Part shown: one piece after another, positions 1-64,000 of the stretch
How positions within the stretch are numbered: the stretch's first letter is position 1
How the letters are laid out: each line of letters begins with the position of its first letter
Origin: Elusimicrobiota bacterium
GTDB lineage: Bacteria; Elusimicrobiota; Elusimicrobia; Elusimicrobiales; UBA9959
DNA length: 64,000 nt
Reading direction: 5' to 3'
Assembly: GCA_036574205.1 (NCBI GenBank)
Contig: JAINCQ010000037.1
Span: 32,001-96,000 of the forward strand
Program-made: the position numbers and the translations under genes
Notes under the pieces: generated by a model
Seen by the model: the letters and a program-made list of their open reading frames with translations, nothing else
The model's database searches: none
Told to the model about the DNA's origin: nothing

Positions 1-1536
1 CGGGGTTAAAGAGCTAAAATCAGCAGTTGAAATTTGAGGGGAATTTAAATTGGTTAATTCTAAAGGATAAAAATAAACTGTAGCGTTTACTTGTAATGGA
101 TCGGGGGAACTTTTAAGAACAAGATCAGCTTTTAATCTTCTTATTAAATTTCCATTTTCATCATAATATCCAACTGAGGCACCATCTAATTCTGCAGTAG
201 TCTTGCCTAAGAATATATCCATATTTCCTATTTTTATTGATGGTTTAGGTGGATTAGTAGGTGTGGGTGGTTCATAAAATATATCTCCGTTTATTATTCT
301 TCCAGTAACTGGTCTTGAAAGTTCTAAATCTTCCTCAAAGCTTACTGTTCCAGATATTGGACCTGTTAGTATCCTTACATCAGACATATCTCCACTCATT
401 TCCATAGATGAATAATCAAATGTTATAGGCGAGTATGAAGTCAATGAACGTGGCTGAAAGTATGTTACCGGTATATTTCCTCTTCCGCCAAATAATACGA
501 GTATTCCATCAGGTTTTAACATGGAAAATTGATTTGAAATTCTATATGGTAGAAGTTTATATTGATTGGCTTCTACTGGAACCCTTGCCCCATTTTTATC
601 AAATATTTCCATAGCATCAACAAATCCCCATGTCCCATGATTTTGTCCTTCTTGTATTTCTTGAGAATCATTATCTTTGCTTTCTATATCATAACCATTA
701 TATTCATTATAACCACCTATTATGGCAACATTGCTGTTATTTAAAACAACAGCTGAATGATAGATTCTTGAAAAAAATAGAGGTTCTGGAGAAGGAGTAA
801 AGCTATTCGTTATAGGGTCATATATCTCTTGAGTCGGAGTAAAAGTTGCTGGATTTCCAAGCTGGGTTATTCCACCTGACATCAATACCTTTCCATTAGA
901 AAGAAGTGAAGCCGTGTGTCCAAACCTTGAAGATGTCATATTTGGTCCAGATTTAAATTGAGTGGTTGATGTTATAAATATTTCACAAGAATTTGTTACA
1001 GTTCCAGCATTAGATTGTCCTCCACATATCAAGACATTTCCTGACTCAGGACCTACAGTTAAAAGCGTTGCTGTGTGCCCTGCTCTTTGCAATAACATAG
1101 TATTGACTATTGGAGAGCATGTATATGGTGGTGATGAAAGACATATTTCAGCTGAGTTTGTTGGTGTTCCGGTTGATATTAGATTTTTTGGGAAGTTATT
1201 GGTATACGGTGAAGGTGGATTGGTTGGATAATGAAAAGAAATTGATGTATAACCTCCTGCTACAAGAATTCTGCCATCTGGAAGCAATGTCATAGTATGA
1301 TTTGTTCTTGAAGTATTTAGAGTTTTTGTCAGGAATGGTGTTCCACCTGCTGATGTTATTATAGGTGTTGAAATTTTTATTAAACATTGATTTGTAACAG
1401 TATTTATACCTGTAACCCCACCACATGTCATTGTATTTGCATTTGGAAGAAGAACTGAAGCAGTGTTAAATTGAGAAAAAAGATTAACTGAACATAATAA
1501 GATAAACAGAAATAAAATATCCTTCATATTTTTCAT
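1..1536 (-). CDS. Secreted kelch-repeat (beta-propeller) protein, runs off the left edge
   Basis: Not in the ORF track; translated by hand from ATG 1536. Signal-like MKNMKDILFLFILLCSVNLFSQ, then repeats RTNHTMTLLPDGRILVAGG, RAGHTATLL..GNVLICGG, RFGHTASLLSNGKVLMSGG, RIYHSAVVLNNSNVAIIGG. Open to position 1. Confidence 0.85.
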   Translation of the reverse strand, partial: MKNMKDILFLFILLCSVNLFSQFNTASVLLPNANTMTCGGVTGINTVTNQCLIKISTPIITSAGGTPFLTKTLNTSRTNHTMTLLPDGRILVAGGYTSISFHYPTNPPSPYTNNFPKNLISTGTPTNSAEICLSSPPYTCSPIVNTMLLQRAGHTATLLTVGPESGNVLICGGQSNAGTVTNSCEIFITSTTQFKSGPNMTSSRFGHTASLLSNGKVLMSGGITQLGNPATFTPTQEIYDPITNSFTPSPEPLFFSRIYHSAVVLNNSNVAIIGGYNEYNGYDIESKDNDSQEIQEGQNHGTWGFVDAMEIFDKNGARVPVEANQYKLLPYRISNQFSMLKPDGILVLFGGRGNIPVTYFQPRSLTSYSPITFDYSSMEMSGDMSDVRILTGPISGTVSFEEDLELSRPVTGRIINGDIFYEPPTPTNPPKPSIKIGNMDIFLGKTTAELDGASVGYYDENGNLIRRLKADLVLKSSPDPLQVNATVYFYPLELTNLNSPQISTADFSSLTP

Positions 1537-1588
1537 CTATATATATAATAGCAAAATTTTATTAAAAAAATATTAAACTTTTGTAAAA

Positions 1589-2095
1589 TCATTTAACTTC
1601 TAAAATTGAGTATTTCCCATCTTTTGTTTTATTTGCTTTTGGATCTAAAACTTTATTCCCGTCAACAATAAAAAAATATCTATACTCGCCAGGATCTTTT
1701 ATAAAAACTTCATACTCCCACTCTCCCGCATTTACTTTCTTCATATCTTTTTCTTTCCATCCGAAAAAACTTGCATTTATTTTTACTTTTTTAGCCTTTT
1801 TATTCTGATATTTGATTTTTATTTTTTGTGACTTTAAGGTGTGATTTTGCTTCTGAGCTTCAGGAGTTATTTGCTGATTTATTGGAGAAGTATCGGTTTT
1901 AACTTCGTTTTTTTGATCTGCTGTTTCATTTAGCTTAATTTGTTCGGCTGGTGAGTTTTTTTTAACAATTTTCGCCTCAGATATTTCAATCGTATCACCA
2001 TAAAGATATACACTAACTCTATTATAAATCATTTTTCCCGAAAAAACCATCAATATTACAGTTATAATTATTTTTAAAATTAATTTATTTTTCAT
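1589..2095 (-). CDS. Membrane-anchored protein with C-terminal CBM48/AMPK-beta-type glycogen-binding domain
   Basis: N-terminal TM helix; C-terminal AKKVKINASFFGW...GEYRYFFIVDG..VLDP motif. Confidence 0.75.
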   Translation of the reverse strand: MKNKLILKIIITVILMVFSGKMIYNRVSVYLYGDTIEISEAKIVKKNSPAEQIKLNETADQKNEVKTDTSPINQQITPEAQKQNHTLKSQKIKIKYQNKKAKKVKINASFFGWKEKDMKKVNAGEWEYEVFIKDPGEYRYFFIVDGNKVLDPKANKTKDGKYSILEVK

Positions 2096-2171
2096 ATTTA
2101 CCTCGCAAGCTTATATATAGAAACTCCCCTTTGCATAAATATTACCTTCCGTGACGATTTAATTGCTATAT

Positions 2172-2255
2172 CCTCTCTCCTTTTTTGGAGAGGGTTAGGG
2201 GGAGGAAATTTATTTTTCACCCTCATCCTTCACCTTCCCCCATCAAGGGGGAAGG
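2172..2255. repeat. Pair of REP-like palindromes
   Basis: CTCTCC-T6-GGAGAG (2175-2192) and CCTTCCCCC-ATCAA-GGGGGAAGG (2233-2255); resembles the widespread CCCTCTCCC..GGGAGAGGG intergenic element. Confidence 0.6.
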
Positions 2256-2288
2256 AATTTTAATATCTCAAAAGAACTCTCTCAGAGA

Positions 2289-2679
2289 TAAATTTTGCTC
2301 ACCGCTCATTTTTTCTCAAACCCTTGCTCCTCGCAAAACTGTAAGCGCAAGTTTTGCTGCGGACTTTCAAGTCACGCATAACCTTGTCGGCTTGCGCGAC
2401 CCCGCCTCGTTCGCCTGCATTGCCCAAAGCGAACTGCGGCCTTGCGAACAGCACGCGAAACCGTTTGAGGTTTCGCTCTAAAGGCAGTCCTCACCCGTGC
2501 AAAGCCAAACCATTGGGTTTGCTCAGAACCAGCAAGCGGGCGATGGGAATCGGTTGCAAATAAAATTCGCTCACCGCTCATTTTTTCGCAACCCGCCCCT
2601 CGTCCGACTGTATAGCCAAAGTCGGACTGCGGGCTTTCGATTCCCACGCAAAGCCTATCGGCTTTGCTCAGAACCAGCA
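2289..2679. repeat. GC-rich mosaic of repeated hairpin modules downstream of tRNA-Gly
   Basis: GCTCACCGCTCATTTTTTC twice (2297, 2569); three CCTCG-stem-loop-CTGCGG modules (2329, 2405, 2598); TTTGCTCAGAACCAGCAAGCGGGCGATGGGAATCG twice (2518, 2663). Confidence 0.8.
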
Positions 2680-2791
2680 AGCGGGCGATGGGAATCGAAC
2701 CCTATGCCGCTATGGTTGCTCAAATAGAGCTTCCCAGCGGGCGATGGGAATCGAACCCTGTGCCGCTATGGTCGCTCAAATAGAGCTTCCC
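2680..2791 (-). repeat. Two 56-bp tandem repeats, each carrying the tRNA-Gly 3' end (T-arm and acceptor strand)
   Basis: Units 2680-2735 and 2736-2791 differ at 2 positions; each begins on + with AGCGGGCGATGGGAATCGAACCC, identical to tRNA 2792-2814. Confidence 0.92.
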
Positions 2792-2862
2792 AGCGGGCGA
2801 TGGGAATCGAACCCACGTCTAAAGCTTGGGAAGCTCTCGTTCTACCATTGAACTACGCCCGC
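2792..2862 (-). tRNA. tRNA-Gly(CCC), CCA not encoded
   Basis: Reverse complement GCGGGCGTAGTTCAATGGTAGAACGAGAGCTTCCCAAGCTTTAGACGTGGGTTCGATTCCCATCGCCCGCT folds as a cloverleaf; anticodon loop TTCCCAA; T-loop TTCGATT. Confidence 0.96.
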
Positions 2863-2897
2863 ATCTTATTATACCTTTATAAAATTATACTAAAAAA

Positions 2898-3443
2898 TCA
2901 TCTATTTTTTATTAAACTCAAAAATTCATTTCTTATTTTTTCGTCTTTTTCAAAACAACCAAGCATTGAACTAGTTATAGCTATTGATGTTTCATTCCTT
3001 ACTCCTCTTGATGTCATGCACAGATGTTGAGCCTCTATTATAACTCCAACCCCTTTTGGTTTTATTTTCTCAAATATAGTTTTTGATATTTCAACAGTAA
3101 GCCTTTCTTGAATTTGTAGCCTTCTTGAAAAAACTTCTACAATTCTAGGAATTTTGGAAAGGCCTATTATAACTCCATCTGGAATATATGCAACATGTGC
3201 CTTGCCAAAAAATGGAAGAAGGTGGTGTTCACAAGTCGAATAAAATGTTATGTCTTTTACTATAACCATCTCTTTATAATCAACTTTGAAAAAAGCGCCG
3301 TTTAAAACTTTATCTATATCCTGAGAATACCCACTAAAAATTTCACCCAATGCCTTCCTTACCCTTTCCGGGGTTTTTATAAGACCTTCCCTTTTCGGAT
3401 TATCCCCTATCTTTTTAATTAGTTCTTCTATGTTTTTTTCCAT
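2898..3443 (-). CDS. folE: GTP cyclohydrolase I
   Basis: CEHHLLPFFG, GLSKIPR, RRLQIQERLT and HLCM..RG motifs. Confidence 0.97.
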   Translation of the reverse strand: MEKNIEELIKKIGDNPKREGLIKTPERVRKALGEIFSGYSQDIDKVLNGAFFKVDYKEMVIVKDITFYSTCEHHLLPFFGKAHVAYIPDGVIIGLSKIPRIVEVFSRRLQIQERLTVEISKTIFEKIKPKGVGVIIEAQHLCMTSRGVRNETSIAITSSMLGCFEKDEKIRNEFLSLIKNR

Positions 3444-3508
3444 AAAATAATTTTATCAAATTTAAGATATTATTTTAAACTTTTTTATTATTTATTTACT
3501 ATTGGATT

Positions 3509-4045
3509 TTATTTTTTACCAGAGTTTGCTATGTAAAGCCATTTTGAAGAGGCAGATACTTTATTTGAAGCCTTTAAAGCTTCGTCAAGGGATTTGTTAA
3601 TTTCAATAAAATTTTTATTTAATATAATTAACTCCTTTCCTTTTGATTTTTTGTTTGAGGGAGACATCCTGTATTTTGGTGTATTTTTTTGTGAAATTAG
3701 CTTTTTTACCTTTAATAATTTTACTCTTATTTTGTTAGAATATAGTTTCATTAATTTAAAATACTTTAAATTTTCTTTATCTACTTTTAAATCTATTAGC
3801 ATAGCACGTTGTTTTAACGCTATTTTTTCCATATCATTTTTAGCACATATTAATTCTTCTGCTGATATTTTGCTATTTGGATTTGATAATATTTTATCAA
3901 GAGCATTATCTACCTTTACAAAATCAAATAAGATTGCTTCAAATTCATTATCATAAGTATTAGTTTGGATGTTTTTAGAAAAAGATGTTTTTACAAATAA
4001 GAATGTTGTGGCAGATAATATTATAATAATTTTTATAACTTTCAT
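3509..4045 (-). CDS. Hypothetical exported helical protein
   Basis: 178-aa ORF with signal peptide and GGAG RBS; no family recognised. Confidence 0.6.
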   Translation of the reverse strand: MKVIKIIIILSATTFLFVKTSFSKNIQTNTYDNEFEAILFDFVKVDNALDKILSNPNSKISAEELICAKNDMEKIALKQRAMLIDLKVDKENLKYFKLMKLYSNKIRVKLLKVKKLISQKNTPKYRMSPSNKKSKGKELIILNKNFIEINKSLDEALKASNKVSASSKWLYIANSGKK

Positions 4046-4161
4046 AAATTACTCCTATAAATATTACTCGATTAATAAAAAAGCTTAGTGAACTCTAATT
4101 ATTTTATATATCATCTTTTTTGATTATAAAAGGGGCAATGGTTTTAAGAAAAAATGGGACC

Positions 4162-5619
4162 TTAGGGTATCTTAAGAGTTTTTATATAGTTTATTGCTTG
4201 TTTCTGAGTTTTTATTTTACCTTCAAGTTGTAGATTTATTAGTTTTTTCAGTATTTTCCCAACATTCGGTCCAGATGGTATATTAAGATTTTTCATTATA
4301 GTATCCCCATTTATAAGAGGCTTTATATCGGATTTTGAATTATATTTTTCATAATTTTTAATTATTGAGTTTACAACCTGTAAAAATCTTAATGTTTTTT
4401 TAAATCCAGTCCTAGGTAATTTGTTTGTTATTGCAAATGGCTTTGCCTTTGTTTTTTTATAAGATTTTTCAAGTTTTTTTTCACTTATATAACTTGAATG
4501 ATCACCCCATGATAATATCAAAAGTCCAAGTGCTGCCTCTTTTAAATCATAAAATATTCTCAATATAGCTTTTTGCGTTATTATATTATTATGTGCAATA
4601 TTGCCTATCCTGAGATGATTTGCTATTATTGTTTTTATATACTTTATTTCATTATTTGAAAACCTATAATCTCTTAATATTCTTTCTGCAAGTATTGCCC
4701 CATATTCTTCATGACCAAAAAATCTGAGCCTGTTGTCTATAACCTTTGCTTTATGAGGCTTTGCAATATCATGCAAAAGAGCGGCCATTTTTATTTCGTT
4801 TTTTCGGTTTTCTATTTCTTCTATAACTTTTTTTGAAGCAGATAAATACTTTTTTGGTGAAAGATAAAGTATATCAAGTCTTTTCAGGACATTAAAGGTG
4901 TGTTTTAATACACCTCCCTTACCATAATAGATTTCAGCGCATTTTATCTGAGATTTAAGAATAGGTAGAATTTCAAATAAAACTTCACTTTCAGCCATTT
5001 TTTTAAATACTGAAGATGAGTTATCAGATTTAAGTATTTTTAAAATCTCTTCCCTTATCCTCTCCTTAGCGGAAAGAGAAATAAGCTTCTTACAGTCAAC
5101 TATTTCTTTATGTGTTTTTGGGCTTATTTTAAAGCCCCAAGACATAAATCTATATGCTCTTAAAATTCTCAAAGGGTCATCATGAAAACTTTCTGGAGTA
5201 ATAGTTTTTATAATTTTATGTTTTAAATCTTTTATCCCTCCAGTTAAATTTATTATGTTTTTTGGGTTTAGCCTTAAATTAAATTTTTCATTTGTTATCT
5301 TTATGTTGGAGTTTTTTAATGGCACGGTAAGAGAATTTATTGTAAAATCCCTTTTGAATATGTCGGAGTTTATATCGTCTATGCGGGAAATATCTACAGT
5401 GAGATTTTTGAAGAGATTTATTCTGTATATTCCTCTTTCCTTATCAAGAGGAAAGATGTTATATTTGTTTGATATTTTTTTTAGTATCTCAAAAAAAAAT
5501 TTTGGGTTAGCGGATATAACAATATCAATATCGTATATATCTTCTTTAAGAAAATAATCTCTTATGGCTCCGCCAACGAGATAAGTTTCATAATCTCTTA
5601 ATAAATAAAACAAATCCAT
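4162..5619 (-). CDS. cca: CCA tRNA nucleotidyltransferase / poly(A) polymerase family with HD domain
   Basis: LVGGAIRD, DIDI, RDFTINS, DDPLRILRAYRF, LLHDIAKP. Confidence 0.88.
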   Translation of the reverse strand: MDLFYLLRDYETYLVGGAIRDYFLKEDIYDIDIVISANPKFFFEILKKISNKYNIFPLDKERGIYRINLFKNLTVDISRIDDINSDIFKRDFTINSLTVPLKNSNIKITNEKFNLRLNPKNIINLTGGIKDLKHKIIKTITPESFHDDPLRILRAYRFMSWGFKISPKTHKEIVDCKKLISLSAKERIREEILKILKSDNSSSVFKKMAESEVLFEILPILKSQIKCAEIYYGKGGVLKHTFNVLKRLDILYLSPKKYLSASKKVIEEIENRKNEIKMAALLHDIAKPHKAKVIDNRLRFFGHEEYGAILAERILRDYRFSNNEIKYIKTIIANHLRIGNIAHNNIITQKAILRIFYDLKEAALGLLILSWGDHSSYISEKKLEKSYKKTKAKPFAITNKLPRTGFKKTLRFLQVVNSIIKNYEKYNSKSDIKPLINGDTIMKNLNIPSGPNVGKILKKLINLQLEGKIKTQKQAINYIKTLKIP

Positions 5620-5647
5620 ATTTTTAATTTTAACATTTTTAAAAATG

Positions 5648-6526
5648 CTACTTTGCTATTCCTTTGTTTCTTGGGTCAAATATGTCTCTAAAAGCATCTC
5701 CTACAAGATTAAATCCAAGGACAAAAAAGAATATAAAAGCAGATGGTATTAATACAATATGCGAATATTCAGCCGGGTTTGAAAAACTTTGTATTATCCA
5801 GTTTCTTGACATAGAGATAATCTGTCCCCAATCAGAATATCCCGGGGGAGAACCAAGTCCAAGAAAGCTGAGAGAAGAAGCCATCAAAACTACATTTGCA
5901 ATATCCAGCGAAGCCATTATAACGATTGTATATACTGAATTTGGTATTATGTGTTTTTTTAGTATCCACCAGGAGCTTGCACCAAGTATTTTTGGATATA
6001 AAACAAAATCCATAGATTTTATTTTTAATATTTCGCTTCTAAAAAGTCTTGCATAAGAAGGCCATGAAACAAGAGCTAAAGCAATGATTATTTTATTTAT
6101 CCCGGGTCCTAAAACACTTGCTATAACCATTGCAAGAACAAGTGATGGTATTGAAAGAACTATATCGGTAAATCTCATTATAATTTCATCAAGCCATCTG
6201 CCATAATATCCGCTAATCCATCCTAAAATTATCCCTATAAAAAATGAAATAATTATTACTACAATGCTTATTTTAAATGCGAGCCTTGTTCCCCATACCA
6301 TTGCATAAAAAATGTCATATTGATTTTGGGTTGTGCCAAAGATAGCTTTTGAAGATGGCTTTTGGGGCTCAATGGAAAATCCATGTTGATTGGTTATGTA
6401 AGGGTCTATGTTTTGAGGTTTTGCGATAAGAGGAGCTAAAATGGCGATAATTATATAAGCTGATATAATAATTAATCCTATCGTAGATTGCTTATTGGAT
6501 AATAATTTTTTTATAATTTCATTCAT
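5648..6526 (-). CDS. oppC: Oligopeptide/dipeptide ABC transporter permease (OppC/DppC)
   Basis: GYYG.WLDEIIMRFTD, KHIIPN, LSFLGLG, GDAFRDIFDPR; ATG 6526 overlaps the oppB stop. Confidence 0.92.
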   Translation of the reverse strand: MNEIIKKLLSNKQSTIGLIIISAYIIIAILAPLIAKPQNIDPYITNQHGFSIEPQKPSSKAIFGTTQNQYDIFYAMVWGTRLAFKISIVVIIISFFIGIILGWISGYYGRWLDEIIMRFTDIVLSIPSLVLAMVIASVLGPGINKIIIALALVSWPSYARLFRSEILKIKSMDFVLYPKILGASSWWILKKHIIPNSVYTIVIMASLDIANVVLMASSLSFLGLGSPPGYSDWGQIISMSRNWIIQSFSNPAEYSHIVLIPSAFIFFFVLGFNLVGDAFRDIFDPRNKGIAK

Positions 6527-7550
6527 ATCGTATTCTTGGATCAACAATAGCGTATAAAATATCTATAATAAAATTTCCAACAACAAATAATAAAGAAATA
6601 ACTATAGCAAAACCCATAACCCCGCTTATATCAAGCTGGCTTGCTGCTTTAACCCCCCAGCTTCCTATACCTGGCCAGTCAAATATAGTTTCGGTTATCA
6701 CCACTCCTCCTAAAAGCCTTATAAGCTGTAGTCCCCCTATCGTTATCTGCGGTATAAGTATATTCTTTTTTATATGTTTATTTATGATATATTTTTCATC
6801 AAGTCCCTTTGCTTTAAGGGTTCTGACATAGTCCTTATTAATCTCTTCAATAGCCGATGTCCTTGTTATTTTTATAAAAACTGCGGATGTTCCAAGAAAT
6901 ATAGAAAAGGCAGGAAGAAAAAGATGTTTTAATGAATCTATAAAAATAAAAAAGTTTAAATTTAAAATTGAGTCTATCAGCATAAAATTTGTATATCTAA
7001 TAAATTTCCCGCTTGATATAATTATGTCAGTTTCCACTGAATATCTCTGTGGCTCAAATATTCCCAGTATTCCATAAAAAATCAACAAAAGCATTATGCC
7101 TATTATAAAAGAAGGCATTGAGTAAAAAAATGACGAAAAAAATCTTACAGTTTTATCTATCCATAAACCCTGTTTTAGGGCAGAGATAAGTCCCAGAAAA
7201 TTTCCTATTAAGAATATTGGAATTATTGAAAAAAGAGCAAGTTCTATAGTTGCGGGTAAATACGTTTTTATGGCATCAGAAACTTTCATCCTTGCAGTTT
7301 GAGAATATCCTAAATCTCCTTTAAGCATTTTTGAAAGCCATTTCAGATATCTTATAGGTATTGGTTTATCCAGATTATATTGGGTTATTAGTTCATTTAT
7401 CTCCTCTGATGTAAGTTCTTTATCGGAGGTAGAGTATGAGATTGCAAGTGTTGATGGTGGAAGTATGTTTATTATTGTAAATAATATGAATGTTATCCCC
7501 AAAAAAGTAAGTGGAAGTAATAAAATTTTTCTCAAAAAAAATTTTTTCAT
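6519..7550 (-). CDS. oppB: Oligopeptide/dipeptide ABC transporter permease (OppB/DppB)
   Basis: GDLGYS, PATIELA, DYVRTLKAKGL, ETIFDWPGIG, DPRIRY. Confidence 0.93.
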   Translation of the reverse strand: MKKFFLRKILLLPLTFLGITFILFTIINILPPSTLAISYSTSDKELTSEEINELITQYNLDKPIPIRYLKWLSKMLKGDLGYSQTARMKVSDAIKTYLPATIELALFSIIPIFLIGNFLGLISALKQGLWIDKTVRFFSSFFYSMPSFIIGIMLLLIFYGILGIFEPQRYSVETDIIISSGKFIRYTNFMLIDSILNLNFFIFIDSLKHLFLPAFSIFLGTSAVFIKITRTSAIEEINKDYVRTLKAKGLDEKYIINKHIKKNILIPQITIGGLQLIRLLGGVVITETIFDWPGIGSWGVKAASQLDISGVMGFAIVISLLFVVGNFIIDILYAIVDPRIRYE

Positions 7551-8668
7551 TCTTTTGCCATCTCCGCTATTATTGATTTTGCAACATCCTTTGAAATTAT
7601 AGCCTCTTTTATATTTAGTTTTTCATAAGGTGTATGAACATTTTTCATCCCTGTGGGGATATTTGCTGTCTTTATTCCCATTTTAAAAAAATTATTTGCG
7701 TCAGTTCCGCCAAAACTTTTTATAAATTTGGCTTTTAATCCAATCTTTTTATATGAGTTTTCTATATTTTTTAATAATACCTTATCTTTTTCTATTGAAA
7801 AGCTTTCAAATCTTTTTCTTATATTAATTAAACATTTTGATTTTTTATACTCTTTTTGACTGGATACAAAGTCAACTATCTGCTTTATTTTGCTTTCAAC
7901 TTTAATTATCTCTTTTAAATCAAAACTACGTATCTCTCCCTCAGCTTGCGCAAAAGGTGGAACTATGTTTATTCCTGATCCTCCTTTTACAAATCCAATA
8001 TTTATAGTAGTGTTTTTTGAAATCCTTCCCTGTGTTATTTGGGATATTATTTTTGAAATTATAGATATAGCTGAAACTCCTTTCTCTGGTTCTACCCCGG
8101 AATGTGCCGCAATCCCTTTAACATCTATTGTGAAATTATCCACTCCGACTGATGATATAACCACTTCATTTATTTTCTTTTCATTATCAAATACAAGTCC
8201 ATATTTAGATTTTAAGAGATCTTTTTTCATAAATCTTGTCCCTAAAAGCCCTATTTCCTCGCATACCGAAAATACCAGTTCAAGTGGAGGATGATTAATT
8301 TTTTCTTTTATTAACTCTTTTACAGCATGGATTATTATTGCTATACCAGCCTTGCAATCAGCTCCAAGTATTGTTTTGTTAGCTGTTGTTATAAAACCGT
8401 TTTTTACAATTATATTTGGTTTTGTTTCAGTTGATACTGTGTCAAGATGCGCTGAAAGAAGGAAAGGCTTTAATTTTTTGTCACCAGGTATTTTGACTAT
8501 AAGATTACCTGTTTCGCTTTGAGTAAACTTTTGAGTTTCATCTATTATAATTTCAGATGAAATTTCACTTAATTCTTTTTTTACATATTCGCATATTTGT
8601 TTTTCTTTTCTTGAAGGAGATATTATCTCAGCCATTTCGCAAAAGGTTTTTATCATTGGACTAATCAT
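7547..8668 (-). CDS. M20 family peptidase (peptidase T-like)
   Basis: SAHLDTV, LGADCKAG, CEEIGL, AHSG..PEKG, GGTDAN, HTPYE. Confidence 0.9.
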   Translation of the reverse strand: MISPMIKTFCEMAEIISPSRKEKQICEYVKKELSEISSEIIIDETQKFTQSETGNLIVKIPGDKKLKPFLLSAHLDTVSTETKPNIIVKNGFITTANKTILGADCKAGIAIIIHAVKELIKEKINHPPLELVFSVCEEIGLLGTRFMKKDLLKSKYGLVFDNEKKINEVVISSVGVDNFTIDVKGIAAHSGVEPEKGVSAISIISKIISQITQGRISKNTTINIGFVKGGSGINIVPPFAQAEGEIRSFDLKEIIKVESKIKQIVDFVSSQKEYKKSKCLINIRKRFESFSIEKDKVLLKNIENSYKKIGLKAKFIKSFGGTDANNFFKMGIKTANIPTGMKNVHTPYEKLNIKEAIISKDVAKSIIAEMAKE

Positions 8669-9549
8669 TTACTTACCTCTATGCATTTGTAATAGTGATT
8701 TTTTCCTGCGGATGAGACTTTTCCATCAAATTTAAGGCATGCTTCTGAAAATTCTATACAGATATTTGAGAATACACAGGCTGAATTTACTTCTCTTTCA
8801 ACTATGGATATTTTCTCATTTTTTTTGTCAGTTGAAAGTATAGATGATATGAGAAGTTTTGTGTATGGATGCGCTGGTTTTGTTATAACAGCCTGAGTAT
8901 CCCCCCATTCAAGCATCTCTCCTTTATAAAGTATTATAACTTTGTTTGTTAAATAATATATAGATGATATATCGTGTGAGACAAAAATTAGCGTAAATTT
9001 ATACTCTTTCAAAAGATCTTTTAATAAATTTAGAATCTGAGCTGAAATTGATATGTCAAGGCTTGAAATAGGTTCATCGCATATTAATAAATCAGGTTTT
9101 GTTATTATAGCTCTTGCTATAGCAACCCTTTGTTTTTGTCCACCTGAAAGTTGATGTGGATATTTATGTGCCAGATCATAAGAAAGTCCAACCTTTAAGA
9201 TTGTTTCAGTAAATAACTTATCCAGGTTTTTTTTGTCTTTTGGTTTTTGGAGTAGAAGTGGTTCCAATACAATATCTTTTATTTTCATTCGTGGATTAAG
9301 ACTTGACGCAGGATCCTGAAAAATATACTGTATATGTATAGTGGGAGAATTTTCGTTTGTATTGAATTTGATCTCCCCCTTAGTTGCTTTTTCAACTTGA
9401 GCTATAGCCTTACATAAAGTAGTTTTCCCGCTTCCAGACTGGCCCGCTATCCCAAGGGCATCGCCTTTTTCAATATCAAATGAGATATTTTTTAAAGCGA
9501 AAAAATTTTTATATTTTACGCTCAGGTCTTTTATTTCAAGTATTTTCAT
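8665..9549 (-). CDS. oppF: Oligopeptide ABC transporter ATPase (OppF/DppF)
   Basis: [23 protein letters not shown], Cys-rich tail. Confidence 0.92.
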
Positions 9550-10487
9550 ACATTCCAGCAGCTATAAAAACCACTCTCAGTTTTATTTGATGGCGGCTTT
9601 TTCATACATTTTTCATTTGCGAAATTGCATCTTGTCATAAATCTACATCCCCGGGGCATTTCAAATATTGATGGCATTATGCCTTTTATTGTTTTAAGAG
9701 TATCTTTCTTTTCTAATTTTACTATTGATTCTATAAGCGATTTTGTGTAAGGGTGTCTTGGATTTTTTATTATATCCTCTGTTTTGCCTTCTTCCATAAT
9801 CTCGCCTAAATACATAACATAAACATAATCTGAATACTGCGAAACTATGGCAAAATTATGTGTAATAAGCATAACGGAAAGTTCTTTTTCTTTTTTCAGT
9901 TTTTCAAGCAGGTTTAATATTTCTATCTGAGTAACTACATCAAGCGCTGTTGTAGGTTCGTCAGCTATTATAAGCGAAGGGTCGGTTAAAAGTGAGGTGG
10001 CTATTAGTATTCTTTGCCTTTGTCCTCCGGAGAAATTGTGAGGATACATTTTTATTTTATCTGGTGGTATTCCTACTGTTTTAAGTAATTCTCTGGCTTT
10101 ATTAATAGCATTTTTTTTATCGGCTAATTTATGCTGGATTAAAACTTCTATCATCTGTGTCTGAATATTGACTACTGGATTTAATGCAGTAAGTGGTTCC
10201 TGAAAAACAAATGAAATTTCTTTCCCTCTCAACTTTCTTATTTCATTTTCTCCCAACTGAGCTATGTTTTTACCTTTAAATATTATCTCCCCGCTTTCTA
10301 TAAATATGTTTTTATCAAGAAGCTTTATTATTGAAAGAGCGGTAAGTGTTTTCCCGCTTCCAGACTCCCCTACAATAGCAACTGTTTGACCTTTTTCTAT
10401 TTTTATTGAAACATTATTTACTATGTTGTATTTTTTTGAGTTTATATTGGCGGAAAGAGAAAGATTTCTTATTTCAAGCGTATTCAT
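9546..10487 (-). CDS. oppD: Oligopeptide ABC transporter ATPase (OppD/DppD)
   Basis: GESGSGKT, FSGGQRQR, ADEPTTALD, HPYT, GCRF..RC. Confidence 0.93.
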   Translation of the reverse strand: MNTLEIRNLSLSANINSKKYNIVNNVSIKIEKGQTVAIVGESGSGKTLTALSIIKLLDKNIFIESGEIIFKGKNIAQLGENEIRKLRGKEISFVFQEPLTALNPVVNIQTQMIEVLIQHKLADKKNAINKARELLKTVGIPPDKIKMYPHNFSGGQRQRILIATSLLTDPSLIIADEPTTALDVVTQIEILNLLEKLKKEKELSVMLITHNFAIVSQYSDYVYVMYLGEIMEEGKTEDIIKNPRHPYTKSLIESIVKLEKKDTLKTIKGIMPSIFEMPRGCRFMTRCNFANEKCMKKPPSNKTESGFYSCWNV

Positions 10488-10930
10488 TTAGAATTTAATA
10501 TGATAGTTACCGGTCCATCATTTTCAAGAGCAACAACCATCTCCTCTTGAAAAACCCCGGTTTTTATTTTTTGGGGATTGTAGTTTTCCTTTAATTTTTT
10601 TACAAAAAGATTATAGAACTCAAGGGCTTTGTCAGGAGGCATTGCTTTTGAAAAATCGGGTCGTCTTCCTTTTGAGGCGTCGCCTATGAGGGTAAACTGA
10701 GAAACAGCAATAATTTCTCCCTCTATGTCTTTTATTGAAAGGTCAAATTTTCCTCTGTCATTTGAAAATATTCTGAGATTTAATATTTTATTAACCATCC
10801 ACTCTATATCTTTTTCATTATCATCTTTGGCAAATCCACATAAAACAAGATATCCTTCAGCTATTTGAGAGTAAATCTGGTTGGCTATTTTGACATTTGA
10901 TTTTAAAACCCTTTGAACTACACAAATCAT
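10484..10930 (-). CDS. dtd: D-aminoacyl-tRNA deacylase
   Basis: VVQRV, SQFTL, KGRRPDF, NDGPVT. Confidence 0.96.
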   Translation of the reverse strand: MICVVQRVLKSNVKIANQIYSQIAEGYLVLCGFAKDDNEKDIEWMVNKILNLRIFSNDRGKFDLSIKDIEGEIIAVSQFTLIGDASKGRRPDFSKAMPPDKALEFYNLFVKKLKENYNPQKIKTGVFQEEMVVALENDGPVTIILNSK

Positions 10931-10987
10931 ATTTTCCAAGATAATTGCCCAATTTTATGATCTTAGATAAAGATCTTATATTATCTG

Positions 10988-12112
10988 TTATTGTTCAAGC
11001 AATTCAACATTTGCTCTTGGGACAATAACTTTTTCTCCAGTTTCAAGTTCAACCTCAAGAATTCTTACATGACTTTCTGTCTGGATAATTGTTGGTTGTG
11101 GTGGAAGATTTGAGACTCTCCCAATGAGACCAAAATAAGGTTCTCTTATTATTCTTATCCTATCGCCTATCTCCATCCATGTTCTTGATTCATCTTTTCT
11201 TTTAACATCCATATTCTTTGGCGCTCCGCAAATTATTATCTCTGGCCTCATTACCCCCGCTCTTATCTGAGTTGCACCGCTTACAGATGCTTTTTCTCCT
11301 TCCCTTGCCTTTAATAGTTTAAATGTATATTCAGCCATTCTTATCTGCCCAAATCCTTCAGTTGTGATAATAGTTATCCCTATTTTTTCTGTGCCGGTTA
11401 CAGCAACACCTATATCATAACCCAGTAATTGTCTTAAGTCTTTATCGTGTATGCCGGCAACCACTATTGCATTTACACCTATTTTAATTGCTTTTTTTAT
11501 TGTTTCAATTCCCGCATGTTTTCCGCCAACTATTATCTTTTCTCTATCTGAATCCTTTATGTGCTCTGGAAGTAGTTCTTCGTCAGGAGTGTCAACGGCA
11601 ACCCTTATCTCTCCGTTTGTCTCTCCGCCTATTCCAAATATTCCCTGTATAAACGTCCCTTCAGTTTCTATTTCAACCCCAAAGTTTTGTTCAACTTTCA
11701 CAACTTTTCCTTTTATATAAGCTTTTAACGGAAGTATTTTTGGAGGTTCTCTAAATAAAACCTGTCCTGTTACTTCAGAAATTGAATCAAGAGTGCCTGT
11801 TATCGGGGAGACAACCTGCGAGCGGAGAAATCTTATAAAGGGTTTTGTCTCGGCTATAACCTCTCCCTTTTTTACACTATCCCCAGGTTTTTTGATCAGG
11901 TAATTTTTCATTTCAGCTGGCGTAATTCCCAGTCTGTTTGCTACATTAACAGAGTATACTTTTCCAGGAATCTGAGCTTCAGCTACAACATCAAGCGCAT
12001 CAACCTCTTTCCCCTCAGATACAAGAACCTTGCCAGGTATTGGTAACGTCCTTTTTTTCTTTATTAACGTTAGTGGTAAAACTTTTAATCCGGGAGTATA
12101 CGCATGAGCCAT
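10988..12112 (-). CDS. Conserved hypothetical protein, partner of the GlmL-like ATPase (barrel-sandwich-hybrid-like repeats, KOW-like C-terminus)
   Basis: MAHAYTPGL start with GGAG RBS; VSEGKEV, KKPGDSVKKGEVIA and VVSPITG segments; IGDRIRIIREPYFG tail. Confidence 0.75.
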   Translation of the reverse strand: MAHAYTPGLKVLPLTLIKKKRTLPIPGKVLVSEGKEVDALDVVAEAQIPGKVYSVNVANRLGITPAEMKNYLIKKPGDSVKKGEVIAETKPFIRFLRSQVVSPITGTLDSISEVTGQVLFREPPKILPLKAYIKGKVVKVEQNFGVEIETEGTFIQGIFGIGGETNGEIRVAVDTPDEELLPEHIKDSDREKIIVGGKHAGIETIKKAIKIGVNAIVVAGIHDKDLRQLLGYDIGVAVTGTEKIGITIITTEGFGQIRMAEYTFKLLKAREGEKASVSGATQIRAGVMRPEIIICGAPKNMDVKRKDESRTWMEIGDRIRIIREPYFGLIGRVSNLPPQPTIIQTESHVRILEVELETGEKVIVPRANVELLEQ

Positions 12113-12122
12113 TTTTCCCTCC

Positions 12123-13919
12123 TTATTTTTCAGGATACATTTTTATTTTACTTAACCATTTATTAAGGTTTTCTATCCTCTTTGATTCGCTTTTTGAAAT
12201 TTCTAAAGGTCTTCCTCTTCCATCAAAGAGTATTCCTCCAACCCCACCCTGTATCTTTGCTTTTACCTTTGCATTTTTCCCTTCTCCTGCATTAAATCCT
12301 TTCATTGGTTTAAGGATTATCTCAGCTTCATCATCAGGTAATTCCACAAGGTATATTTCTCCAAACCTTAACTCTCCATTTATAACTTTCCCTTCTTTTG
12401 TTTTTATCTCCCATTCTAAAATTAACTCTCCTTCCTTTGCAACTCCGACTGGGGCAATAGTTGTACCAAGTTTTATAAGGCAGTCATTATAAAAGACGTC
12501 CAGCGCAGCTTTTTCGCTTATCTGAGATAATACCCCAAGATGAGGCATCATAAATATTGAATCCACTGCAAGCATTGTTATTCCTTCAAGTTGATAGGAG
12601 TCTGTCATTAGAACCATTGACTGAACTCTTCTTGGAGAATGAGCCAATACCCCGCCGGACCCTATAACATAATTTAGTTTCATCATATTTATCAAAGATT
12701 GACCGGTGGATGTCTGTTCAAAGGCGTCTGAGATAGACCTTTCCTGTTGCACACCTTTAAGTCCAACAGCAAGAAGTTTATGCTGTTCTAAAGCAAGCCT
12801 TAATGCTTCTCTTGCCACGGCGTGTTCTATCATCAGGTCTTCTATAGTTTGTGGTATGGTCGTTGGTCGTATCATTTTGTTTTTCAGTCTATTTCTTATG
12901 TCCTGCTCGTCAATTTTAAAAGGAAGCCATCTCATTATATTCTGAACCCCGGCTTCGGCCATCACATTTGAAACCGAATAGCTCATTCCAAGATTAGCGC
13001 TTACGGTTCTATTGAATATACCGTCAAATATTGAAAAAACATCAGTTGTTGCTCCACCTATATCTACTGCAAGAACATTGTATCCCTTTGCCTTTGCGAA
13101 TTTTTCAGTCATAAGGCCTACAGCCATTGGGGTTGGCATTATAGGAGCGCCAACCATTTTCATTAATTTGGGATAGCCCGGAGCCTGTTGCATAACGTGT
13201 TCAAGAAAAACGTCATGTATTTTATGCCTTGCTGGCATAAGATTCTCTCTTTCAAGAACTGGCCTGATATTTTCGGTTATCATCAAAGCAGTTTTTTGAT
13301 CAAGTATTTCTTTAACTTTATCTCTTGCGGCATTATTGCCGGCGTATATAACTGGAAGCTTATAAGAGGCTCCAAGCCTTGGCTTTGGATCTGCGGCTTT
13401 TATAAAATTTGCAAGTTCAACGACATGTGTAATTGTTCCCCCATCAGTTCCGCCTGATAGAAGTATCATATCAGGTCTGAGCTGTCTTATTCTTTCTATT
13501 TTTTCATGATCCGCCCTTCCGTCATTTGAGGCTATTATATCCATTACTATTGCTCCAGCGCCAAGGGCGCATCTCTGAGCGGATTCTCCTGTCATTGATT
13601 TCACAGCCCCGGCAACCATCATCTGAAGTCCTCCTCCAGCAGAGCTTGTTGAAACATATATATCTACTCCTGTATTATCTTTATTTGGTGTAATAACTTT
13701 ATCTCCATCTAAAATTTTTCTACCTGAAAGTTCTTCAACCTCTGTAATCGCGTTTTTTACTCCGCAGGTAACATCCTCAAAAGGGGCTTCAACTGTCGTT
13801 GGAGCTTCTCCTCTAAAAGTTTGTCTATATGTATCGCCTTTTTTTTCTATTAAAATTGCTTTAGTTGTGGTGCTTCCGCAGTCAGTAGCTATTATAACAT
13901 TTAAATCCTTATCACTCAT
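12123..13919 (-). CDS. Glutamate mutase L (GlmL/MutL)-like ASKHA ATPase
   Basis: TDCGSTTTK (phosphate 1), SSAGGGL, LLSGGTDGG, VDIGGATTDVFS (phosphate 2), RTVSANLGM, GSGGVL. Confidence 0.85.
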   Translation of the reverse strand: MSDKDLNVIIATDCGSTTTKAILIEKKGDTYRQTFRGEAPTTVEAPFEDVTCGVKNAITEVEELSGRKILDGDKVITPNKDNTGVDIYVSTSSAGGGLQMMVAGAVKSMTGESAQRCALGAGAIVMDIIASNDGRADHEKIERIRQLRPDMILLSGGTDGGTITHVVELANFIKAADPKPRLGASYKLPVIYAGNNAARDKVKEILDQKTALMITENIRPVLERENLMPARHKIHDVFLEHVMQQAPGYPKLMKMVGAPIMPTPMAVGLMTEKFAKAKGYNVLAVDIGGATTDVFSIFDGIFNRTVSANLGMSYSVSNVMAEAGVQNIMRWLPFKIDEQDIRNRLKNKMIRPTTIPQTIEDLMIEHAVAREALRLALEQHKLLAVGLKGVQQERSISDAFEQTSTGQSLINMMKLNYVIGSGGVLAHSPRRVQSMVLMTDSYQLEGITMLAVDSIFMMPHLGVLSQISEKAALDVFYNDCLIKLGTTIAPVGVAKEGELILEWEIKTKEGKVINGELRFGEIYLVELPDDEAEIILKPMKGFNAGEGKNAKVKAKIQGGVGGILFDGRGRPLEISKSESKRIENLNKWLSKIKMYPEK

Positions 13920-14214
13920 TTTTACCTCCTTCTAATTGTTGCTTTAAATATTCTATACCCTTTGGATTTTCAATAATACTTGAAAGTTTGGTTAGCTCTT
14001 GCTTTGAAAATATAAATCCTAATGTTGGTTCTATAAAATACATAATGTTTGAGGCTATTGTATGAATAGGTGTTGTTGCTTCAAGAGCAAATATTGCAAT
14101 ATCTTCCATCTTGCGTTTTTTTATTTTTATTGCTGCTCTTAAAATAAAATCCTTCTCATCCTCAGAAAGTTGTCTTCCTTTATTTATCTTAAAAGCATTT
14201 GACCATATGCTCAT
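13912..14214 (-). CDS. Small hypothetical protein coupled to the glmL-like gene
   Basis: 100 aa; stop overlaps the next start; TATAAT 6 nt upstream of the ATG. Confidence 0.7.
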   Translation of the reverse strand: MSIWSNAFKINKGRQLSEDEKDFILRAAIKIKKRKMEDIAIFALEATTPIHTIASNIMYFIEPTLGFIFSKQELTKLSSIIENPKGIEYLKQQLEGGKNE

Positions 14215-14255
14215 AACTAAATTATATTATTTTTTTTCTAACTTTTCCATTTGCT

Positions 14256-14720
14256 TTATTTTAACCATCTTAATTTGATTTTCTCTCCTTTTTTGATTCC
14301 AATTTTTCTAGCCATCCCGGCATTTAATTCTATTACATACATAGCATTTGAACTAACCCTTGCAATTTTTTCATTAGGTGTTGTATCTCCAGAGGCGGGC
14401 GTTTCGGCAAATATTTCATTTACCTTAAAATTTTTTGAAACAAAAATTATGTCAAGCGGAATGTACGTGTTTTTCATCCAGAATGTCCTTTCTGTCTCTT
14501 CTTCAAAAATAAATATCATGCCGCATTTTTCACAAAGGTTCTTCCTGAACATTAACCCAAGCGTTCTTTCGTGTTCAGTTCTGGCTATCTCAAGAGATAT
14601 CTCAACCCCATTTGCTTTCAATATGGCTTTTTTTGCGTTTTTTATAGAATTGTTATTCATAGAAAAAAATGCTATTAAACACAGTATAATTATTAAAGCT
14701 GTTATAAAAATTTTTTTCAT
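14256..14720 (-). CDS. DUF192 family exported protein
   Basis: GLMFRK, GMIFIF, FWMKNTYIPLDIIF, YVIELNAG. Confidence 0.9.
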   Translation of the reverse strand: MKKIFITALIIILCLIAFFSMNNNSIKNAKKAILKANGVEISLEIARTEHERTLGLMFRKNLCEKCGMIFIFEEETERTFWMKNTYIPLDIIFVSKNFKVNEIFAETPASGDTTPNEKIARVSSNAMYVIELNAGMARKIGIKKGEKIKLRWLK

Positions 14721-15169
14721 TTTGGGAAGTTTTTCTTTATAATTTGTTCAAGATATTCAGTATCTGATATGTCTTTTTCAATTTCTTTTTTGATTGCTAA
14801 TGAGCGTTCAAAATTCAGGTTTATATTATAACCCATAGCTCTTGCTATATCAAAAACTGATTTTTTTTCTTTTTCCATTTTTTTAATCAGATCGCTAAGA
14901 GTGATTTTATTATCAACGCAAAATTTAAGAGCAAATATGATTTCAGTTCTATAAAATCCGTTTTTTTTCAAATAGAAGATTTCTTCAATGCTTTTTGTGG
15001 ATTCTGCTATATCATAATTAAAATTTTTTTTAAAAAAATCCATGGTTTTTTCCATAAAAACTCTATCATAGAAAGATTCCGCGAGTGTGATATTAAACGA
15101 AGAAATTTTACTGTCGTATAATGTTTGTGAATAAGCTGGGTTTGAGAAAAATAAAAACAAAAAAAACAT
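14717..15169 (-). CDS. Hypothetical exported protein
   Basis: Signal-like N-terminus; overlaps both neighbours. Confidence 0.6.
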   Translation of the reverse strand: MFFLFLFFSNPAYSQTLYDSKISSFNITLAESFYDRVFMEKTMDFFKKNFNYDIAESTKSIEEIFYLKKNGFYRTEIIFALKFCVDNKITLSDLIKKMEKEKKSVFDIARAMGYNINLNFERSLAIKKEIEKDISDTEYLEQIIKKNFPK

Positions 15170-15402
15170 TAGATGGAAGTTGTTACAAGTGTTTCTGTAG
15201 ATAAAACCCCTGGTATGTTTCTTATTTCATTTACCACAACCTGTGAAAGCTGTTCAAGATCAGATGTCTCCATATCAAGAACAAGATCCCACCTTCCAAA
15301 TACCGCGGACATATGAACAACTTCTTTGATCGCTCTGAGTTTTGGTAAAACCTGTTTTTCCTTTCCTGGAATCATTTTAACTAAAACAAGTCCCGTTACC
15401 AT
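15169..15402 (-). CDS. Stand-alone Lrp/AsnC ligand-binding (RAM) domain protein
   Basis: 77 aa; VFGRWDLV...IRNIPGVLSTETLV; no HTH domain. Confidence 0.88.
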   Translation of the reverse strand: MVTGLVLVKMIPGKEKQVLPKLRAIKEVVHMSAVFGRWDLVLDMETSDLEQLSQVVVNEIRNIPGVLSTETLVTTSI

Positions 15403-15411
15403 AGAATCTCC

Positions 15412-16158
15412 TTATGCAGTTTTTCTGGATTGAAGTTTTTTCATCAGGATTTTTTCTGCTATGAAATAAATTATAAGCCCGGCTATTACCCAGTTTGTTG
15501 CATAAAAGTATTGAGCCGAAGAATATCTTACAAGAAGGTCAAACCTTCCGTAAAGAAGTGAAAATCTTGCCATAACAGTGTTGCCAAATGATGCTCCAAA
15601 GTATATCATGAGAAAATAAACACCAAAGTTGGATATCTTTTTCACACTCCCCTTATGTTCAACAGAAAAGAAAAAATAAAATAAAACAGACAGTGTCCCA
15701 ACTAAAAGTAATATGGAGTTAAACATTGCAATTCCAGTTAAGTTGAAAAATTTAGCAAACGGCTCTATTGTGCCAAGTATCTGGTTTGTGAAATCAGTTG
15801 CTATCCCCGCTGGTAACACAAGTCCGGCTGAATATCCCATAAGAAATGTAAATCCATATCTTGATATCCATGATATCTTCGGGATAAACTGTGTTATTAA
15901 TGAAAGTCCAAGTATTGTTGGTATTATCAACATCCATACTTCAAACCATCTTCCAGCTTTAATATGCTCTACAAGTGGCTGGTAAACATTTGGTATTATT
16001 ATTTTATATATTGTTAGTTGTATATGCCAGGCAAGTCCAACACCAACATAAAGATGTTCCGCTATCTTAAAGAACATATTATCCTTGTATAGGAAGGAGA
16101 ATATAAAAAGAGTAAGTCCTGCTGCAACAAAAGCGCCGTATATAGCTTGTATTTCCAT
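15412..16158 (-). CDS. Polytopic membrane protein of unknown function
   Basis: About 7 hydrophobic segments; SFLYKDN..FKIAEHLYVG and FGASFGNTVMARFSLL motifs. Confidence 0.75.
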   Translation of the reverse strand: MEIQAIYGAFVAAGLTLFIFSFLYKDNMFFKIAEHLYVGVGLAWHIQLTIYKIIIPNVYQPLVEHIKAGRWFEVWMLIIPTILGLSLITQFIPKISWISRYGFTFLMGYSAGLVLPAGIATDFTNQILGTIEPFAKFFNLTGIAMFNSILLLVGTLSVLFYFFFSVEHKGSVKKISNFGVYFLMIYFGASFGNTVMARFSLLYGRFDLLVRYSSAQYFYATNWVIAGLIIYFIAEKILMKKLQSRKTA

Positions 16159-16161
16159 ATT

Positions 16162-16989
16162 TCACTCCTTTGTGAATTTAAGCGTAAGTAAAACTATATT
16201 TGAGAATATAATAAATGTTATAACTAAAAGGTGAGCTATATTTAAAGCATCTATGCCACTTGTTCCTTTCCACGGCTCGGATATAAGTCTTTCATATTCC
16301 GCCGATCCTTTCATCCCGCCAATAAGCCCCTTAATCTGCTTTTTTTGAAGATATGGCCCATAGCCAACCTGGCTTATGGCAGTTACCCCACCTAAAATCG
16401 GAACTCCATATTTATCGCCAACATAGACCACCCAGTAATCAAGTATCGCTGTTCCAGTTATATCTATAATGCAGGATATATCTTTATAGTTTTTAATATT
16501 CTTCATCATCTCAAAATCCCTTAGCGGTTTATTGTTTACATCTTTGTCATAAATAGCATATATATCTGAAGACATCTGGGTTAAAACTGCGGCAATATTA
16601 GGCATATATGGAAGAAGAACATAGTCTTTACCATATTCCTTCCCGAATTTTGGAGGTATTGTTCTGGTTAACTCATCTATTAAACCTCCTGATCCTGCAA
16701 GAAAGGTTAGTATAATAACTTTTATATTTTTTTTGAAAGCATGCTTTAAAATAGCAGCTGCCTGAGGATGTAACTCAGGCGCGGTAGAGGGATCGTAGTC
16801 AAGTGAAAGAATTATCGTTGAATTTTCAGGAATCTTTTCAATAAAATCATATACACTTTGAACCGATGTTGATATTGATTTAGATGTTATTCCAATTGGT
16901 TTTATGATTGGTATTAGAATTGAAAGCGTCAAGAGTAAAAAAAGCCATCTTCTGTCTATCTTCAAAAGCTTATTTAAATTTTCTTTCAT
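16162..16989 (-). CDS. Membrane-anchored protein with extracytoplasmic alpha/beta domain
   Basis: TM helices at both ends; DYDPSTAPEL, YGKDYV, GLIGGMKGSAEYE. Confidence 0.75.
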   Translation of the reverse strand: MKENLNKLLKIDRRWLFLLLTLSILIPIIKPIGITSKSISTSVQSVYDFIEKIPENSTIILSLDYDPSTAPELHPQAAAILKHAFKKNIKVIILTFLAGSGGLIDELTRTIPPKFGKEYGKDYVLLPYMPNIAAVLTQMSSDIYAIYDKDVNNKPLRDFEMMKNIKNYKDISCIIDITGTAILDYWVVYVGDKYGVPILGGVTAISQVGYGPYLQKKQIKGLIGGMKGSAEYERLISEPWKGTSGIDALNIAHLLVITFIIFSNIVLLTLKFTKE

Positions 16990-17002
16990 ACCCTTCTCCT
17001 TT

Positions 17003-17671
17003 TTATTCTTTACCCATATATCCGCGTTCTATTCCAAATATTATTTTTAGTGAGGTAACAGCAGCTCCAATAGCTATTCCTATCATTATTCCTCTTTTGC
17101 CTGCTGTGGCTGGAACGTTCATTATCCAGTCTTTTATCTGGGCTATGGTTATTTTAGTCCATGCAAATAATTTATCCCAAATTATTTCTCCAAGTGGAAT
17201 ATTCCCAAGCATAAGTATCAGCCCTGCTATAAATAATAAAAAGGCAGAAAATGATTTTATTCTAAAAGACCTGTATGCAGTTGATATGATATAAAAAGCA
17301 AGAACCGAAAACATTGTGGCGCTTAAAGGATTGTATATATTATTAAATGCCCAGCCTAATGCGGTAATATCTGTGCCTTTTGATATAACCCCTTTGCTTA
17401 TAAAAGCAGCACCCATCATTATCAAAAACCCAAGGTATACAAAAATACTATATCCCCAGCCATCTGCTTTTCTCTGGATTTTTCTGTAATGAGCATAAAA
17501 TAAACTTATCATTCCAAGGAAAAGAGCAAATGCGGCAACTATATTTTCCCATATATTTATTGTTTCAAGATATTTTTCAGACATTCTGTTTGGGACATAG
17601 TATGACGCAAGGGTCACCATGCCGAAGATAAAAACAATCGTAAGAGGTATGTGTTTTTTTATAAGATTCAT
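17003..17671 (-). CDS. Polytopic membrane protein of unknown function
   Basis: About 6 TM helices; PLSATMFSVLAFYIISTAYRSFR and RGIMIGIAIG...GIERGY motifs. Confidence 0.75.
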   Translation of the reverse strand: MNLIKKHIPLTIVFIFGMVTLASYYVPNRMSEKYLETINIWENIVAAFALFLGMISLFYAHYRKIQRKADGWGYSIFVYLGFLIMMGAAFISKGVISKGTDITALGWAFNNIYNPLSATMFSVLAFYIISTAYRSFRIKSFSAFLLFIAGLILMLGNIPLGEIIWDKLFAWTKITIAQIKDWIMNVPATAGKRGIMIGIAIGAAVTSLKIIFGIERGYMGKE

Positions 17672-17672
17672 A

Positions 17673-18944
17673 TTATCTCACCTTTAATATATCCAGTATT
17701 TTTTCTATTATTATTGTATTATTCCACTTAGACATAATAAGCGCGGCTATTGAAAGAACAGAAGCAGTCAGTATAAACACAAGTTTGCCAAAATCCTGAA
17801 CCTTAAGGGCGCTTACAAGCATAGGTTCTTTTGAAAGATACGCTCCTGCGGCGTATAATTCCTCTCCTATTAATGTATAATCACAGGCTGTAACAAAAAA
17901 TGGGAGCTGATGGTCTACGTCTGTTCCAGCTATTTGTATTGCTCCAGTTGAAGCGCCGACCTCAGCAAGCAACAAAGACTCAGCCATAAAATACCCCATA
18001 TAAAAACATGCAGCTGGTTTCTCGCGGGATATCATCCCGTCTATTGCGGCGGCATACGCAAACTGATCCTGGGTTATAAACATATTTATATCATCTCTGA
18101 AAGAATCTGGCCTTTCCGCTTCTATATATGATTGCTTTACGGTCTCTTTAGCTACAGTAAAAACTATCGGGTCATAATGGGGAACCTTTATTGTGGCGTC
18201 ATATTGCGCTATTTTTTTTGAAACCTCGCCAAGTATAAAAACTGAGGCTATAGTGGATATATTTGACATAGAACCTATTCCCGGGACATATATTACAGAT
18301 TTACCCATCTCAGTAGCTCTTCCAACTGCCTCATCTATTGCGTCAAGCCCTGCTATTCTTCTTATAAACAACTCTCTTTTTTTAGCATGTGAAACAATAA
18401 TAAAAAATACTATTGATATTATTAAAACTATAATAAAGTGATTGATTCTATCCCACCTGAACCAATTTCCTTTTACAACACCTTCGACAGTTTGTGATTC
18501 GTAATTTTTCTTACCGTCTGATATGTGTATTTTAGAATAAATTTTAAATCCATCTTTAAATTCATCAAAAAAATCTTCTTCTTTTAGGGAAAAAACTTTT
18601 AGAATTGGGACAATGACAGAGTAATTGTTTAATTTTTTATCCCAGAGCCAGAAAGGGAGGTCTATATCTTTTGCAGTACTTTCTTTATATTTTATTTCCC
18701 TGAACTTTATCCAGTTTTTGCTATCCGATGAGAGGTAAACGGTATAAATAGAATCTTTTTTTTCATCATCAACTGCCCATATAACTATTGCTGAATCTCC
18801 TCTATCACCTGGATAATCAATAAGACTAAAGTTTTTAATTTCAATATTTTCAAGCCCTGTCAAATCTTTTTTTACTTTAGGCAGAGCATTTAGTAAAGAG
18901 GAAGTCAAAATTAAACATACGAAAATATTTGTTATTTTTTTCAT
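17673..18944 (-). CDS. Exported N-terminal domain plus C-terminal DUF6754-like membrane domain
   Basis: Signal peptide; IRRIAGLDAIDEAVGRATEMG and QLPFFVTACDYTLIGEELYAAGAYLS (family name from recall). Confidence 0.75.
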   Translation of the reverse strand: MKKITNIFVCLILTSSLLNALPKVKKDLTGLENIEIKNFSLIDYPGDRGDSAIVIWAVDDEKKDSIYTVYLSSDSKNWIKFREIKYKESTAKDIDLPFWLWDKKLNNYSVIVPILKVFSLKEEDFFDEFKDGFKIYSKIHISDGKKNYESQTVEGVVKGNWFRWDRINHFIIVLIISIVFFIIVSHAKKRELFIRRIAGLDAIDEAVGRATEMGKSVIYVPGIGSMSNISTIASVFILGEVSKKIAQYDATIKVPHYDPIVFTVAKETVKQSYIEAERPDSFRDDINMFITQDQFAYAAAIDGMISREKPAACFYMGYFMAESLLLAEVGASTGAIQIAGTDVDHQLPFFVTACDYTLIGEELYAAGAYLSKEPMLVSALKVQDFGKLVFILTASVLSIAALIMSKWNNTIIIEKILDILKVR

Positions 18945-18991
18945 ACTATATTAAAAATATAACATTTTTCAAATATCAAATCAAGAAATTT

Positions 18992-19840
18992 TTATCTTAT
19001 TTCTATTTTAGCAGAATTTTTTAGCTGATTGATTAATTGATTTTTCCCTGATGTTAAAAGCGTAGCTGTAATTGATTGTTTTATTTTTTCTTTTACTTCT
19101 TCAAATTTAAGAGTTGTTTGCGGTCTTTTTTCTTCGACCTTAAATATTGAATATCCATTTCCTGTTTTAATTGGTTTTGTATATTTTCCGATTTCTGTTT
19201 CAAATATTTCTTTTTCTATTTCAGGAAGAAGCATGCCTTTAGATATAAATCCCAGTTCTCCTTTCGTTTGTTTGAGCCTTTCATCTGCGGATTTTAGTTC
19301 TGCTAATTTCTCAAAGCTTGCTCCTGCATCAAGCGCAATTATTATATCATTTGCCTCTGCTTGAGTGTTTACAAAAATCTGTCTTATCTTAAGTGCTTCT
19401 GGAATCTGAAACTGAGCTGGGTTTGAATCATAGTATTTTTTTGCATCTTCATCTGTTACGTTTATATTTAAAATATTTATTATAGCTCTTTCTATTAAAA
19501 GATTGTTCTCTATCATTGCATAATAATCTTTTTCTGAAATATTAAGTCTTTTAAGTTCTTTCTTAAAATCATTTTCTGAGTTAAAGCGCTTTTTGATCTC
19601 TTTTATTAACTCATTAACTTCCTGCTTTAAGACACTTATCTTTCTTTTTTTTGCTTCCTGTATAATGAGCTTATCTGCCAGAACCTCATCAAGGGTTTTT
19701 GCAAAATAATTCAATGACATCCTGTTTCTTATTTCATTGAATGTTATAGATTCTCCATTTATTGAAGCGACAACATTATCCTGAGAGTTAAGCAAAGCAG
19801 TTATGCTGCTGGTAATGATTATAAATAACATTTTTTTCAT
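18992..19840 (-). CDS. PrsA/SurA-type parvulin peptidyl-prolyl isomerase
   Basis: VVASINGESIT, FEKLAELKS, GELGF, PIKTGNGYSIFKV. Confidence 0.9.
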   Translation of the reverse strand: MKKMLFIIITSSITALLNSQDNVVASINGESITFNEIRNRMSLNYFAKTLDEVLADKLIIQEAKKRKISVLKQEVNELIKEIKKRFNSENDFKKELKRLNISEKDYYAMIENNLLIERAIINILNINVTDEDAKKYYDSNPAQFQIPEALKIRQIFVNTQAEANDIIIALDAGASFEKLAELKSADERLKQTKGELGFISKGMLLPEIEKEIFETEIGKYTKPIKTGNGYSIFKVEEKRPQTTLKFEEVKEKIKQSITATLLTSGKNQLINQLKNSAKIEIR

Positions 19841-19842
19841 AA

Positions 19843-20889
19843 TTAGCCTCCTTGCTTTGAAATATAAAGTTTTTGAGTGGGATAGGCAAATTCAATCCCA
19901 TTTTCCTGAAATTGTCTTGCTATTTCGCAAAGCACCTGTTCATTTAAGTTTATATAAAGAGAGTAATCTGCTGAAAGGATATAGTATACAAATTCAAAAT
20001 CAATAGAATAATTATTAAATCTGATTAAATTTGCTCTGTCGAATCTTGTTTTTTCAACTTTTTCAACGGATTTTTTAATTATTTGTGGTATCAATTTTAG
20101 CTTTTCCATTGGAGTTTCATATATTACTCCGATTGTTTGAAGAACTCTTCTTTCTCTCATAAAGGAAAAATTTTGTATTATCTCACCCATTATTTTTGAA
20201 TTAGTTATAAACGCAAGTTCTCCACTTAAGGTCCTTATCCTGATAGATTTAAGTCCTATTTCCTCTATCGTTCCAGAAATATTTTGCTGGGGAAGCGAGA
20301 TAAAATCCCCGACTTTAAATGGCTTATCAAATATTATTACAAAAAAATTGAATATATCTCCTAAAATTGTTTGAGAGGCTAATGCCAGAGCTACTCCGCC
20401 TATTCCAACTCCTGCAAGAAGTGAGCTTATATTGATGCCAGCATTTTGTAAAAGGAAGAGTATTGCTATAATCCAGACAAATATTCTAAAAAATATCCTG
20501 ATTGCATTTAAGGACTTTGCGTACTCATTTCCTGATATCTGTGAAAACCAGAAATTGATGATAGCTTCAAGAGATGAGACTACTCTGTAAGTTATAATGA
20601 TAACAAGGATCCAGTGTAATATTATTTGAATTTTGGGATTTAAATAAAGTGGTTTTAATGCTATATATAAAGCTATAAATTGGTATTCAAACCACTTTAT
20701 TCTATTTATTAGATCTACTGTAAAATCATCAAATTTAGTTTCAGTTTTTTGGGATATCTCCTCTATTTTTTTGAGTATTTTGGATTTAAAGTAATAAAGA
20801 AGTTTTGTGGCTGTTATAAATATAGCTATGGAAATAATATATTTTAAAACGGTATTCCCAAATAAATTAAAGTCTAAAACTGAATTCAT
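19843..20889 (-). CDS. mscS: Small-conductance mechanosensitive channel
   Basis: GIGGVALALASQ, DKPFKVGDFI, GIEFAYPT; start re-called to ATG 20889. Confidence 0.92.
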   Translation of the reverse strand: MNSVLDFNLFGNTVLKYIISIAIFITATKLLYYFKSKILKKIEEISQKTETKFDDFTVDLINRIKWFEYQFIALYIALKPLYLNPKIQIILHWILVIIITYRVVSSLEAIINFWFSQISGNEYAKSLNAIRIFFRIFVWIIAILFLLQNAGINISSLLAGVGIGGVALALASQTILGDIFNFFVIIFDKPFKVGDFISLPQQNISGTIEEIGLKSIRIRTLSGELAFITNSKIMGEIIQNFSFMRERRVLQTIGVIYETPMEKLKLIPQIIKKSVEKVEKTRFDRANLIRFNNYSIDFEFVYYILSADYSLYINLNEQVLCEIARQFQENGIEFAYPTQKLYISKQGG

Positions 20890-21016
20890 AAAAATATTAT
20901 ACAAATTAAAAAAATAATTTTTTAAAATATAAACTATCAAACTAATTTAATATAAATAATATAAAATTTTTGTTAATTATACTTATGTTTTCCCCTTAAA
21001 GTTTTTTAATCAGTTA

Positions 21017-21418
21017 TTATTTATAGTGAAGTTTTAAATTTTTTCTGTTTAAATCAGCTAACTCAAACTCAGAGGTGAAAGCAAGTGCTTTTTTAGGGCA
21101 TATCTCAACACATTGCGCGCAATATATACACCTATCTAAATTCATTATGCAATCAAATTTTCTTGAAACTGGGGATGGTTTGCCGTCAGGTTGAATTTTG
21201 GGTTCTGGTTGATCAGGCGATAAAATTATTTCTATCGCTTTTGATGGACAGACTCTCATACACATTTTACATCCAATACATTTAGCGCTTTCAAAAACTA
21301 CTCTTCCTCTAAAATTTGGATATGTTTTTGCTTTCTCAAAAGGGTATTTGGATGTAGCAGCTTTTTTTGAAAGATGTTTTATAGCCTGGGGAAAAAGTTT
21401 TAAAGGTTTTTTAGCCAT
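21017..21418 (-). CDS. Hydrogenase 2x[4Fe-4S] subunit (NuoI/EchF-like)
   Basis: CIGCKMCMRVCP and CIYCAQCVEICP. Confidence 0.92.
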   Translation of the reverse strand: MAKKPLKLFPQAIKHLSKKAATSKYPFEKAKTYPNFRGRVVFESAKCIGCKMCMRVCPSKAIEIILSPDQPEPKIQPDGKPSPVSRKFDCIMNLDRCIYCAQCVEICPKKALAFTSEFELADLNRKNLKLHYK

Positions 21419-21430
21419 ATTTCTTACCTC

Positions 21431-22369
21431 TTAAATTTTAATTTTAATAAATAAATCTATGAGTATTTGTATCATTGAAACTGGAACAAGCCATTTCCAT
21501 GAAAACTTTACTACCTGATCCACTCTTACCCTTGCCATAAGAACTCTAAATAATATTAGGATAAAGCATATAAAAAAAGTTTTTATCAAAAATACTATAA
21601 AAGCAGTTATCCCACTTAATTTAAAAACTCCACCCAAAAAAACAGCGTTTATTAAAGCGGCAACTACAACCATTTCTATATCTATTGAGAGTAAAAATAA
21701 TGCAAGCAATCTTCCAGAATACTCAGTGAATTGTCCGCCCACTACCTCATTTTTAGCATGAGGAGCGTCAAATGGAACTCTTTCTAACTTTCCTTCAGAT
21801 GCAAGCAATGCTGCAAGAAACCCCGGGATATTTATTAATATGTAGAGAGGATTATTTGCAAAGAAATTTGCTATCTCCTTAACTGACCAGCTCCCACTTA
21901 ATATTGCACATCCAGCAACAGATAAAAAAAGTGGAACCTCATACCCGAATAATTGCGTCATTACCCTCATAGAACCTATCGTTGAATATGGACTTGTTGA
22001 TGACCAGCCTGCAAGGAAAAAAGTTACAGTTGGTATTGTTAGCAAATAGATTATAACTATCAGATCCCCTTCAAAGGATATAAGCGGATCTCCCCATATC
22101 GGCAACATAAATATGGTAGTTATTATACTTGCTATTGCAACATATGGCAAAGCTTTAAATAAAATTATATCTGCATTATCAGGAACTATAACTTCTTTAG
22201 ATATAAGTTTTATAAAATCTGCAACTGGTTGATATATCGGAGGACCAACCCTGTTTTGCATTATGGCTGCTAATTTTCTATCAACCCATTGAATACACAT
22301 GCCGTATGTCCCTAAAAAAATAAATCCAGGGAATACGATTATATATATTAAAGGCATTATAAGATCCAT
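21431..22369 (-). CDS. Hydrogenase membrane anchor (NuoH/EchB-like)
   Basis: RKLAAIMQNRVGP, QPVADFIKL..KE, RVPFD, TEYSG. Confidence 0.92.
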   Translation of the reverse strand: MDLIMPLIYIIVFPGFIFLGTYGMCIQWVDRKLAAIMQNRVGPPIYQPVADFIKLISKEVIVPDNADIILFKALPYVAIASIITTIFMLPIWGDPLISFEGDLIVIIYLLTIPTVTFFLAGWSSTSPYSTIGSMRVMTQLFGYEVPLFLSVAGCAILSGSWSVKEIANFFANNPLYILINIPGFLAALLASEGKLERVPFDAPHAKNEVVGGQFTEYSGRLLALFLLSIDIEMVVVAALINAVFLGGVFKLSGITAFIVFLIKTFFICFILILFRVLMARVRVDQVVKFSWKWLVPVSMIQILIDLFIKIKI

Positions 22370-22378
22370 ATCTTCTCC

Positions 22379-23566
22379 TTATTTAAAGCTAATTCCTTTT
22401 CTCTTATAAAATTCTATAGAGTATTTTCTTAATTCTTCCCAGTCAAATACCTTCTTTTTCCCGGTTTTTTGATCATATACAATAGCTCTATCAGTGCAGC
22501 TCATACATGGATCAATGGCTGCTATGGTAATTATTGCATCTGCTAAATATCCATTTTTAAGACAATATGGAAGAGATTGAAAGTTTGCAAGCGTTGGGGC
22601 TCGAACTTTTACTCTTTCTGGATATTCTGTGCCATTTGCATTTACATAATGTATATCTTCACCTCTTGGAGCTTCATATCTAAACACTGCCTCTCCAGGT
22701 CCTATTTTCCATGGAAGTTTAACTAAGATTGGTCCTTCTGGAAGGTTTTTCAATATCTGTTCTATCATCTTATATGATTCTATAGTTTCAAGAACTCTTA
22801 CTACAGCTCTTCCAAAAACATCGCAAGAATTATAAGTTATAACCTTCCAGTCAAGTTGATCATATATAAAATATGGCTCATCCCTTCTTACATCTATATC
22901 AACACCGCTTGCTCTTGCTGTAGGTCCAACAGCGTTTAGTTCAAGAGCTACTTCTTTTGGAAGTTTTCCAACATTCTGAGTTCTTGCAAGAAATGTAGGC
23001 TCTTCTGTAACGACCTCAACATAATAAGAAGTTCTTTCTTTAAGATATTTGACTTTTTTCAATATTTCATCAGCCTGTTCTTTTGTGATATCCCTTCTGA
23101 CACCTCCGATTGTATTTATCCCGTAATGAACCCTGTTACCAGTTAAAAGCTCAAGACAATCAAGGATCTGTTCTCTATCCCTCCACGTATACATAAACAA
23201 GGTGTCATATCCAAGCTCAAATGCAGCTACCCCAAGCCATAAAAGATGTGAGTGAATCCTTTCAAGTTCCGCTACAAGGGTTCTTATAGCTTTTGCTCTT
23301 TGAGGTATTTCAGCTTTTGCTATCTCTTCAACTGCGTTTATATAACAACTTACATGAGAATGTGAACATATACCGCAAATTCTTTCAACTAAATAGATAT
23401 CCTGAATAAAGTTTCTGTTTTCTGCTGCCTTTTCAACTCCCCTATGATTGTATCCAAGATTTACTGTCGCGTCAACAATCTGTTCTCCATTTAAAACCAA
23501 CATAAAATTCTCTGGTTCTTTTAATGCTGGATGCTGAGGTCCAAGTGGTATTTGCATCTTTGACAT
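22379..23566 (-). CDS. Group 4 [NiFe]-hydrogenase large subunit
   Basis: L1 ERICGICSHSH; L2 DPCMSCTDR followed by a C-terminal extension. Confidence 0.95.
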   Translation of the reverse strand: MSKMQIPLGPQHPALKEPENFMLVLNGEQIVDATVNLGYNHRGVEKAAENRNFIQDIYLVERICGICSHSHVSCYINAVEEIAKAEIPQRAKAIRTLVAELERIHSHLLWLGVAAFELGYDTLFMYTWRDREQILDCLELLTGNRVHYGINTIGGVRRDITKEQADEILKKVKYLKERTSYYVEVVTEEPTFLARTQNVGKLPKEVALELNAVGPTARASGVDIDVRRDEPYFIYDQLDWKVITYNSCDVFGRAVVRVLETIESYKMIEQILKNLPEGPILVKLPWKIGPGEAVFRYEAPRGEDIHYVNANGTEYPERVKVRAPTLANFQSLPYCLKNGYLADAIITIAAIDPCMSCTDRAIVYDQKTGKKKVFDWEELRKYSIEFYKRKGISFK

Positions 23567-24057
23567 TATTCCTCCTTATCTGATTTTTCATTTAACATTT
23601 TGTTAAGTTCATCAAGCTTTACTTCTTTTCTAAGTGGATGAACCCCTTTTGGAAATCCATCCGGAAGGGGATAGTTTCTACCCTGGGGCAAGCCATCTAT
23701 CTTTATTCCAAATAAGTCTTCCAGTTCCCTTTCATAAGATGTTGCAACAGGATATACCCCTAAAACAGATTTTAAATGTGGATTTGATTTAGAAGTTCTC
23801 AACCTTATGTTTATAATAGTTTTGTGGTCTGTTATATGATAAATTGCTCCTAATTTTTCCCCCTCATCAAAACCCGTTATAGTTGATAGATGATAATATC
23901 CTCTATTTTTTAGATATTTCATTAACTCAATAGCTTCTTCTCCTTTAACCTCTAACCATATTCTGTTTTTTCTTGAGATAATGGCATTTTCTATTTTATC
24001 AGAAAATTTCTCTTTTAAGTCCTTTAAAATTTCTTCTTCTTTTATCATCTCAGTCAT
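23566..24057 (-). CDS. Hydrogenase NuoC/EchD-like subunit
   Basis: YERELEDLFGI, HPLRK. Confidence 0.9.
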   Translation of the reverse strand: MTEMIKEEEILKDLKEKFSDKIENAIISRKNRIWLEVKGEEAIELMKYLKNRGYYHLSTITGFDEGEKLGAIYHITDHKTIINIRLRTSKSNPHLKSVLGVYPVATSYERELEDLFGIKIDGLPQGRNYPLPDGFPKGVHPLRKEVKLDELNKMLNEKSDKEE

Positions 24058-24072
24058 AATTCACCTCGTTAA

Positions 24073-24516
24073 TTATTTTTTTGAAGATTTTTCAAGTTCA
24101 GTAATAAGTTTTACAACTGCATCTATTATTGCTTCTGGCCTTGCCGGACATCCTGGTATATAAGCTGAAACAGGTATAACTTTGTCTATCCCTCCAACTA
24201 CGTTATAACATCCGTCAAAAACTCCTCCGGAACATGCGCATGTCCCAACGGCAAGGACAAACTTTGGATTTGGAATTTGATCATATATCCTTCTAAATCT
24301 TTTTGCCTGCTGTCTTGTAAGAGGTCCGCTTACAACCATGACATCTGCATGCCTTGGAGTTCCTTTCAACACTATTCCAAATCTCTCAAGATCATATCTG
24401 GGTGTTAATGCATCAACTATTTCTATATCACATCCGTTACATGCCCCTGTGTTGAAATGTATTATCCAGGGGGATTTGAGTCTTGACCATAGTACTATTT
24501 TGTCTTTTAATTTCAT
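24073..24516 (-). CDS. Group 4 hydrogenase small subunit (NuoB/EchC-like)
   Basis: GACNGCDIE, PRHADV, VGTCACSGG, IPGCPARP. Confidence 0.94.
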   Translation of the reverse strand: MKLKDKIVLWSRLKSPWIIHFNTGACNGCDIEIVDALTPRYDLERFGIVLKGTPRHADVMVVSGPLTRQQAKRFRRIYDQIPNPKFVLAVGTCACSGGVFDGCYNVVGGIDKVIPVSAYIPGCPARPEAIIDAVVKLITELEKSSKK

Positions 24517-24526
24517 AAAGCCGTCC

Positions 24527-24850
24527 TTATATAAAAAGAATTGAAATTATTAAAAGAACCGTTATTATATATATCAAAGGAACTGCAAAGGAAACTCCAC
24601 TTGAGAAAGCTAAAGTCATTAGCATAAGCGCCGCAACATGCAAAATCGTAAAAAAAATAGCATATGGATAAAACTCTTCATAGCCAGCTGAAACCTTTTG
24701 AGCCGGAAAATCTTCGCCACAGGCATATGTTTTTGATGTCTCTGGCTTTTTTGTAATGGCTGGTTCAAAACTTTTTATCATTTTGCCAAATAGCAAAATA
24801 AGCACCAGCGTTATCAAAAAAGCAAAAGGTGGATAGAGAAGTATTTGCAT
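24527..24850 (-). CDS. NuoA-like membrane subunit
   Basis: 3 TM helices with YACGE loop. Confidence 0.8.
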   Translation of the reverse strand: MQILLYPPFAFLITLVLILLFGKMIKSFEPAITKKPETSKTYACGEDFPAQKVSAGYEEFYPYAIFFTILHVAALMLMTLAFSSGVSFAVPLIYIITVLLIISILFI

Positions 24851-24853
24851 AAA

Positions 24854-25156
24854 TTACCCCTTTAAGTTCATCAGTTTTTTAATATCTACACTTTGATTTA
24901 AGTTATAGGATTTTACAACAAGAGCAAGACCGCTTGCTATCACTACAACCTCAACCAGTATCATAACTATTATTATATTCTGGGCAAGGTTTATATTATT
25001 GGTTGCCTGTCCAGCCGTAATTACCGCTATAAGAGAAGATTTTGATATTATCTCAAAGCCTATAAGAAGTTTTATAATATTTCTTGAAACTGTCATGCAA
25101 TAGGCGCCTATAAAAAAAAGTATTATCACAAAAAACCAGTCAAGAGGAAAATTCAT
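24854..25156 (-). CDS. NuoK/MrpC-like membrane subunit
   Basis: RNIIKLLIGFEI; 3 TM helices. Confidence 0.85.
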   Translation of the reverse strand: MNFPLDWFFVIILFFIGAYCMTVSRNIIKLLIGFEIISKSSLIAVITAGQATNNINLAQNIIIVMILVEVVVIASGLALVVKSYNLNQSVDIKKLMNLKG

Positions 25157-25641
25157 TATTTTACCTCCTTTGTAAATATATGCTTTATTACAAAAACACT
25201 TGCCGCAAGGAGTGTTAACTGTCCTATTATGTCAACTCCCCTATAAATCCATATAAATTTTCCAAGAGGGTCTTGATTGGAAGTATTAAAGGTTGAATAT
25301 TTAAGTAGTTTTGAAAAATATTCTGGAACAAAAATAGATGTAGCTATAATAAATCCTACAAGAATAATCGGAAAAACAATATATTTTACCCTGTTTTCCT
25401 TTAAAGATTCTTCATCATTCTTAATTAAGTTAACTGCGCTTATAAATAATACAGTTATAAGCCCGGCGCAGACCGAAAGTTCAAAAACTGCCGCCCACGG
25501 AGCTGAATACGCGAAAAGCAATATGGAGACTCCTATGCTTAGAACTGCAAGCATTATTGCCGAATTTATCAATTTTTTTGAAATAACACTTGCAGCAGCT
25601 GCAACAATTATTATAAAAAATATTAGAAGATAGTATATCAT
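25156..25641 (-). CDS. NuoJ/MrpA-C-terminal-like membrane subunit
   Basis: APWAAVFELSVCAGL; start re-called to ATG 25641 (GGAGG RBS). Confidence 0.8.
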   Translation of the reverse strand: MIYYLLIFFIIIVAAAASVISKKLINSAIMLAVLSIGVSILLFAYSAPWAAVFELSVCAGLITVLFISAVNLIKNDEESLKENRVKYIVFPIILVGFIIATSIFVPEYFSKLLKYSTFNTSNQDPLGKFIWIYRGVDIIGQLTLLAASVFVIKHIFTKEVK

Positions 25642-25651
25642 TAATCCTCCA

Positions 25652-27052
25652 TTAAATCGGTATTTTTTCAAGATACAAATATATTTTATTGAAGAATAAT
25701 CCTGTTATTATTATAAAAAAGCTTATTATAACTACAGGAATTAGAAGTTGAAATTTTGCTTCTTTAATATCTTGAAATTTTTCAGGCAATTTTCCAAAAA
25801 AAACCTTTTTTTGCATTATCATAAAATAAGCAAGGGTTACTATGCTAAAAATAAGTGCGGATGTTGCATAATAAACATTTCCTTTTTCCCATAAAGCTAT
25901 TATAATAATCAGCTTACTCCAGAACCCTGAAAGAGGAGGAACTCCGGCGGTTGAAAGAAGCGCTACTATTGATGTCCAGGATGTATATGGCATTCTATGT
26001 TCCAATCCCTTTAACTCATCCATGTTGGTGGTTTGAGTTGCTTTTTCAACGCAGGCAGAATTTAAAAATAAAACAGTTTTAAAAGTAGCATGGTTTATAA
26101 GATGAAAAACAGCAGCCATAATTCCAAGCGGTGTAAAAGTCCCCGTTGCCATTATTATGTATCCCATCTGGCTTATACTTGAATATGCAAGCATTCTCTT
26201 AAAGTCTCTTTGAACAATTGCACCAACTGCACCAAGTATTACTGATAAAAGTCCAGTAAATAAAAGCAAGGATGAAATTTTTGATATGATTGGAGAATTT
26301 GAAATCATTATGGATATTTTGATTATGGCATATATCCCACCTACTTTTGTTATTATACCTGCAAGATATGCCGAAATTGGTGAAAATGCTCCTTGATATA
26401 CATCAGGGGTCCAAAAGTGAAAAGGTGCGATTCCTGATTTTATAAGAAAACCAATTATTATAAGCGAAAATGCTATTATGGAAAGAAAATTAATATTTGT
26501 GAATTTGATGATCTCAAATCCAAACCCACCGTAATTCAACATTAAAAGAGATATTCCGAATATTATTAAAACAGAAGCTGGAAAGGTAAGAAAGAAATAT
26601 TTTATTGCAGCTTCTACTGAAATATTTTTGCTATTTGAGGTAATGAGAGCAAAAGAACATACACTTAAAGCTTCCATAAAAATATATAAAGTAAAGAAAT
26701 CCCTTGACATAACAAGGGAACACATTGCTGAAACAGAAATAAGTATCAAAGAATAATAAGACACTACATTTGTTTCTTTTTCAACATCATAGTAGGTGGA
26801 GAAAAAAACTATTGCCAGTGCCACAAGATATATTATGAATATCATTGCTAAAGTTAAGGCATCATAAGTAAAAGTGGAATAATTCATTTTTATTACATAA
26901 TAAAAAAGAATATATCCAACATTTATTAATCCGCTTAAAAGTGCGACATTCGCAAATATTTCTGTTATCCTTTTGCTTTTTCTTGATATAAAAGGAATAG
27001 CAAGCGCAGAAAATAGCGGAATTAAATTATAAGAAAGGAAATCTGTTACCAT
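25652..27052 (-). CDS. Antiporter-like subunit (MrpD/NuoN-like)
   Basis: IKSGIAPFHFWTPDVY, KRMLAYSSISQMG, GVPPLSGFWSK. Confidence 0.9.
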   Translation of the reverse strand: MVTDFLSYNLIPLFSALAIPFISRKSKRITEIFANVALLSGLINVGYILFYYVIKMNYSTFTYDALTLAMIFIIYLVALAIVFFSTYYDVEKETNVVSYYSLILISVSAMCSLVMSRDFFTLYIFMEALSVCSFALITSNSKNISVEAAIKYFFLTFPASVLIIFGISLLMLNYGGFGFEIIKFTNINFLSIIAFSLIIIGFLIKSGIAPFHFWTPDVYQGAFSPISAYLAGIITKVGGIYAIIKISIMISNSPIISKISSLLLFTGLLSVILGAVGAIVQRDFKRMLAYSSISQMGYIIMATGTFTPLGIMAAVFHLINHATFKTVLFLNSACVEKATQTTNMDELKGLEHRMPYTSWTSIVALLSTAGVPPLSGFWSKLIIIIALWEKGNVYYATSALIFSIVTLAYFMIMQKKVFFGKLPEKFQDIKEAKFQLLIPVVIISFFIIITGLFFNKIYLYLEKIPI

Positions 27053-28935
27053 TTTATCCCTCCAAGATATATTAGATATATTGCTACAAACAGGAATATA
27101 AAAAACATATAGAGTGAATAACTTCCAGTATGAAGTTTTGAAATCTTATCACCGCTCCACACAGCAATCGCTGATGGAATATCATCTATAAGTTTGTCAA
27201 ATCCTCTATCTACTTTGAATAAGAGTTTAGAAAACCAGGCGAAGAACTTTCTGAATATCTCATAAAGATCAAAAAAACCTTTCTCAGCCATATCATATAT
27301 TTCCTTTAATATTGGGGCATGATGTATATGATCTGAAGCTTTATAAGACTTTCCTGATAACTTAAAGCCGATTATATGATTTGATACTGCTATTATAACT
27401 ACTACCAGGAAAATAAGGAACATATTATCAAAATGAAAACCACTTAATTCCTCTCTTGGGTAAAATCCAATGAGGGAAAAGAGAGAAGGAACTATGAACT
27501 TAGAGATAGGCAGATGAGCACCAAATCCAAAAATAATGCATAATGCGCTTAAAGCGATCATTGATATAATCATAGAATAAGGAGCTTCTTTTGTGTCTTT
27601 TAAGTTTTCAGGTAGTTTTCCAAAAAATACGCTATGTCCTAATTTTAAGAATGAGGCAAGTGTGAGTATAGAGCCTATCTCTGCAGCATAGAAAAATATA
27701 TTATATCCGCTTAATAATGCACCTTTATAAACAAGTTCTTTTGAAAAAAATCCGTTAAGAGGGGCTATACCGGAAATTGCCGCAGCGGCTATAAGATAAC
27801 TTATCGCAGTTACTGGCATTTTTGAAAAGAGCCCCCCTAATTTTGAAAGTTCGGTTGTTCCTGTTTGTTTCTCTACAGCACCTGCGGTCATAAACAAGCA
27901 GGATTTATATATAGCATGATTTATCATATGAAATAGACCACCTACTATTCCTATAGGATTGAGAGTTCCTATTCCAAGAACCATATATCCAGTCTGGCTG
28001 ACAGCATGATATGAAAGAAGTCTTTTATAATCTGTCTGTATAAGAGCCATCATAACCGCTATTATTATTGTCAAAGCACCTATTGTCATAAGGATTATTT
28101 GCATTATGGTATTTAATTGATATAAATAAAGGCTTATTCTTGCAAAAAAGTATATTCCAAGTAGTTTATCAACTGCAGCCGGTACAAAAGCCATAAATGC
28201 CGCATTTGAGTTTAATGCTGCATCTGGTATCCAGGTATGAAATGGAAAAGCTCCGGCTTTTGTTAAAGCACCTATTAAAAGCATAACATATGCTATTGTC
28301 CCCCACCCACTTAGAATAAGCCTATTAGAATTTATTTCGGACATTGAAAATGTGTCTGTTATGTATCCAACAATAATTATTCCTATCATCATGGCTATAT
28401 CGCTTATTCCATTTATTAAAAATGTTTTAAGCGCAGTTTGCCTTGTTTGAGTTGAGTTTCCGGAAATAAATATATAAAGATATAGAAGTATAACCATTGA
28501 CTCCCAGAAAAACAACATTGACAACATGTTATCGCTTGTAGCCGAACCAGCCGCCGCGGCCTGGGTCATTAAAAGCAAAAAGTAAAAAATCTTTGATGAA
28601 CCACGATTTGGCGTAGATATTCCATATATTGAGATAAGTAGTGAAAAGATACTGACTGAAACAAGGATGAATGCGGAGATAGCATCTACCCTGAAACTAA
28701 GCATAGAAAAACTACCTAACCATTTAAACTTACATAAAGCCATTCCTTCTCCAGTGCCTGATATTTTAAGTAAAACGATCGCAGCTAAAAGAGAAACAAA
28801 GGATACCATAATCGCTACAGTTTCTTTTAGATATTTTGTTTTATCTGATATCAGAAGTATTAATATCGCTGATATCAGAGGAAGAAGAATCGGTATCATA
28901 ATAAGGTCTGTGATTTGTGAATTAAATATGTTCAT
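27046..28935 (-). CDS. Antiporter-like subunit (MrpA/NuoL-like, with lateral-helix tail)
   Basis: KAGAFPFHTWIPDA, KRLLSYHAVSQ, PLNGFFSKE; C-terminal LHTGSYSLY. Confidence 0.9.
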   Translation of the reverse strand: MNIFNSQITDLIMIPILLPLISAILILLISDKTKYLKETVAIMVSFVSLLAAIVLLKISGTGEGMALCKFKWLGSFSMLSFRVDAISAFILVSVSIFSLLISIYGISTPNRGSSKIFYFLLLMTQAAAAGSATSDNMLSMLFFWESMVILLYLYIFISGNSTQTRQTALKTFLINGISDIAMMIGIIIVGYITDTFSMSEINSNRLILSGWGTIAYVMLLIGALTKAGAFPFHTWIPDAALNSNAAFMAFVPAAVDKLLGIYFFARISLYLYQLNTIMQIILMTIGALTIIIAVMMALIQTDYKRLLSYHAVSQTGYMVLGIGTLNPIGIVGGLFHMINHAIYKSCLFMTAGAVEKQTGTTELSKLGGLFSKMPVTAISYLIAAAAISGIAPLNGFFSKELVYKGALLSGYNIFFYAAEIGSILTLASFLKLGHSVFFGKLPENLKDTKEAPYSMIISMIALSALCIIFGFGAHLPISKFIVPSLFSLIGFYPREELSGFHFDNMFLIFLVVVIIAVSNHIIGFKLSGKSYKASDHIHHAPILKEIYDMAEKGFFDLYEIFRKFFAWFSKLLFKVDRGFDKLIDDIPSAIAVWSGDKISKLHTGSYSLYMFFIFLFVAIYLIYLGGIKW

Positions 28936-30362
28936 GGTATATTACTCCCCATATACATTATCTGGGCTGTCAACTCCGCATAAGCATAAGGGTAGGTTAT
29001 GAATATTCCAAGAACCAACCCGACAAAAGATAAAAACAAAACTGAAGCCACCATTGTGGAAGAGCCTTCTGATGGGGCATTCATCTTTTCGTTTCCAAGA
29101 AATATTTTATAGAAAAGACGTGTAAGATAAAGCATGGTGAGAATTGCGCCTATAAAAAATACAAAAGATATTACTATATCGTTTGTTTCTACCGCTCCCT
29201 TAAAGACAAGAAATTTTGCAAAAAATCCTCCAAATGGTGGTAATCCCATTACAGAAAACGATGAAAGAGCAAAGGCAAGAGCAGTAAGCGGCATTGTTTT
29301 AATAAGCCCTCCCATTTTTGTAATGTCTTTTGTATGAGTTTTTTGCTCTATTATACCAGCACAGAGGAACAACCCTGCTTTTGCCATGCTATGCATTAGA
29401 ATATAAAGAAGGCCTCCTGTAAAAGCCAGTTTAGATCCGCTTGCCAGTCCCAGAAATATAAATGAAAGCTGGCTTATTGTTGAATATGCTATTATTCTTT
29501 TAATATCATTATCTATTAAGGCAGCTGCGCCTGAGACAAGAGCTGTTAATCCAGTTATTGCAAGGACCATATAATTGAAGTTCTCAGGTGTTATAAATAC
29601 TGTTCCAAAAAGCTTAGCATAAACAAAAGTTCCTATTTTAACAAGCACAGCAGCATGAAGTAATGCGGTAACGGTTGAAGGTGCTACACCTGCATCTGGA
29701 AGCCAGGTTGAAAATGGCAGTATTGCAGATTTGGAAAATATACCGCATAATATTAAGAGGGCAGGAAGCATTGCTATTTCCTTTGATTTTAGCTCGGAGA
29801 TATTTAATGTCTGGTTTGCGGCATAAATATATATTATTCCTATAAGCATTAATATCGCTCCAAATACAGTAACAAGTATTGTCTTATTAGCTTTTATAAC
29901 ATCTTTGTCGCTTCTGAAAAAACCAACCAATCTCCATGAGGCAAAAGCTGTCAGTTCCCAAAAAACATACATCCATATAAGATTATCCGAATAAACAAGT
30001 CCCATCATAGAACCCATAAAAAGTATAACCATGACATAATATTCTGTCTGATTTTCGTAGTGAGATATATAATCTATTGAGTATATCACTATTATAAGGC
30101 TTGTAAGTGATGAAATGGTGGCCATAAGAGCTGAAAGTGGATCAAGACGGAATGCAAAGTCAAAACTCATAGGAAAACTTATGAGATATTTTGCTCCATC
30201 TATAAACGCGCTTTGCATTAAAGCGCAGTTTAAAATAAATGTGATAGCGGTTATTAAAACGGTTATGGCGTTTCTTAAATCCTTTGATATTTTGTTAAAA
30301 AAAGGAAGCGTAAAAGACCCCACAACCGGTATAAGAACAGCCATCAAAACAGTTTTATCCAT
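28932..30362 (-). CDS. Antiporter-like subunit (NuoL/M-like)
   Basis: KSAILPFSTWLPDA, TALLHAA..VK, KRIIAYSTISQL. Confidence 0.9.
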   Translation of the reverse strand: MDKTVLMAVLIPVVGSFTLPFFNKISKDLRNAITVLITAITFILNCALMQSAFIDGAKYLISFPMSFDFAFRLDPLSALMATISSLTSLIIVIYSIDYISHYENQTEYYVMVILFMGSMMGLVYSDNLIWMYVFWELTAFASWRLVGFFRSDKDVIKANKTILVTVFGAILMLIGIIYIYAANQTLNISELKSKEIAMLPALLILCGIFSKSAILPFSTWLPDAGVAPSTVTALLHAAVLVKIGTFVYAKLFGTVFITPENFNYMVLAITGLTALVSGAAALIDNDIKRIIAYSTISQLSFIFLGLASGSKLAFTGGLLYILMHSMAKAGLFLCAGIIEQKTHTKDITKMGGLIKTMPLTALAFALSSFSVMGLPPFGGFFAKFLVFKGAVETNDIVISFVFFIGAILTMLYLTRLFYKIFLGNEKMNAPSEGSSTMVASVLFLSFVGLVLGIFITYPYAYAELTAQIMYMGSNIP

Positions 30363-30445
30363 ATATACCTCTCAAGCTAAGTTTTAAATTTATTTTAACA
30401 AAAATTTTTTTTAAAAAAAATTAACAATTCTAAAAATAAAATTAA

Positions 30446-32092
30446 TCATGCTAATATTAAAACAAAAAAAGGAAGATCAGTTAAAAACTCCGATAAGAGT
30501 ATATCTGGTGTTTTTTTCTTTTTAAGTGCATATATTAGAAGAATGTAATATACAGGCAAAATTATAATAAATAAATTAAGCTTTATATAAAACATTATTG
30601 ATGAGATGAGGATTACAAAAACTAATACATTAATTAGCATAAAAGTTTTTTCCTCTCCAATTGCTGAATATATATTTTCATTTGATATTATCATATCATT
30701 ATATTTCTGGAAAACACTTATTAAAACGCTTCTTAGAGTGGATACGACAAACACAAATAGGAAGGTAAGATAAAAAACTTTTGATCCGATCTTCCCGCAT
30801 GATATTGCTGGAATAAATGTTGTCATATAGCACCATCCAAAAGCTATGAACATATCTTTTATACCCGGGATTTTTATTTTGTTTTTAATCTCTTTATATT
30901 TTACTCCCGCAAAAATAAAAATAAAAATCAAAAAAGAATAAAACACTCCTTTGGTGGTAGATATTGCAATTGAGATAAAAATTAAAAGATACGAGAAGTA
31001 TTTTATCTCTTTTGAATATTTAAGAAAAATCATTTTTTTTATATTATCTTCTAAAAATTCTTTTTCAAGGTTTCTATTTATTATGTGAATTACCATAACT
31101 GATATCGCAATTGCAGATGCAAGAGGAAATTCAATATGGTTTTTAAAAGATTTATATACGAGGGAAATCAGACCAAATGCGGCGAAACCGGTAAATATTC
31201 CAGTTGAAACAAGAACCCTGAATAATTTAATAAATTTTTTTTCCCTAAATACCATTTCTTTTATTTTCTTTTCTACTCTTTCAATCATCCATCCAGGGGT
31301 TGATGCGCCTGCTGTTATAAAAAGCAGATTTACATTCTCAAATATTTCTGGAGTTATCTCATTTTCATTTTCAACAAGAATTGATTTTTTGGAAAGGGTT
31401 TTCGTTATCTGGTAAAGCCTTTGTGTATTAGCTGAGTGTTTGCCCCCTATTATTATTACAAGATCTGAAATTCTGGAAAACTCAATTGTTTCTTTTTGTC
31501 TTAATTTTGTTGGCGTGCATATGGTATTTGAAATAATAAGTTCTGAAACCTTTGTCCTTATTATCTTCACAATTTTGAAGAATAATTCTTCTTCCTGAGT
31601 TGTTTGAGAGACAAGATTTGCTTTTTCTATGTTTGGCAATCTTCTGGCATCTTCTTCAGATGTTATTATAAAATAGTTTTCACCTGCATATCCTTTAAGC
31701 CCTATAACCTCAGCATGTTCAGGATCTCCAAGTATTATAGTTGTATATCCTTTTTTAGAATATTTTGTTATTGTGTTATGAACATTTTTAACAAGAGGAC
31801 AGGTAGCATCTACAACCTCTATGCCCGAGTTTCTGATTTCTTCTTCAATTTTTGGAGGTACACCATGCGCCCTTATAACAAGTATAGAGTTTTTCGGATC
31901 TTTTATTTCTTTTATATCATTGATTGACTCAATCCCGCGTTCTTTCAGGTTTTTTATAACATCATTGTTGTGAATTAATGGACCGAAAGTATAAATTTTT
32001 TTGGTTGTTTTTTGCGAAAGTTCTATTACCTTCTTTATAGCATCGTTAACCCCTGGACAGAATCCAGCGTTTTTTGCAACTATAATCTTCAC
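30446..32092 (-). CDS. ispH: HMBPP reductase IspH fused to a C-terminal multi-TM (UbiA-like) domain
   Basis: GFCPGV, DATCPLV, HAEV, SQTT, NTICTPT, SANT, TAGASTP, then about 265 aa of hydrophobic sequence. Confidence 0.9.
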   Translation of the reverse strand: MKIIVAKNAGFCPGVNDAIKKVIELSQKTTKKIYTFGPLIHNNDVIKNLKERGIESINDIKEIKDPKNSILVIRAHGVPPKIEEEIRNSGIEVVDATCPLVKNVHNTITKYSKKGYTTIILGDPEHAEVIGLKGYAGENYFIITSEEDARRLPNIEKANLVSQTTQEEELFFKIVKIIRTKVSELIISNTICTPTKLRQKETIEFSRISDLVIIIGGKHSANTQRLYQITKTLSKKSILVENENEITPEIFENVNLLFITAGASTPGWMIERVEKKIKEMVFREKKFIKLFRVLVSTGIFTGFAAFGLISLVYKSFKNHIEFPLASAIAISVMVIHIINRNLEKEFLEDNIKKMIFLKYSKEIKYFSYLLIFISIAISTTKGVFYSFLIFIFIFAGVKYKEIKNKIKIPGIKDMFIAFGWCYMTTFIPAISCGKIGSKVFYLTFLFVFVVSTLRSVLISVFQKYNDMIISNENIYSAIGEEKTFMLINVLVFVILISSIMFYIKLNLFIIILPVYYILLIYALKKKKTPDILLSEFLTDLPFFVLILA

Positions 32093-32094
32093 TG

Positions 32095-33300
32095 TTAGAT
32101 TATTCCCAATTTTTTACCTATTTTTATAAACTTTGATATCGCAAATTCAAGATCTTTTATGGTGTGTCCGGCGGTGACTATAGTCCTTAGTCTTTCTTTC
32201 CCTTTTGGAACAGTTGGATATACTATTGAAAGAGCAAAAACACCTTCTTCAAAAAGCATATTTGAAAATTTAGTTGCCTTTAAACTATCTTTTACCATTA
32301 TTGGAGTAATTGGGGTTATGCTTTCACCGGTGTCAAATCCAGCTTTTTTTAATTCTTCTTTAAAGAATTTTGTATTTTCCCATAGTCTATTAAGATACTT
32401 AGGTTCATTTAATAATATGTCAAGTATTTTTAGGCAGGTTGCTGCAACTGACGGTGGTTGAGAGCTTGAAAATAAAAACGGTCTTGCTACAGATCCTAAA
32501 TAATCTCTCAATTTCTTTGTTGTAGCCGCGTATCCTCCAACAGCTGCAAAAGCTTTGGATAATGTTCCAATTTGTATTTCAACTTTTCCGTCAAGATTGT
32601 AATAATTTACCGTTCCCCTTCCTTGTTTCCCTATAACACCGCTTGCATGAGCGTCATCAACCATTACAATAGCGTCGTATCTGTTTGCCAATTTTACTAT
32701 CTCAGGCAATGGAGCAATGTCTCCATCCATAGAAAAAACGCCGTCTGTAACTATTAATTTCCTTTTAGCTTTTTTTGATTCTTCGCTTTCAAGTATTTCC
32801 TTTAAATGAGCCACATCTTTGTGTCTATAAATTTTTCTTGGGGCCTTTGCCAATCTTGCTCCATCTATTATTGAAGCGTGATTCAGTTCATCTGAAATTA
32901 GAAGATAATTTTCGTCATTCATTAGGGTTTGACATACAGCCACATTGGTAGTAAAACCTGACTGAAACAATATAGAATCTTCAGTATTCTTAAATTTTGC
33001 AAATCTTTTTTCAAGTTCTCTATGTATTTCCATTGTTCCTATTATGGTTCTTACAGCTGCGCTTCCAACCCCGTATTTTTTTATTGCTTCAATCGCCGCT
33101 TTTTTGACAAGAGGATTGTCAGCCATAGCAAGATAGTTATTTGATGAAAGATTTATAACTTTTTTTGAGTCAATAATGGATACTGGCTTTTGCGCGGAGT
33201 TAAGGATTCTTGGAGTTATAAATCTATTTTCTTTTTTTAGGGTATTTATTTCCTCATCAATAAACTCTAGCTTCTTTGATATTTCATTTTGAATTTTCAT
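32095..33300 (-). CDS. kbl: Glycine C-acetyltransferase / 8-amino-7-oxononanoate synthase family PLP enzyme
   Basis: SNNYL, SDELNHASIIDG, DGVFSMDGD, DDAH, GTLSKA. Confidence 0.85.
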   Translation of the reverse strand: MKIQNEISKKLEFIDEEINTLKKENRFITPRILNSAQKPVSIIDSKKVINLSSNNYLAMADNPLVKKAAIEAIKKYGVGSAAVRTIIGTMEIHRELEKRFAKFKNTEDSILFQSGFTTNVAVCQTLMNDENYLLISDELNHASIIDGARLAKAPRKIYRHKDVAHLKEILESEESKKAKRKLIVTDGVFSMDGDIAPLPEIVKLANRYDAIVMVDDAHASGVIGKQGRGTVNYYNLDGKVEIQIGTLSKAFAAVGGYAATTKKLRDYLGSVARPFLFSSSQPPSVAATCLKILDILLNEPKYLNRLWENTKFFKEELKKAGFDTGESITPITPIMVKDSLKATKFSNMLFEEGVFALSIVYPTVPKGKERLRTIVTAGHTIKDLEFAISKFIKIGKKLGII

Positions 33301-33679
33301 TATTCCTCCTTGATAAAACCGCATTATTTATAGTTTTCATCAAATCATCCAGGTTAAAAGGTTTTTGGACTATTTCATAAGCTCCGCTCATCTTTGCTAT
33401 GCCTTTTTCAAACTGAGTGTCTCTAGAGGTTATTATTATAATTATTGGTGGATTTTTAAGAGAGCTTGTTATTTGATGCGTTAAATGATATCCATCCATA
33501 TAAGGCATCATTACATCTACAAGTATAACATCAAATGTTTTTTCACTAGCCACTCTAAGCGCATCTCTGCCATTGTTAACTACCTCGCATTCATGCCCCA
33601 TAGATAAAAAATATGATTTAAGAAGATCTGTTATATCAGTTTCATCGTCTGCTACAAGAATTTTTAATCTATTTTCCAT
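33284..33679 (-). CDS. Single-domain response regulator
   Basis: LVADD, DVMMPYMDG, QKPF. Confidence 0.92.
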   Translation of the reverse strand: MENRLKILVADDETDITDLLKSYFLSMGHECEVVNNGRDALRVASEKTFDVILVDVMMPYMDGYHLTHQITSSLKNPPIIIIITSRDTQFEKGIAKMSGAYEIVQKPFNLDDLMKTINNAVLSRRNNENSK

Positions 33680-36600
33680 GAATTTACCCCCATAATCTCT
33701 TCTATTTTCTTTATTATATTTTTTGTAACTCTTATTCTCATTGAGGTTTCTATTAAATATTGCAAACCGTTCATAGAATTTATTGAAAAATAAACTTTTG
33801 TATCTCCTGAATTATTTGGGTTTTCAAATATTTTTTTAATTTCTTTAAGTTTCCTTGTATCTTCACTCATTACTGTTTTCCCATCAAAAAATATTATAAA
33901 ACTTTTTGAGTGATTTTCTATATAGTCATATATCTCATAAATACTATCTACTATAATTTCATATTTTTTTGAAGAAAAATCTGTTTCTTTCACAACTCCA
34001 TTTACCACGACAATATTATCTATTTTTATATTGTTTTTAAATTGATTGAACTGTTTTGGAAAAATAGTTGCGCTTATAGATTCACTTAAATCTTCAAGTT
34101 CAAATTTGCACATAATCTCATTTTTTCTAGTTGTTGTTTGTTTATTTGAAATTATTAATCCGGATATCACAACTTTAGAATTTTCCTTAACATTACCTTC
34201 TATTATCTCGCCTATGGTATGAGTTGATACCATTTTCATAATCCTTCTAAAGTTTATCAAAGGGTTTCCTGAAAAATAAAATCCCAGAACTTCTTTTTCA
34301 TTGTTTAATACCTCATGCTCTGTAAGAATTTTATCATCTGGGGATTCAAAAAGAGTATTTGTGGCAAAGGCAAGTATTGAGGCTTTTTCTTCTACCTGGC
34401 TTGCTTTTAGAGCTTTTGTCCTTTTTATATTTTTTTCTGTTTCACTAAAAAGACAATCAAAGGCTCCAGCTTTTGCAAGCGATTCAAGAACTTTTTTATT
34501 GAATTGCTTTGAATTATTTCTAGAAATAAAATCACTTATAGATTTATATTCACCGTTTCTTTCCCTTTCTTTTACTATTTCTTCAGCAACTGAGTCTCCT
34601 ATGTTTTTTATCCCGGTAAGAGCAAATCTTATCCCATATTTTTCTCCATTTTTTTCTATTTCGAACAATGGGTATGAACGATTTACATCAGGCCCAAGCA
34701 ACTCAAATCCCATGGATACTACTTCATCTATATATGTAACTAACTTATTTTCTTTTTGATCAGAACCAATAGGATTATGCCCTATCTCGTTTGAAAGAAG
34801 TGAAACCATAAACTCAAGAGGATAATTTGCCTTTAAAAAAGCAGTTTGATAGGCAATTGTGGCATATGCAACAGAATGTGATTTATTAAATCCATAACCG
34901 GCGAATTTATACATTTGTTCAAATATTTTTACAGCAAGTTTTTGATGAATTGAATTTTTTTCGCAACCTTTTATAAATTGTTCTCTGACTTCTTCCATTT
35001 CCTCAGGTATTTTTTTTCCCATTGCTTTTCTTAACTTATCTGCCTCAGATGGCGAAAAACCTGCCAGTCTTTTGGATATTTCCATTACCTGTTCTTGATA
35101 TATTATGGTCCCATATGTGTCTTTAAGTATATCTTCAAGCAAAGGATGATCATATATAACCTTTTCTTTTCCATGTTTCCTGTTTACAAAAGAGTTTAAC
35201 ATACCAGCCTCTATTGGTCCTGGCCTATATAACGCCACCAGTGCTGATACATCTGGGAAAACATTTGGTTTAAGGTTTCTCACCAATTTCTTCATTCCTT
35301 CACTTTCTAACTGAAATACGCCTGTTGTTTTGCCTTCAGATAAAAGTTCAAAAGTTTTTTTGTCGTCAAATGGTATTTTGTCTATGTCAAATTGAGGTTC
35401 TTTAATTTTTATTCTATTTACTGTATCCTGTATAACGCTGAGTGTCCTTAATCCAAGAAAATCTATTTTTAAAAGTCCAAGTTCTGTAAGGGTATTTCCA
35501 TCATATTGAGTTGTAATTATCCCATCTCTGTAGGCAAGTGGCACATATTTATATACTGGCTTATCTGTTATTACTTTACCTGCGGCATGGACCCCTGTTT
35601 GACGTTTAAGCCCTTCTATTTTTAATGCTACTTCAAAAAGCTTTTTATAATTTTCATTGCTATCTTTTAGCTTCTTTATCTCTGGGTTATTTAATGCTTC
35701 TAAAAGAGTTTCTTTGTTTATCAGTTTTGTAATTTTATTCATTTCAGCTGCTGAAAATCCAAGCACCCTTCCAACATCTTTAATTGCTGTTTTAGCCATT
35801 ATTGTGCCATAGGTTACTATATGAGCTACGTTTTCTTTCCCATATTTCTCTCTAACATACTCTATTACCAGATCTCTTCCCTTATCTGAAAAATCTATAT
35901 CTAAATCTGGCATGCTTTTTCGCGAAGGGTTTAAAAAACGCTCAAATAAAAGATTATGTTTTATCGGATCAACTTTTGTTATATTCAAAGCATATGAAAC
36001 AAGAGCTCCAGCCCCAGAACCTCTTCCAGGACCAACGGGAATATTATGTTCTCTCGCATACTTTATAAAATCCATAACTATTAAAAAATAACTTGAAAAT
36101 CCAGCATTTTTTATAACATCAAGCTCAAAGTTAAGTCGTTTCAGGTACTCATCAGGAATCTTACCGAATTTTTCAGTCAATCCTTCAAGACATAAGTCTC
36201 TAAGATATCTAAATTGAGGATTTTCATCATTTTCCTTTTCTTTTAGATATTTATCCGGGACATCAAAATTTGGAAAATAAATTTTATCTTTTGAGAGTTT
36301 AAAATTACATCTTTCTGCTATTTCAACAGTATTTGAAATAGCCTGGGGAATTTCATTAAATAGTTGAATCATTTCTTGTTCGGATTTGAAATAAAATTCG
36401 TCTGTTTCCATTTTAAGTCTATCTTTGTCTTCTATATTTGAGTTTGTGGATATACATATATGAACATCATGGGCAAAAGCATCCTGTTTGTTTTCGTAAT
36501 GGCAATCATTTGTCGCAACCACCTTTAATCCAGTCTTTCTGGCTATTTCAACAAGAGGTTTTAAAACCTTTTTTTCATTTTCTATATTATGATCCATTAG

Positions 36601-37146
36601 TTCAATAAAAAAATCCTCAGCGCCACATATGCTTTTAAATCTATCCGCTATTTCAGTGGCTTTCTGTATATTACCTTCAAGAATATACTGTGATATCAAA
36701 GATTGAATGCAACCAGAGAGGAAAATTATCCCTTTATGATATTTTTCTAGAAGCTCAAAATCTATTCGTGGATGGTAATAAAATCCCTCAATATAAGCCA
36801 TTGAAAGCATCTCAACTAAATTAAAATAACCTTCATTGTCTTTTACAAGAGCTGTAAGATGTCCCACTTTTTGAGTTGAGTTTTTAGATCTATCTTTTCT
36901 GTCATTTTCCGCTATATATAATTCACAGCCTAAAATAGGTTTTAATCCAACTTTTATAGCATTGTTATAAAATGATATTGCTCCATACATATTACCATGG
37001 TCTGTGAAAGCCAGCGCTGGTATTTTCTCTTTTAGAAGTCTGTTTAAAAATCTTGAAGGTTTGCCATCTATCTCTGTAATTCTTAACATTCCATCAAGAA
37101 GAGAGTATTCCGAGTGATTGTGGAGATGTATGAATTTTGCCTGCAT
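33664..37146 (-). CDS. dnaE: DNA polymerase III alpha subunit
   Basis: HLHNHSEYSLLDG PHP domain, GPGRGSGAG, PDLDIDF, FNKSHS; no intein seen. Confidence 0.98.
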   Translation of the reverse strand: MQAKFIHLHNHSEYSLLDGMLRITEIDGKPSRFLNRLLKEKIPALAFTDHGNMYGAISFYNNAIKVGLKPILGCELYIAENDRKDRSKNSTQKVGHLTALVKDNEGYFNLVEMLSMAYIEGFYYHPRIDFELLEKYHKGIIFLSGCIQSLISQYILEGNIQKATEIADRFKSICGAEDFFIELMDHNIENEKKVLKPLVEIARKTGLKVVATNDCHYENKQDAFAHDVHICISTNSNIEDKDRLKMETDEFYFKSEQEMIQLFNEIPQAISNTVEIAERCNFKLSKDKIYFPNFDVPDKYLKEKENDENPQFRYLRDLCLEGLTEKFGKIPDEYLKRLNFELDVIKNAGFSSYFLIVMDFIKYAREHNIPVGPGRGSGAGALVSYALNITKVDPIKHNLLFERFLNPSRKSMPDLDIDFSDKGRDLVIEYVREKYGKENVAHIVTYGTIMAKTAIKDVGRVLGFSAAEMNKITKLINKETLLEALNNPEIKKLKDSNENYKKLFEVALKIEGLKRQTGVHAAGKVITDKPVYKYVPLAYRDGIITTQYDGNTLTELGLLKIDFLGLRTLSVIQDTVNRIKIKEPQFDIDKIPFDDKKTFELLSEGKTTGVFQLESEGMKKLVRNLKPNVFPDVSALVALYRPGPIEAGMLNSFVNRKHGKEKVIYDHPLLEDILKDTYGTIIYQEQVMEISKRLAGFSPSEADKLRKAMGKKIPEEMEEVREQFIKGCEKNSIHQKLAVKIFEQMYKFAGYGFNKSHSVAYATIAYQTAFLKANYPLEFMVSLLSNEIGHNPIGSDQKENKLVTYIDEVVSMGFELLGPDVNRSYPLFEIEKNGEKYGIRFALTGIKNIGDSVAEEIVKERERNGEYKSISDFISRNNSKQFNKKVLESLAKAGAFDCLFSETEKNIKRTKALKASQVEEKASILAFATNTLFESPDDKILTEHEVLNNEKEVLGFYFSGNPLINFRRIMKMVSTHTIGEIIEGNVKENSKVVISGLIISNKQTTTRKNEIMCKFELEDLSESISATIFPKQFNQFKNNIKIDNIVVVNGVVKETDFSSKKYEIIVDSIYEIYDYIENHSKSFIIFFDGKTVMSEDTRKLKEIKKIFENPNNSGDTKVYFSINSMNGLQYLIETSMRIRVTKNIIKKIEEIMGVNSWKID

Positions 37147-37293
37147 ACATAAATTATATAATAAATAGTCAAACTCGTAAATTTGTTTTTACAAGCTATG
37201 ATATGGTATAGGCAATAAGGATGATTGGATTTATTAAAATAGAAATTATTTCTTTCTGTTTTTTATTTATGTTCTATGTTAAAATATATTTGT

Positions 37294-37857
37294 ATGAAAA
37301 AAATTATAGAAAAAAATTATAGAGAAAAAAGAATTTATAAAGGCAAAGCAATATCATTTATGGTTGATACTGTCATTTTGCCAAACGGAAAAAAAGCCAC
37401 CAGAGAATTTATGGACCATCCTGGGGCGGTTGCTGTTTTGGCAGTCAACAAAAAAAATGAAATAATATTTGTGCAACAATACCGTTATCCTGTAAATAAA
37501 ATAACTTATGAGATACCTGCTGGAAAGCTCAATTTTAAGGGTGATAACTTTTTAAAAAGAGCAAGAGCTGAGTTAATGGAAGAAACAGGATATACTGCCA
37601 GAAGATTAAATCATTTAATAGATTTCTGGCCAACCCCTGCTTTTTCAAATGAGATTTTAAGAATATATATTGCAAGAGATCTTAAAAAGGGGGCTGCATC
37701 TCCTGATGAGGATGAATTTTTGAATGTAAAAAAAATAAAAGATGTAGATGCGTTAAAAATGATTAAAAAAGGAGATATAAAAGATTCTAAAACAATCATA
37801 GCAGTTTTCTATTATTTTTTGTTTGTTAAAAAAGTTTCTGATTTATGCGTAAAATAA
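37294..37857 (+). CDS. nudF: Nudix hydrolase (ADP-ribose pyrophosphatase-like)
   Basis: HPGAV, QYRYP, EIPAG, RAELMEETGY, DSKT. Confidence 0.85.
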   Translation: MKKIIEKNYREKRIYKGKAISFMVDTVILPNGKKATREFMDHPGAVAVLAVNKKNEIIFVQQYRYPVNKITYEIPAGKLNFKGDNFLKRARAELMEETGYTARRLNHLIDFWPTPAFSNEILRIYIARDLKKGAASPDEDEFLNVKKIKDVDALKMIKKGDIKDSKTIIAVFYYFLFVKKVSDLCVK

Positions 37858-39146
37858 ATCTTTCTGATATTCCCCATCTTCCAGGCGTTTATATAATGAA
37901 GGATATCCATGGACGAATAATATATATAGGCAAAGCAAAAGACCTTAGAAAAAGAGTTGGTTCATATTTTGGTGAAGGAAGCAAAAATTTTAAAGCTTTT
38001 AATATAAGCTTATTTATTCATAGAATAGATTTTATAATTTCAAACAGCGAAAAAGAGGCATTGTTGTTAGAGAGAAAATTGATAGGCGATATAAAGCCTT
38101 TTTTTAACACTGTATGGAAAGATTCAAAATCATATTCGTATCTTGCAATTACGAAGGAGGATTTTCCAAGGATTTTTTTTACAAGAAATAGAAAAATAAA
38201 TGCTTATTATTTTGGTCCTTATCCTAAGCTTGAGATTGTAAGGAGGTTTGTAGACGAATTACAATCTATAGGCCTTATTAATTTAAGAAGATGCAGATAT
38301 AATTTTTCGTTTAAAAAACCTCTTAAAAGATCACAATTTGAAAAATGCATATATTATCATACCAAACAGTGTCCAGCTCCATGTGATGAATTGCGTATTT
38401 CAAAGAAGGAATATAAAAAACTTGTTAATAGAGCTATTGATCTTTTTAATGGAAGAAGTAAAAAATTAATTGCAGAATTTAAGTCTAAGATGGAAAAAGC
38501 AGTAGCAAATCTTGAATATGAAAAAGCAATAAAATATAGAGATTTTATAAAAGCGATAAATCATATATATGAAAGGGTTTCATTATATAAAAGTGATATA
38601 TGGGATATTGAATCAAAACTAAATATGACTAATACCCTAATTGAACTTAAAAAGATTTTGCATCTTAAAAAAATTCCATATCATATAGAATCATTTGATA
38701 TTTCAAATCTTTACAATAAATGGGCAGTAGGTGGATCTGTTTGCTTTATAAATGGAGAAAAAAATTATGAGCATTATAGGCGTTATAAAATAAGATTTGA
38801 TGACTTAAAAGATGGTGGAAATGATTATAAGATGATTTATGAGGTAGTATCAAGAAGGCTTAAGAAAGCATTGTTAGAGGGTGAAATTCCAGATTTAATC
38901 ATAATAGATGGTGGCAAAGGCCAGCTATCTATGGCTTTAAAAGCAGCAGATGATATTGGGGTTAAAGTAGATATTGTATCTATTGCGAAAAAAAATGAAG
39001 AGATATATCTTCCCCAATCCAGCAATCCAATAATTCTGCCAAAAGATTCAAAAGAGCTTCTATTTTTGATTTCAATCAGGGATGAGACACATAGATTTGC
39101 AGTTAGCTATCACAGAAAATTACGAAGTATGGATTTTTTGATATAA
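37845..39146 (+). CDS. uvrC: UvrC excinuclease, lacking the C-terminal HhH domain
   Basis: GVY..IIYIGKAKDLRKRV, UVR coil, ESFDIS, IIDGGKGQL, RDETHRFA. Confidence 0.9.
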   Translation: MRKINLSDIPHLPGVYIMKDIHGRIIYIGKAKDLRKRVGSYFGEGSKNFKAFNISLFIHRIDFIISNSEKEALLLERKLIGDIKPFFNTVWKDSKSYSYLAITKEDFPRIFFTRNRKINAYYFGPYPKLEIVRRFVDELQSIGLINLRRCRYNFSFKKPLKRSQFEKCIYYHTKQCPAPCDELRISKKEYKKLVNRAIDLFNGRSKKLIAEFKSKMEKAVANLEYEKAIKYRDFIKAINHIYERVSLYKSDIWDIESKLNMTNTLIELKKILHLKKIPYHIESFDISNLYNKWAVGGSVCFINGEKNYEHYRRYKIRFDDLKDGGNDYKMIYEVVSRRLKKALLEGEIPDLIIIDGGKGQLSMALKAADDIGVKVDIVSIAKKNEEIYLPQSSNPIILPKDSKELLFLISIRDETHRFAVSYHRKLRSMDFLI

Positions 39147-39153
39147 TGCTTGT

Positions 39154-40935
39154 ATGGTAATCTTAGGTAGTTTTAGAAATATTTCTTTGAGCTTTTTAAA
39201 TAAAGTAATCTCTAAATTAAATTATTCAAATAGATTTTATAAAATTCCATTTTGTTCTATATATTATTTGCTTGAAAATGAAGATGAAATCTATTTTGAT
39301 GAGAAATTACGTGTGGGGGTTATATTTAACGGGGAGTTATATAATTTCTTTGGACAGAAGGTAGCAAATACAAATATTTCCAAAAAAATATATTCAATGT
39401 ATATTGAGAACCAGGTTTTTGAGAAAAAACTAAATGGTTTTTTTAAAATAATTATAATAGATTGGCGTATAAAGAATATTATTCTTATTACTGACAGGCT
39501 TGGTTTTGGCAGTATGTATTATAGTTTCTGTGATGGATTTTTTTCGGTTTCAACAGAGTTTAGTTTTTATTATGATTTTTATCATAATAATTTTGTTGAA
39601 AAGCAAATAAATGATAAATTGATTCTGGATTATCTTGTTAATAAGATTGATACTTCTTTATTTTATGGGAAAACTGTTATAAATAACGTATTTTGTGTGC
39701 GTCCTTCAAGCAAAGTTTTTTTAACTTCCAAAGGAATGTTTGAAAAGAAATATTTTATTCCTAAGCTTAATGATAAAATAGGAAGTTTCAATCCTGCTGA
39801 TTTTAAAAATAAATCTCTTGAATTTTATGAAATTTTGAAAGATACAGTAAAAGCAAGAATCCCTCAAAAAGGCAGTTATGGAATTGAACTTTCTGGTGGT
39901 ATTGATTCAACATCCATTTTATTTGTTATACTTGAGCTTATAAAAAGCGGTGCTAATGACAGGCTGAGTATATTAAATGTATATCATGAAGATGAAAAAG
40001 GGTATATAGATGTGATTGATAGAAAGTTAAAAAGATATGGCTTTTCTTTAACTAAATTAAGTTATAGAGAACCTGATTTTGAAAAAGTTGTAAGACTTTT
40101 GTTAATAAGTTCAAAACTTTACACATCCTATAATTTTCTAAGCAGTTCAATTATCCTCAAAGAAGGAAAAGAAATGGGAATTAATGTGATGTTTGATGGA
40201 GATGGTCCTGATGAAATGATGGGAGGTTATGAGAATAAATACTTTAACCTTTATCTTATGGATTATTATAAGGAATTTGGACTAAAAGCTTTTTTAAAAG
40301 AATATAAATTTTATAAAGAAAAACTTTTTAATTTTAATCCTACGCTTAAATATAGTAAAAATATAAGTGATCTTCTTTTCCGGATTGATTATATGAGGCG
40401 TTCTCAAATTGATAGATTTGCTGAAAAGATTTTATCACAGCCTTATAAAGGGTATTTTAACGATGATCTTGTTATGAAAACGCTTACCTCGTCTTTTGTT
40501 TTTGATACCTATTATCAAATAGCAGTTGGAAGCGGGATGGAGTTTAAATATCGTCGTCCTTATCTTGATAATAAGGTTATTGATTTTATTTTTAGTTTAC
40601 CTGTTTGTTATAAAATACATAATGGAGTCGGCAAATATATTTTAAAAAGTGCCATACGTTCAAGAATACCATTAGAGATAATTTGCAGAGAAAAGTTTGG
40701 AGGAATGGTAAATTACAATTTTGTAAAAAATTTTCTTTTAAATAACAAAAATATAATTTTTGAGTTAATTAAAGATGGGTATGTGTCAAAATATATAGTT
40801 CTAAAACCCTTGATTAAAAACTTTCGATGGTTGATAGACAACAAAAATCCTCATATAATATTGAGAGTATTGAATATTGAACTGATTTTAGAAGCATTGA
40901 ATAAAAAAAGCTTTTATAAAAAATGGGTTGAATGA
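39154..40935 (+). CDS. Asparagine synthetase-like ATP-dependent amide ligase without the N-terminal catalytic Cys
   Basis: FNGELYN, DRLG, ELSGGIDS, GDGPDEMMGGY, RPYLD, KYILK. Confidence 0.85.
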   Translation: MVILGSFRNISLSFLNKVISKLNYSNRFYKIPFCSIYYLLENEDEIYFDEKLRVGVIFNGELYNFFGQKVANTNISKKIYSMYIENQVFEKKLNGFFKIIIIDWRIKNIILITDRLGFGSMYYSFCDGFFSVSTEFSFYYDFYHNNFVEKQINDKLILDYLVNKIDTSLFYGKTVINNVFCVRPSSKVFLTSKGMFEKKYFIPKLNDKIGSFNPADFKNKSLEFYEILKDTVKARIPQKGSYGIELSGGIDSTSILFVILELIKSGANDRLSILNVYHEDEKGYIDVIDRKLKRYGFSLTKLSYREPDFEKVVRLLLISSKLYTSYNFLSSSIILKEGKEMGINVMFDGDGPDEMMGGYENKYFNLYLMDYYKEFGLKAFLKEYKFYKEKLFNFNPTLKYSKNISDLLFRIDYMRRSQIDRFAEKILSQPYKGYFNDDLVMKTLTSSFVFDTYYQIAVGSGMEFKYRRPYLDNKVIDFIFSLPVCYKIHNGVGKYILKSAIRSRIPLEIICREKFGGMVNYNFVKNFLLNNKNIIFELIKDGYVSKYIVLKPLIKNFRWLIDNKNPHIILRVLNIELILEALNKKSFYKKWVE

Positions 40936-41255
40936 ATAAAACAAAATTTTTAAAAGAAATTAAAAAATATCCTTTATTTTTTCAAAAAGTCTGGTTTTGT
41001 TGTATGAGCATTCCCTGTGGCAAGACCCGAAGTTATAAATGGATAGCTGAAAAAATAGGTCACCCAAAAGCTTATAGAGCAGTTGCGCTTGCCTTAAAAA
41101 GAAATCCTTTTGCCCCATATGTACCCTGTCATAGAGTTATACGATCTGATGGAAAAATTGGTGGATACTCCGCAAAAGGTGGAATAAAGAAGAAGAAAGA
41201 ATTAATTGAGAAAGAAATGTTATTATCCAGAAGGAATAAGAATAAACTCAAATAA
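40932..41255 (+). CDS. ogt: O6-methylguanine-DNA methyltransferase (C-terminal domain only)
   Basis: IPCGKTRSY, RAVA, NP....PCHRV, GGY. Confidence 0.88.
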   Translation: MNKTKFLKEIKKYPLFFQKVWFCCMSIPCGKTRSYKWIAEKIGHPKAYRAVALALKRNPFAPYVPCHRVIRSDGKIGGYSAKGGIKKKKELIEKEMLLSRRNKNKLK

Positions 41256-42139
41256 AAATTGTGGCTCTTTTATTTCTCTATTGTCGGATATTATTTTTTT
41301 TGTTTTATTTATCTTACTTATAATCTCTTTATCAAGGAAGGTTTTTGGAGCCTGCAGTATTCTTGGAGTTTCAAGTAAAAATTGAAATCCCTTTTTAGAA
41401 AAAATCTTTTTGCACTCAATTGGGGCAAATTCAAAGTCATCTTTAAAAATAAAATATTTTGATAGTATTGTTTTTCTTATATAAGCGATTTTTGGTATAT
41501 ACATATTCATAAAGTTGTATATATTTTCACCTCTTTTTATACTTTTTTTGCAGTCATATGAACATGGATGCCAGGTAATAAATGGCTCAAAGCTATCCCT
41601 TTTTCAAAAAATGGCATATTATCATCAATATATTTTTTTAACATATCCCTTGTTCCATAATTTTCATTAGGGATCCTTGAATAAAAATTTGTAATATTAT
41701 TAAGCCAGAAAGGAATGTTTTCTGTTTTTTTAGTTTTTGAGAAAATGTGTTTTATAAGAGGGTAGTATCCCTTAAAAGTATTATCCTTCCATATCTTATA
41801 TTCCTTTACGCAGCAATCAGGATATCCTAAATGAACCCCCCATTCTATAATCTTATTGTTAAGAAACATTTTCTTTGCAGCATTCATTCTTTTTAAATTG
41901 GTTCCTATAAGTATATCTGAATGTTCTTCCTTAAAAACATTTTTACCATCTTCTTTCATCAAAAGCATCTTAAACCCAAACTTATCACAAAGTTCAGTCA
42001 TGGCTTTCATATCTTCTTTTGTTTGAACTGCCGTATAAACCACATCCTTATCCTGACAAAGAAGCGATACCAGATCGTTTATCTGAATGGTCCTTGGTCT
42101 TTTTTCTATAAGATACTTTTTTATCGTTTCTTTATCCAT
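41223..42139 (-). pseudogene. DUF483-like Cys-rich protein, frameshifted near 41600
   Basis: LGYPDCC in ORF 41537-42139; the -1 frame gives DSFEPFITWHPCSYDCKKS, which is continuous with ORF 41223-41510. Confidence 0.75.
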
Positions 42140-42142
42140 TTT

Positions 42143-43138
42143 TTAAAACTCCGATTTTAATCTTCTTGACATAAGCGATTTTAACGCATCTTCTGGTTTT
42201 TTAGAATGATAGATTACATAATAAACCTCATTTGTTATTGGCATCTCTATTCCGATTTTTTTTGAAAGTTCATAAACTGCCTTGCTTGTCTTAATACCTT
42301 CTGCTATATGAGTTGTATTTTGAATAAATTCTTTTAATTTTTTACCTTTACCTAAGTTATATCCGACTGAGTAGTTCCTTGAAATTTTTGAGTTACAGGT
42401 AAGAAGCAGATCTCCTATTCCACTAAGTCCAAGAAATGTTATATCTTTTGCTCCAAATTTTTTACCAAATTTCCTTATTTCGTTTAATCCTCTTGTTATC
42501 AATGCAGCTTTTGTATTGTTACCAAGACCAAGTGCGTCGCACATCCCTGCTGCTATTGCAATGACATTTTTTAATGCTCCAGATAACTCAGTTCCTACAA
42601 TGTCATCATTTTCATAAACTCTAAAATATTTGCAATTAAGAATTTTCTGTAGTTTTTTCCTTTCAGCTCTATCTGGTCCAGCTATTGTTGTCGCAGCTGG
42701 CATTTTGTTTGCTATTTCTATCGCAAAATTTGGTCCTGAAAGAACATATGTTGGTTTTTTAAATATTTGGTATAAAATCTCTGACGGCCTTTCAAATGTC
42801 TTTAATTCTATTCCTTTTGAAAGACTTAATATAATATTCCCTTTAAATGCTATCCCATATGAAGTAAGTGTAGTTCTGATATATTGAGTTGGGACTGCAT
42901 TTATAAGTAATTTAGATTCGCTAATTGCATCGCTTATATTATGTACTGCTTTTAGTTTTTTTGGCAGTTTTATACCTTTAAGAAAAATCTCGTTTTCGTG
43001 TTTTAAATTAATACTGTTTATTACCTCGGCTTCTCTTGCCCATATAACTACATTAAATCCTTTTTCTGAAAGTATTTTTGCAACAGTTGTTCCCCATGTC
43101 CCCGCGCCAATAACTGAAATTTTATTTATTTTACTCAT
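42143..43138 (-). CDS. gpsA: NAD(P)H-dependent glycerol-3-phosphate dehydrogenase
   Basis: GAGTWG, SKGIE, SGPNFA, GALKNVIA, GDLLLTC.S..SRN. Confidence 0.97.
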   Translation of the reverse strand: MSKINKISVIGAGTWGTTVAKILSEKGFNVVIWAREAEVINSINLKHENEIFLKGIKLPKKLKAVHNISDAISESKLLINAVPTQYIRTTLTSYGIAFKGNIILSLSKGIELKTFERPSEILYQIFKKPTYVLSGPNFAIEIANKMPAATTIAGPDRAERKKLQKILNCKYFRVYENDDIVGTELSGALKNVIAIAAGMCDALGLGNNTKAALITRGLNEIRKFGKKFGAKDITFLGLSGIGDLLLTCNSKISRNYSVGYNLGKGKKLKEFIQNTTHIAEGIKTSKAVYELSKKIGIEMPITNEVYYVIYHSKKPEDALKSLMSRRLKSEF

Positions 43139-43184
43139 AAAACTATTATATAAAATATGATTAATTAAAAACCTTAATTGAATA

Positions 43185-43796
43185 TTAGCCTTTTATATAT
43201 TTTATGTAATCCTGACGAGTATCTATGTCTTTTAATATATTTTTATCTGATACAACCAAATCCATTACCTTAACCTTCGGATGATGTGTTACCCAGTGCA
43301 ACCCTTTTTTATATGGCGCATTAATAATGAGGGAAAGGTATTTAGCTGGTATTATTATTGGGTGCCCGCGTTTGAAATAAAAATTATCTTTTCCCTCCTG
43401 TATTTTTACTTTTGGAATTATTATAGAATTTTTATTTTTTTTATAAAAATTTATTATTTTTTTATAAGTTGATAATTTTATTAAAGGCTGGTCTACAAGA
43501 TTTATCATAATTGGAGTTTTAATATTTTTTGATTGTAAATATCTAACTGCAACTTTAAGCGAATTAAGTTGCTTTGAAAAATATTTAGGATTTAAAAGGA
43601 TAATTGCATTTTCTATATTTAAAGAAGTTATCTTTTTTATATTTTGTTTTCCAGCTACTATTATGAGTTTATCTGAAACTTTTCTTAACTTCAGGGATAT
43701 TTCTTCAATAAATGTTTTGTCTTTTATTTTTAATAATGCTTTATCTTTTTCTCCCATTCTTAGAGATTTTCCAGCTGCAAGTATTATGGAAATCAT
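43185..43796 (-). CDS. mocA: Molybdenum cofactor cytidylyltransferase (MocA/YgfJ-like)
   Basis: ILAAGKSLRMG..KALL, LVDQP, RGHP, DIDT..DY. Confidence 0.8.
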   Translation of the reverse strand: MISIILAAGKSLRMGEKDKALLKIKDKTFIEEISLKLRKVSDKLIIVAGKQNIKKITSLNIENAIILLNPKYFSKQLNSLKVAVRYLQSKNIKTPIMINLVDQPLIKLSTYKKIINFYKKNKNSIIIPKVKIQEGKDNFYFKRGHPIIIPAKYLSLIINAPYKKGLHWVTHHPKVKVMDLVVSDKNILKDIDTRQDYIKYIKG

Positions 43797-43797
43797 C

Positions 43798-45159
43798 TTA
43801 TATTTTTGAGATTATTTTATTTACTATTTTATCAGCTTGATGTCTTAAATTTTCTTCATCTATCGTAGTTAACCTACCGTCTTTTACAATTATTTTTCCA
43901 TTAACAATCGTATATTTAGCTTTCTGAGAAATTCCACAAAAAAGGGTGGAGGCTATTGTATCATAAGTAGAACCAGCATATTCAATTCCGCTTAAATCAA
44001 ATATGGCTATATCCGCAGCTTTACCAACAGATATTTCTCCTATATCATTTCTCCCCAAAACAGTTGCTCCACCTTTAGTTGCAAGATATAAAGCATCTTT
44101 AACAGGCATTGAGGCAACTCCATCCTTAACCCTTGAGACGAGCATAGCCATTCTTGCTTCCATAAGCGCATTTGAGGTGTCATTTGAAGCTGAACCATCA
44201 ACTCCTATTGAAACTGGAACTTTATGTTTTAAGAACATTCTTATTGGGGCAATTCCAGAACCAAGCCTTAAATTAGAGGAAGGGCAGTGTGAAACTCCAG
44301 TATTTGTTTTTCCCATCTTTTTGGCTTCTTCTTCATTTATATATACGCAGTGAGCAAACCATGAATTTCCATTTTCAACCCATCCTACGCTTTCCATATA
44401 TTCAAGTGGCTTCATTTTATAAACTTTTAAACAATATTCTTCTTCATCAATTGTTTCAGCAAGATGTGTGTGCATCTTTACCCCCCATTTTCTTGCCATT
44501 TCAGCCGTTAGTTTAAGAAGCTCAGTAGTTACTGAAAATGGTGAACACGGGGCAAGAGCTACCTGGGTCATAGCAAATTTTTCATTTGAGTGATATTTTT
44601 TTACAACTCTTTCTGAGTCCTTCATAATTGTGTTTTCATCCTGTATTACATCATCTGGAGGAAGCCCACCTTTACTTTTTCCTCTGCTCATAGAACCTCT
44701 TGTAGCAACAAATCTTAAACCGACTTCTTTTGCAGATTCTATTTCTCTATCTATTAAAAATTTAGATGATTTTTTTGGAAAAAGGTATAGATGATCTGAG
44801 GTTGTTGTGCATCCTGTTAATGCAAGCTCTGAAAGTCCTACTTTCGTTGAAATATCAACCCATTCCTCATCAAGGTTTCTCCATATTTCGTATAAAAAAA
44901 CAAGCCAATCAAAGAGCTTTGCATCTTGAACGGCCGGAATATTTCTTGTAAGTGTTTGAAATAGATGGTGATGTGTATTAACAAATCCTGGCAAAACCAC
45001 ACAGTTTTTTGCGTTTATAATATAATCTGCGTTTGCTTTTATATTTTTACCTATTTTCTTAATTTCTGGACCTTCTATATATATATCACAATTTTTTAAT
45101 TCTCTTTTTTTATCATCAGCGCAAAATATATCACCGTTTTTTATTAATATAGATTTCAT
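43798..45159 (-). CDS. 8-oxoguanine deaminase-like amidohydrolase
   Basis: PGFVNTHHHLFQ, APCSPFSV, HTHLAE, HCPSSNLRLGSG, GVDGSASND. Confidence 0.85.
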   Translation of the reverse strand: MKSILIKNGDIFCADDKKRELKNCDIYIEGPEIKKIGKNIKANADYIINAKNCVVLPGFVNTHHHLFQTLTRNIPAVQDAKLFDWLVFLYEIWRNLDEEWVDISTKVGLSELALTGCTTTSDHLYLFPKKSSKFLIDREIESAKEVGLRFVATRGSMSRGKSKGGLPPDDVIQDENTIMKDSERVVKKYHSNEKFAMTQVALAPCSPFSVTTELLKLTAEMARKWGVKMHTHLAETIDEEEYCLKVYKMKPLEYMESVGWVENGNSWFAHCVYINEEEAKKMGKTNTGVSHCPSSNLRLGSGIAPIRMFLKHKVPVSIGVDGSASNDTSNALMEARMAMLVSRVKDGVASMPVKDALYLATKGGATVLGRNDIGEISVGKAADIAIFDLSGIEYAGSTYDTIASTLFCGISQKAKYTIVNGKIIVKDGRLTTIDEENLRHQADKIVNKIISKI

Positions 45160-45172
45160 AATATCTCCATTG

Positions 45173-47620
45173 TTACTTTTTTACTATTTCTCCCTTTTTT
45201 CTTTTTCTCATAAATATTGCCTGTGAAGGGCATTTTTTAGAGCATATGGAACATCCTACACATCTTTTAGAATCAAATTCCGGAATTTTTTCACTATTAA
45301 GTTTAACAGCTAAATATCCGCAGGTTGTACAGTTCCCGCAATGTATGCATTTTTCTTTATCAACATCAGGGATCATTTTTATAGAATTTAATTTTTCAAA
45401 AGGAGTTATTATCTCCGGTAAAGCACAACCTATAAATTCTTCTACTGATTTATATCCTTTGTATTCAAGAAGGGAGGATAAACCCCATTCTAAATGATTT
45501 ATTATATCATATCCATATTTCATTAATATTGTGCAAAACTGGACATTTTTTGCTCCCATCGCCAGAAAATGAGCGGCACTTTTATAATCCATTGCGCCTC
45601 CATTTGCAGATATTGGTATTCCTATTTTTACTGCCTTAGCCACAGTAAGATAACTTATTGGGGCTATACCAGCTCCACTTAATCCAATAACTACTCCTTC
45701 ATCCCATTTGCCTTCTTTTCTTTTGTGCCATCCAAGCGCAGGAAAAGAATTTGCAAGGGTTATCCCCGCTTTTTTATGGGGATATTTATCTAAAACATCC
45801 TTTATTGCTTTAACAATTTGATAAATAGATGTAACTGCTCCTGTTAATTTAAATAGTTTTGGTATTTCTGGGTTAGATATTTCCATTATCCAGTCTACTA
45901 TTTTAGCAGATAGCTCTGGATTTTGAGATACTATGTCGCCTTTTGTCCCATCTCCTCCCTGTGGGCAGGATAGACTATATTCAATAACCATAGCCCCGCA
46001 GTCTTCCAATTTTTTTGTGTTTGACTGCCATACTGATTTATCGCGTTCTTCATTTCCTGTTACAGGGCCTCCGGTTGAAGCGCCGGTTATTCTGTCTGGA
46101 TAAAGTTTTTTAATCTTTTCTATTTCCTTACATACTCTATCAAGTGGATGGTCTGAAACATTATCGCAGTTTCCATAAGTTGATTTATTAAATAAGAACA
46201 TATATTCAGATGGAATATGTATATCTACATTGTCAAAAGCGGTTTTCATTATTACACCAGGCCAACCGTTTTCATATGCTTTTTTAACTTGATCAAAACC
46301 ATCTGAGTGTGGAGAAGCTGATATCATAAAAGGGGATTTCATCTTATAACCAAAAAAATCTGTTTCAAGGTCTATTGGTTTCATATTTCTTGAAGCAAGT
46401 ACTGTATTATTTTTTTTATTGTCTTTAATATTTACTTTTTCCCCTTTAAGATATGCATCTACGCTAATTGCTGCATTTTTCCCACTTGCAACACATTCTA
46501 CAACAGTTGAAGCTCCATTTAAAACATCTCCACAATAAAAGAGTCCTTTTTCTTTTTCTATTTTTATTGAATTTACGTTTTTAATTGCAAGGATTATAAA
46601 ATCCGCATCTGGCCTTAATTGTTGTGAGTTTTTTATTTCGTTGCCTTCCTTATCAAGTTTTACAAAAACAGCTCCGCAAACCTTTCTGTTTTTAACTATA
46701 ATTTCTTTTATTTTCATCCTACCGTTTATATTTATTTTTTTATTAAATAGCTCTTTTATTTCCTTTTCTGGAATCTGAATCTCTGAAGAATTTTTCCTTG
46801 TGAAAATCTCAACAGATTTCGCTCCATTTTTAAGAGCTGTAATAGCACAATCACAAGCTACTGCTCCTCCGCCAGATATTAAAACAGTTTTATTTTTGAG
46901 ATTATATTTTTTTTGATTTTTTAGATATTCTATCCCTTTAATAGCAAAGTCTTCATTTGGTATTCCAAGTTGTAATTGTTTGTCCACTCCAGTTGAAACT
47001 ATGACAGCGTCATATGAAGAAAGCAATTTTTTAGGATTTTTTATTTCTGATGAAAAGTAAAATTTTATATCTCCAAGATTTTTAATGAATTCAATATCAG
47101 TTTTAAGTATCTTTTTATCAAGTCTTTCTTCTGGAATAATATTAATAGATCCTCCCGCTTCTTTACTGCTTTCATAAATATCAATAGAATATCCAAGAGG
47201 TGCAAGTGTTGCCGCCGCGCCCAGACCAGAAGCGCCACAACCTATAATGGCAACCTTCTTACCATTTGGAGTTAAAGGTTCAAAGTGTGGCATAAGATTT
47301 AGATCCTTTGCTTTTTGTATTATGGTTGCCTGAACTGCTGGTATGTTTATAGGTTTATCTAAAAGTTTTCTTGAACATGCATCCATGCAAAACCAATCAG
47401 GGCATACAGCTCCACATACACCTCCTAATGGGTTAGACCCCATTATTATTTTCGCTGAAGTTTTAAAATCTGATTTTTCTCTTGTCCTTATAGCCATTAT
47501 AAAATCAGCTGGTGAACATCCGCTAGGGCATGCCTTTGCGCATGGTTTTTCCTGACAATAAAGGCACCTATCAACCTCATTATATAATTCTCCATCGCTT
47601 AAAAAAATCTTTCCTTCCAT
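45173..47620 (-). CDS. Dihydropyrimidine dehydrogenase-like PreT-PreA fusion (Fe-S/FAD + FMN barrel + 2x[4Fe-4S])
   Basis: RCLYCQEKPC..ACP, CGAVCP...C...C, GCGASG, GGGAVACD; barrel with SLSCPQ, FKLT, ISANGG; C-terminal CIHCGNC and CVGCSICSKKCP. Confidence 0.85.
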   Translation of the reverse strand: MEGKIFLSDGELYNEVDRCLYCQEKPCAKACPSGCSPADFIMAIRTREKSDFKTSAKIIMGSNPLGGVCGAVCPDWFCMDACSRKLLDKPINIPAVQATIIQKAKDLNLMPHFEPLTPNGKKVAIIGCGASGLGAAATLAPLGYSIDIYESSKEAGGSINIIPEERLDKKILKTDIEFIKNLGDIKFYFSSEIKNPKKLLSSYDAVIVSTGVDKQLQLGIPNEDFAIKGIEYLKNQKKYNLKNKTVLISGGGAVACDCAITALKNGAKSVEIFTRKNSSEIQIPEKEIKELFNKKININGRMKIKEIIVKNRKVCGAVFVKLDKEGNEIKNSQQLRPDADFIILAIKNVNSIKIEKEKGLFYCGDVLNGASTVVECVASGKNAAISVDAYLKGEKVNIKDNKKNNTVLASRNMKPIDLETDFFGYKMKSPFMISASPHSDGFDQVKKAYENGWPGVIMKTAFDNVDIHIPSEYMFLFNKSTYGNCDNVSDHPLDRVCKEIEKIKKLYPDRITGASTGGPVTGNEERDKSVWQSNTKKLEDCGAMVIEYSLSCPQGGDGTKGDIVSQNPELSAKIVDWIMEISNPEIPKLFKLTGAVTSIYQIVKAIKDVLDKYPHKKAGITLANSFPALGWHKRKEGKWDEGVVIGLSGAGIAPISYLTVAKAVKIGIPISANGGAMDYKSAAHFLAMGAKNVQFCTILMKYGYDIINHLEWGLSSLLEYKGYKSVEEFIGCALPEIITPFEKLNSIKMIPDVDKEKCIHCGNCTTCGYLAVKLNSEKIPEFDSKRCVGCSICSKKCPSQAIFMRKRKKGEIVKK

Positions 47621-47707
47621 AAAAGCCTCCATTTTAAAGACAACATTATCATTTTATAATTTAATTAATTTATTGTAAAATTGTATTTAATTTAAGGAGG
47701 AATTTTT

Positions 47708-49036
47708 ATGTCAAAGAGTTTACTTATAAAAAACGCTGTTGTTTTTACAGGACCTTTATCTTTAAAACTCTTGAAAGGATATAACATATATATTAAGGAT
47801 GGAATTATATGTGATATTTTTAAAACATCTAATCTAAAAAATATCAAAGCTGAAAGGGTTATAGATGCAAAGGGTGGGCTGGTTATGCCCGGGTTTATAA
47901 ATGTTCATATGCATTTTTATTCTACTTTTGCGCGTGGACTTTCTAAAATAAAACCTTCAAAAAATTTTGTTGAGGTTTTAAAAAATCTGTGGTGGAAACT
48001 TGATAAAAAACTTGGATATGAGGCTATATATTATAGTGCTTTATCATCTGCTATCTCAGCAATTAGAAAAGGGACTACGACATTTATAGATCATCATGCT
48101 AGCCCTTTTTCAATAACTGGATCATTATTTGAAATAGAGAAGGCTATAAAAAAAGCTGGGTTAAGGGCATCATTATGTTATGAGGTTTCAGATAGAGATG
48201 GAGAAAAAAAAGCTGAAGAAGGTTTGAAAGAAAATTATGAATTTATAAAATATGTTAGAAAAAATGGCGGAAATAAAATAAAAGCGCTTTTTGGATTGCA
48301 CGCATCTTTTACTTTATCAAATAAAACCCTTGAAATAGCAAGTGATCTTGGAAATAGCTTAGATGCTGGATTTCATGTCCATTGCGCAGAAGCTGATAGT
48401 GATGAAAAAGACTGTGTTAAAAAACATAAGATGAGAGTAGTTGAAAGATTTGATAAATTTAAAATACTTGGACCAAAAACAATACTGGCTCATTGTGTTC
48501 ATATAAATGAAGATGAAATTGAGTTAATAAGAAAAAGCGCTACTGTAGTAGCTATAAATCCTCAATCCAATGCAAATAATGCTGTTGGGATATCTGATAT
48601 AATAGGATTTGCCAGAAAAGCTATCCTCTATGGTCTTGGAACTGATGCAATGACTGTTAATATGCTTGAAGAGTTGCGCTTTGCTTTGTGGCTGTGCCAT
48701 TTAAAAAACTCAAATCCTTCAGTAGGATTTAATGAAGTTTCAGCTCTTATAGCCAATAATGTTAAGATAGCGTTGAGACATTTTGAAAAAATAGGTGAAA
48801 TACAAAAAGGATATTATGCTGATATGGTTATTTTTAATTATTTTCCTCCAACACCTTTTGAAACAACCAATTTCTATGGCCATCTTATATTTGGAATATC
48901 CGCAATTGAGCCATCCTGTGTTATAGTAGATGGAAACGTTTTGATGGAGGATAAAAAATTGAATTTAGATATTGATGAAAGAGAAATATCCCGTAAATCT
49001 ATTGAGATATCTAAGAAAATCTGGAAGAATTTTTAA
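47708..49036 (+). CDS. ssnA: SsnA-type aminohydrolase
   Basis: HMHFYSTFARG, LWWKLD, IDHHASP, CYEVSDRDG, GLHASFT, NPQSNANNAVG. Confidence 0.9.
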   Translation: MSKSLLIKNAVVFTGPLSLKLLKGYNIYIKDGIICDIFKTSNLKNIKAERVIDAKGGLVMPGFINVHMHFYSTFARGLSKIKPSKNFVEVLKNLWWKLDKKLGYEAIYYSALSSAISAIRKGTTTFIDHHASPFSITGSLFEIEKAIKKAGLRASLCYEVSDRDGEKKAEEGLKENYEFIKYVRKNGGNKIKALFGLHASFTLSNKTLEIASDLGNSLDAGFHVHCAEADSDEKDCVKKHKMRVVERFDKFKILGPKTILAHCVHINEDEIELIRKSATVVAINPQSNANNAVGISDIIGFARKAILYGLGTDAMTVNMLEELRFALWLCHLKNSNPSVGFNEVSALIANNVKIALRHFEKIGEIQKGYYADMVIFNYFPPTPFETTNFYGHLIFGISAIEPSCVIVDGNVLMEDKKLNLDIDEREISRKSIEISKKIWKNF

Positions 49037-49106
49037 CCATCAAGTTTTGATAAAATATATTTTGTTTTTCTTGTTTATTTGAGTCCTCTTTGAATTTTAA
49101 ATCAAA

Positions 49107-50438
49107 TTACATATACCATTCTATTTGAAGTGGATTTGGACCTATTTCTTTTTCAGAATTTATGAATCTTTTAACCAGATCTTTGATTACAACTTCATTT
49201 TTATCTATTTCGAATTCAAAAATCTCATCCAATTTTATTTCTGATTCTGGCACAATCAGAATTGAGTTTTTGGCAAACTTACCCTTTATTGAAAAGTTTA
49301 ATCTTATAATAACACCTGTTAATAAGTTAGTATAATTTTTTTTAGAAGTTAAAAAATCAATTGAAAGAATTTTAAAGTCATATATCTCAAAAATTATATT
49401 TTTGTCATTTTTTATTTTAAGTCTTTCCTGTTTTATTTTTTTAAATAGTTCCTGATTTATTTTAAATTTTTGCAGGGTTGTTGGATCTTTCCACCAGGAG
49501 TATAATCCAAAAATGTTTTCAGCTATAAGAATCTGAAGTTTTGCTTTTGAAAACTCATCTTGAGTTTTTGATTCTTTAGAAGATAAGTTTGTGAACTCTG
49601 ATGTATTAGAATCTATTTGAAAAATATTTTGAAGATTTGCAACATAAGATTCTCCGTTATTTTCTATCAAAGATAATCTCCAGTTTCCATTGTCCATTAT
49701 AAATGTTAAAAATAAAATCCTTTTAACCGGAAAATGGTCTTTAGAAATAAAACTTCCGTTTTTAGAGTTAAGATAATAATATTTTGAAGAAAACATTATA
49801 TATACTGAAATGGCTTTTTCATAATTGGTATATCTTACATTGACTATCTTAATGTCCTCTATTGAAAAGTCTTTAATCTCAGTTCGTATTCCTCTTTGAT
49901 AAAGTTCTATAGATTGTTTCTCATATAGTTCGTAGAGATATTTTGTCGCTATATCCTTAAAATTATTTTCTTGACCAGTTAAAAAAAGGAAATATTGTTT
50001 AAGACAATATCCTGCAAATTCTTTTATATCATCTGGATTTATATTGATCTGATTTAAAATATTTATTGCTTCATTTTCCATTTCATAGAAGTTTTTGTTA
50101 GTAGTATTCTTAAAATTCTTTTCAGATTTTTTCCAAAATAATATTAGTATACTTTTTATAATTTGAAATAAAAGTGGTGGATCTATATGATTGGAATATC
50201 TGTATCTCTGAGGAAAAAGCAAAACTACTATAAGGATTATTATAATAAAGATTGCATTATTCCCTCTATAATATTCTTCTGGCTTAGAATAATCAGGGTT
50301 TGAGTAATTATCTGGATATGAGTTTAAGCTATCATTATATGAAAATGGACTAGCGAGTCTGTCAATAAGATTAAAATTCGCCATCACAAGCGAATCTAAC
50401 GTAAAAATAGCAAATATAAATATAATTCTTTTTTTCAT
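49107..50438 (-). CDS. Membrane protein with Tim44/NTF2-like domain(s)
   Basis: Signal peptide and TM helix; LTFIMDNGNWRLSLIE strand typical of Tim44-like folds. Confidence 0.55.
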   Translation of the reverse strand: MKKRIIFIFAIFTLDSLVMANFNLIDRLASPFSYNDSLNSYPDNYSNPDYSKPEEYYRGNNAIFIIIILIVVLLFPQRYRYSNHIDPPLLFQIIKSILILFWKKSEKNFKNTTNKNFYEMENEAINILNQININPDDIKEFAGYCLKQYFLFLTGQENNFKDIATKYLYELYEKQSIELYQRGIRTEIKDFSIEDIKIVNVRYTNYEKAISVYIMFSSKYYYLNSKNGSFISKDHFPVKRILFLTFIMDNGNWRLSLIENNGESYVANLQNIFQIDSNTSEFTNLSSKESKTQDEFSKAKLQILIAENIFGLYSWWKDPTTLQKFKINQELFKKIKQERLKIKNDKNIIFEIYDFKILSIDFLTSKKNYTNLLTGVIIRLNFSIKGKFAKNSILIVPESEIKLDEIFEFEIDKNEVVIKDLVKRFINSEKEIGPNPLQIEWYM

Positions 50439-50692
50439 TTCATAAGCGAAAAAGATATTATCAAAATAACTGAGAATATTATGCTTATCCCTATTATCGT
50501 AGCTGATATAATCCTTGAAAAATATTCGCTTACCGCTACATTGCCTCTTAGGATTTCTTTTATCTCGTCTATATCCGGGGTTATAGCGTTTATTATATTA
50601 AAGGCTTTTTTTATTATAGTCATAAAAAAAGCAATTGAAACAGCTGATATTATGATAGATATTATGATAATTCCTATTATCTTTATAAACAT
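50435..50692 (-). CDS. DUF350-like small membrane protein
   Basis: ITPDIDEIKEILRGNVAV between two TM helices. Confidence 0.65.
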   Translation of the reverse strand: MFIKIIGIIIISIIISAVSIAFFMTIIKKAFNIINAITPDIDEIKEILRGNVAVSEYFSRIISATIIGISIIFSVILIISFSLMK

Positions 50693-50709
50693 AATTCCTC
50701 CTTTAAAAC

Positions 50710-52140
50710 TTAAAAATGCTTGAAATGCCTTTTTTTAGTAAAGAAAAGGGATATATTTGTTGAATTACATATTTTAATACATTCTTCATCTTCTTTATTT
50801 CCCCCAGTTTCTATTATTATTTTTATCGGTAACTTTGTTAATTCGTTTAATGAATTTATATCAAGGGATCCATCTACGGCTATCATAAGCTCGCTTCTAT
50901 CCAATTTTATTATATTTTGATAATTCATTTTGTAGATTGAAGTTTTTATAGCGTCTAATATAGTAGTTTCACTCTGTGATATAGATAACATTTTGTTGTG
51001 AGACATTATAATGGAGCTAAAAGTTTTTGAATGTTTTGACAACGCAGTCAAAAAACTTATATTTTTTATTTCCTCTATTGAGGGTTTCCTTTTTGTCATG
51101 AGTTTTATGTTTTGAGACTCATCAAATATATCTTTGTCTTGAAAAACAAAATCACCATTGAAATAAAAGATATCATTTTCCTGCGGTGGATTTATTATGT
51201 CTGGCATTTTTATTATTTTTAATTTTATATTTCTATCTTTTATAAACTTATATACATCCTGGGAATATGAGCTGGCTATTACGGCTTCGGCGTTTAAAGA
51301 ATTAAGTTTATTTATAATTTTTGAATCTATTTCACAGTTAAAAACAAATATTTCTCTTTCGCATTTTTTATTTGAAATCATATCATAAAAAGCTTCATAA
51401 ATATTATCTGAGCTTGCAAATCCTGATATATTTGAGTGTCTTATTGAAAAACAAGCTGGATATCGTATATCTGTTTTTAATTCTGCCGCTTTGTTTATAT
51501 CTATTATGTGATTAAGATTTAAACTTCCATTTAATATTTCTATATTTTCCCATAGTTTTTTAGTTTTTATTAAGCTTGAGAATAAAAAGGCTCTTTGATG
51601 GGGATTTTCCCCACAATCAAGTTTCGTAATTCTTTTCAATGGAATAGTTATTTCTTCGGATGTAATATTAAGATATGGAAAAATTTCATAGCTTTTTTTA
51701 GAAATTCCAAATGCGATCGCGCTATATAAATTAAACATAAGTTCTTTTTTAAGATTATTTCCTATCTCGCCAAAAAGTTTTAAATTTTCTTTCACTTTTT
51801 CATAATCAGTGTATTTACATATAGCAGGTATTCCGCTTTTAGCTGCAGAGATCAGTAAAATTAAATTATATGTGTCATCTATTTCATCTTGCAATATATC
51901 GGCTATTATAAGCGACGGTTTTGAAGGTAATGACTTACTTTTTTTGCCTAATAGAAAAGATGATATCGCGATGTTTGGATGGTAGACATCGGATTTTACT
52001 TCTTCTGCCTCTATCCCATTTCTAAGCAGATAAGAAAAGGTTGAACCCTGTGAAAATATTCTATATTTTAAATCTGCTAAAATTTTTAACAGTTCAATGA
52101 TTCTTTCCTTATTATAAAGATTTACATAGACCAGATTCAT
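50710..52140 (-). CDS. purH: Highly degenerate PurH homolog
   Basis: MGS-like N-terminus, GENPHQ.A, IIETGG..D, RHFKH end; catalytic motifs altered. Confidence 0.75.
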   Translation of the reverse strand: MNLVYVNLYNKERIIELLKILADLKYRIFSQGSTFSYLLRNGIEAEEVKSDVYHPNIAISSFLLGKKSKSLPSKPSLIIADILQDEIDDTYNLILLISAAKSGIPAICKYTDYEKVKENLKLFGEIGNNLKKELMFNLYSAIAFGISKKSYEIFPYLNITSEEITIPLKRITKLDCGENPHQRAFLFSSLIKTKKLWENIEILNGSLNLNHIIDINKAAELKTDIRYPACFSIRHSNISGFASSDNIYEAFYDMISNKKCEREIFVFNCEIDSKIINKLNSLNAEAVIASSYSQDVYKFIKDRNIKLKIIKMPDIINPPQENDIFYFNGDFVFQDKDIFDESQNIKLMTKRKPSIEEIKNISFLTALSKHSKTFSSIIMSHNKMLSISQSETTILDAIKTSIYKMNYQNIIKLDRSELMIAVDGSLDINSLNELTKLPIKIIIETGGNKEDEECIKICNSTNISLFFTKKRHFKHF

Positions 52141-54137
52141 TTTAAACCTATAAGTTTTATAAATTCTTCTTCGTTTATTATCTTTACTCCAATTTTTTTA
52201 GCTTTTTCAGACTTTGACCCCGGGTTTATACCAACTACAACATAAGAGGTTTTTGGAGACACAGATGAAGATGTCTTGCCCCCAAGTTCTTCAACCATTT
52301 TTTGCGCCTCTGTTCTGGTCATTGAATTCAATTCTCCTGTAAAAACAAAGGTTAAACCTTCAAGCTTTTTATTTTTAAGCTCCTGGTGATATATGGTGTT
52401 TACCCCTGATTTTTTAAGGGACTCAATCATTTCCACTATCTCATTTTGGCTAAAAAAATTATATATGGACTCAGCTATTACCGGACCAATCTCATTTATG
52501 TTTGATAGTTCTTCTTTATTTGCTTTCATAAGTTTTGTTATATCTTTGTATGTTTGTGCTAGTATTTTTGCTGTTTTTTCTCCAACATGTCTTATCCCAA
52601 GAGCATATATGAGTTTATCCAGATTTTGCTTTTTTGATCTTTCTATTTGAAAAATTAAATTATCTGCTTTTTTGTCTTTAAAAAGATCTAATTTAAATAA
52701 ATCCTCTTTTTTTAAGTTATATATATCGCTTAGCTTTCTTATAATATTCTTGTCAATGAGTCCATCCACAGTGCTTTCTCCCATCCCTTCTATATTCATA
52801 GCATTTCTTGAAGCAAAATGTAGGATATTTCTTTTTATTTGCTGTGGACAGTTAGGATTTATGCACCTTATATATACTTCATTACTTTCTTTAAAAAGCT
52901 TAGCCCCACAACTTGGACAGTTATATGGAATTTCTATATCCTTTTCATTGCCAGTTCTTTCTTCAATAACAACCCTTGATATTTTCGGTATAACATCTCC
53001 TGCTCTTTCTACTATTACAGTATCTGATATCTTTATGCCAAGACGTTTTATTTCATCAAAGTTATGAAGGGTAGAACTTGAGATAATTACACCACCGCAT
53101 TTTACTGGAGTTAATTTTGCAATGGGTGTGATTATCCCGGTCCTTCCTACTGAAAAGATAACGTTCTCAAGTTTAGTTTTTGCCTGATGAGCTTTAAATT
53201 TAAATGCGATTGCCCATTTGGGGCTTTTTGCGGTAAATCCAAGAATTTTCTGTTGCTCAAAAGAATTCACCTTTATAACTATTCCATCTATTTCAAAATC
53301 AAGTTTTTCTCTTGATTTTTCAATTTCTTCATAAAACTTTAAAACATCTTCTATGTTTAAACATAATTTCCTGATAGAATTTGTAGGTATTCTAAGCTTT
53401 TCACATAACTCTAAATATTCTATCTGAGTTTCTGGCTTTTTTATCCCTTCTATTACAGCATATGAATGTGCCATAAATTTAAGGTTTCTCAAAGCGCTAA
53501 CTTTTGGATCTTTTTGTCTAAGCGAACCACTTGCAGCATTTCTTGGATTTGAAAACGGTGTTTCTCCTTCATCAATCTGCTTTAGATTGAGTTTGAGAAA
53601 ATCTTTTTTATCCATATAAACTTCGCCTCGTATCTCAATAGCAGAATTTTCAGGCATATTGATTTTTAAGGGTACTGATTTAATTGTTTTTACATTTAAT
53701 GTTATATCTTCACCAATTTCCCCATCTCCTCTTGTTGATGCCCTTTTTAAAATTCCATTTTCATATTCAATTGAGCATGATAGACCGTCTATTTTTGCTT
53801 CTGCAAGCATCTCAAAGTTTTTCCCTATTGTTTTTTCAATTCTATTATACCACTTAATAAATTCATTTTGCGAATAGCAGTTGTCAAGCGAAAGCATAGG
53901 AAGGGTATGTTTTACTGGTTTAAATTCTGATGAAGCAGTCCCTCCGACTCTTTGTGTTGGAGAATCTAGCGTGATATAATCTGGATATTTTTCTTCAAGA
54001 GATTTTAATTCGTTCATTAGTTTATCAAATTCAGCATCTGTTATTTGGGGAGAATTTAATACATAATATAAATATTCATGTTTTCTTATTTCTTCTTTTA
54101 ATTTTTCTATTTTCTGTTTAATGAAGGGATCGCTCAT
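52137..54137 (-). CDS. ligA: NAD-dependent DNA ligase
   Basis: KIDG, TRGDG..GED, RNAASGSLRQ, Zn finger, BRCT domain. Confidence 0.98.
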   Translation of the reverse strand: MSDPFIKQKIEKLKEEIRKHEYLYYVLNSPQITDAEFDKLMNELKSLEEKYPDYITLDSPTQRVGGTASSEFKPVKHTLPMLSLDNCYSQNEFIKWYNRIEKTIGKNFEMLAEAKIDGLSCSIEYENGILKRASTRGDGEIGEDITLNVKTIKSVPLKINMPENSAIEIRGEVYMDKKDFLKLNLKQIDEGETPFSNPRNAASGSLRQKDPKVSALRNLKFMAHSYAVIEGIKKPETQIEYLELCEKLRIPTNSIRKLCLNIEDVLKFYEEIEKSREKLDFEIDGIVIKVNSFEQQKILGFTAKSPKWAIAFKFKAHQAKTKLENVIFSVGRTGIITPIAKLTPVKCGGVIISSSTLHNFDEIKRLGIKISDTVIVERAGDVIPKISRVVIEERTGNEKDIEIPYNCPSCGAKLFKESNEVYIRCINPNCPQQIKRNILHFASRNAMNIEGMGESTVDGLIDKNIIRKLSDIYNLKKEDLFKLDLFKDKKADNLIFQIERSKKQNLDKLIYALGIRHVGEKTAKILAQTYKDITKLMKANKEELSNINEIGPVIAESIYNFFSQNEIVEMIESLKKSGVNTIYHQELKNKKLEGLTFVFTGELNSMTRTEAQKMVEELGGKTSSSVSPKTSYVVVGINPGSKSEKAKKIGVKIINEEEFIKLIGLK

Positions 54138-54568
54138 TTTATAATATTTGTTTTTGCTATTGTGTCCAAAACCCCATTTATAAAATCTGGGCCTTTGTCA
54201 AAATTTGGTGAATACATTTTTGATATTTCCACTGCTTCGTCTATTACTATAGGCACTTCATTTTTCATATAAATCATTTCAGCTGTTGACATTCTTAAAA
54301 TTGCTTTATCGGTAGGAAATATTCCTTCAAAATCCCATTTTCTTGAAGCATTTTTTATTATTTCATCTATTTCTTTAATGTGTTCTATGGTAATTGAAAA
54401 AAGATTTTTGTAAAATTCCATCACAGATGGGTCATTCATCATACCTATATTTTCGCTGTTAGGAACATAAGTGGCAAGTATTTCATCTTTCGGAATCTTC
54501 CCAACATCATAAAGATAAAGAGATATAAAGCAGTTTATTCTGGCAAGCCTTCTTCTTCCGATATTCAT
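54134..54568 (-). CDS. nusB: Transcription antitermination factor NusB
   Basis: RRLAR, DKAILR, IDEAVEISK, FINGVLD. Confidence 0.95.
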   Translation of the reverse strand: MNIGRRRLARINCFISLYLYDVGKIPKDEILATYVPNSENIGMMNDPSVMEFYKNLFSITIEHIKEIDEIIKNASRKWDFEGIFPTDKAILRMSTAEMIYMKNEVPIVIDEAVEISKMYSPNFDKGPDFINGVLDTIAKTNIIK

Positions 54569-54661
54569 ACTTACCTCTAAAAAGAACTATATCAATATAT
54601 ATTATTATACATTTTTTAATTCAAAAACTCTAAATTAATTAAATTTTACATCTAAGGGTTT

Positions 54662-56622
54662 CTAATGTTTTGTGCAACTTAATTTTATTTGATTTTTGAA
54701 GTTTTCAATTTCTTTCTGGTTATAAATTTGATAAAGCGATCTTTCGTCTATGGATATAATCCTTGCTTTTTCGCATATATTTCTTTTCTCTTTTTCGTTT
54801 TTTTCTCCATAAATATATATAAGCCCAAGATATGCGTTAATACAATAGGGGTCCTTTTTAATTAGAACTAAAAAATCTTTTTCAGCGTTAGTTTTGTCAT
54901 TTTCAATAAGATAAATCACAGCTCTATCGCTTAATAATCTTGAATCCTCGTTATTCTTAAGCTTTTGATTAAGATATAAAATGGCTTGTTTATAATTTTT
55001 TTCTGACATATACTTTAAAAATAATGGATCATCTTGCTTTTTATTGCATGAATTTGCGTATATTAATTTAAAATATTTTTTTTCGGTTTCTATGAATATT
55101 TTATTTTTTTCGGGTATATAATATATTTCAAATTCGTCAGATTTTGTAATAAAATTGGACTGAGCTATTATAAAATTGGCAATTTCAATGTAGCTTTTCA
55201 CTATCCTGTTATAAAAATCTGAAATATTTTTAGGGTGAATATAATATATTTTTTTACCTGAAATACTAATAGCATTATGTGAAACAATAGCAAGTTTTCC
55301 TTTTTCCTGTTTAAAATCCTCAAAGGAAAAAGAATTAATATTAGAGGTAAATTTTATTTCTTCAGCAGCTTCCTTATAGGGAAATATCAAAACTGTATCC
55401 TTTTCGTCTTTGATTCCATATGCAATTATTTTATCGAGTAGTGATCTATAATAGGCATTAGTAAAATAAGCGAATTTCATCTTTGAAAAAATGATTGGCG
55501 ATAAAAGGATAAGAACAAAGAAAGATTTGTATTTTATTTTTTTAAATATCTCATAAAAAGCCTGAGCAAAAACAATAAACAATATAGGTGATAAAGGAGC
55601 AATGTATCTTTCTTCTAAATGATATATATTTGAAGGATAAAAAATATAAGTTAGTGTCATAATAATAGATGAAAAAATAAGAATGATTTCTTCTTTTTTA
55701 AATTTTAAAACACACCCCTTGATGATTATAAATAATAATACAACAATTTCAAAAGGAAGAAAAAATATCTGAAATAAATCTATAAATCTGTTTTTAACAT
55801 ATATGATATACTGTGGAAAGTTAGAAATTATTTCCCAGTAACCAAGATTTTTCCCCCTCCCATAAAAATGCAGAATGGCCGGTGATAGAATAATTATAAT
55901 TACAATAAAAATCCCTGTTTCAAATTTTGAAAAATCATTATGTATGTTTTTTATTGAGACTACTGTGTATAATATTACAGGCAAAGCATAGATTACAAAT
56001 TCAGTTCTAAAAAGAGAAGCTAAAATTATTGAACTCAAACAGAATATAAGAGAAGAAATTTTGTTATTTGAGATGAATAAACTTATGCTGAAAAGTATTA
56101 GAGAGTTTATCATAGTTGCAAAAGAAACCATTCCTTTATGATATAAAAAATATCCAAAAAAAAATTTTGAAGAAATATAGAAAACGATTGCAAGAAAACC
56201 TATCTCTGTCTTTTTATAAATTAATCTGGAACTCTCAAAAATCAGGAAAAGAGAAATAAAACCACAAGATATACTTATAAACGTTGCTACTGAAGTTGAA
56301 TTCCCAAAAATATTTTGAAAAAAACTGCATTAACATATGGATATATTATGCCATGCCTGTGATAAGTAAAAAAATCCTTTAAATTTCCGCTTGCCAGTAA
56401 ATTTGCCATATTCAGCTCTTCAAAATCATCTGAAATGCCTATAAATTTAAGCCTTAAAATAAAAGATAAGAGGATTAAAATAGCGAATAAAACAATCGTG
56501 GCTATTAAATATTTCTTATCATCATATCCTCTAAAAATCTTATTTTTGTTTGTGATAGAAAATAAAGAAAACAGATATATTATTATAAATAGGGTTATGC
56601 TTATAACGTAAAAAAATTCCAT
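54662..56622 (-). pseudogene. GT-C/ArnT-like polytopic glycosyltransferase with C-terminal TPR, split by one frameshift near 56320
   Basis: SDDFEE and HGIIYP in the first part; the -1 frame (FGNSTSVATF...HKGMVSF) runs without a stop into ORF 54662-56131, which has R.E and ERY motifs and a TPR tail. Confidence 0.7.
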
Positions 56623-56623
56623 C

Positions 56624-57300
56624 TTATCTTTTTTTCCCAACTATTAGTATAGTGGTAGTATTATCAAGCTTTGAGATTTCACTAAAAATTTCTTTGCCTT
56701 TATAGCTTTTAAGAAATTCTCCATCTGAAACATAACTTTTTATTTTATAAAATCTAAAGTCTTTCCCATATATTTGTTTTATTCTTTTTATATGTTCTCT
56801 TTTTAAAAAATTTGGATAGAATATCAGTAAGTGATTTGATTGCGCTTTCTTAGCTAAAGCGTATATGTTTTTAGGTTCAAATATTGGGTAATATCTCTTG
56901 TGACAATCTTTAATTCCCTTAAAATCTTATCTATTAAAAAATCAAAACTTGAAACTGATGGTTCAACTATTACGCTGGCAACTCTTGAAAATTTCCAGAA
57001 TATCTTTTCAACTATGGAATTTAAAAATAGAGGATTTCCGCTTGTCAGAAAAACAATGTTTTTATATTTTTTTAAGTTTTTTTTAATTGTTAAATAAATA
57101 CTTTTAATAAGAGATTTTTCATCAAACTCTTTTTTTTCGGGAAGAATGAATTTTTTGGGATTTAACCATAAGAAATCTTTTTCTTCCGCCACATCACTTA
57201 TAACAATATCAGCTTGTTTTATTATCTCTTCAGTTTTATATGAAATATTAAATGGATTTAAGCCAAAAGAGCATATAAAAAGCTTTTTTTTTACTTCCAT
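56624..57300 (-). pseudogene. Tetrapyrrole (corrin/porphyrin) methylase-like protein, frameshifted near 56900
   Basis: FLTSGNPLFLN and EPSVSSFD motifs; the -1 frame continues YYPIFEPK...TTTILIVGKKR* and ends just before ATG 56622. Confidence 0.72.
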
Positions 57301-57993
57301 TTATTTGCTTTCTAAAATCTCTGTGGATATAATATAATCCAATTTTGGAAAATTCTCTTTTAAATATTTATTTCCTTCAGACTGGATATGCGCCTGAGAT
57401 GGTCCTCTGCCGTATGGCTCTCCTTCTCCGTAGCCGGAATATAGGTTATCTGCTACTTCCATACCATCAATTACTTTTGCAAATGGAGAAAATCCAATAG
57501 AATCTAACCTTGAATTATCTTTAAAATTTATGAAAAGTTGTGTAGTTCTTGTATTTGCTCCAGCTGTTGCAAAGGATATTGTTCCCCTTGTGTTTGAAAG
57601 TTTTACAGGATCATCTTCTATGGTGGCATTTAACCATTTTTCTGAAACTTTTGGATCAGGGTTTATTCCAAATTGCGCCACAAAATCAGGTATTACCCTG
57701 AAGAAAGCCGCGTCATTATAAAAACCGTTTTTAACAAGGTTGTAAAACCTATCAACCCCTTTTGGCGCCCATTCTCTTTTAACTTCTACTACAAAAACGC
57801 CTTTTGTTGTAGTGAATCTTACTTTAAAGGCATCAGGGGCTGTTTCATTCATTGTTTGCGGATTTAATAATTTTTCCATATTCACTCCATTTAATTTATA
57901 ATTTTCACTTTCAATTTTTATAATGCTTTTTTCTTTATATTCTTTGCAGGCAAAAAAAGATAATATTAAAACAGCGATTGCTATTTTTCTCAT
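57301..57993 (-). CDS. Cyclophilin-type PPIase, probable lipoprotein
   Basis: FFRVIPDFVAQFG, RGTISFA, RTTQLFIN; FFAC lipobox. Confidence 0.93.
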   Translation of the reverse strand: MRKIAIAVLILSFFACKEYKEKSIIKIESENYKLNGVNMEKLLNPQTMNETAPDAFKVRFTTTKGVFVVEVKREWAPKGVDRFYNLVKNGFYNDAAFFRVIPDFVAQFGINPDPKVSEKWLNATIEDDPVKLSNTRGTISFATAGANTRTTQLFINFKDNSRLDSIGFSPFAKVIDGMEVADNLYSGYGEGEPYGRGPSQAHIQSEGNKYLKENFPKLDYIISTEILESK

Positions 57994-58021
57994 ATTATCC
58001 TCCAATTATTTTAAAGCATAT

Positions 58022-59233
58022 TCAATTTTTATTTAAGTCTTTATGTTCTACTATAAAACTTCCAATTACAGAATAAAAGACAGTTGCCTTAATAAGGTCC
58101 GATATCGGCATTTGTTCATTCACGCTATGCGCGTATATTTCATTAGCAGGGCCAAATCCAACAGATGGTATTCCGAGCCGTCCAGCTGATGCTACACCAT
58201 TTGTTGAGAATACCCATTTACCAACTTTAGGTTTTTTCTCAAGCGCAAAATTTGCAGCTTTTATTGCTGACTGAACAAGATGATGTTTTTCTTCTAAAAC
58301 CCATGTCGGAAAATATTTCTCCTGCTTTACCTTTAATCCTTTCCAGCTTGTTGCCTCATAATTTAGTATTTCTACCTTTGCCTTATACTTTTTTACAGAA
58401 GGTAGATTTTTTATTTGCTTTATTGCAAGATCTTTATCCTCACCTTTTGTAAGTCTTCTATCTAAATATATTACAGCTTCATCTGGAATAGCATTTAAGG
58501 ATGGAGTCTTAGATTCTTCATATGTTACAGCAATGGTTCCTTTTCCAAGAAAGTGGTCATTTTTTAATTTTTCATTTAATTTTGTTACTTCTTGAATAAT
58601 ATGGCTCATTTTAAATAGAGCATTATCTCCTCTTTCTGGCGCTGAAGCATGGCAGGATTTCCCCTTTACCGTTATTTTTATTTCCATCCTTCCCCTGTGT
58701 CCTCTATAAACCGAAAGATTTGTCGGTTCAGTTAATATTACATAATCGGGTTTTATTTTTTCTTTATTTACTATGTGAAGAATTGGAAGTCCATCACAAT
58801 CTTCTTCCTGAACCGAACCTACAGCTATGTAGGTATATTTATTTGCAAGTCCAAGCTCTTTAATTATTTTTCCAGCATAAACCATTGAAACCATTGAAAG
58901 CTTTTGATCACTTGCTCCCCTTCCCCAGATTTTGTTATCTTTTATAATTCCTTCAAATGGCTTTATTTTCCACTCTTTAGGATCTCCAACGCCAACTGTG
59001 TCTATATGAGCGTCTAACATTACTTTCATTTTTCCATTTCCAATAAATCCGAGAATGTTTCCCATTTTATCTATTTTTACTTTATCAAAACCACAGATTA
59101 TCATTTCTTTTTCAATTAATCTGACAAGGTCCCCTTCTTTTGTTGAAAAACTTGGAGTTTTAATCATTTTAACAGCAAAATTAATTATGTCTTTTTTATA
59201 TTTTTCAGCTAATTCTTTTACTTTTTTATCCAT
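58022..59233 (-). CDS. ygeY: YgeY-family M20 hydrolase
   Basis: DAHIDTVG, GRGASDQ, VQEEDCDG, GHRGRMEI, WVFSTNGV. Confidence 0.88.
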   Translation of the reverse strand: MDKKVKELAEKYKKDIINFAVKMIKTPSFSTKEGDLVRLIEKEMIICGFDKVKIDKMGNILGFIGNGKMKVMLDAHIDTVGVGDPKEWKIKPFEGIIKDNKIWGRGASDQKLSMVSMVYAGKIIKELGLANKYTYIAVGSVQEEDCDGLPILHIVNKEKIKPDYVILTEPTNLSVYRGHRGRMEIKITVKGKSCHASAPERGDNALFKMSHIIQEVTKLNEKLKNDHFLGKGTIAVTYEESKTPSLNAIPDEAVIYLDRRLTKGEDKDLAIKQIKNLPSVKKYKAKVEILNYEATSWKGLKVKQEKYFPTWVLEEKHHLVQSAIKAANFALEKKPKVGKWVFSTNGVASAGRLGIPSVGFGPANEIYAHSVNEQMPISDLIKATVFYSVIGSFIVEHKDLNKN

Positions 59234-59274
59234 TTGATTCCTCCATATATTCTTATGTTATTATACTAAATTTG

Positions 59275-59342
59275 TTTGATATAATTTTTATTGATGAAAT
59301 CAATAAGATTTGATATAATTTTTATTGATGAGATCAATAAGG
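59275..59342 (+). promoter_or_regulatory. 34-bp tandem duplication containing an extended -10 box, a palindrome and the start codon
   Basis: TTTGATATAATTTTTATTGATGAAATCAATAAGA / TTTGATATAATTTTTATTGATGAGATCAATAAGG (32 of 34 identical). Confidence 0.85.
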
Positions 59343-61796
59343 ATAGCTTTTTTTGGAAAAGGTGGAATAGGAAAAACGACTATAGCCGCAAATTTTTCTG
59401 CATATATTGCAAGTCTCGGCAAAAAGGTTCTTGTAGTTGGTTGTGATCCCAAAATGGATAGTACAAAGCTACTTATGGGAAAAGAATTCATATCTCCCTT
59501 TATGGAGAAAATGAATCCTCACTCTACAAAAAACGATATAATTTCTAATATATATAAATCTCCGATTATTAAAAATCTTGATTGTATTGAGGTCGGTGGT
59601 CCAAAGCCCGGGGTAGGTTGTGCTGGTGTAGGGATAGGTATGATGATAGATATGCTTGGCAAATATAGTATAGCTGATGAATATGATTTTGTTATTTTTG
59701 ATGTGCTTGGAGATATAGTATGTGGTGGTTTCGCAGGTCCTTTAAGAAGTGGGTTTGCTGATATTATGATTATAGTAACATCTGATGAAATTTCTTCACT
59801 TTATGCTGCAAATAGACTTATCAGTATGGCTCAAAAGTATAAAGAAAATGGTATAAAAAGAGTTTGTTTGATAGCTAATTTAAAAGAGGGAGGGGATGTA
59901 AAAAAAATTACAGCTTTCTCAGAGCTTTGCAATGTTGATGTAATATCAACAATAAATTATGATATTAAAGTAAGGACACTTTCCGATAAAAATAAACTTG
60001 CGGTATTTTTCTTAAAGGAGAGCGGATTTTATCGCGAAATTAAAAGAATTTACAATGAGGTATCTAATAGAAAAATAAAAAATATTGATTTCAAATCCCT
60101 TGATTCCTCTACTTTTACAGAACTTTCTATTAATAATTTTGAAGTTTTAAGCAATAAAGTTCATCAGTTAAAAGAAAACTTTTTTAATTATTCATCTATT
60201 GATGAGGTGGTGAAAAAAAATAAAATATCTTTTCGTGGAATTTATGCTGAAGGTCAACTATTGTTTTCATTCAATTATGGCTTTCAAAAAATAAGCTTTA
60301 TCATTATGTCCTATTCAGTTAGCAAAGGTAAATTAGATTATAAAGACTGGTTTATCTGCTTTTCCCCTGGAACACCATATAATCAACAGATAAGATTTTC
60401 AGAAAAACTTAATGAGATCAAAAAATCCTTCTCAAATTTTAAATATGAAGAAATAGAAAAACATTTTATTGGTAACAAAATGCATTTCAGGAAAAATCTG
60501 GAAAAGGATAATATTTCAGTGAAGATTATCTCATCAAGACCGTTAACAGTCGGCGAAAAATGGCATAAGTTTATATATACTGAGGGCTTTACTAAGATAT
60601 TTATTCCTCCGGGAGTAGTTATTATAGAACATGGAGATATAGAATGTAAATTTAGCGATGGCGTTGGAGGTAATCTTGGAATGTTTTGTAAAAAAGACAT
60701 TCAGTTTCCTTCTATGCCAAAATGGATGGTAAGGATATTGAATGATGAGATAGATGATAACGATATTATATATGGCGATGAAGAGAAGATTAAATCCTGT
60801 ATTAAGACAGTTCCTGGGTTTAGAAAAAAAGGACTTATAGAGATATATAACTGTTGTACCCCTCTGCTAACTGCTGCGGACAAAAGTTCAATTTCAAAAC
60901 TTAAATCTGTTTATATGGAAAATCTTAATAGCTTTAATGAAAATACTTCTTATGAAAAAATAGAAAAGCGTATAAAATATATGTTAGATAGGATAAAAAT
61001 TATAGATAAAAAAGATAGATATGATTTTAATTTTATAAATTTTAATTTTAATGATGAAATTTCCAAATATCTTAAAAGTGCGAAAGTAAGATTTATCGAG
61101 ACTGGAGAACATACTGATGAATTCGTTTTTTATAGCGCTATTAAAGGCTCAAAATGGCAAATATTATTTAATGATGATCTGGTTTTAAAAGGATGTTTTG
61201 AAAAAGCTGGAATTAATTATAAAATTTTTCCCCCTCCTTTCGGTTTAAAAAATAGTATTAATTTGTTAAAGAATTTAAGTTTATTATCTGATAGAAATAT
61301 TATGGATTTTGTTACGGCTGAAAAAGAAATTATAAAGGAGTTGTTTAGTTTAAAAAAAGATAATAAGAATATTAAAATAGGCATAATAATTAATGTTAAT
61401 GAACTTCAAGCTTTTTTAGTAAATAAGATAGGAAAGGAAATACCAATTTTTGATTTTTTATCTGAAGCTGGTTTTGATATAAATATGTTTTTATATTTAG
61501 ACCAAAGTAAATCTTCGGATATTTTAAAGTTACCTAGAAAAGAAAATCTTAAGATAATATTTTTTAAAGATCCTAAAGAACTTTCATCCGTGCTTTTGAA
61601 AAGTAAAGTTAGGCTTGTTTATTCTGATGTAAGAACGGATAGGAGACTTATAGAACTTGGTATAACTCCATTTTCGGAGGATATTTTTGAAATGGGTATT
61701 GAGGGTTTTTTTGAAACAATAAAAAGGATAAGAAGGCTTAATGAGTGGAAGTTTTATGAAAAATACGCTGGATATAAATATAAAGGAAAGAACTGA
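59328..61796 (+). CDS. Nitrogenase-like fusion: NifH/BchL-type Fe protein + linker + divergent NifD-like component 1 subunit
   Basis: GKGGIGKTT, GCDPK.DST, GGPKPGVGCAG, DVLGDIVCGGFA; later HGDIEC, DIIYGDEEKI, CCTPLLTAAD, FEMGIEGF. Confidence 0.88.
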   Translation: MRSIRIAFFGKGGIGKTTIAANFSAYIASLGKKVLVVGCDPKMDSTKLLMGKEFISPFMEKMNPHSTKNDIISNIYKSPIIKNLDCIEVGGPKPGVGCAGVGIGMMIDMLGKYSIADEYDFVIFDVLGDIVCGGFAGPLRSGFADIMIIVTSDEISSLYAANRLISMAQKYKENGIKRVCLIANLKEGGDVKKITAFSELCNVDVISTINYDIKVRTLSDKNKLAVFFLKESGFYREIKRIYNEVSNRKIKNIDFKSLDSSTFTELSINNFEVLSNKVHQLKENFFNYSSIDEVVKKNKISFRGIYAEGQLLFSFNYGFQKISFIIMSYSVSKGKLDYKDWFICFSPGTPYNQQIRFSEKLNEIKKSFSNFKYEEIEKHFIGNKMHFRKNLEKDNISVKIISSRPLTVGEKWHKFIYTEGFTKIFIPPGVVIIEHGDIECKFSDGVGGNLGMFCKKDIQFPSMPKWMVRILNDEIDDNDIIYGDEEKIKSCIKTVPGFRKKGLIEIYNCCTPLLTAADKSSISKLKSVYMENLNSFNENTSYEKIEKRIKYMLDRIKIIDKKDRYDFNFINFNFNDEISKYLKSAKVRFIETGEHTDEFVFYSAIKGSKWQILFNDDLVLKGCFEKAGINYKIFPPPFGLKNSINLLKNLSLLSDRNIMDFVTAEKEIIKELFSLKKDNKNIKIGIIINVNELQAFLVNKIGKEIPIFDFLSEAGFDINMFLYLDQSKSSDILKLPRKENLKIIFFKDPKELSSVLLKSKVRLVYSDVRTDRRLIELGITPFSEDIFEMGIEGFFETIKRIRRLNEWKFYEKYAGYKYKGKN

Positions 61797-63027
61797 AAAC
61801 TCAAGCATGCTTCCATTTTTACTCGGAGTTATGCTTGGAATTAATTCTTTTGACGATGTTCTTTTAATAGTTGACGGGCTTAATTGTATTATGTCAAGGG
61901 TTGAGTACATATTTGGTAATCACGATTTATATTCTACGCTTCTTTTGCCATCAGGTAAACACAGAATAACATACACTATGAATGGTCCATTTACTACAGC
62001 AAATTCCGAAGAAAGGCTTATCTCAATTATAAAAAAAAATCTAGAAGATAGAAAATATTCTGCTATTTTTATTACGTCTTTGCCATTTCAAAAATTGATG
62101 AGACCTGATTATGAAAGAATCATAAAAAGTATAAAATCAGATATCCCTATTATATACATTGATCAGAAAAAGACTGATGATGATTGGATTGAAGGATATT
62201 CTGCATTTTTATCCTCTATTATAAGTTATATATTTTCAAAAGGAAGTAAGAAAACTAAAAGAAAAAATACTATTGCTATCCTTGGTAATATGTATGACAG
62301 AAATGAATATGATACAAAGGCTAATATAAGTGAGATTTGCAGATTGGTTGATATATGCGGCTATGAGCCGATTTATGTATTTCCTTCTGGCGGAAGTTTT
62401 ATTGATGTATGGAAAATTATGGAAGCTGAACATATAGTTGTTCTTCCATATATTAAAGACTTGCTTCCTCAAATTAGCAAAAGCACATCTGCAAAAGTTT
62501 ATGAAATGTGTTTGCCTTTAGGAATAGAAGCCTCCATAAGATGGGTTTACGAATTAAATAAAAAACATGTTAAGTTCGCCCAAAAAATAGCCTTAGAAAG
62601 CATGGAAAGAGTAATGCCAATTATAAGTGTTATGTCTGGGAAAAATATTGTTTATTTTGGAGAACCATATATGCTTGATTCACTTTCTTATTTTTTTGAT
62701 GATCTTAATATTTCAGTGGAATCTGCATTTTTAAATACAAACCCTAAGAAAATTGATAATATAAGAATATTTAAAAGACTTTTGTTTAATTATGATATAA
62801 ATAAAGTAGATAGAGAGTTGGGAAAAATTATAGATGAAAAGCATATTAATCTTATTGTTGGCAATTGCTTTTCAAAGAAGCTTGTGTCTGGAAAAAATAT
62901 TCCTTTCCTTGAATTTGGTTTCCCATCATATGGATTTCATTGCCTTTCTGATCAACCTTATTTTGGATTTGAGGGTTTTGTATCATTTGCAAATAGAATT
63001 GCAAACTCCATACTTTCAACAATTTGA
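61741..63027 (+). CDS. Nitrogenase component 1-type oxidoreductase subunit (NifK/BchB-like)
   Basis: LIVDGLNC, PLGIEASIRW, FLEFGFPSY.H....PYFGFEG...ANRI. Confidence 0.85.
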   Translation: MSGSFMKNTLDINIKERTENSSMLPFLLGVMLGINSFDDVLLIVDGLNCIMSRVEYIFGNHDLYSTLLLPSGKHRITYTMNGPFTTANSEERLISIIKKNLEDRKYSAIFITSLPFQKLMRPDYERIIKSIKSDIPIIYIDQKKTDDDWIEGYSAFLSSIISYIFSKGSKKTKRKNTIAILGNMYDRNEYDTKANISEICRLVDICGYEPIYVFPSGGSFIDVWKIMEAEHIVVLPYIKDLLPQISKSTSAKVYEMCLPLGIEASIRWVYELNKKHVKFAQKIALESMERVMPIISVMSGKNIVYFGEPYMLDSLSYFFDDLNISVESAFLNTNPKKIDNIRIFKRLLFNYDINKVDRELGKIIDEKHINLIVGNCFSKKLVSGKNIPFLEFGFPSYGFHCLSDQPYFGFEGFVSFANRIANSILSTI

Positions 63028-63029
63028 AT

Positions 63030-63431
63030 ATGAAAATACTTTCCTGTATAACAGATATAGAAGAGATAAGATATCTTAAAAAAGCGGGGGCTGATGAGGT
63101 TAATATAGATGCATATGAAGAGATTTTTGAGAGCTTAAAAGTTCTTGTTAATTGTGGAATAGATTCCATGATAGTTTCTAATATTGGTTTTGCGTCTTTT
63201 TTAAATAAGGTATTCCCTTCTTTAAATATTCATTTGAGTTCAATAAACCCTGTTTTTAACTCTGAGGCTTTTTCTTTTTTAAGATCCAGAATAAGGTTTT
63301 CAAGGCTTATACTTCCAAACCAGCTGTCTGCTAAAGAAGCCCAAGGATTGGTAAGAACCTGCAAAAGTAAAAAAGTTGAAGCTAAAATATTTTTTCAAAT
63401 TTTTGGGTTGTCTATATATAATGCATTGTGA
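63030..63431 (+). pseudogene. U32 peptidase-family (Fe-S hydroxylase-like) remnant
   Basis: KAGADEV, GIDSMIVSNIG, IHLSS, RLILPNQLS; appears internally deleted after ADEV and stops at the Cys motif region. Confidence 0.7.
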
Positions 63432-64000
63432 TCTGTTAGTATCGTTTAAATATATGTCAAATATTCTTGTTATATATTCTTTTAAAAAACAAGCCTGAAG
63501 ATGTTCATAAAAAAATGGATATCCACCTTTTTTAAGCATTAATTCTGATGCCTTTATAAAATAAGGTATTGTATCTGAAACTTTAACTTTAATTTCATTT
63601 TTTGATAGCTTTGCCCTACCTATATATTGAAGAAATTGAATGATTATTAATTTCAACCCTATTTTAGAAAAGAAATTTACATATCCATCTATATATTTTT
63701 AATTAAGATCATTGACAATGAATATTGAAGATAAAGGTATCTTTGCTTCTATTATGTTGTTAACTGCCTTAATCATTGTTTTATAAGAATTTTTAAAACC
63801 TGTGAGAAACTCATATTCTTTTTCCCTGTAATCAGGAATATTTAGAGCAAGGGAATCAACCTGTATTTCGGAAACTATTTTTGTAAATTTTTCATCGGAA
63901 AAGGCAAGTCCATTTGTGAATATATGAATATAATATACTAATTTTTTTGCCAATAGCAATGTTTTGATAAAATCTTTGTGAATAGTTGGTTCTCCGTCGA
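63300..64000 (-). pseudogene. Radical SAM protein, 3' part, with an in-frame stop
   Basis: (D)GEPTIHKDF...IFTNG; ORFs 63699-63959 and 63300-63656 share a frame, separated by TAA in LN*KYIDGYVNFF; CxxxCxxC motif would lie outside the window. Confidence 0.72.

Follow-up and report, generated by a model that had tools for sequence, protein, structure and literature searches.

In a window of 64,000 nucleotides of an Elusimicrobiota bacterium, seven of the ten genes of one run, those of p100, GlmL598, p374, a DUF6754 protein, m222, m275 and m248, make up a conserved module and probably form one uncharacterised membrane-linked machine, on which our literature search found no publication. Our best reading, to which we give a probability of about 0.45, is that of an ATP-driven inner-membrane machine composed of a cytoplasmic part and a membrane part.

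The tight, co-oriented run described earlier from the sequence alone is real. Every open reading frame listed in that description was recovered at the same coordinates, all of them on the - strand, with intergenic gaps of -8 to 41 nt, and no terminator-like site was found on the - strand between positions 5000 and 22000. The ten genes are as follows.

17673-18944, - strand: DUF6754 protein, 423 aa (PF20539, 369 bits, cut-off 27)
17003-17671, - strand: m222, predicted polytopic membrane protein, 222 aa, no family
16162-16989, - strand: m275, predicted bitopic protein, 275 aa, no family
15412-16158, - strand: m248, predicted polytopic membrane protein, 248 aa, no family
15169-15402, - strand: RAM77, 77 aa (AsnC_trans_reg, PF01037, 54.7 bits)
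14717-15169, - strand: p150, 150 aa, no family
14256-14720, - strand: DUF192 protein, 154 aa (PF02643, 108 bits)
13912-14214, - strand: p100, 100 aa, no family
12123-13919, - strand: GlmL598, ASKHA ATPase, 598 aa (Pfam MutL/GlmL, PF13941, 418 bits)
10988-12112, - strand: p374, 374 aa (RnfC_N, 23.0 bits, below the cut-off of 25.6)

Among species genomes 595 relatives of the ATPase were confirmed, and the best 80 loci, spanning more than ten phyla (Elusimicrobia, Nitrospirota, anammox Planctomycetota, Latescibacterota, WOR-3, Zixibacteria and others), were kept; these best 80 over-represent Nitrospirota and Latescibacterota, and the counts below are not to be read as independent events. Gene presence was scored by HMM, with the loci having enough flanking sequence as the denominator. 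The p100 gene, which overlaps the start of the ATPase gene by 8 nt, lies directly upstream of it in 78 of 79 loci with at least 500 nt upstream; p374 comes after the ATPase in 60 of the 70 loci that have at least 1.5 kb downstream; and the complete five-gene downstream set is present in 43 of 55 loci with at least 7.5 kb downstream, the other 12 having four of the downstream genes (2 loci), one (4) or none (6). The commonest order is p100-glmL-p374-DUF6754-m222-m275-m248 on a single strand, with m222 always after DUF6754 where it occurs; in the window the soluble and membrane blocks are rearranged but adjacent, and in other Elusimicrobia they are rearranged in another way, again side by side. 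Over all 80 loci the DUF6754 gene is present in 57, m222 in 53, m275 in 49 and m248 in 49. Across phyla the ATPase is 62-79% identical and the membrane proteins 28-68%. Because the seven genes recur together in other phyla, their grouping goes beyond chance, and the co-occurrence in other genomes, the absence of which would have refuted the sequence-only reading, is borne out for the ATPase, p374, p100 and the four membrane proteins.

It is noted that the four membrane genes are inherited as one block, which has been duplicated as such in three loci. In L038 two complete four-gene membrane sets stand beside one p100-glmL-p374 set, and in L070 and L080 a second, partial membrane set lies within the fetched stretch, again with a single p100-glmL-p374; the duplicate copies are 37-53% identical.

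By contrast, the other three genes of the run, which had also been assigned to the system, are local, lineage-specific additions outside the core. RAM77, a stand-alone Lrp/AsnC ligand-binding (RAM) domain that at 77 aa is too short for an HTH, and the DUF192 protein, with a predicted N-terminal transmembrane or signal segment (residues 4-22), are each encoded in 6 of the 80 loci, all of them in the Elusimicrobia group L001-L006, where RAM77 is 77-80% identical; p150, the supposed exported protein with a hydrophobic N-terminus, has relatives in 0 of the 80 loci and no Pfam or NCBIfam family. Similarly, dtd, thought to fit an amino-acid or peptide function, adjoins the module only in the Elusimicrobia group, and there on the opposite strand.

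The cytoplasmic part would consist of three proteins: GlmL598, the small p100 that almost always goes with it, and p374, a partner made of several domains. By PF13941, GlmL598 is a GlmL/MutL-family ASKHA (actin-fold) ATPase with a C-terminal extension of ~120 aa. In an alignment of 29 sequences, D13, T19, D150, G156 and G422 never vary, and G15, D286, G288, A290, T291 and T292 hardly do (>=90% conserved), the conserved residues falling at the positions of the DxGxT and DIGGATTD motifs, while in the extension D566 and R568 are invariant. The sequence has no match among PDB chains at E<=1, and a profile search against them gave nothing significant (best E 0.0073). For p100, which has no Pfam or NCBIfam match, 52 family members aligned with the window protein show the conserved blocks RHAFA, LESxxPxNFLGSQ and LLERRD.

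The AF2 model of p374 (pLDDT 86.3) predicts a barrel-sandwich hybrid domain, a beta domain, a Rossmann-like domain carrying an invariant TEGFG and a KOW-like barrel. A fold search with it gave only domain-level PDB matches, namely the KOW of NusG/Spt5, a partial LdcA/MccF match and NqrA at rank 50. The 29 aligned sequences have 74 invariant columns, among them the polar residues H3, E164, E242, E252, R284, R289 and E291. The N-terminus resembles the barrel-sandwich hybrid of RnfC and NqrA (PF13375, PF05896), as its sub-threshold RnfC_N score also suggests, and in Atlas clusters of relatives 10-30% of the members have RnfC_N, Biotin_lipoyl or NQRA_N; however, the Rossmann-like domain and the KOW-like barrel have no counterpart in RnfC and NqrA, and PDB profile searches found no Rnf- or Nqr-like membrane subunit among m222, m275 and m248. 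A role of p374 as a lipoyl or biotinyl carrier was also considered and is ruled out because the hairpin lysine of the barrel domain is not conserved: the 29 sequences variously have K, R, E, Q or S there. Other lineages have p374 and the ATPase as one fused protein: in P0121 p374 is joined to the C-terminus of the ATPase (residues 621-994, 47% identity), PF13941 is present in 82 of the 83 longer relatives of p374, and among the 150 listed representatives at 50% identity many are 900-1050 aa long.

The membrane part would have the DUF6754 protein, m222, m275 and m248 as its four subunits, the topologies of which were predicted from hydropathy and K+R bias over the alignments. For the DUF6754 protein, hydropathy gives a signal-like N-terminus followed by two transmembrane regions, and the predicted architecture is this N-terminus, an Ig/FN3-like ectodomain, a transmembrane helix, an alpha/beta domain placed in the cytoplasm by the K+R bias, and C-terminal transmembrane helices; the fold matches of its AF2 model (pLDDT 69.8) are to Ig/FN3 and weakly to Nir2 LNS2. 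Longer relatives keep the core and have the ectodomain swapped for FN3 or beta-propeller repeats. The protein m222 is predicted to have about six transmembrane helices and m248 to be polytopic by hydropathy; neither has a relative in Pfam, NCBIfam or PDB, and they are unrelated to each other by hhalign (probability 0.3). In m275 one predicted transmembrane helix at each end encloses a periplasmic alpha/beta-type domain, with an invariant D12-R13-R14 at the predicted cytoplasmic N-terminus, and no Pfam or NCBIfam family or significant PDB relative was found. None of the four resembles a known transporter in Pfam, NCBIfam and PDB profile searches, or by fold in the case of the DUF6754 protein.

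Based on these components, we infer that the two parts are physically coupled and work as follows. ATP binding and hydrolysis by GlmL598 would bring about conformational work, resembling that of the chaperone-like reactivases to which the GlmL family belongs, and p374 would hand it on to the membrane complex from the cytoplasmic side. The complex, with the conserved alpha/beta domain facing the cytoplasm and the variable ectodomain and the m275 domain facing the periplasm, would then act on a substrate, moving or processing it within or through the inner membrane. B12-enzyme ASKHA reactivases (DdrA, EutA) and Hsp70-type chaperones are actin-fold ATPases that perform conformational work on a partner protein. 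They serve as a working analogy only, with the difference that the GlmL598 neighbourhood holds no B12 enzyme and GlmL598 gave no significant PDB match. Machines of an ATPase plus membrane subunits include ABC systems with bitopic accessory subunits, and ECF transporters, in which one energising module serves several membrane components. The module is like them in having a cytoplasmic ATPase unit with two polytopic and two bitopic proteins bearing soluble domains, and the single soluble set beside two membrane sets in the three duplicated loci recalls ECF sharing; by contrast, none of its seven proteins has a P-loop or ABC domain by Pfam, and its membrane proteins showed no similarity to ABC, ECF or any other transporter family in the Pfam, NCBIfam and PDB searches.

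It is also possible, although somewhat doubtful, that the genes form a metabolic operon, where p100, GlmL598 and p374 make up a soluble ATP-dependent enzyme and the membrane proteins are an uncoupled, ATP-independent carrier for its substrate or product, merely co-transcribed with it. Multi-subunit ASKHA enzymes of the hydantoinase, oxoprolinase and acetone-carboxylase types would be the analogues, and GlmL598 indeed has a weak Hydantoinase_A match (24.9 bits), while the invariant polar residues of p374 are typical of an active site. In 10 of the 55 loci at most p374 lies beside the ATPase (L005, L009, L033, L056, L077 and the WOR-3 loci L065, L068, L069, L072 and L075), and thus the ATPase-p100 pair can be encoded apart from, or exist without, the membrane genes, which also counts against the proposed machine. 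Opp genes are interleaved with the module in four loci, L044, L049, L051 and L061, where they stand between glmL and p374, as expected of a catabolic operon, and in L080 an M4 peptidase gene lies between p374 and DUF6754. However, a peripheral catabolic operon would not be expected to show such high cross-phylum identities, a membrane set of four subunits that has domains on either side of the membrane, and an ectodomain that varies, is more elaborate than a simple carrier, and the neighbourhood has no constant enzyme that would define a substrate.

Another, unlikely, proposal is that GlmL598, in line with what is assumed for its family, is a chaperone that uses ATP to reactivate or mature a client, here the membrane complex or a nearby lipoyl-dependent or radical enzyme (LipA, glycine-cleavage proteins). 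Membership of PF13941 is consistent with this, as are the lipoyl/biotinyl-type barrel-sandwich fold at the p374 N-terminus and the neighbours: lipoate, glycine-cleavage or 2-oxoacid-dehydrogenase genes occur in 30 of the 80 loci, and three arrangements put a lipoate-related gene directly upstream of p100, namely LipA (Nitrospirota), LplA/B (Latescibacterota) and GcvP (loci of the WOR-3 type). Against it, the p374 hairpin lysine varies, the window and most Nitrospira and Elusimicrobia loci have no lipoate genes, and genes of this kind have housekeeping functions and are found clustered with all sorts of others.

By its sequence, GlmL598 is separate from mutase-linked GlmL, as the sequence-only reading required. 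A review (PMC5597319) groups glutamate mutase, diol dehydratase reactivase and EutA as non-polymer actin-fold enzymes. The methylaspartate (glutamate) mutase accessory protein GlmL/MutL (NF040745) shares with GlmL598 the Pfam family, the conserved ASKHA phosphate and adenosine motif positions and an alignable region of about residues 7-480, over which the identity to glmS/glmE-linked GlmL is only 27-29%; GlmL598 differs in its C-terminal region and in being accompanied by p100, p374 and the membrane proteins. It falls short of three NCBIfam cut-offs, those for GlmL (236.7 against 475), for Or-4, the GlmL-related ornithine-degradation protein of the same superfamily (NF040744; residues 10-477, 220.5 against 600), and for TIGR01319 (172.7 against 204), as do all 29 aligned relatives (best E 3.4e-72). 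A quick tree places GlmL598 in a clade apart from mutase-linked GlmL, with five short forms on one side and 53 that are long or fused on the other (SH-aLRT 100). Among ten tblastn matches, the inspected loci L081-L083 are annotated glmS-glmL-glmE-mal, and two other inspected hits are unannotated. The reported absence of GlmS, GlmE and other B12 enzymes from the window also stands: the Pfam scan found no such family, and the genes of an aminomutase were not seen, among the 64 ORFs scanned, and tblastn searches, for which the queries were three sequences each of GlmS and GlmE and one of Mal, gave nothing at E<=1e-3 in the window and the 80 loci (1.46 Mb in total). Thus, although relatives go under the names 'methylaspartate mutase' or 'glutamate mutase L' in several database sources, it is very improbable that GlmL598 is an ordinary GlmL for a glutamate mutase (glmS/glmE) or aminomutase encoded elsewhere with the membrane genes as unrelated neighbours, a proposal already contradicted by the scores, the tree, the homologue searches and the conserved linkage with the other six genes of the module.

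Finally, as regards the substrate of the proposed machine, the gene context of the 80 loci has no single theme. Opp-type genes occur in 20 of them, lipid or envelope genes in 33 and peptidases in 4; the lipoate/glycine-cleavage and the lipid/envelope genes thus recur at least as often as the Opp-type genes, and a peptide or amino-acid-derived substrate is a weak lead. We note also that the OppD/F genes adjoining the module are a separate, ordinary ABC system.

It is noted that ten ORFs, called mechanically, are arranged head to tail on the minus strand at 10988-18944 of the window, with intergenic gaps of -8 to 41 nt. Following the direction of transcription, the ORFs are as follows.

17673-18944, minus strand: DUF6754 protein, 423 aa; Pfam PF20539, 369 bits
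17003-17671, minus strand: m222, 222 aa; polytopic; no family
16162-16989, minus strand: m275, 275 aa; one TM helix at each end; no family
15412-16158, minus strand: m248, 248 aa; polytopic; no family
15169-15402, minus strand: RAM77, 77 aa; Lrp/AsnC RAM domain alone, 54.7 bits
14717-15169, minus strand: p150, 150 aa; no family
14256-14720, minus strand: DUF192 protein, 154 aa; 108 bits
13912-14214, minus strand: p100, 100 aa; no family
12123-13919, minus strand: GlmL598, 598 aa; Pfam MutL/GlmL PF13941, 418 bits
10988-12112, minus strand: p374, 374 aa; sub-threshold RnfC_N match only, 23.0 versus 25.6

The description of this run in the sequence-only reading is accurate, with all ten ORFs being recovered. 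The p100 gene overlaps the ATPase gene by 8 nt, which we take as translational coupling. In RAM77 the match to PF01037 (gathering score 25) occupies residues 6-75 of 77, leaving no room for an HTH, and the protein is thus a stand-alone RAM domain rather than a full Lrp/AsnC regulator. Upstream of the run are located an isomerase of the SurA/PpiC type, an MscS channel and Nuo-type subunits, and downstream of it dtd, OppD, OppF, an M20 peptidase and two Opp-type permeases. The Rfam scan of the window gave one tRNA and nothing else, and the promoter and terminator scans gave counts no higher than in shuffled sequence.

The proposal that the GlmL-like ATPase and the membrane genes belong to one system can be examined from their co-occurrence in other genomes. 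Scanning the species-representative genomes with an alignment of 29 sequences confirmed 595 relatives of the ATPase, from which the 80 best loci were kept; these are the top-scoring ones and are phylogenetically uneven. Their record titles name Elusimicrobia, Nitrospirota, Nitrospinae, Brocadia, Scalindua, Anammoxibacter, Methylomirabilis, Latescibacterota, WOR-3, BRC1, Gemmatimonadota, Eisenbacteria, Zixibacteria and a Bdellovibrionales MAG. When gene presence is counted with profile HMMs over all six-frame ORFs, p100 is the most constant neighbour of the ATPase gene, being present in 78 of the 79 loci that have at least 500 nt upstream, while p374 is present in 60 of the 70 loci with at least 1.5 kb downstream. 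Where at least 7.5 kb is available downstream, p374 and the four membrane genes (DUF6754, m222, m275 and m248) are all present in 43 of 55 loci, with the remaining 12 having four of the five genes (2 loci), p374 alone (4 loci) or none (6 loci); BLASTP with the window proteins finds all five in 42 of the 55. The ATPase gene, p100, p374 and the four membrane genes are thus linked in other phyla, as the proposal would have it, and we refer to the seven genes as the module.

The usual gene order is p100-glmL-p374-DUF6754-m222-m275-m248 on one strand. In the window the membrane block comes first, and in other Elusimicrobia loci a GT-C-type glycosyltransferase sits between p374 and DUF6754, implying that the linkage has outlasted rearrangement. 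RAM77, the DUF192 protein and dtd do not belong to the system: each occurs in 6 of the 80 loci, all of them L001-L006, and p150 occurs in 0 of 80, so that these four are local additions outside the system. In 16 loci titled Nitrospira or Nitrospirota a Memo-like protein (PF01875, 147 bits) is encoded directly 3' of m248, e.g. at L022:17225-18475, and could be an eighth gene specific to this lineage. In a Nitrospira MAG a protein of 1075 aa, in which Pfam finds SpvB and TcdB middle-region domains, is encoded downstream of the module (L016:18556-21782). Since the module is kept from Elusimicrobia to Nitrospira, anammox bacteria, Latescibacterota and WOR-3, it likely has an important role in the cell; its presence in nitrifiers and anammox bacteria is also of environmental and engineering interest.

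The ATPase itself is a clear member of the MutL family of the ASKHA (actin-fold) clan, with residues 9-479 of GlmL598 matching positions 1-449 of the 450 in PF13941 (gathering score 27). Against the NCBIfam models it falls below every cut-off: 236.7 versus 475 bits for GlmL (NF040745), 220.5 versus 600 bits for Or-4 of ornithine degradation (NF040744) and 172.7 versus 204.05 bits for the subfamily TIGR01319. The scores of the 29 aligned relatives are comparable, the best E being 3.4e-72 (NF040745). A tblastn search of plasmid records gave ten shorter GlmL-type matches with 27-29% identity, covering only residues ~7-480; among the five inspected, three lie in annotated glmS-glmL-glmE-methylaspartate ammonia-lyase loci (L081-L083) and two are unannotated. 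In an IQ-TREE analysis of 58 sequences these five short forms are split from the 53 long or fused forms with SH-aLRT of 100, where the tree is a quick maximum-likelihood search with its long branches flagged, the branches joining the two groups having lengths of 0.58 and 1.49 changes per column. The relatives of GlmL598 in other phyla are 62-79% identical to it across the full 598 residues, with conservation at the ASKHA motif positions and also at D566 and R568 of the C-terminal extension. No glmS, glmE or other B12-related family is found among the 64 window ORFs scanned, and tblastn with GlmS, GlmE and Mal gives no match at E<=1e-3 in the window and the 80 loci. As judged from these sequence comparisons, GlmL598 represents a distinct, slowly evolving GlmL subfamily that does not pass as a mutase-linked GlmL, in agreement with the sequence-only reading, which had called the ATPase an orphan. 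The database names "methylaspartate mutase" and "glutamate mutase L" for these relatives are then mis-annotations, wrongly implying glutamate fermentation.

Two kinds of natural rearrangement speak for a functional connection between the genes of the module, as does the overlap of p100 with the ATPase gene. The first is fusion. Many of the 150 listed ATPase representatives at 50% identity have lengths of 900-1050 aa, and in the database protein P0121 the part corresponding to p374 is at residues 621-994, with 47% identity. Where a source is named, the fused forms are from Planctomycetota, Neomarinimicrobiota and Cloacimonadota. PF13941 is present in 82 of the 83 longer relatives of p374, the sole exception being P0271, a 707-aa protein in which p374 runs into DUF6754. 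P0271 is rejected as a real fusion: it is a single sequence from one contig, with a stretch in its middle that resembles the DUF6754 signal peptide and with its end truncated, and it probably results from read-through or a gene-calling error. A fusion of p100 to the longer ATPase forms is also rejected, since the N-terminal extensions of P0134 and P0192 do not resemble p100. One ATPase representative bears an N-terminal Peptidase_M1 domain.

The second is duplication of the membrane block. Locus L038 (12917-19705) has two complete DUF6754-m222-m275-m248 sets, and in L070 (13038-19594) and L080 (16398-21664) the sequence fetched contains part of a second set, with the duplicated copies, which are 37-53% identical, standing next to a single p100-glmL-p374. 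The copying of the block beside one soluble set argues that the membrane genes act as a single unit, of which there can be more copies than of the soluble unit.

The structure of p374, as modelled (pLDDT 86.3), is composed of an N-terminal barrel-sandwich hybrid, a beta domain, a five-stranded Rossmann-like domain in which the TEGFG motif is invariant, and a KOW-like barrel at the C-terminus. In the fold search no PDB chain matches the whole protein, with only KOW, partial LdcA/MccF and NqrA pieces being found, and its atlas neighbours are all uncharacterised. Position 90 at the hairpin tip, where a lipoyl or biotinyl carrier domain has its modifiable lysine, is K, R, E, Q or S in the 29 sequences, and a carrier role is therefore rejected. 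The S66 LD-carboxypeptidases (LdcA/MccF) have a Ser-His-Glu catalytic triad. The matches of p374 to their fold are partial (TM 0.20-0.26 over 172-179 columns), and an S66 peptidase is also rejected, with the Rossmann-like region having no invariant Ser or His in the 29 sequences and H3 being the only invariant His.

For the membrane unit, the PF20539 match of the DUF6754 protein covers residues 158-407 (gathering score 27). In its model (pLDDT 69.8) a signal-like N-terminus is followed by an Ig/FN3-like ectodomain, a TM helix, an alpha/beta domain and helices at the C-terminus, where residues ~294-387 are the best conserved of the protein yet have the lowest model confidence; the fold search gives Ig/FN3 matches and weak matches to Nir2 LNS2 with rmsd of ~22. 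The K+R bias over the alignments predicts that the alpha/beta domain of the DUF6754 protein and the invariant DRR N-terminus of m275 are cytoplasmic, with the central domain of m275 outside. The ectodomain is variable: relatives of the DUF6754 protein with at least 742 aa number 486 at E<=0.001, the best 120 of which (P0352-P0471) cover only 51-89% of the query; some of the long relatives listed add FN3 or PQQ-type beta-propeller repeats, and the organisms named as sources include Brocadiia, Cloacimonadota, Armatimonadetes, Eremiobacterota, Vulcanimicrobiota and Dependentiae.

The other three membrane proteins and p100 have no Pfam or NCBIfam family, and a lenient Pfam scan (E<=1) of 29 membrane and p100 proteins gives scattered sub-threshold matches only, such as TMD0_ABC in 3 of 8 m222 proteins (E 0.007-0.05). 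PDB sequence and profile searches with the six module proteins other than p100 give nothing significant, the profile searches for m222, m275 and m248 being empty or insignificant, and PADLOC assigns 0 families to the 10 proteins of the run at E<=0.01. The low hhalign probabilities of 0.3 (m222 versus m248) and 0.4 (DUF6754 versus m275) indicate that the members of each pair are unrelated, and paralogy within the membrane set is thus rejected.

We propose that a cytoplasmic ATPase unit (p100, GlmL598 and p374) would be coupled to a four-subunit inner-membrane unit, with p374 handing the ATP-driven conformational work to the membrane complex on its cytoplasmic side. The analysis shows that the genes are linked, fused and duplicated as a block, and gives a predicted topology, while the physical coupling of the two units, the dependence on ATP and any transport are what we infer. 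Complex prediction for p374 with residues 160-423 of the DUF6754 protein plus m222 gave ipSAE of 0.07 and 0.01 (mark 0.32), values that carry no weight in either direction as to binding. The overall plan would be similar to that of ABC- and ECF-type machines, but the module has no P-loop ATPase and no related permease, with no ABC_tran or permease family being matched by the seven proteins in Pfam and NCBIfam.

A rival explanation is that p100, GlmL598 and p374 form an enzyme or chaperone of their own, apart from the membrane proteins. The membrane genes are not nearby in 10 of the 55 loci, five of which are from WOR-3, and this keeps the rival alive. Returning to the coupled machine, we give a probability of about one in four that the module is the first primary ATP-driven inner-membrane machine, i.e., a transporter or trans-envelope device, that draws its energy from an ATPase of the actin fold (ASKHA, GlmL-type) and not from a P-loop, P-type or rotary enzyme, built with six families having no known relatives, present in more than 10 mostly uncultured phyla, and perhaps replacing a function that is done otherwise in the well-studied phyla. 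If the ATPase does drive the membrane complex, this would be a new way to couple ATP to work at the bacterial membrane. No description of the module was found among the papers listed for DUF6754 and for GlmL-type proteins and families, and we rate it as a kind of system not yet described, with its function being a proposal. For six of the seven proteins there is no family with a known function, and the seven genes, together with the natural fusion and the natural block duplications, provide a defined set for structural and genetic studies.

It had also been suggested that the substrate may be an amino acid or peptide. Near the module, Opp-type ABC genes are present in 20 of the 80 loci, lipoate, glycine-cleavage or 2-oxoacid-dehydrogenase genes in 30 (the lipoate-related ones often directly upstream of p100), fatty-acid, phospholipid, AsmA/YhdP, LpxK, GT-C or TonB-receptor genes in 33, and peptidases in 4. 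Some of the arrangements are close: in the Latescibacterota loci L044, L049, L051 and L061 (~11700-16200 in each) OppA, OppB and OppC lie between the ATPase gene and p374, in L044 and L061 an OppD/F-type gene is 3' of m248, and in Elusimicrobia, BRC1 and Anammoxibacter loci Opp-type genes flank the module. In a Zixibacteria locus (L080:13359-15875) an M4 peptidase of the thermolysin type, 838 aa long and having a propeptide motif, is encoded between p374 and DUF6754, and the same peptidase family is present in L034. Because the neighbour classes are mixed, a peptide or amino-acid substrate is possible and is not singled out by the gene context.

Finally, we note some other features of the window. 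At 5648-10487 (minus strand) there is an Opp-type set with two ATPases, two permeases and an M20 peptidase between the ATPases and the permeases; the 64 window ORFs scanned include no gene for a binding protein of the SBP_bac_5 family. A Nuo-type cluster at 21017-30362 (minus strand) has subunits C, D, H, I, J and K and three antiporter-like subunits, with no NuoE-, NuoF- or NuoG-type family among the window ORFs scanned. At 59325-63027 (plus strand) an 823-aa fusion of NifH-type (204 bits) and nitrogenase component-1-type parts is followed by a second component-1-type protein, and from its domain matches the pair is classed as nitrogenase-like. The genes at 43798-49036, where an 819-aa dihydropyrimidine-dehydrogenase-like fusion (Fer4_20, Pyr_redox_2, DHO_dh and Fer4_21) lies between two amidohydrolase genes, suggest reductive pyrimidine breakdown. 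The LytB/IspH protein at 30446-32092 (minus strand) has a length of 548 aa and a C-terminal half with no assignment, the Pfam domain spanning residues 3-278 only.

Follow-up and report, generated by a model that had tools for sequence, protein, structure and literature searches.

The overlapping genes nflHD and nflK (Table 1) most probably code for a nitrogen-fixation-like (NFL) reductase of Group VI, and the radical-SAM suite next to them is, as judged by its sequence matches, an expanded His-Xaa-Ser (HXS) peptide-maturation system. Group VI, composed of NflH, NflD, and NflK (Meheust et al. 2020, bioRxiv 10.1101/765248; Chem Rev 2026, PMC13474568, section 7), is a known group without a biochemically characterised member according to the review's account of it, which also calls finding NFL functions the main open problem of the field. 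A sequence-only reading of the window (the whole stretch of 64,000 nucleotides that was analysed) had proposed an ATP-driven reductase of the nitrogenase superfamily that is not a nitrogenase and has a tethered Fe-protein domain, and the predicted folds, motifs, and scores support this proposal. The HXS identity of the adjoining suite, the recurrence of the pairing, and the failure to find HemB or HemC in the genome are added by the present analysis. Because of these three results, we tentatively favour the ATP-driven tailoring of a ribosomal peptide over the published tetrapyrrole idea as the role of this reductase, at slightly less than even odds.

Table 1: Features of the NFL locus and its flanks (window coordinates).
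Feature	Position	Strand	Description
TP_methylase-like ORF, 148 aa	56854..57300	-	PF00590, 29.6 bits at C31:88923-89258
nflHD	59328..61796	+	NifH-like, middle, and NifD-like domains in one gene; 822 aa from ATG
NifH-fold ATPase domain, residues 3-271	59334..60140	+	P-loop, switch I/II, cluster Cys C98 and C132
Middle domain, residues ~291-383	60198..60476	+	Four strands then three helices; conserved
NifD-like component-1 domain, residues 421-819	60588..61784	+	Invariant C440 and C510
nflK, NifK-like subunit, 428 aa	61741..63027	+	Pfam Oxidored_nitro, 125 bits
Truncated U32-family ORF, 135 aa	63024..63431	+	Pfam Peptidase_U32, 53 bits; relatives 303-316 aa
Radical-SAM operon, 3' end	63699..64000	-	Convergent, HXS-type; last gene 172 aa, passes window end; Pfam Radical_SAM

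The NifH and NifD-Like Domains Are Encoded by One Gene

The long reading frame (59325..61796) has 823 codons counted from a TTG, with an ATG one codon downstream at 59328; residues are numbered from this ATG. The sequence-only reading had described an 823-aa frame with an Fe-protein domain and a component-1-like domain and had raised the possibility of an assembly artefact. The frame, the predicted folds, and Pfam (Fer4_NifH at residues 6-267, 204 bits; Oxidored_nitro at residues 430-770, 36.1 bits with a cut-off of 28.6) agree on the two domains. The fusion is real and not an artefact, since 72 of the 120 homologues among the matches listed are full length, covering 94-100% of the protein, and a second assembly (Logan contig, run X1) is identical to the window over 59300-63100.

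The predicted fold of the NifH domain matches the A. vinelandii Fe protein (8tc3_B, Z 33.2) and BchL (6uyk_A, Z 30.1). The P-loop (G10-K16), the switch residues D40, D125, and D129, and the cluster ligands C98 and C132 do not vary among the 72 full-length homologues, which confirms that the P-loop and both [4Fe-4S] cysteines are intact as first described. The replacement of the Arg of GCAGRG by Val, also seen at that stage, was found again, and the family has T (32), A (26), V (9), L (3), or R (2) in this column (n = 72). Between the two domains an unassigned linker of about 130 residues had been proposed. Alignment and models place a conserved folded domain of about 90 residues within it, for which no Pfam family and no clear fold match (best Z 5.4) were found. 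The pLDDT of this middle domain is 80-94 in the model of the whole chain and 91-96 in a model of the domain by itself, and stretches of low confidence flank it at 281-286 and 385-409. D340, W341, and P347 are conserved, C344 is Cys in 61 of the 72 homologues, and column 313, Phe here, is Cys in 56.

A component-1 fold, which had been proposed as a check on the C-terminal half, is present in the model of residues 421..819. The best match is MarD (9d9u_A, Z 17.8, rmsd 4.8, 333 residues aligned), followed by NifE (Z 15.4), AnfK (14.3), and ChlB (14.0). The family profile found MarD (E 2.7e-13), NifD (5e-8), and BchN (3e-4) in the PDB, and the domain aligned to the NifD profile in hhalign with a probability of 97% (E 9e-11). 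The partner nflK, which overlaps nflHD by 41-56 nt and, going by relatives, likely starts at Met6 (61756), had been called NifK-like from the sequence. This call stands: its family profile found NifK (6.9e-16) and BchB (1.3e-12) in the PDB, and its hhalign probability is 99.1% with the NifK profile versus 88.3% with that of NifD. C49 and H400-C401 are invariant in an alignment of eight sequences.

The Cysteine Ligand Set Is Reduced

In the alignment to the NifD profile, which does not cover the NifD His442 column, F425 occupies the column of the first P-cluster Cys and D616 that of the FeMo-co Cys, while profile alignments put C510 in the column of the third P-cluster Cys. In nflK, C49 (DGLNC) is the sole cysteine that coincides with a P-cluster ligand; the remaining two ligand columns lack Cys, and the third of the set is L114. 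This agrees with Group VI, in which the D- and K-like partners are without the FeMo-co ligands and retain no more than four of the six P-cluster cysteines. The sequence-only reading had reported the absence of the first P-cluster and FeMo-co cysteines in the D-like part and the retention of one of three ligand cysteines in the K-like part, and both statements hold. Its further claim that the D-like part keeps Cys at HG..C and C...GDD holds for C510, which is aligned, and in part for C440: the H-G-x3-C motif and predicted secondary structure (a strand-to-helix turn) fit the second P-cluster Cys, but C440 lies about 10 columns off in the sole profile alignment that covers it (to NifK). As first suggested, such a set would suit a simple cluster like that of the single-[4Fe-4S] members of the superfamily.

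Six columns of the HD chain commonly hold Cys; the sub-clade of the present protein keeps only C344, C440, and C510 of these, and the three that it lost are retained by 48-61 of the 72 relatives. The same pattern is common to the relatives P0002-P0004 at 41-49% identity and so appears to have been maintained through divergence. This minimal set, with C49 and H400-C401 of the K partner, narrows the choice between ligands of an essential cluster and those of a dispensable second site.

The Proteins Most Probably Belong to Group VI

In a quick ML tree of 123 rows, none of them BchL, BchX, MarH, or IsrH, the NifH domains of the fused family and of Elusimicrobia and Myxococcota loci form a clade of 46 rows (SH-aLRT 100), outside which lie 37 NifH and 4 CfbC equivalogs; the domain of this genome has a long branch (1.12). 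The family includes proteins of Elusimicrobia MAGs, and one full-length homologue lies in a genome named by Meheust et al. A tree had been proposed as a check, and for the NifH domain it supports, together with this homologue, the suspected kinship with radical-SAM-linked Elusimicrobia paralogues.

All NCBIfam scores of the NifH domain are below the cut-offs: 189.7 versus 394 for nifH, 189.7 versus 402 for CfbC, and 160.9 versus 345 for BchL. Nitrogenase proper (Nif/Vnf/Anf) was rejected on the nifH score, a nifK score of 25 versus 427, alpha-model scores of at most 16.5 bits, the absent P-cluster and FeMo-co ligands, and the failure to find nifB. DPOR and COR were rejected on the scores for BchL, BchX (148.1 versus 331), BchN (36.6 versus 420), and BchB (30.4 versus 490), and CfbCD on the CfbC score and the position of CfbC equivalogs in another part of the tree. 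That nifB, nifE, and nifN are not nearby had been noted; the search of the whole 95.3%-complete genome gave no TIGR01290 (nifB) match and no PF00148 gene above the cut-off beyond the two of this locus. With 1.85 Mb and a single NFL set, this genome is a compact study case.

In DPOR and COR, an ATP-driven NifH-type reductase passes electrons to one [4Fe-4S] cluster between subunits; these enzymes are not known to hold a complex cofactor. The present proteins resemble them in that the family profiles found BchB and BchN and the fold search BchL; they differ by scores far below the equivalog cut-offs, by the missing first Cys of the N-type triad, by the fused reductase, and by a host in which no tetrapyrrole pathway was found (ALAD and PBG deaminase were searched). 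CfbC/CfbD of F430 synthesis is likewise a simple-cluster NFL, and the NifH domain scores equally on CfbC and NifH, but CfbD is not known to need a K-type partner and a K-like gene is present here. Among solved structures, MarHDK (PDB 9d9u, 9fmg) gives the best match to the D-like domain in the profile search as well as in the fold search. According to the sources consulted, among them PMC13474568, MAR has P-cluster- and L-cluster-type cofactors and requires MarB or NifB, whereas the cofactor ligands are absent here and nifB was not found.

Shared with Group VI as published are a NifH-like part with both cluster cysteines and the ATP motifs, very divergent D and K partners without FeMo-co ligands and most P-cluster cysteines, the absence of nifB, the many radical-SAM neighbours, and an Elusimicrobia host with Myxococcales relatives. 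Published H, D, and K are separate proteins, as far as the main texts of 10.1101/765248 and PMC13474568 describe them, and these use "fused" or "fusion" only for other proteins, whereas here and in the 72 listed relatives H and D form one chain with an extra middle domain.

The Neighbouring Operon Is of the HXS Type and the Pairing Recurs

Radical-SAM enzymes account for 12 of the 17 ORFs downstream of the NFL genes, in an operon that runs beyond the window (L007 699-18420, contig C31 95,699-113,420), and radical-SAM genes also occur in six of seven relatives' NFL loci. One ORF scores above the HxsB cut-off (L007:6977-8350, minus strand; 461.2 bits versus 370), and a second HxsB copy lies at C31:114709-116109 (510 bits). 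Other radical-SAM ORFs have their top scores on HxsC, HxsC4, or PapB-type peptide maturases, in each case under the cut-off (at best 169 versus 267.9 for HxsC and 146 versus 500 for HxsC4), and no HxsD was among the matches listed for the scanned operon ORFs. An HxsA4-type (Ser-His-Gly)n precursor of 103 aa with about 12 H-x-S repeats (L007:18100-18408, minus strand) scores 77.5 bits on HxsA4 (NF038313, cut-off 55). The HxsABCD antiphage system is made of four genes (Nat Commun 2026, PMC13128918); the neighbouring operon resembles it by its HxsB, its HxsC-like enzymes, and its His-Xaa-Ser repeat substrate, and differs from it by the size of this substrate (about 100 aa), by a number of radical-SAM genes of at least 12, and by further tailoring genes. 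The consulted text of that paper does not mention NFL. Also present are a B12-radical-SAM protein that matches BchE weakly (53 bits versus a cut-off of 481) and a second TP_methylase-like copy (L007 1180-1839, 42 bits), so that two copies flank the locus. The TP_methylase-like ORFs may belong to the system; their matches are limited to the N-terminal half of the profile, and their best solved relative is CbiF (E 0.017).

The NFL genes are convergent to the HXS operon and not within it. Only residues 1-181 of a 316-aa U32 relative find a match at this locus. Four of seven relatives' loci have U32 genes of full length close to NFL, as do the sister genomes at the corresponding place; DNA likeness of the last radical-SAM ORF to a 339-aa gene of a sister genome (63450-63982) extends past its stop to 63450. 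Since the genes are convergent and abut truncated U32 and shortened radical-SAM ORFs, their adjacency in this genome could follow a rearrangement.

HxsA4-type precursors were also found near Group VI genes in G086 (90.9 bits on HxsA4), in G218, and in a Myxococcales MAG; in G218 the genes for a TP-methylase-like protein, K, HD, HxsB, and the precursor follow each other on one strand. In a sample of 401 genomes, by our reading of the tables, HxsB and the precursor were present in 35 of the 36 NFL-positive genomes, and in 17 of the 36 a precursor match lay on the same contig within 30 kb of the NFL genes, a share much greater than the few per cent that a span of 60 kb would be expected to yield in a genome of 2-4 Mb. 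Relatedness inflates the figure, related genomes being non-independent observations. HXS genes are far commoner than NFL genes (precursor in 92, HxsB in 112, and NFL in 36 of the 401 genomes), and co-presence in the three NFL-holding families says little because HXS is near-universal in them. Both same-genus genomes keep the HXS cluster and lack NFL. In at least one relative, G335, housekeeping genes surround the NFL pair, and the 15 kb examined contain no radical-SAM gene.

Proposed Mechanism and Alternatives

Whereas the folds, the motifs, the kinship, and the recurring gene neighbourhood are observed, we infer the oligomer, the cluster-binding residues, and the substrate as follows. The NifH domains at the N-termini of two fused chains would come together on one [4Fe-4S] cluster, with C98 and C132 as its ligands, and the binding and hydrolysis of MgATP would drive electrons one at a time into a simple Fe-S cluster where the NifD-like domain meets the NifK-like subunit. 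Candidate ligands of the latter are C440, C510, and C49 of the K partner, with C344, C401 of the K partner, or a non-Cys residue as the fourth. The electrons would then pass to a bound organic substrate, with no FeMo-co-type cofactor involved. The likeliest substrate would be the radical-SAM-modified (Ser-His-Gly)n HxsA4-type peptide of the adjoining operon, or a product released from it. On the wider and more doubtful reading that Group VI enzymes in general act on a ribosomal peptide, a very-low-potential ATP-driven reductase would reduce, for example, an imidazole-derived or other conjugated ring of the cross-linked repeats and contribute to a peptide-derived cofactor or a product that binds metal; the role of the middle domain and of the fusion would be to keep the enzyme attached to a polymer of repeats. 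The operon beside the NFL genes is a testable clue to the Group VI substrate, the candidate being the HxsA4 peptide with its maturases.

The published reading, also mentioned in the sequence-only reading, is that Group VI enzymes are reductases for a C=C bond in a tetrapyrrole, which would be scavenged here, and make a new cofactor in parallel to DPOR, COR, and CfbCD, with the radical-SAM, B12-radical-SAM, and TP_methylase-like genes tailoring the macrocycle. In the text consulted, Meheust et al. base this on a tree position beside Groups IV and V and on neighbours with B12-binding and HemN_C fusions, and the account of Group VI in the Chem Rev review repeats the idea. The two flanking TP_methylase-family ORFs, one of the same family heading the G218 operon, the weak BchE match, and a reduced Cys set resembling single-[4Fe-4S] enzymes are in agreement with it. 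However, neither ALAD (PF00490, HemB) nor PBG deaminase (PF01379, HemC) was found in the 95%-complete genome, with controls positive in 11 of 14 genomes, the radical-SAM genes are best on peptide maturases with a precursor gene present, and the TP_methylase-like matches are only partial. We consider a tetrapyrrole substrate unlikely, and less supported than a peptide. The wider claim that Group VI enzymes are not tetrapyrrole reductases but the first nitrogenase-superfamily members to act on a ribosomal peptide, through HxsA4-type repeats, is a possible but somewhat doubtful one; if the peptide link is true, it would add to the chemistry of the superfamily as well as to that of ribosomal peptide natural products.

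The substrate could instead be another small molecule unrelated to the neighbours, such as a sulfur compound as for MAR or ISR, with the HXS adjacency reflecting a variable region. Of the solved structures, MarD is nearest to the D-like domain, the G335 pair sits among housekeeping genes, and sister genomes differ precisely where the NFL genes lie. A MAR-type enzyme, as described in the sources consulted, needs a cluster made by NifB or MarB, whereas nifB was not found and the FeMo-co-Cys column holds Asp; the precursor proximity is far above expectation, with a figure that relatedness inflates, and the pairing extends to another phylum (the Myxococcales MAG). This makes such a substrate rather improbable. 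Still more doubtful is the idea that this genome carries the pair as a mere passenger, newly acquired or in decay, that now lacks a function. The absence of NFL from both same-genus genomes, the adjoining truncated U32 and shortened radical-SAM ORFs, the loss of three cysteines in the sub-clade, and the long NifH branch would fit a passenger, but both frames are intact (822 and 428 codons) and all family-invariant motifs are retained.

The fusion naturally joins reductase and catalytic subunit in a 1:1 ratio, which bears on whether NFL components must dissociate during turnover. Other single chains with Fer4_NifH followed by Oxidored_nitro were found in public genomes of Thermoplasmatota (699-717 aa), Methanosarcina (797 aa), and Clostridia (727-742 aa). 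Since they form a separate NifH clade (SH-aLRT 99), have a spacing of about 30-110 aa between the domains, and score strongly on Oxidored_nitro (178-265 bits), their sequences suggest that fusion took place independently in a different NFL group.

Identity of the nflHD and nflK Products

The overlapping genes nflHD and nflK encode a NifH-fold domain joined through a middle domain to a NifD-like part, and a separate NifK-like protein. In Pfam searches nflHD matched Fer4_NifH (residues 6-267, 204 bits) and Oxidored_nitro (residues 430-770, 36.1 bits against a cut-off of 28.6), and nflK matched Oxidored_nitro with 125 bits. None of the NCBIfam equivalog cut-offs was reached by either gene (bits/cut-off: nifH 189.7/394, CfbC 189.7/402, BchL 160.9/345, BchN 36.6/420, nifK 25/427), which ruled out membership of true nitrogenase, DPOR or CfbCD. 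In a search of the source genome (1.85 Mb, completeness 95.3%), the pair were the sole NifH and component-1 genes above cut-off, and no match to nifB was obtained.

An AlphaFold2 model of nflHD, built from a 72-row alignment, had a mean pLDDT of 85.8. When the model was compared with solved structures by VIA-align, residues 3 to 271 showed the Fe-protein fold (8tc3_B, Z 33.2, rmsd 2.3, 263 aligned; BchL 6uyk_A, Z 30.1) and residues 421 to 819 the component-1 fold (MarD 9d9u_A, Z 17.8, rmsd 4.8, 333 aligned), with further matches to NifE (Z 15.4), AnfK (14.3) and ChlB (14.0). Foldseek with the whole model listed NifH chains alone, and a single-sequence PDB search with residues 269-823 returned 0 matches; detection took the family profile. 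The nflK product matched the NifK profile at 99.1% and the NifD profile at 88.3%. The Fe-protein domain, the component-1-like C-terminal half and the overlapping NifK-like gene of the sequence-only reading were all recovered, and its interpretation as a whole, an ATP-driven reductase with a tethered electron donor, was supported.

Coordinates of the features described (bare numbers are positions in the window; C31 is contig JAINCQ010000037.1, L007 its segment 95001-114000, and L063 a locus of a Myxococcales MAG)
Feature	Coordinates	Strand	Remarks
nflHD ORF	59325..61796	+	ATG at 59328 gives 822 aa, the numbering used
nflK ORF	61741..63027	+	428 aa; overlaps nflHD
HxsA4-type precursor ORF	L007:18100-18408 = C31:113097-113408	-	103 aa; near operon head, outside the window
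Further HxsB	C31:114709-116109		just upstream of the operon
PPDK_N/PEP-utiliser and Dph6-like ATP pyrophosphatase	L007:11648-13998	-	inside the operon
ORF without family match	L007:4935-6140	-	in the operon
ORF without family match	L007:18398-18934	-	in the operon
U32 ORF	63024-63431	+	135 aa; follows nflK
Segment at window end	63300-64000	-	shortened radical-SAM ORF at edge of HXS cluster
Segment without DNA match	54606-57316		absent from both same-genus genomes
Unfused Group-VI-type pair	L063:9911-12914		NifH-like ORF 298 aa, next ORF 702 aa

A quick ML tree was computed from 123 NifH-domain rows, without BchL, BchX, MarH and IsrH rows and with the careful search unfinished. It placed 37 of the 38 rows of the fused family in one clade (SH-aLRT 99), nested in a 46-row clade (SH-aLRT 100) to which loci from Elusimicrobia and Myxococcota also belong, among them L063 with the unfused form of Myxococcales. 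This larger clade stood apart from the equivalogs of NifH (37) and CfbC (4) and from further NFL H proteins, and the sub-clade of the window protein was on a long branch (1.12). All named proteins among the full-length homologues came from Elusimicrobia MAGs, and one such homologue lies in a contig of Elusimicrobia bacterium GWF2_62_30, which the available text of Meheust et al. (bioRxiv 10.1101/765248) names among genomes with a Group VI cluster of nitrogen-fixation-like (NFL) reductases. The kinship with radical-SAM-linked Elusimicrobia nitrogenase paralogues, brought up in the sequence-only reading, was supported. The tree and the named homologues suggest that nflHD and nflK belong to Group VI. 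That group is described in the available parts of both sources as wholly uncharacterised, and tetrapyrrole-type cofactor synthesis is proposed for it (bioRxiv 10.1101/765248; PMC13474568). Within this known family, none of whose members has been characterised, the pair would be a new representative poor in Cys.

The Fusion and the Middle Domain

Among the 120 best listed homologues, 72 (the window protein included) were full length, with 94-100% query coverage and 773-889 aa; in the other 48 the likeness was in the NifH part only. Seven of ten relatives' loci (L118-L124; L125-L127 were left out for size) were annotated with Pfam, and in 7/7 the fused ORF was followed by an adjoining, mostly overlapping, K-like ORF. 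A Logan contig of run X1 was identical to window positions 59300-63100 (0 differences, 0 gaps); this run may be the source sample, hence a second assembly and not independent DNA. Since homologues, loci and the second assembly agree, the H-D fusion is a family trait. An assembly artefact, which would have refuted the sequence-only reading, is ruled out by the full-length homologues and the identical contig.

Literature searches gave no report of the H-D fusion or of a link between NFL genes and peptides. In the main texts of Meheust et al. and of PMC13474568 "fused" and "fusion" are used only for other proteins, while supplementary figures S5 and S6 of Meheust et al. may show the H-D fusion; in the available text of PMC13753814 and PMC9447857 "fused" refers only to NifB-NifX.

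NifH-component-1 fusions of 699-797 aa were also found outside this family, in Thermoplasmatota, Methanosarcina and Clostridia. Because the NifH domains of these proteins group in a clade of their own (SH-aLRT 99), the fusion appears to have arisen independently there, in a different NFL group. At the loci of that clade (L013, L014, L024, L027, L035, L038, L045 and L052), Oxidored_nitro scores were strong and the NifH domains were CfbC-like, below cut-off. Public metagenomes also held tandem NifH-NifH chains under Myxococcales, Binatia and Thermodesulfobacteriota names, either followed by a component-1 domain (P0061 and P0067, about 1100 aa) or without one (P0111 and P0116, 584-585 aa). Fe-protein "dimers" on one chain, as in these architectures, would be of interest for nitrogenase engineering.

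The stretch between the two halves of nflHD had been read as an unassigned linker of about 130 aa. It did remain without family or fold, but it contains a conserved unit, predicted to be folded, at residues ~291-383, with four strands and three helices, bounded in the model by low-confidence stretches (281-286 and 385-409). D340, W341 and P347 are conserved at at least 90% in the family alignment, and the core of the domain folded alone reached pLDDT 91-96. A Pfam search gave no family and a fold search nothing above Z 5.4. A PDZ- or RRE-like peptide-binding module was not supported: PDZ chains came up only at E 1.4-2.2, Pfam gave no family, and the best fold matches, KA1-type domains at Z of 5.4 or less, were within noise. 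Searched against longer proteins, the domain profile gave 6 matches, all fused forms, with crowding by other candidates. The first 297 residues of the D-like ORF from Myxococcales showed no likeness to it (probability 0.4%), and the middle domain is therefore claimed for the fused family only. In that 702-aa ORF of L063 a 287-aa extension, without detectable likeness to the middle domain, precedes the D-like domain.

Cluster Ligands

The NifH motifs, including both cluster cysteines (C98 and C132), were invariant in 72/72 family members. The Arg of GCAGRG, noted earlier as replaced by Val, is indeed Val in the window protein and was Arg in only 2/72.

Searched against solved structures, the D-like family profile found alpha-type chains first (MarD 2.7e-13, NifD 5e-8, NifE 1e-5, BchN 3e-4), and the D-like part matched a NifD profile derived from nif loci with probability 97% (E 9e-11). 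By this NifD profile, C510 aligns with the Cys of the C-P-x-G-L-I-G-D-D motif, which we take to be the third P-cluster Cys (Cys154 of A. vinelandii), and the FeMo-co Cys column is D616. The first-Cys column is F425 in the NifK profile alignment (95.9%). C440, present in 72/72, lies in H-G-x3-C at a strand-to-helix turn of the predicted model; its motif and predicted secondary structure fit the second P-cluster Cys position, although it is some ten columns off the second Cys in the NifK-based alignment. The by-eye mapping of the D-like part was therefore essentially right, with C440 placed by motif. In nflK a Cys lies close to only one of the three NifK positions, the second (C49, in DGLNC), as had been read, and the third column is L114. 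The D616 substitution, together with the equivalog scores and the nifB search, upholds the view that the enzyme is not nitrogenase proper.

Cys columns of the HD chain in the family were 313 (56/72), 344 (61/72), 440 (72/72), 445 (48/72), 510 (72/72) and 805 (61/72). In the window protein, as in P0002-P0004, the three relatives nearest to it (41-49% identity), only 344, 440 and 510 are Cys. At about position 78 the nflK product has Tyr, where the remaining 7 of the 8 K-like proteins in the alignment carry Cys. Because four Cys were lost together in one lineage, a single evolutionary event, a second, dispensable metal site is suggested, lost in the lineage of the window protein. The K-like H400-C401 was invariant (8/8), and H400 falls in the column that holds the FeMo-co histidine of NifD, presumably His442; this is a hint that the K-like subunit has a pocket in use.

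The Neighbouring HXS Operon

Past the window end lies a convergent minus-strand operon in which 12 of 17 ORFs are radical-SAM, one of them a B12-binding enzyme. The others are TP_methylase-like, PPDK_N/PEP-utiliser and Diphthami_syn_2 (Dph6-like) ORFs and two without family. One ORF scored as HxsB over the curated cut-off (461 against 370 bits) and a second reached 315 bits; below cut-off, the best models were HxsC (169/268) and HxsC4 (146 and 142/500) for some radical-SAM ORFs and PapB-type SPASM maturases (131 and 121/340) for further ones. The HxsA4-type precursor exceeded the NCBIfam HxsA4 cut-off of 55 with 77.5 bits. Its leader is basic/hydrophobic and is followed by about 12 H-x-S repeats, most of them Ser-His-Gly, with SRGGWC at the C-terminus. 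Given the HxsB, the maturase-type scores and the precursor, this set of radical-SAM genes is an expanded system of His-Xaa-Ser (HXS) peptide maturation.

The PPDK_N/PEP-utiliser ORF gave weak PigC/RedH-type matches. With 65.8 bits (cut-off 197), the Dph6-like gene gives no more than a loose hint: Dph6 acts on a modified histidine, which might bear on a substrate rich in His. A Dph5-like reading of the TP_methylase-like genes was rejected, their sole solved match being CbiF (E 0.017). Of the ORFs lacking a family, one codes for a polytopic membrane protein of 400 aa whose C-terminal part is soluble. The second sits immediately upstream of the precursor, and its 177-aa product is rich in Cys and carries a Lys/Glu-rich tail. 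In Pseudomonadota, HXS comprises four genes and was shown to be antiphage defence, in which the effector HxsA is modified by +8 Da at an SHRSS motif, according to the available text of PMC13128918.

Proposed Mechanism and Substrate

The Fe-protein-type ATPase domain is intact with its cluster Cys, the D/K pair is without complex-cofactor ligands, and nifB was not found. Two HD chains would dimerise via their NifH domains, and ATP-gated electrons would pass to an organic substrate through a single, simple Fe-S cluster lying where D and K meet. The fusion sets the H:D ratio at 1:1. Nitrogenase and DPOR have one H2 dimer per D/K half; in an (HD)2K2 enzyme only one H2 dimer would be possible, calling for half-sites working or a higher-order assembly. 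The tandem H-H-D chains found elsewhere fit a pressure from such stoichiometry.

Of the readings considered, an HXS peptide, or a product from it, is the likeliest substrate, which we put forward tentatively. A leader-plus-(SHG)n ORF was found near Group VI genes in three other loci. At G218 (L122) the TP_methylase-like, K-like, HD, HxsB and precursor genes are all on the same strand, in L063 the precursor ORF is 1.4 kb downstream of the NFL pair, and the third locus is G086 (L118). Across 401 genomes sampled evenly from the phylum, where related genomes are not independent observations, the D-like part was found in 36 (15/46 in family f1, 2/10 in f6, 18/48 in f8, and the source genome), HxsB in 112 (88 above cut-off) and a precursor with the same leader in 92, typically adjoining HxsB. 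HxsB and precursor were both present in 35/36 NFL-positive genomes, the exception being G152, but this co-presence is uninformative in f1, f6 and f8 because HXS is near-universal there. In 17/36 the precursor was on the same contig within 30 kb of NFL, and in one genome more (G302) HxsB was within about 10 kb of it.

A scavenged tetrapyrrole, in line with the proposal for Group VI, seems unlikely; ALAD and PBG deaminase were not found in the 95.3%-complete genome. Another small molecule is likewise a doubtful candidate, and that the pair has no present role we regard as improbable. Two findings count against the HXS link itself: both same-genus genomes have the HXS cluster and lack NFL, and in G335 (L119) the pair lies among housekeeping genes. 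With the HXS peptide, the analysis adds a concrete, testable candidate substrate to the family-wide fusion with its middle domain and to the minimal ligand set.

Local History of the Locus

DNA comparison with the same-genus genomes showed conserved flanks (ligA-nusB, PPIase, M20 peptidase and the first radical-SAM gene). In one of them, G060, the M20-to-radical-SAM interval holds a TP_methylase-like gene, a 311-aa U32, two family-less ORFs and a second U32, and no NFL. The U32 ORF after nflK matches residues 1-181 of a 316-aa relative (relatives are 303-316 aa), and the radical-SAM ORF at the window end is 172 aa long, where its sister-genome counterpart has 339 aa, with DNA likeness running about 250 nt past its stop. 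Given these shortened ORFs and the NFL-less G060, the NFL pair entered at the border of the HXS cluster, by gain or by replacement, and neighbouring genes were damaged in the process. The U32 ORF and this radical-SAM ORF both look like rearrangement remnants. Further upstream, a segment without DNA match in both same-genus genomes, whose ligA-nusB and PPIase are contiguous, contains a 489-aa membrane/TPR-like ORF, a 117-aa ORF and a 148-aa TP_methylase-like ORF; it is an insertion in this genome or a deletion in the same-genus genomes.
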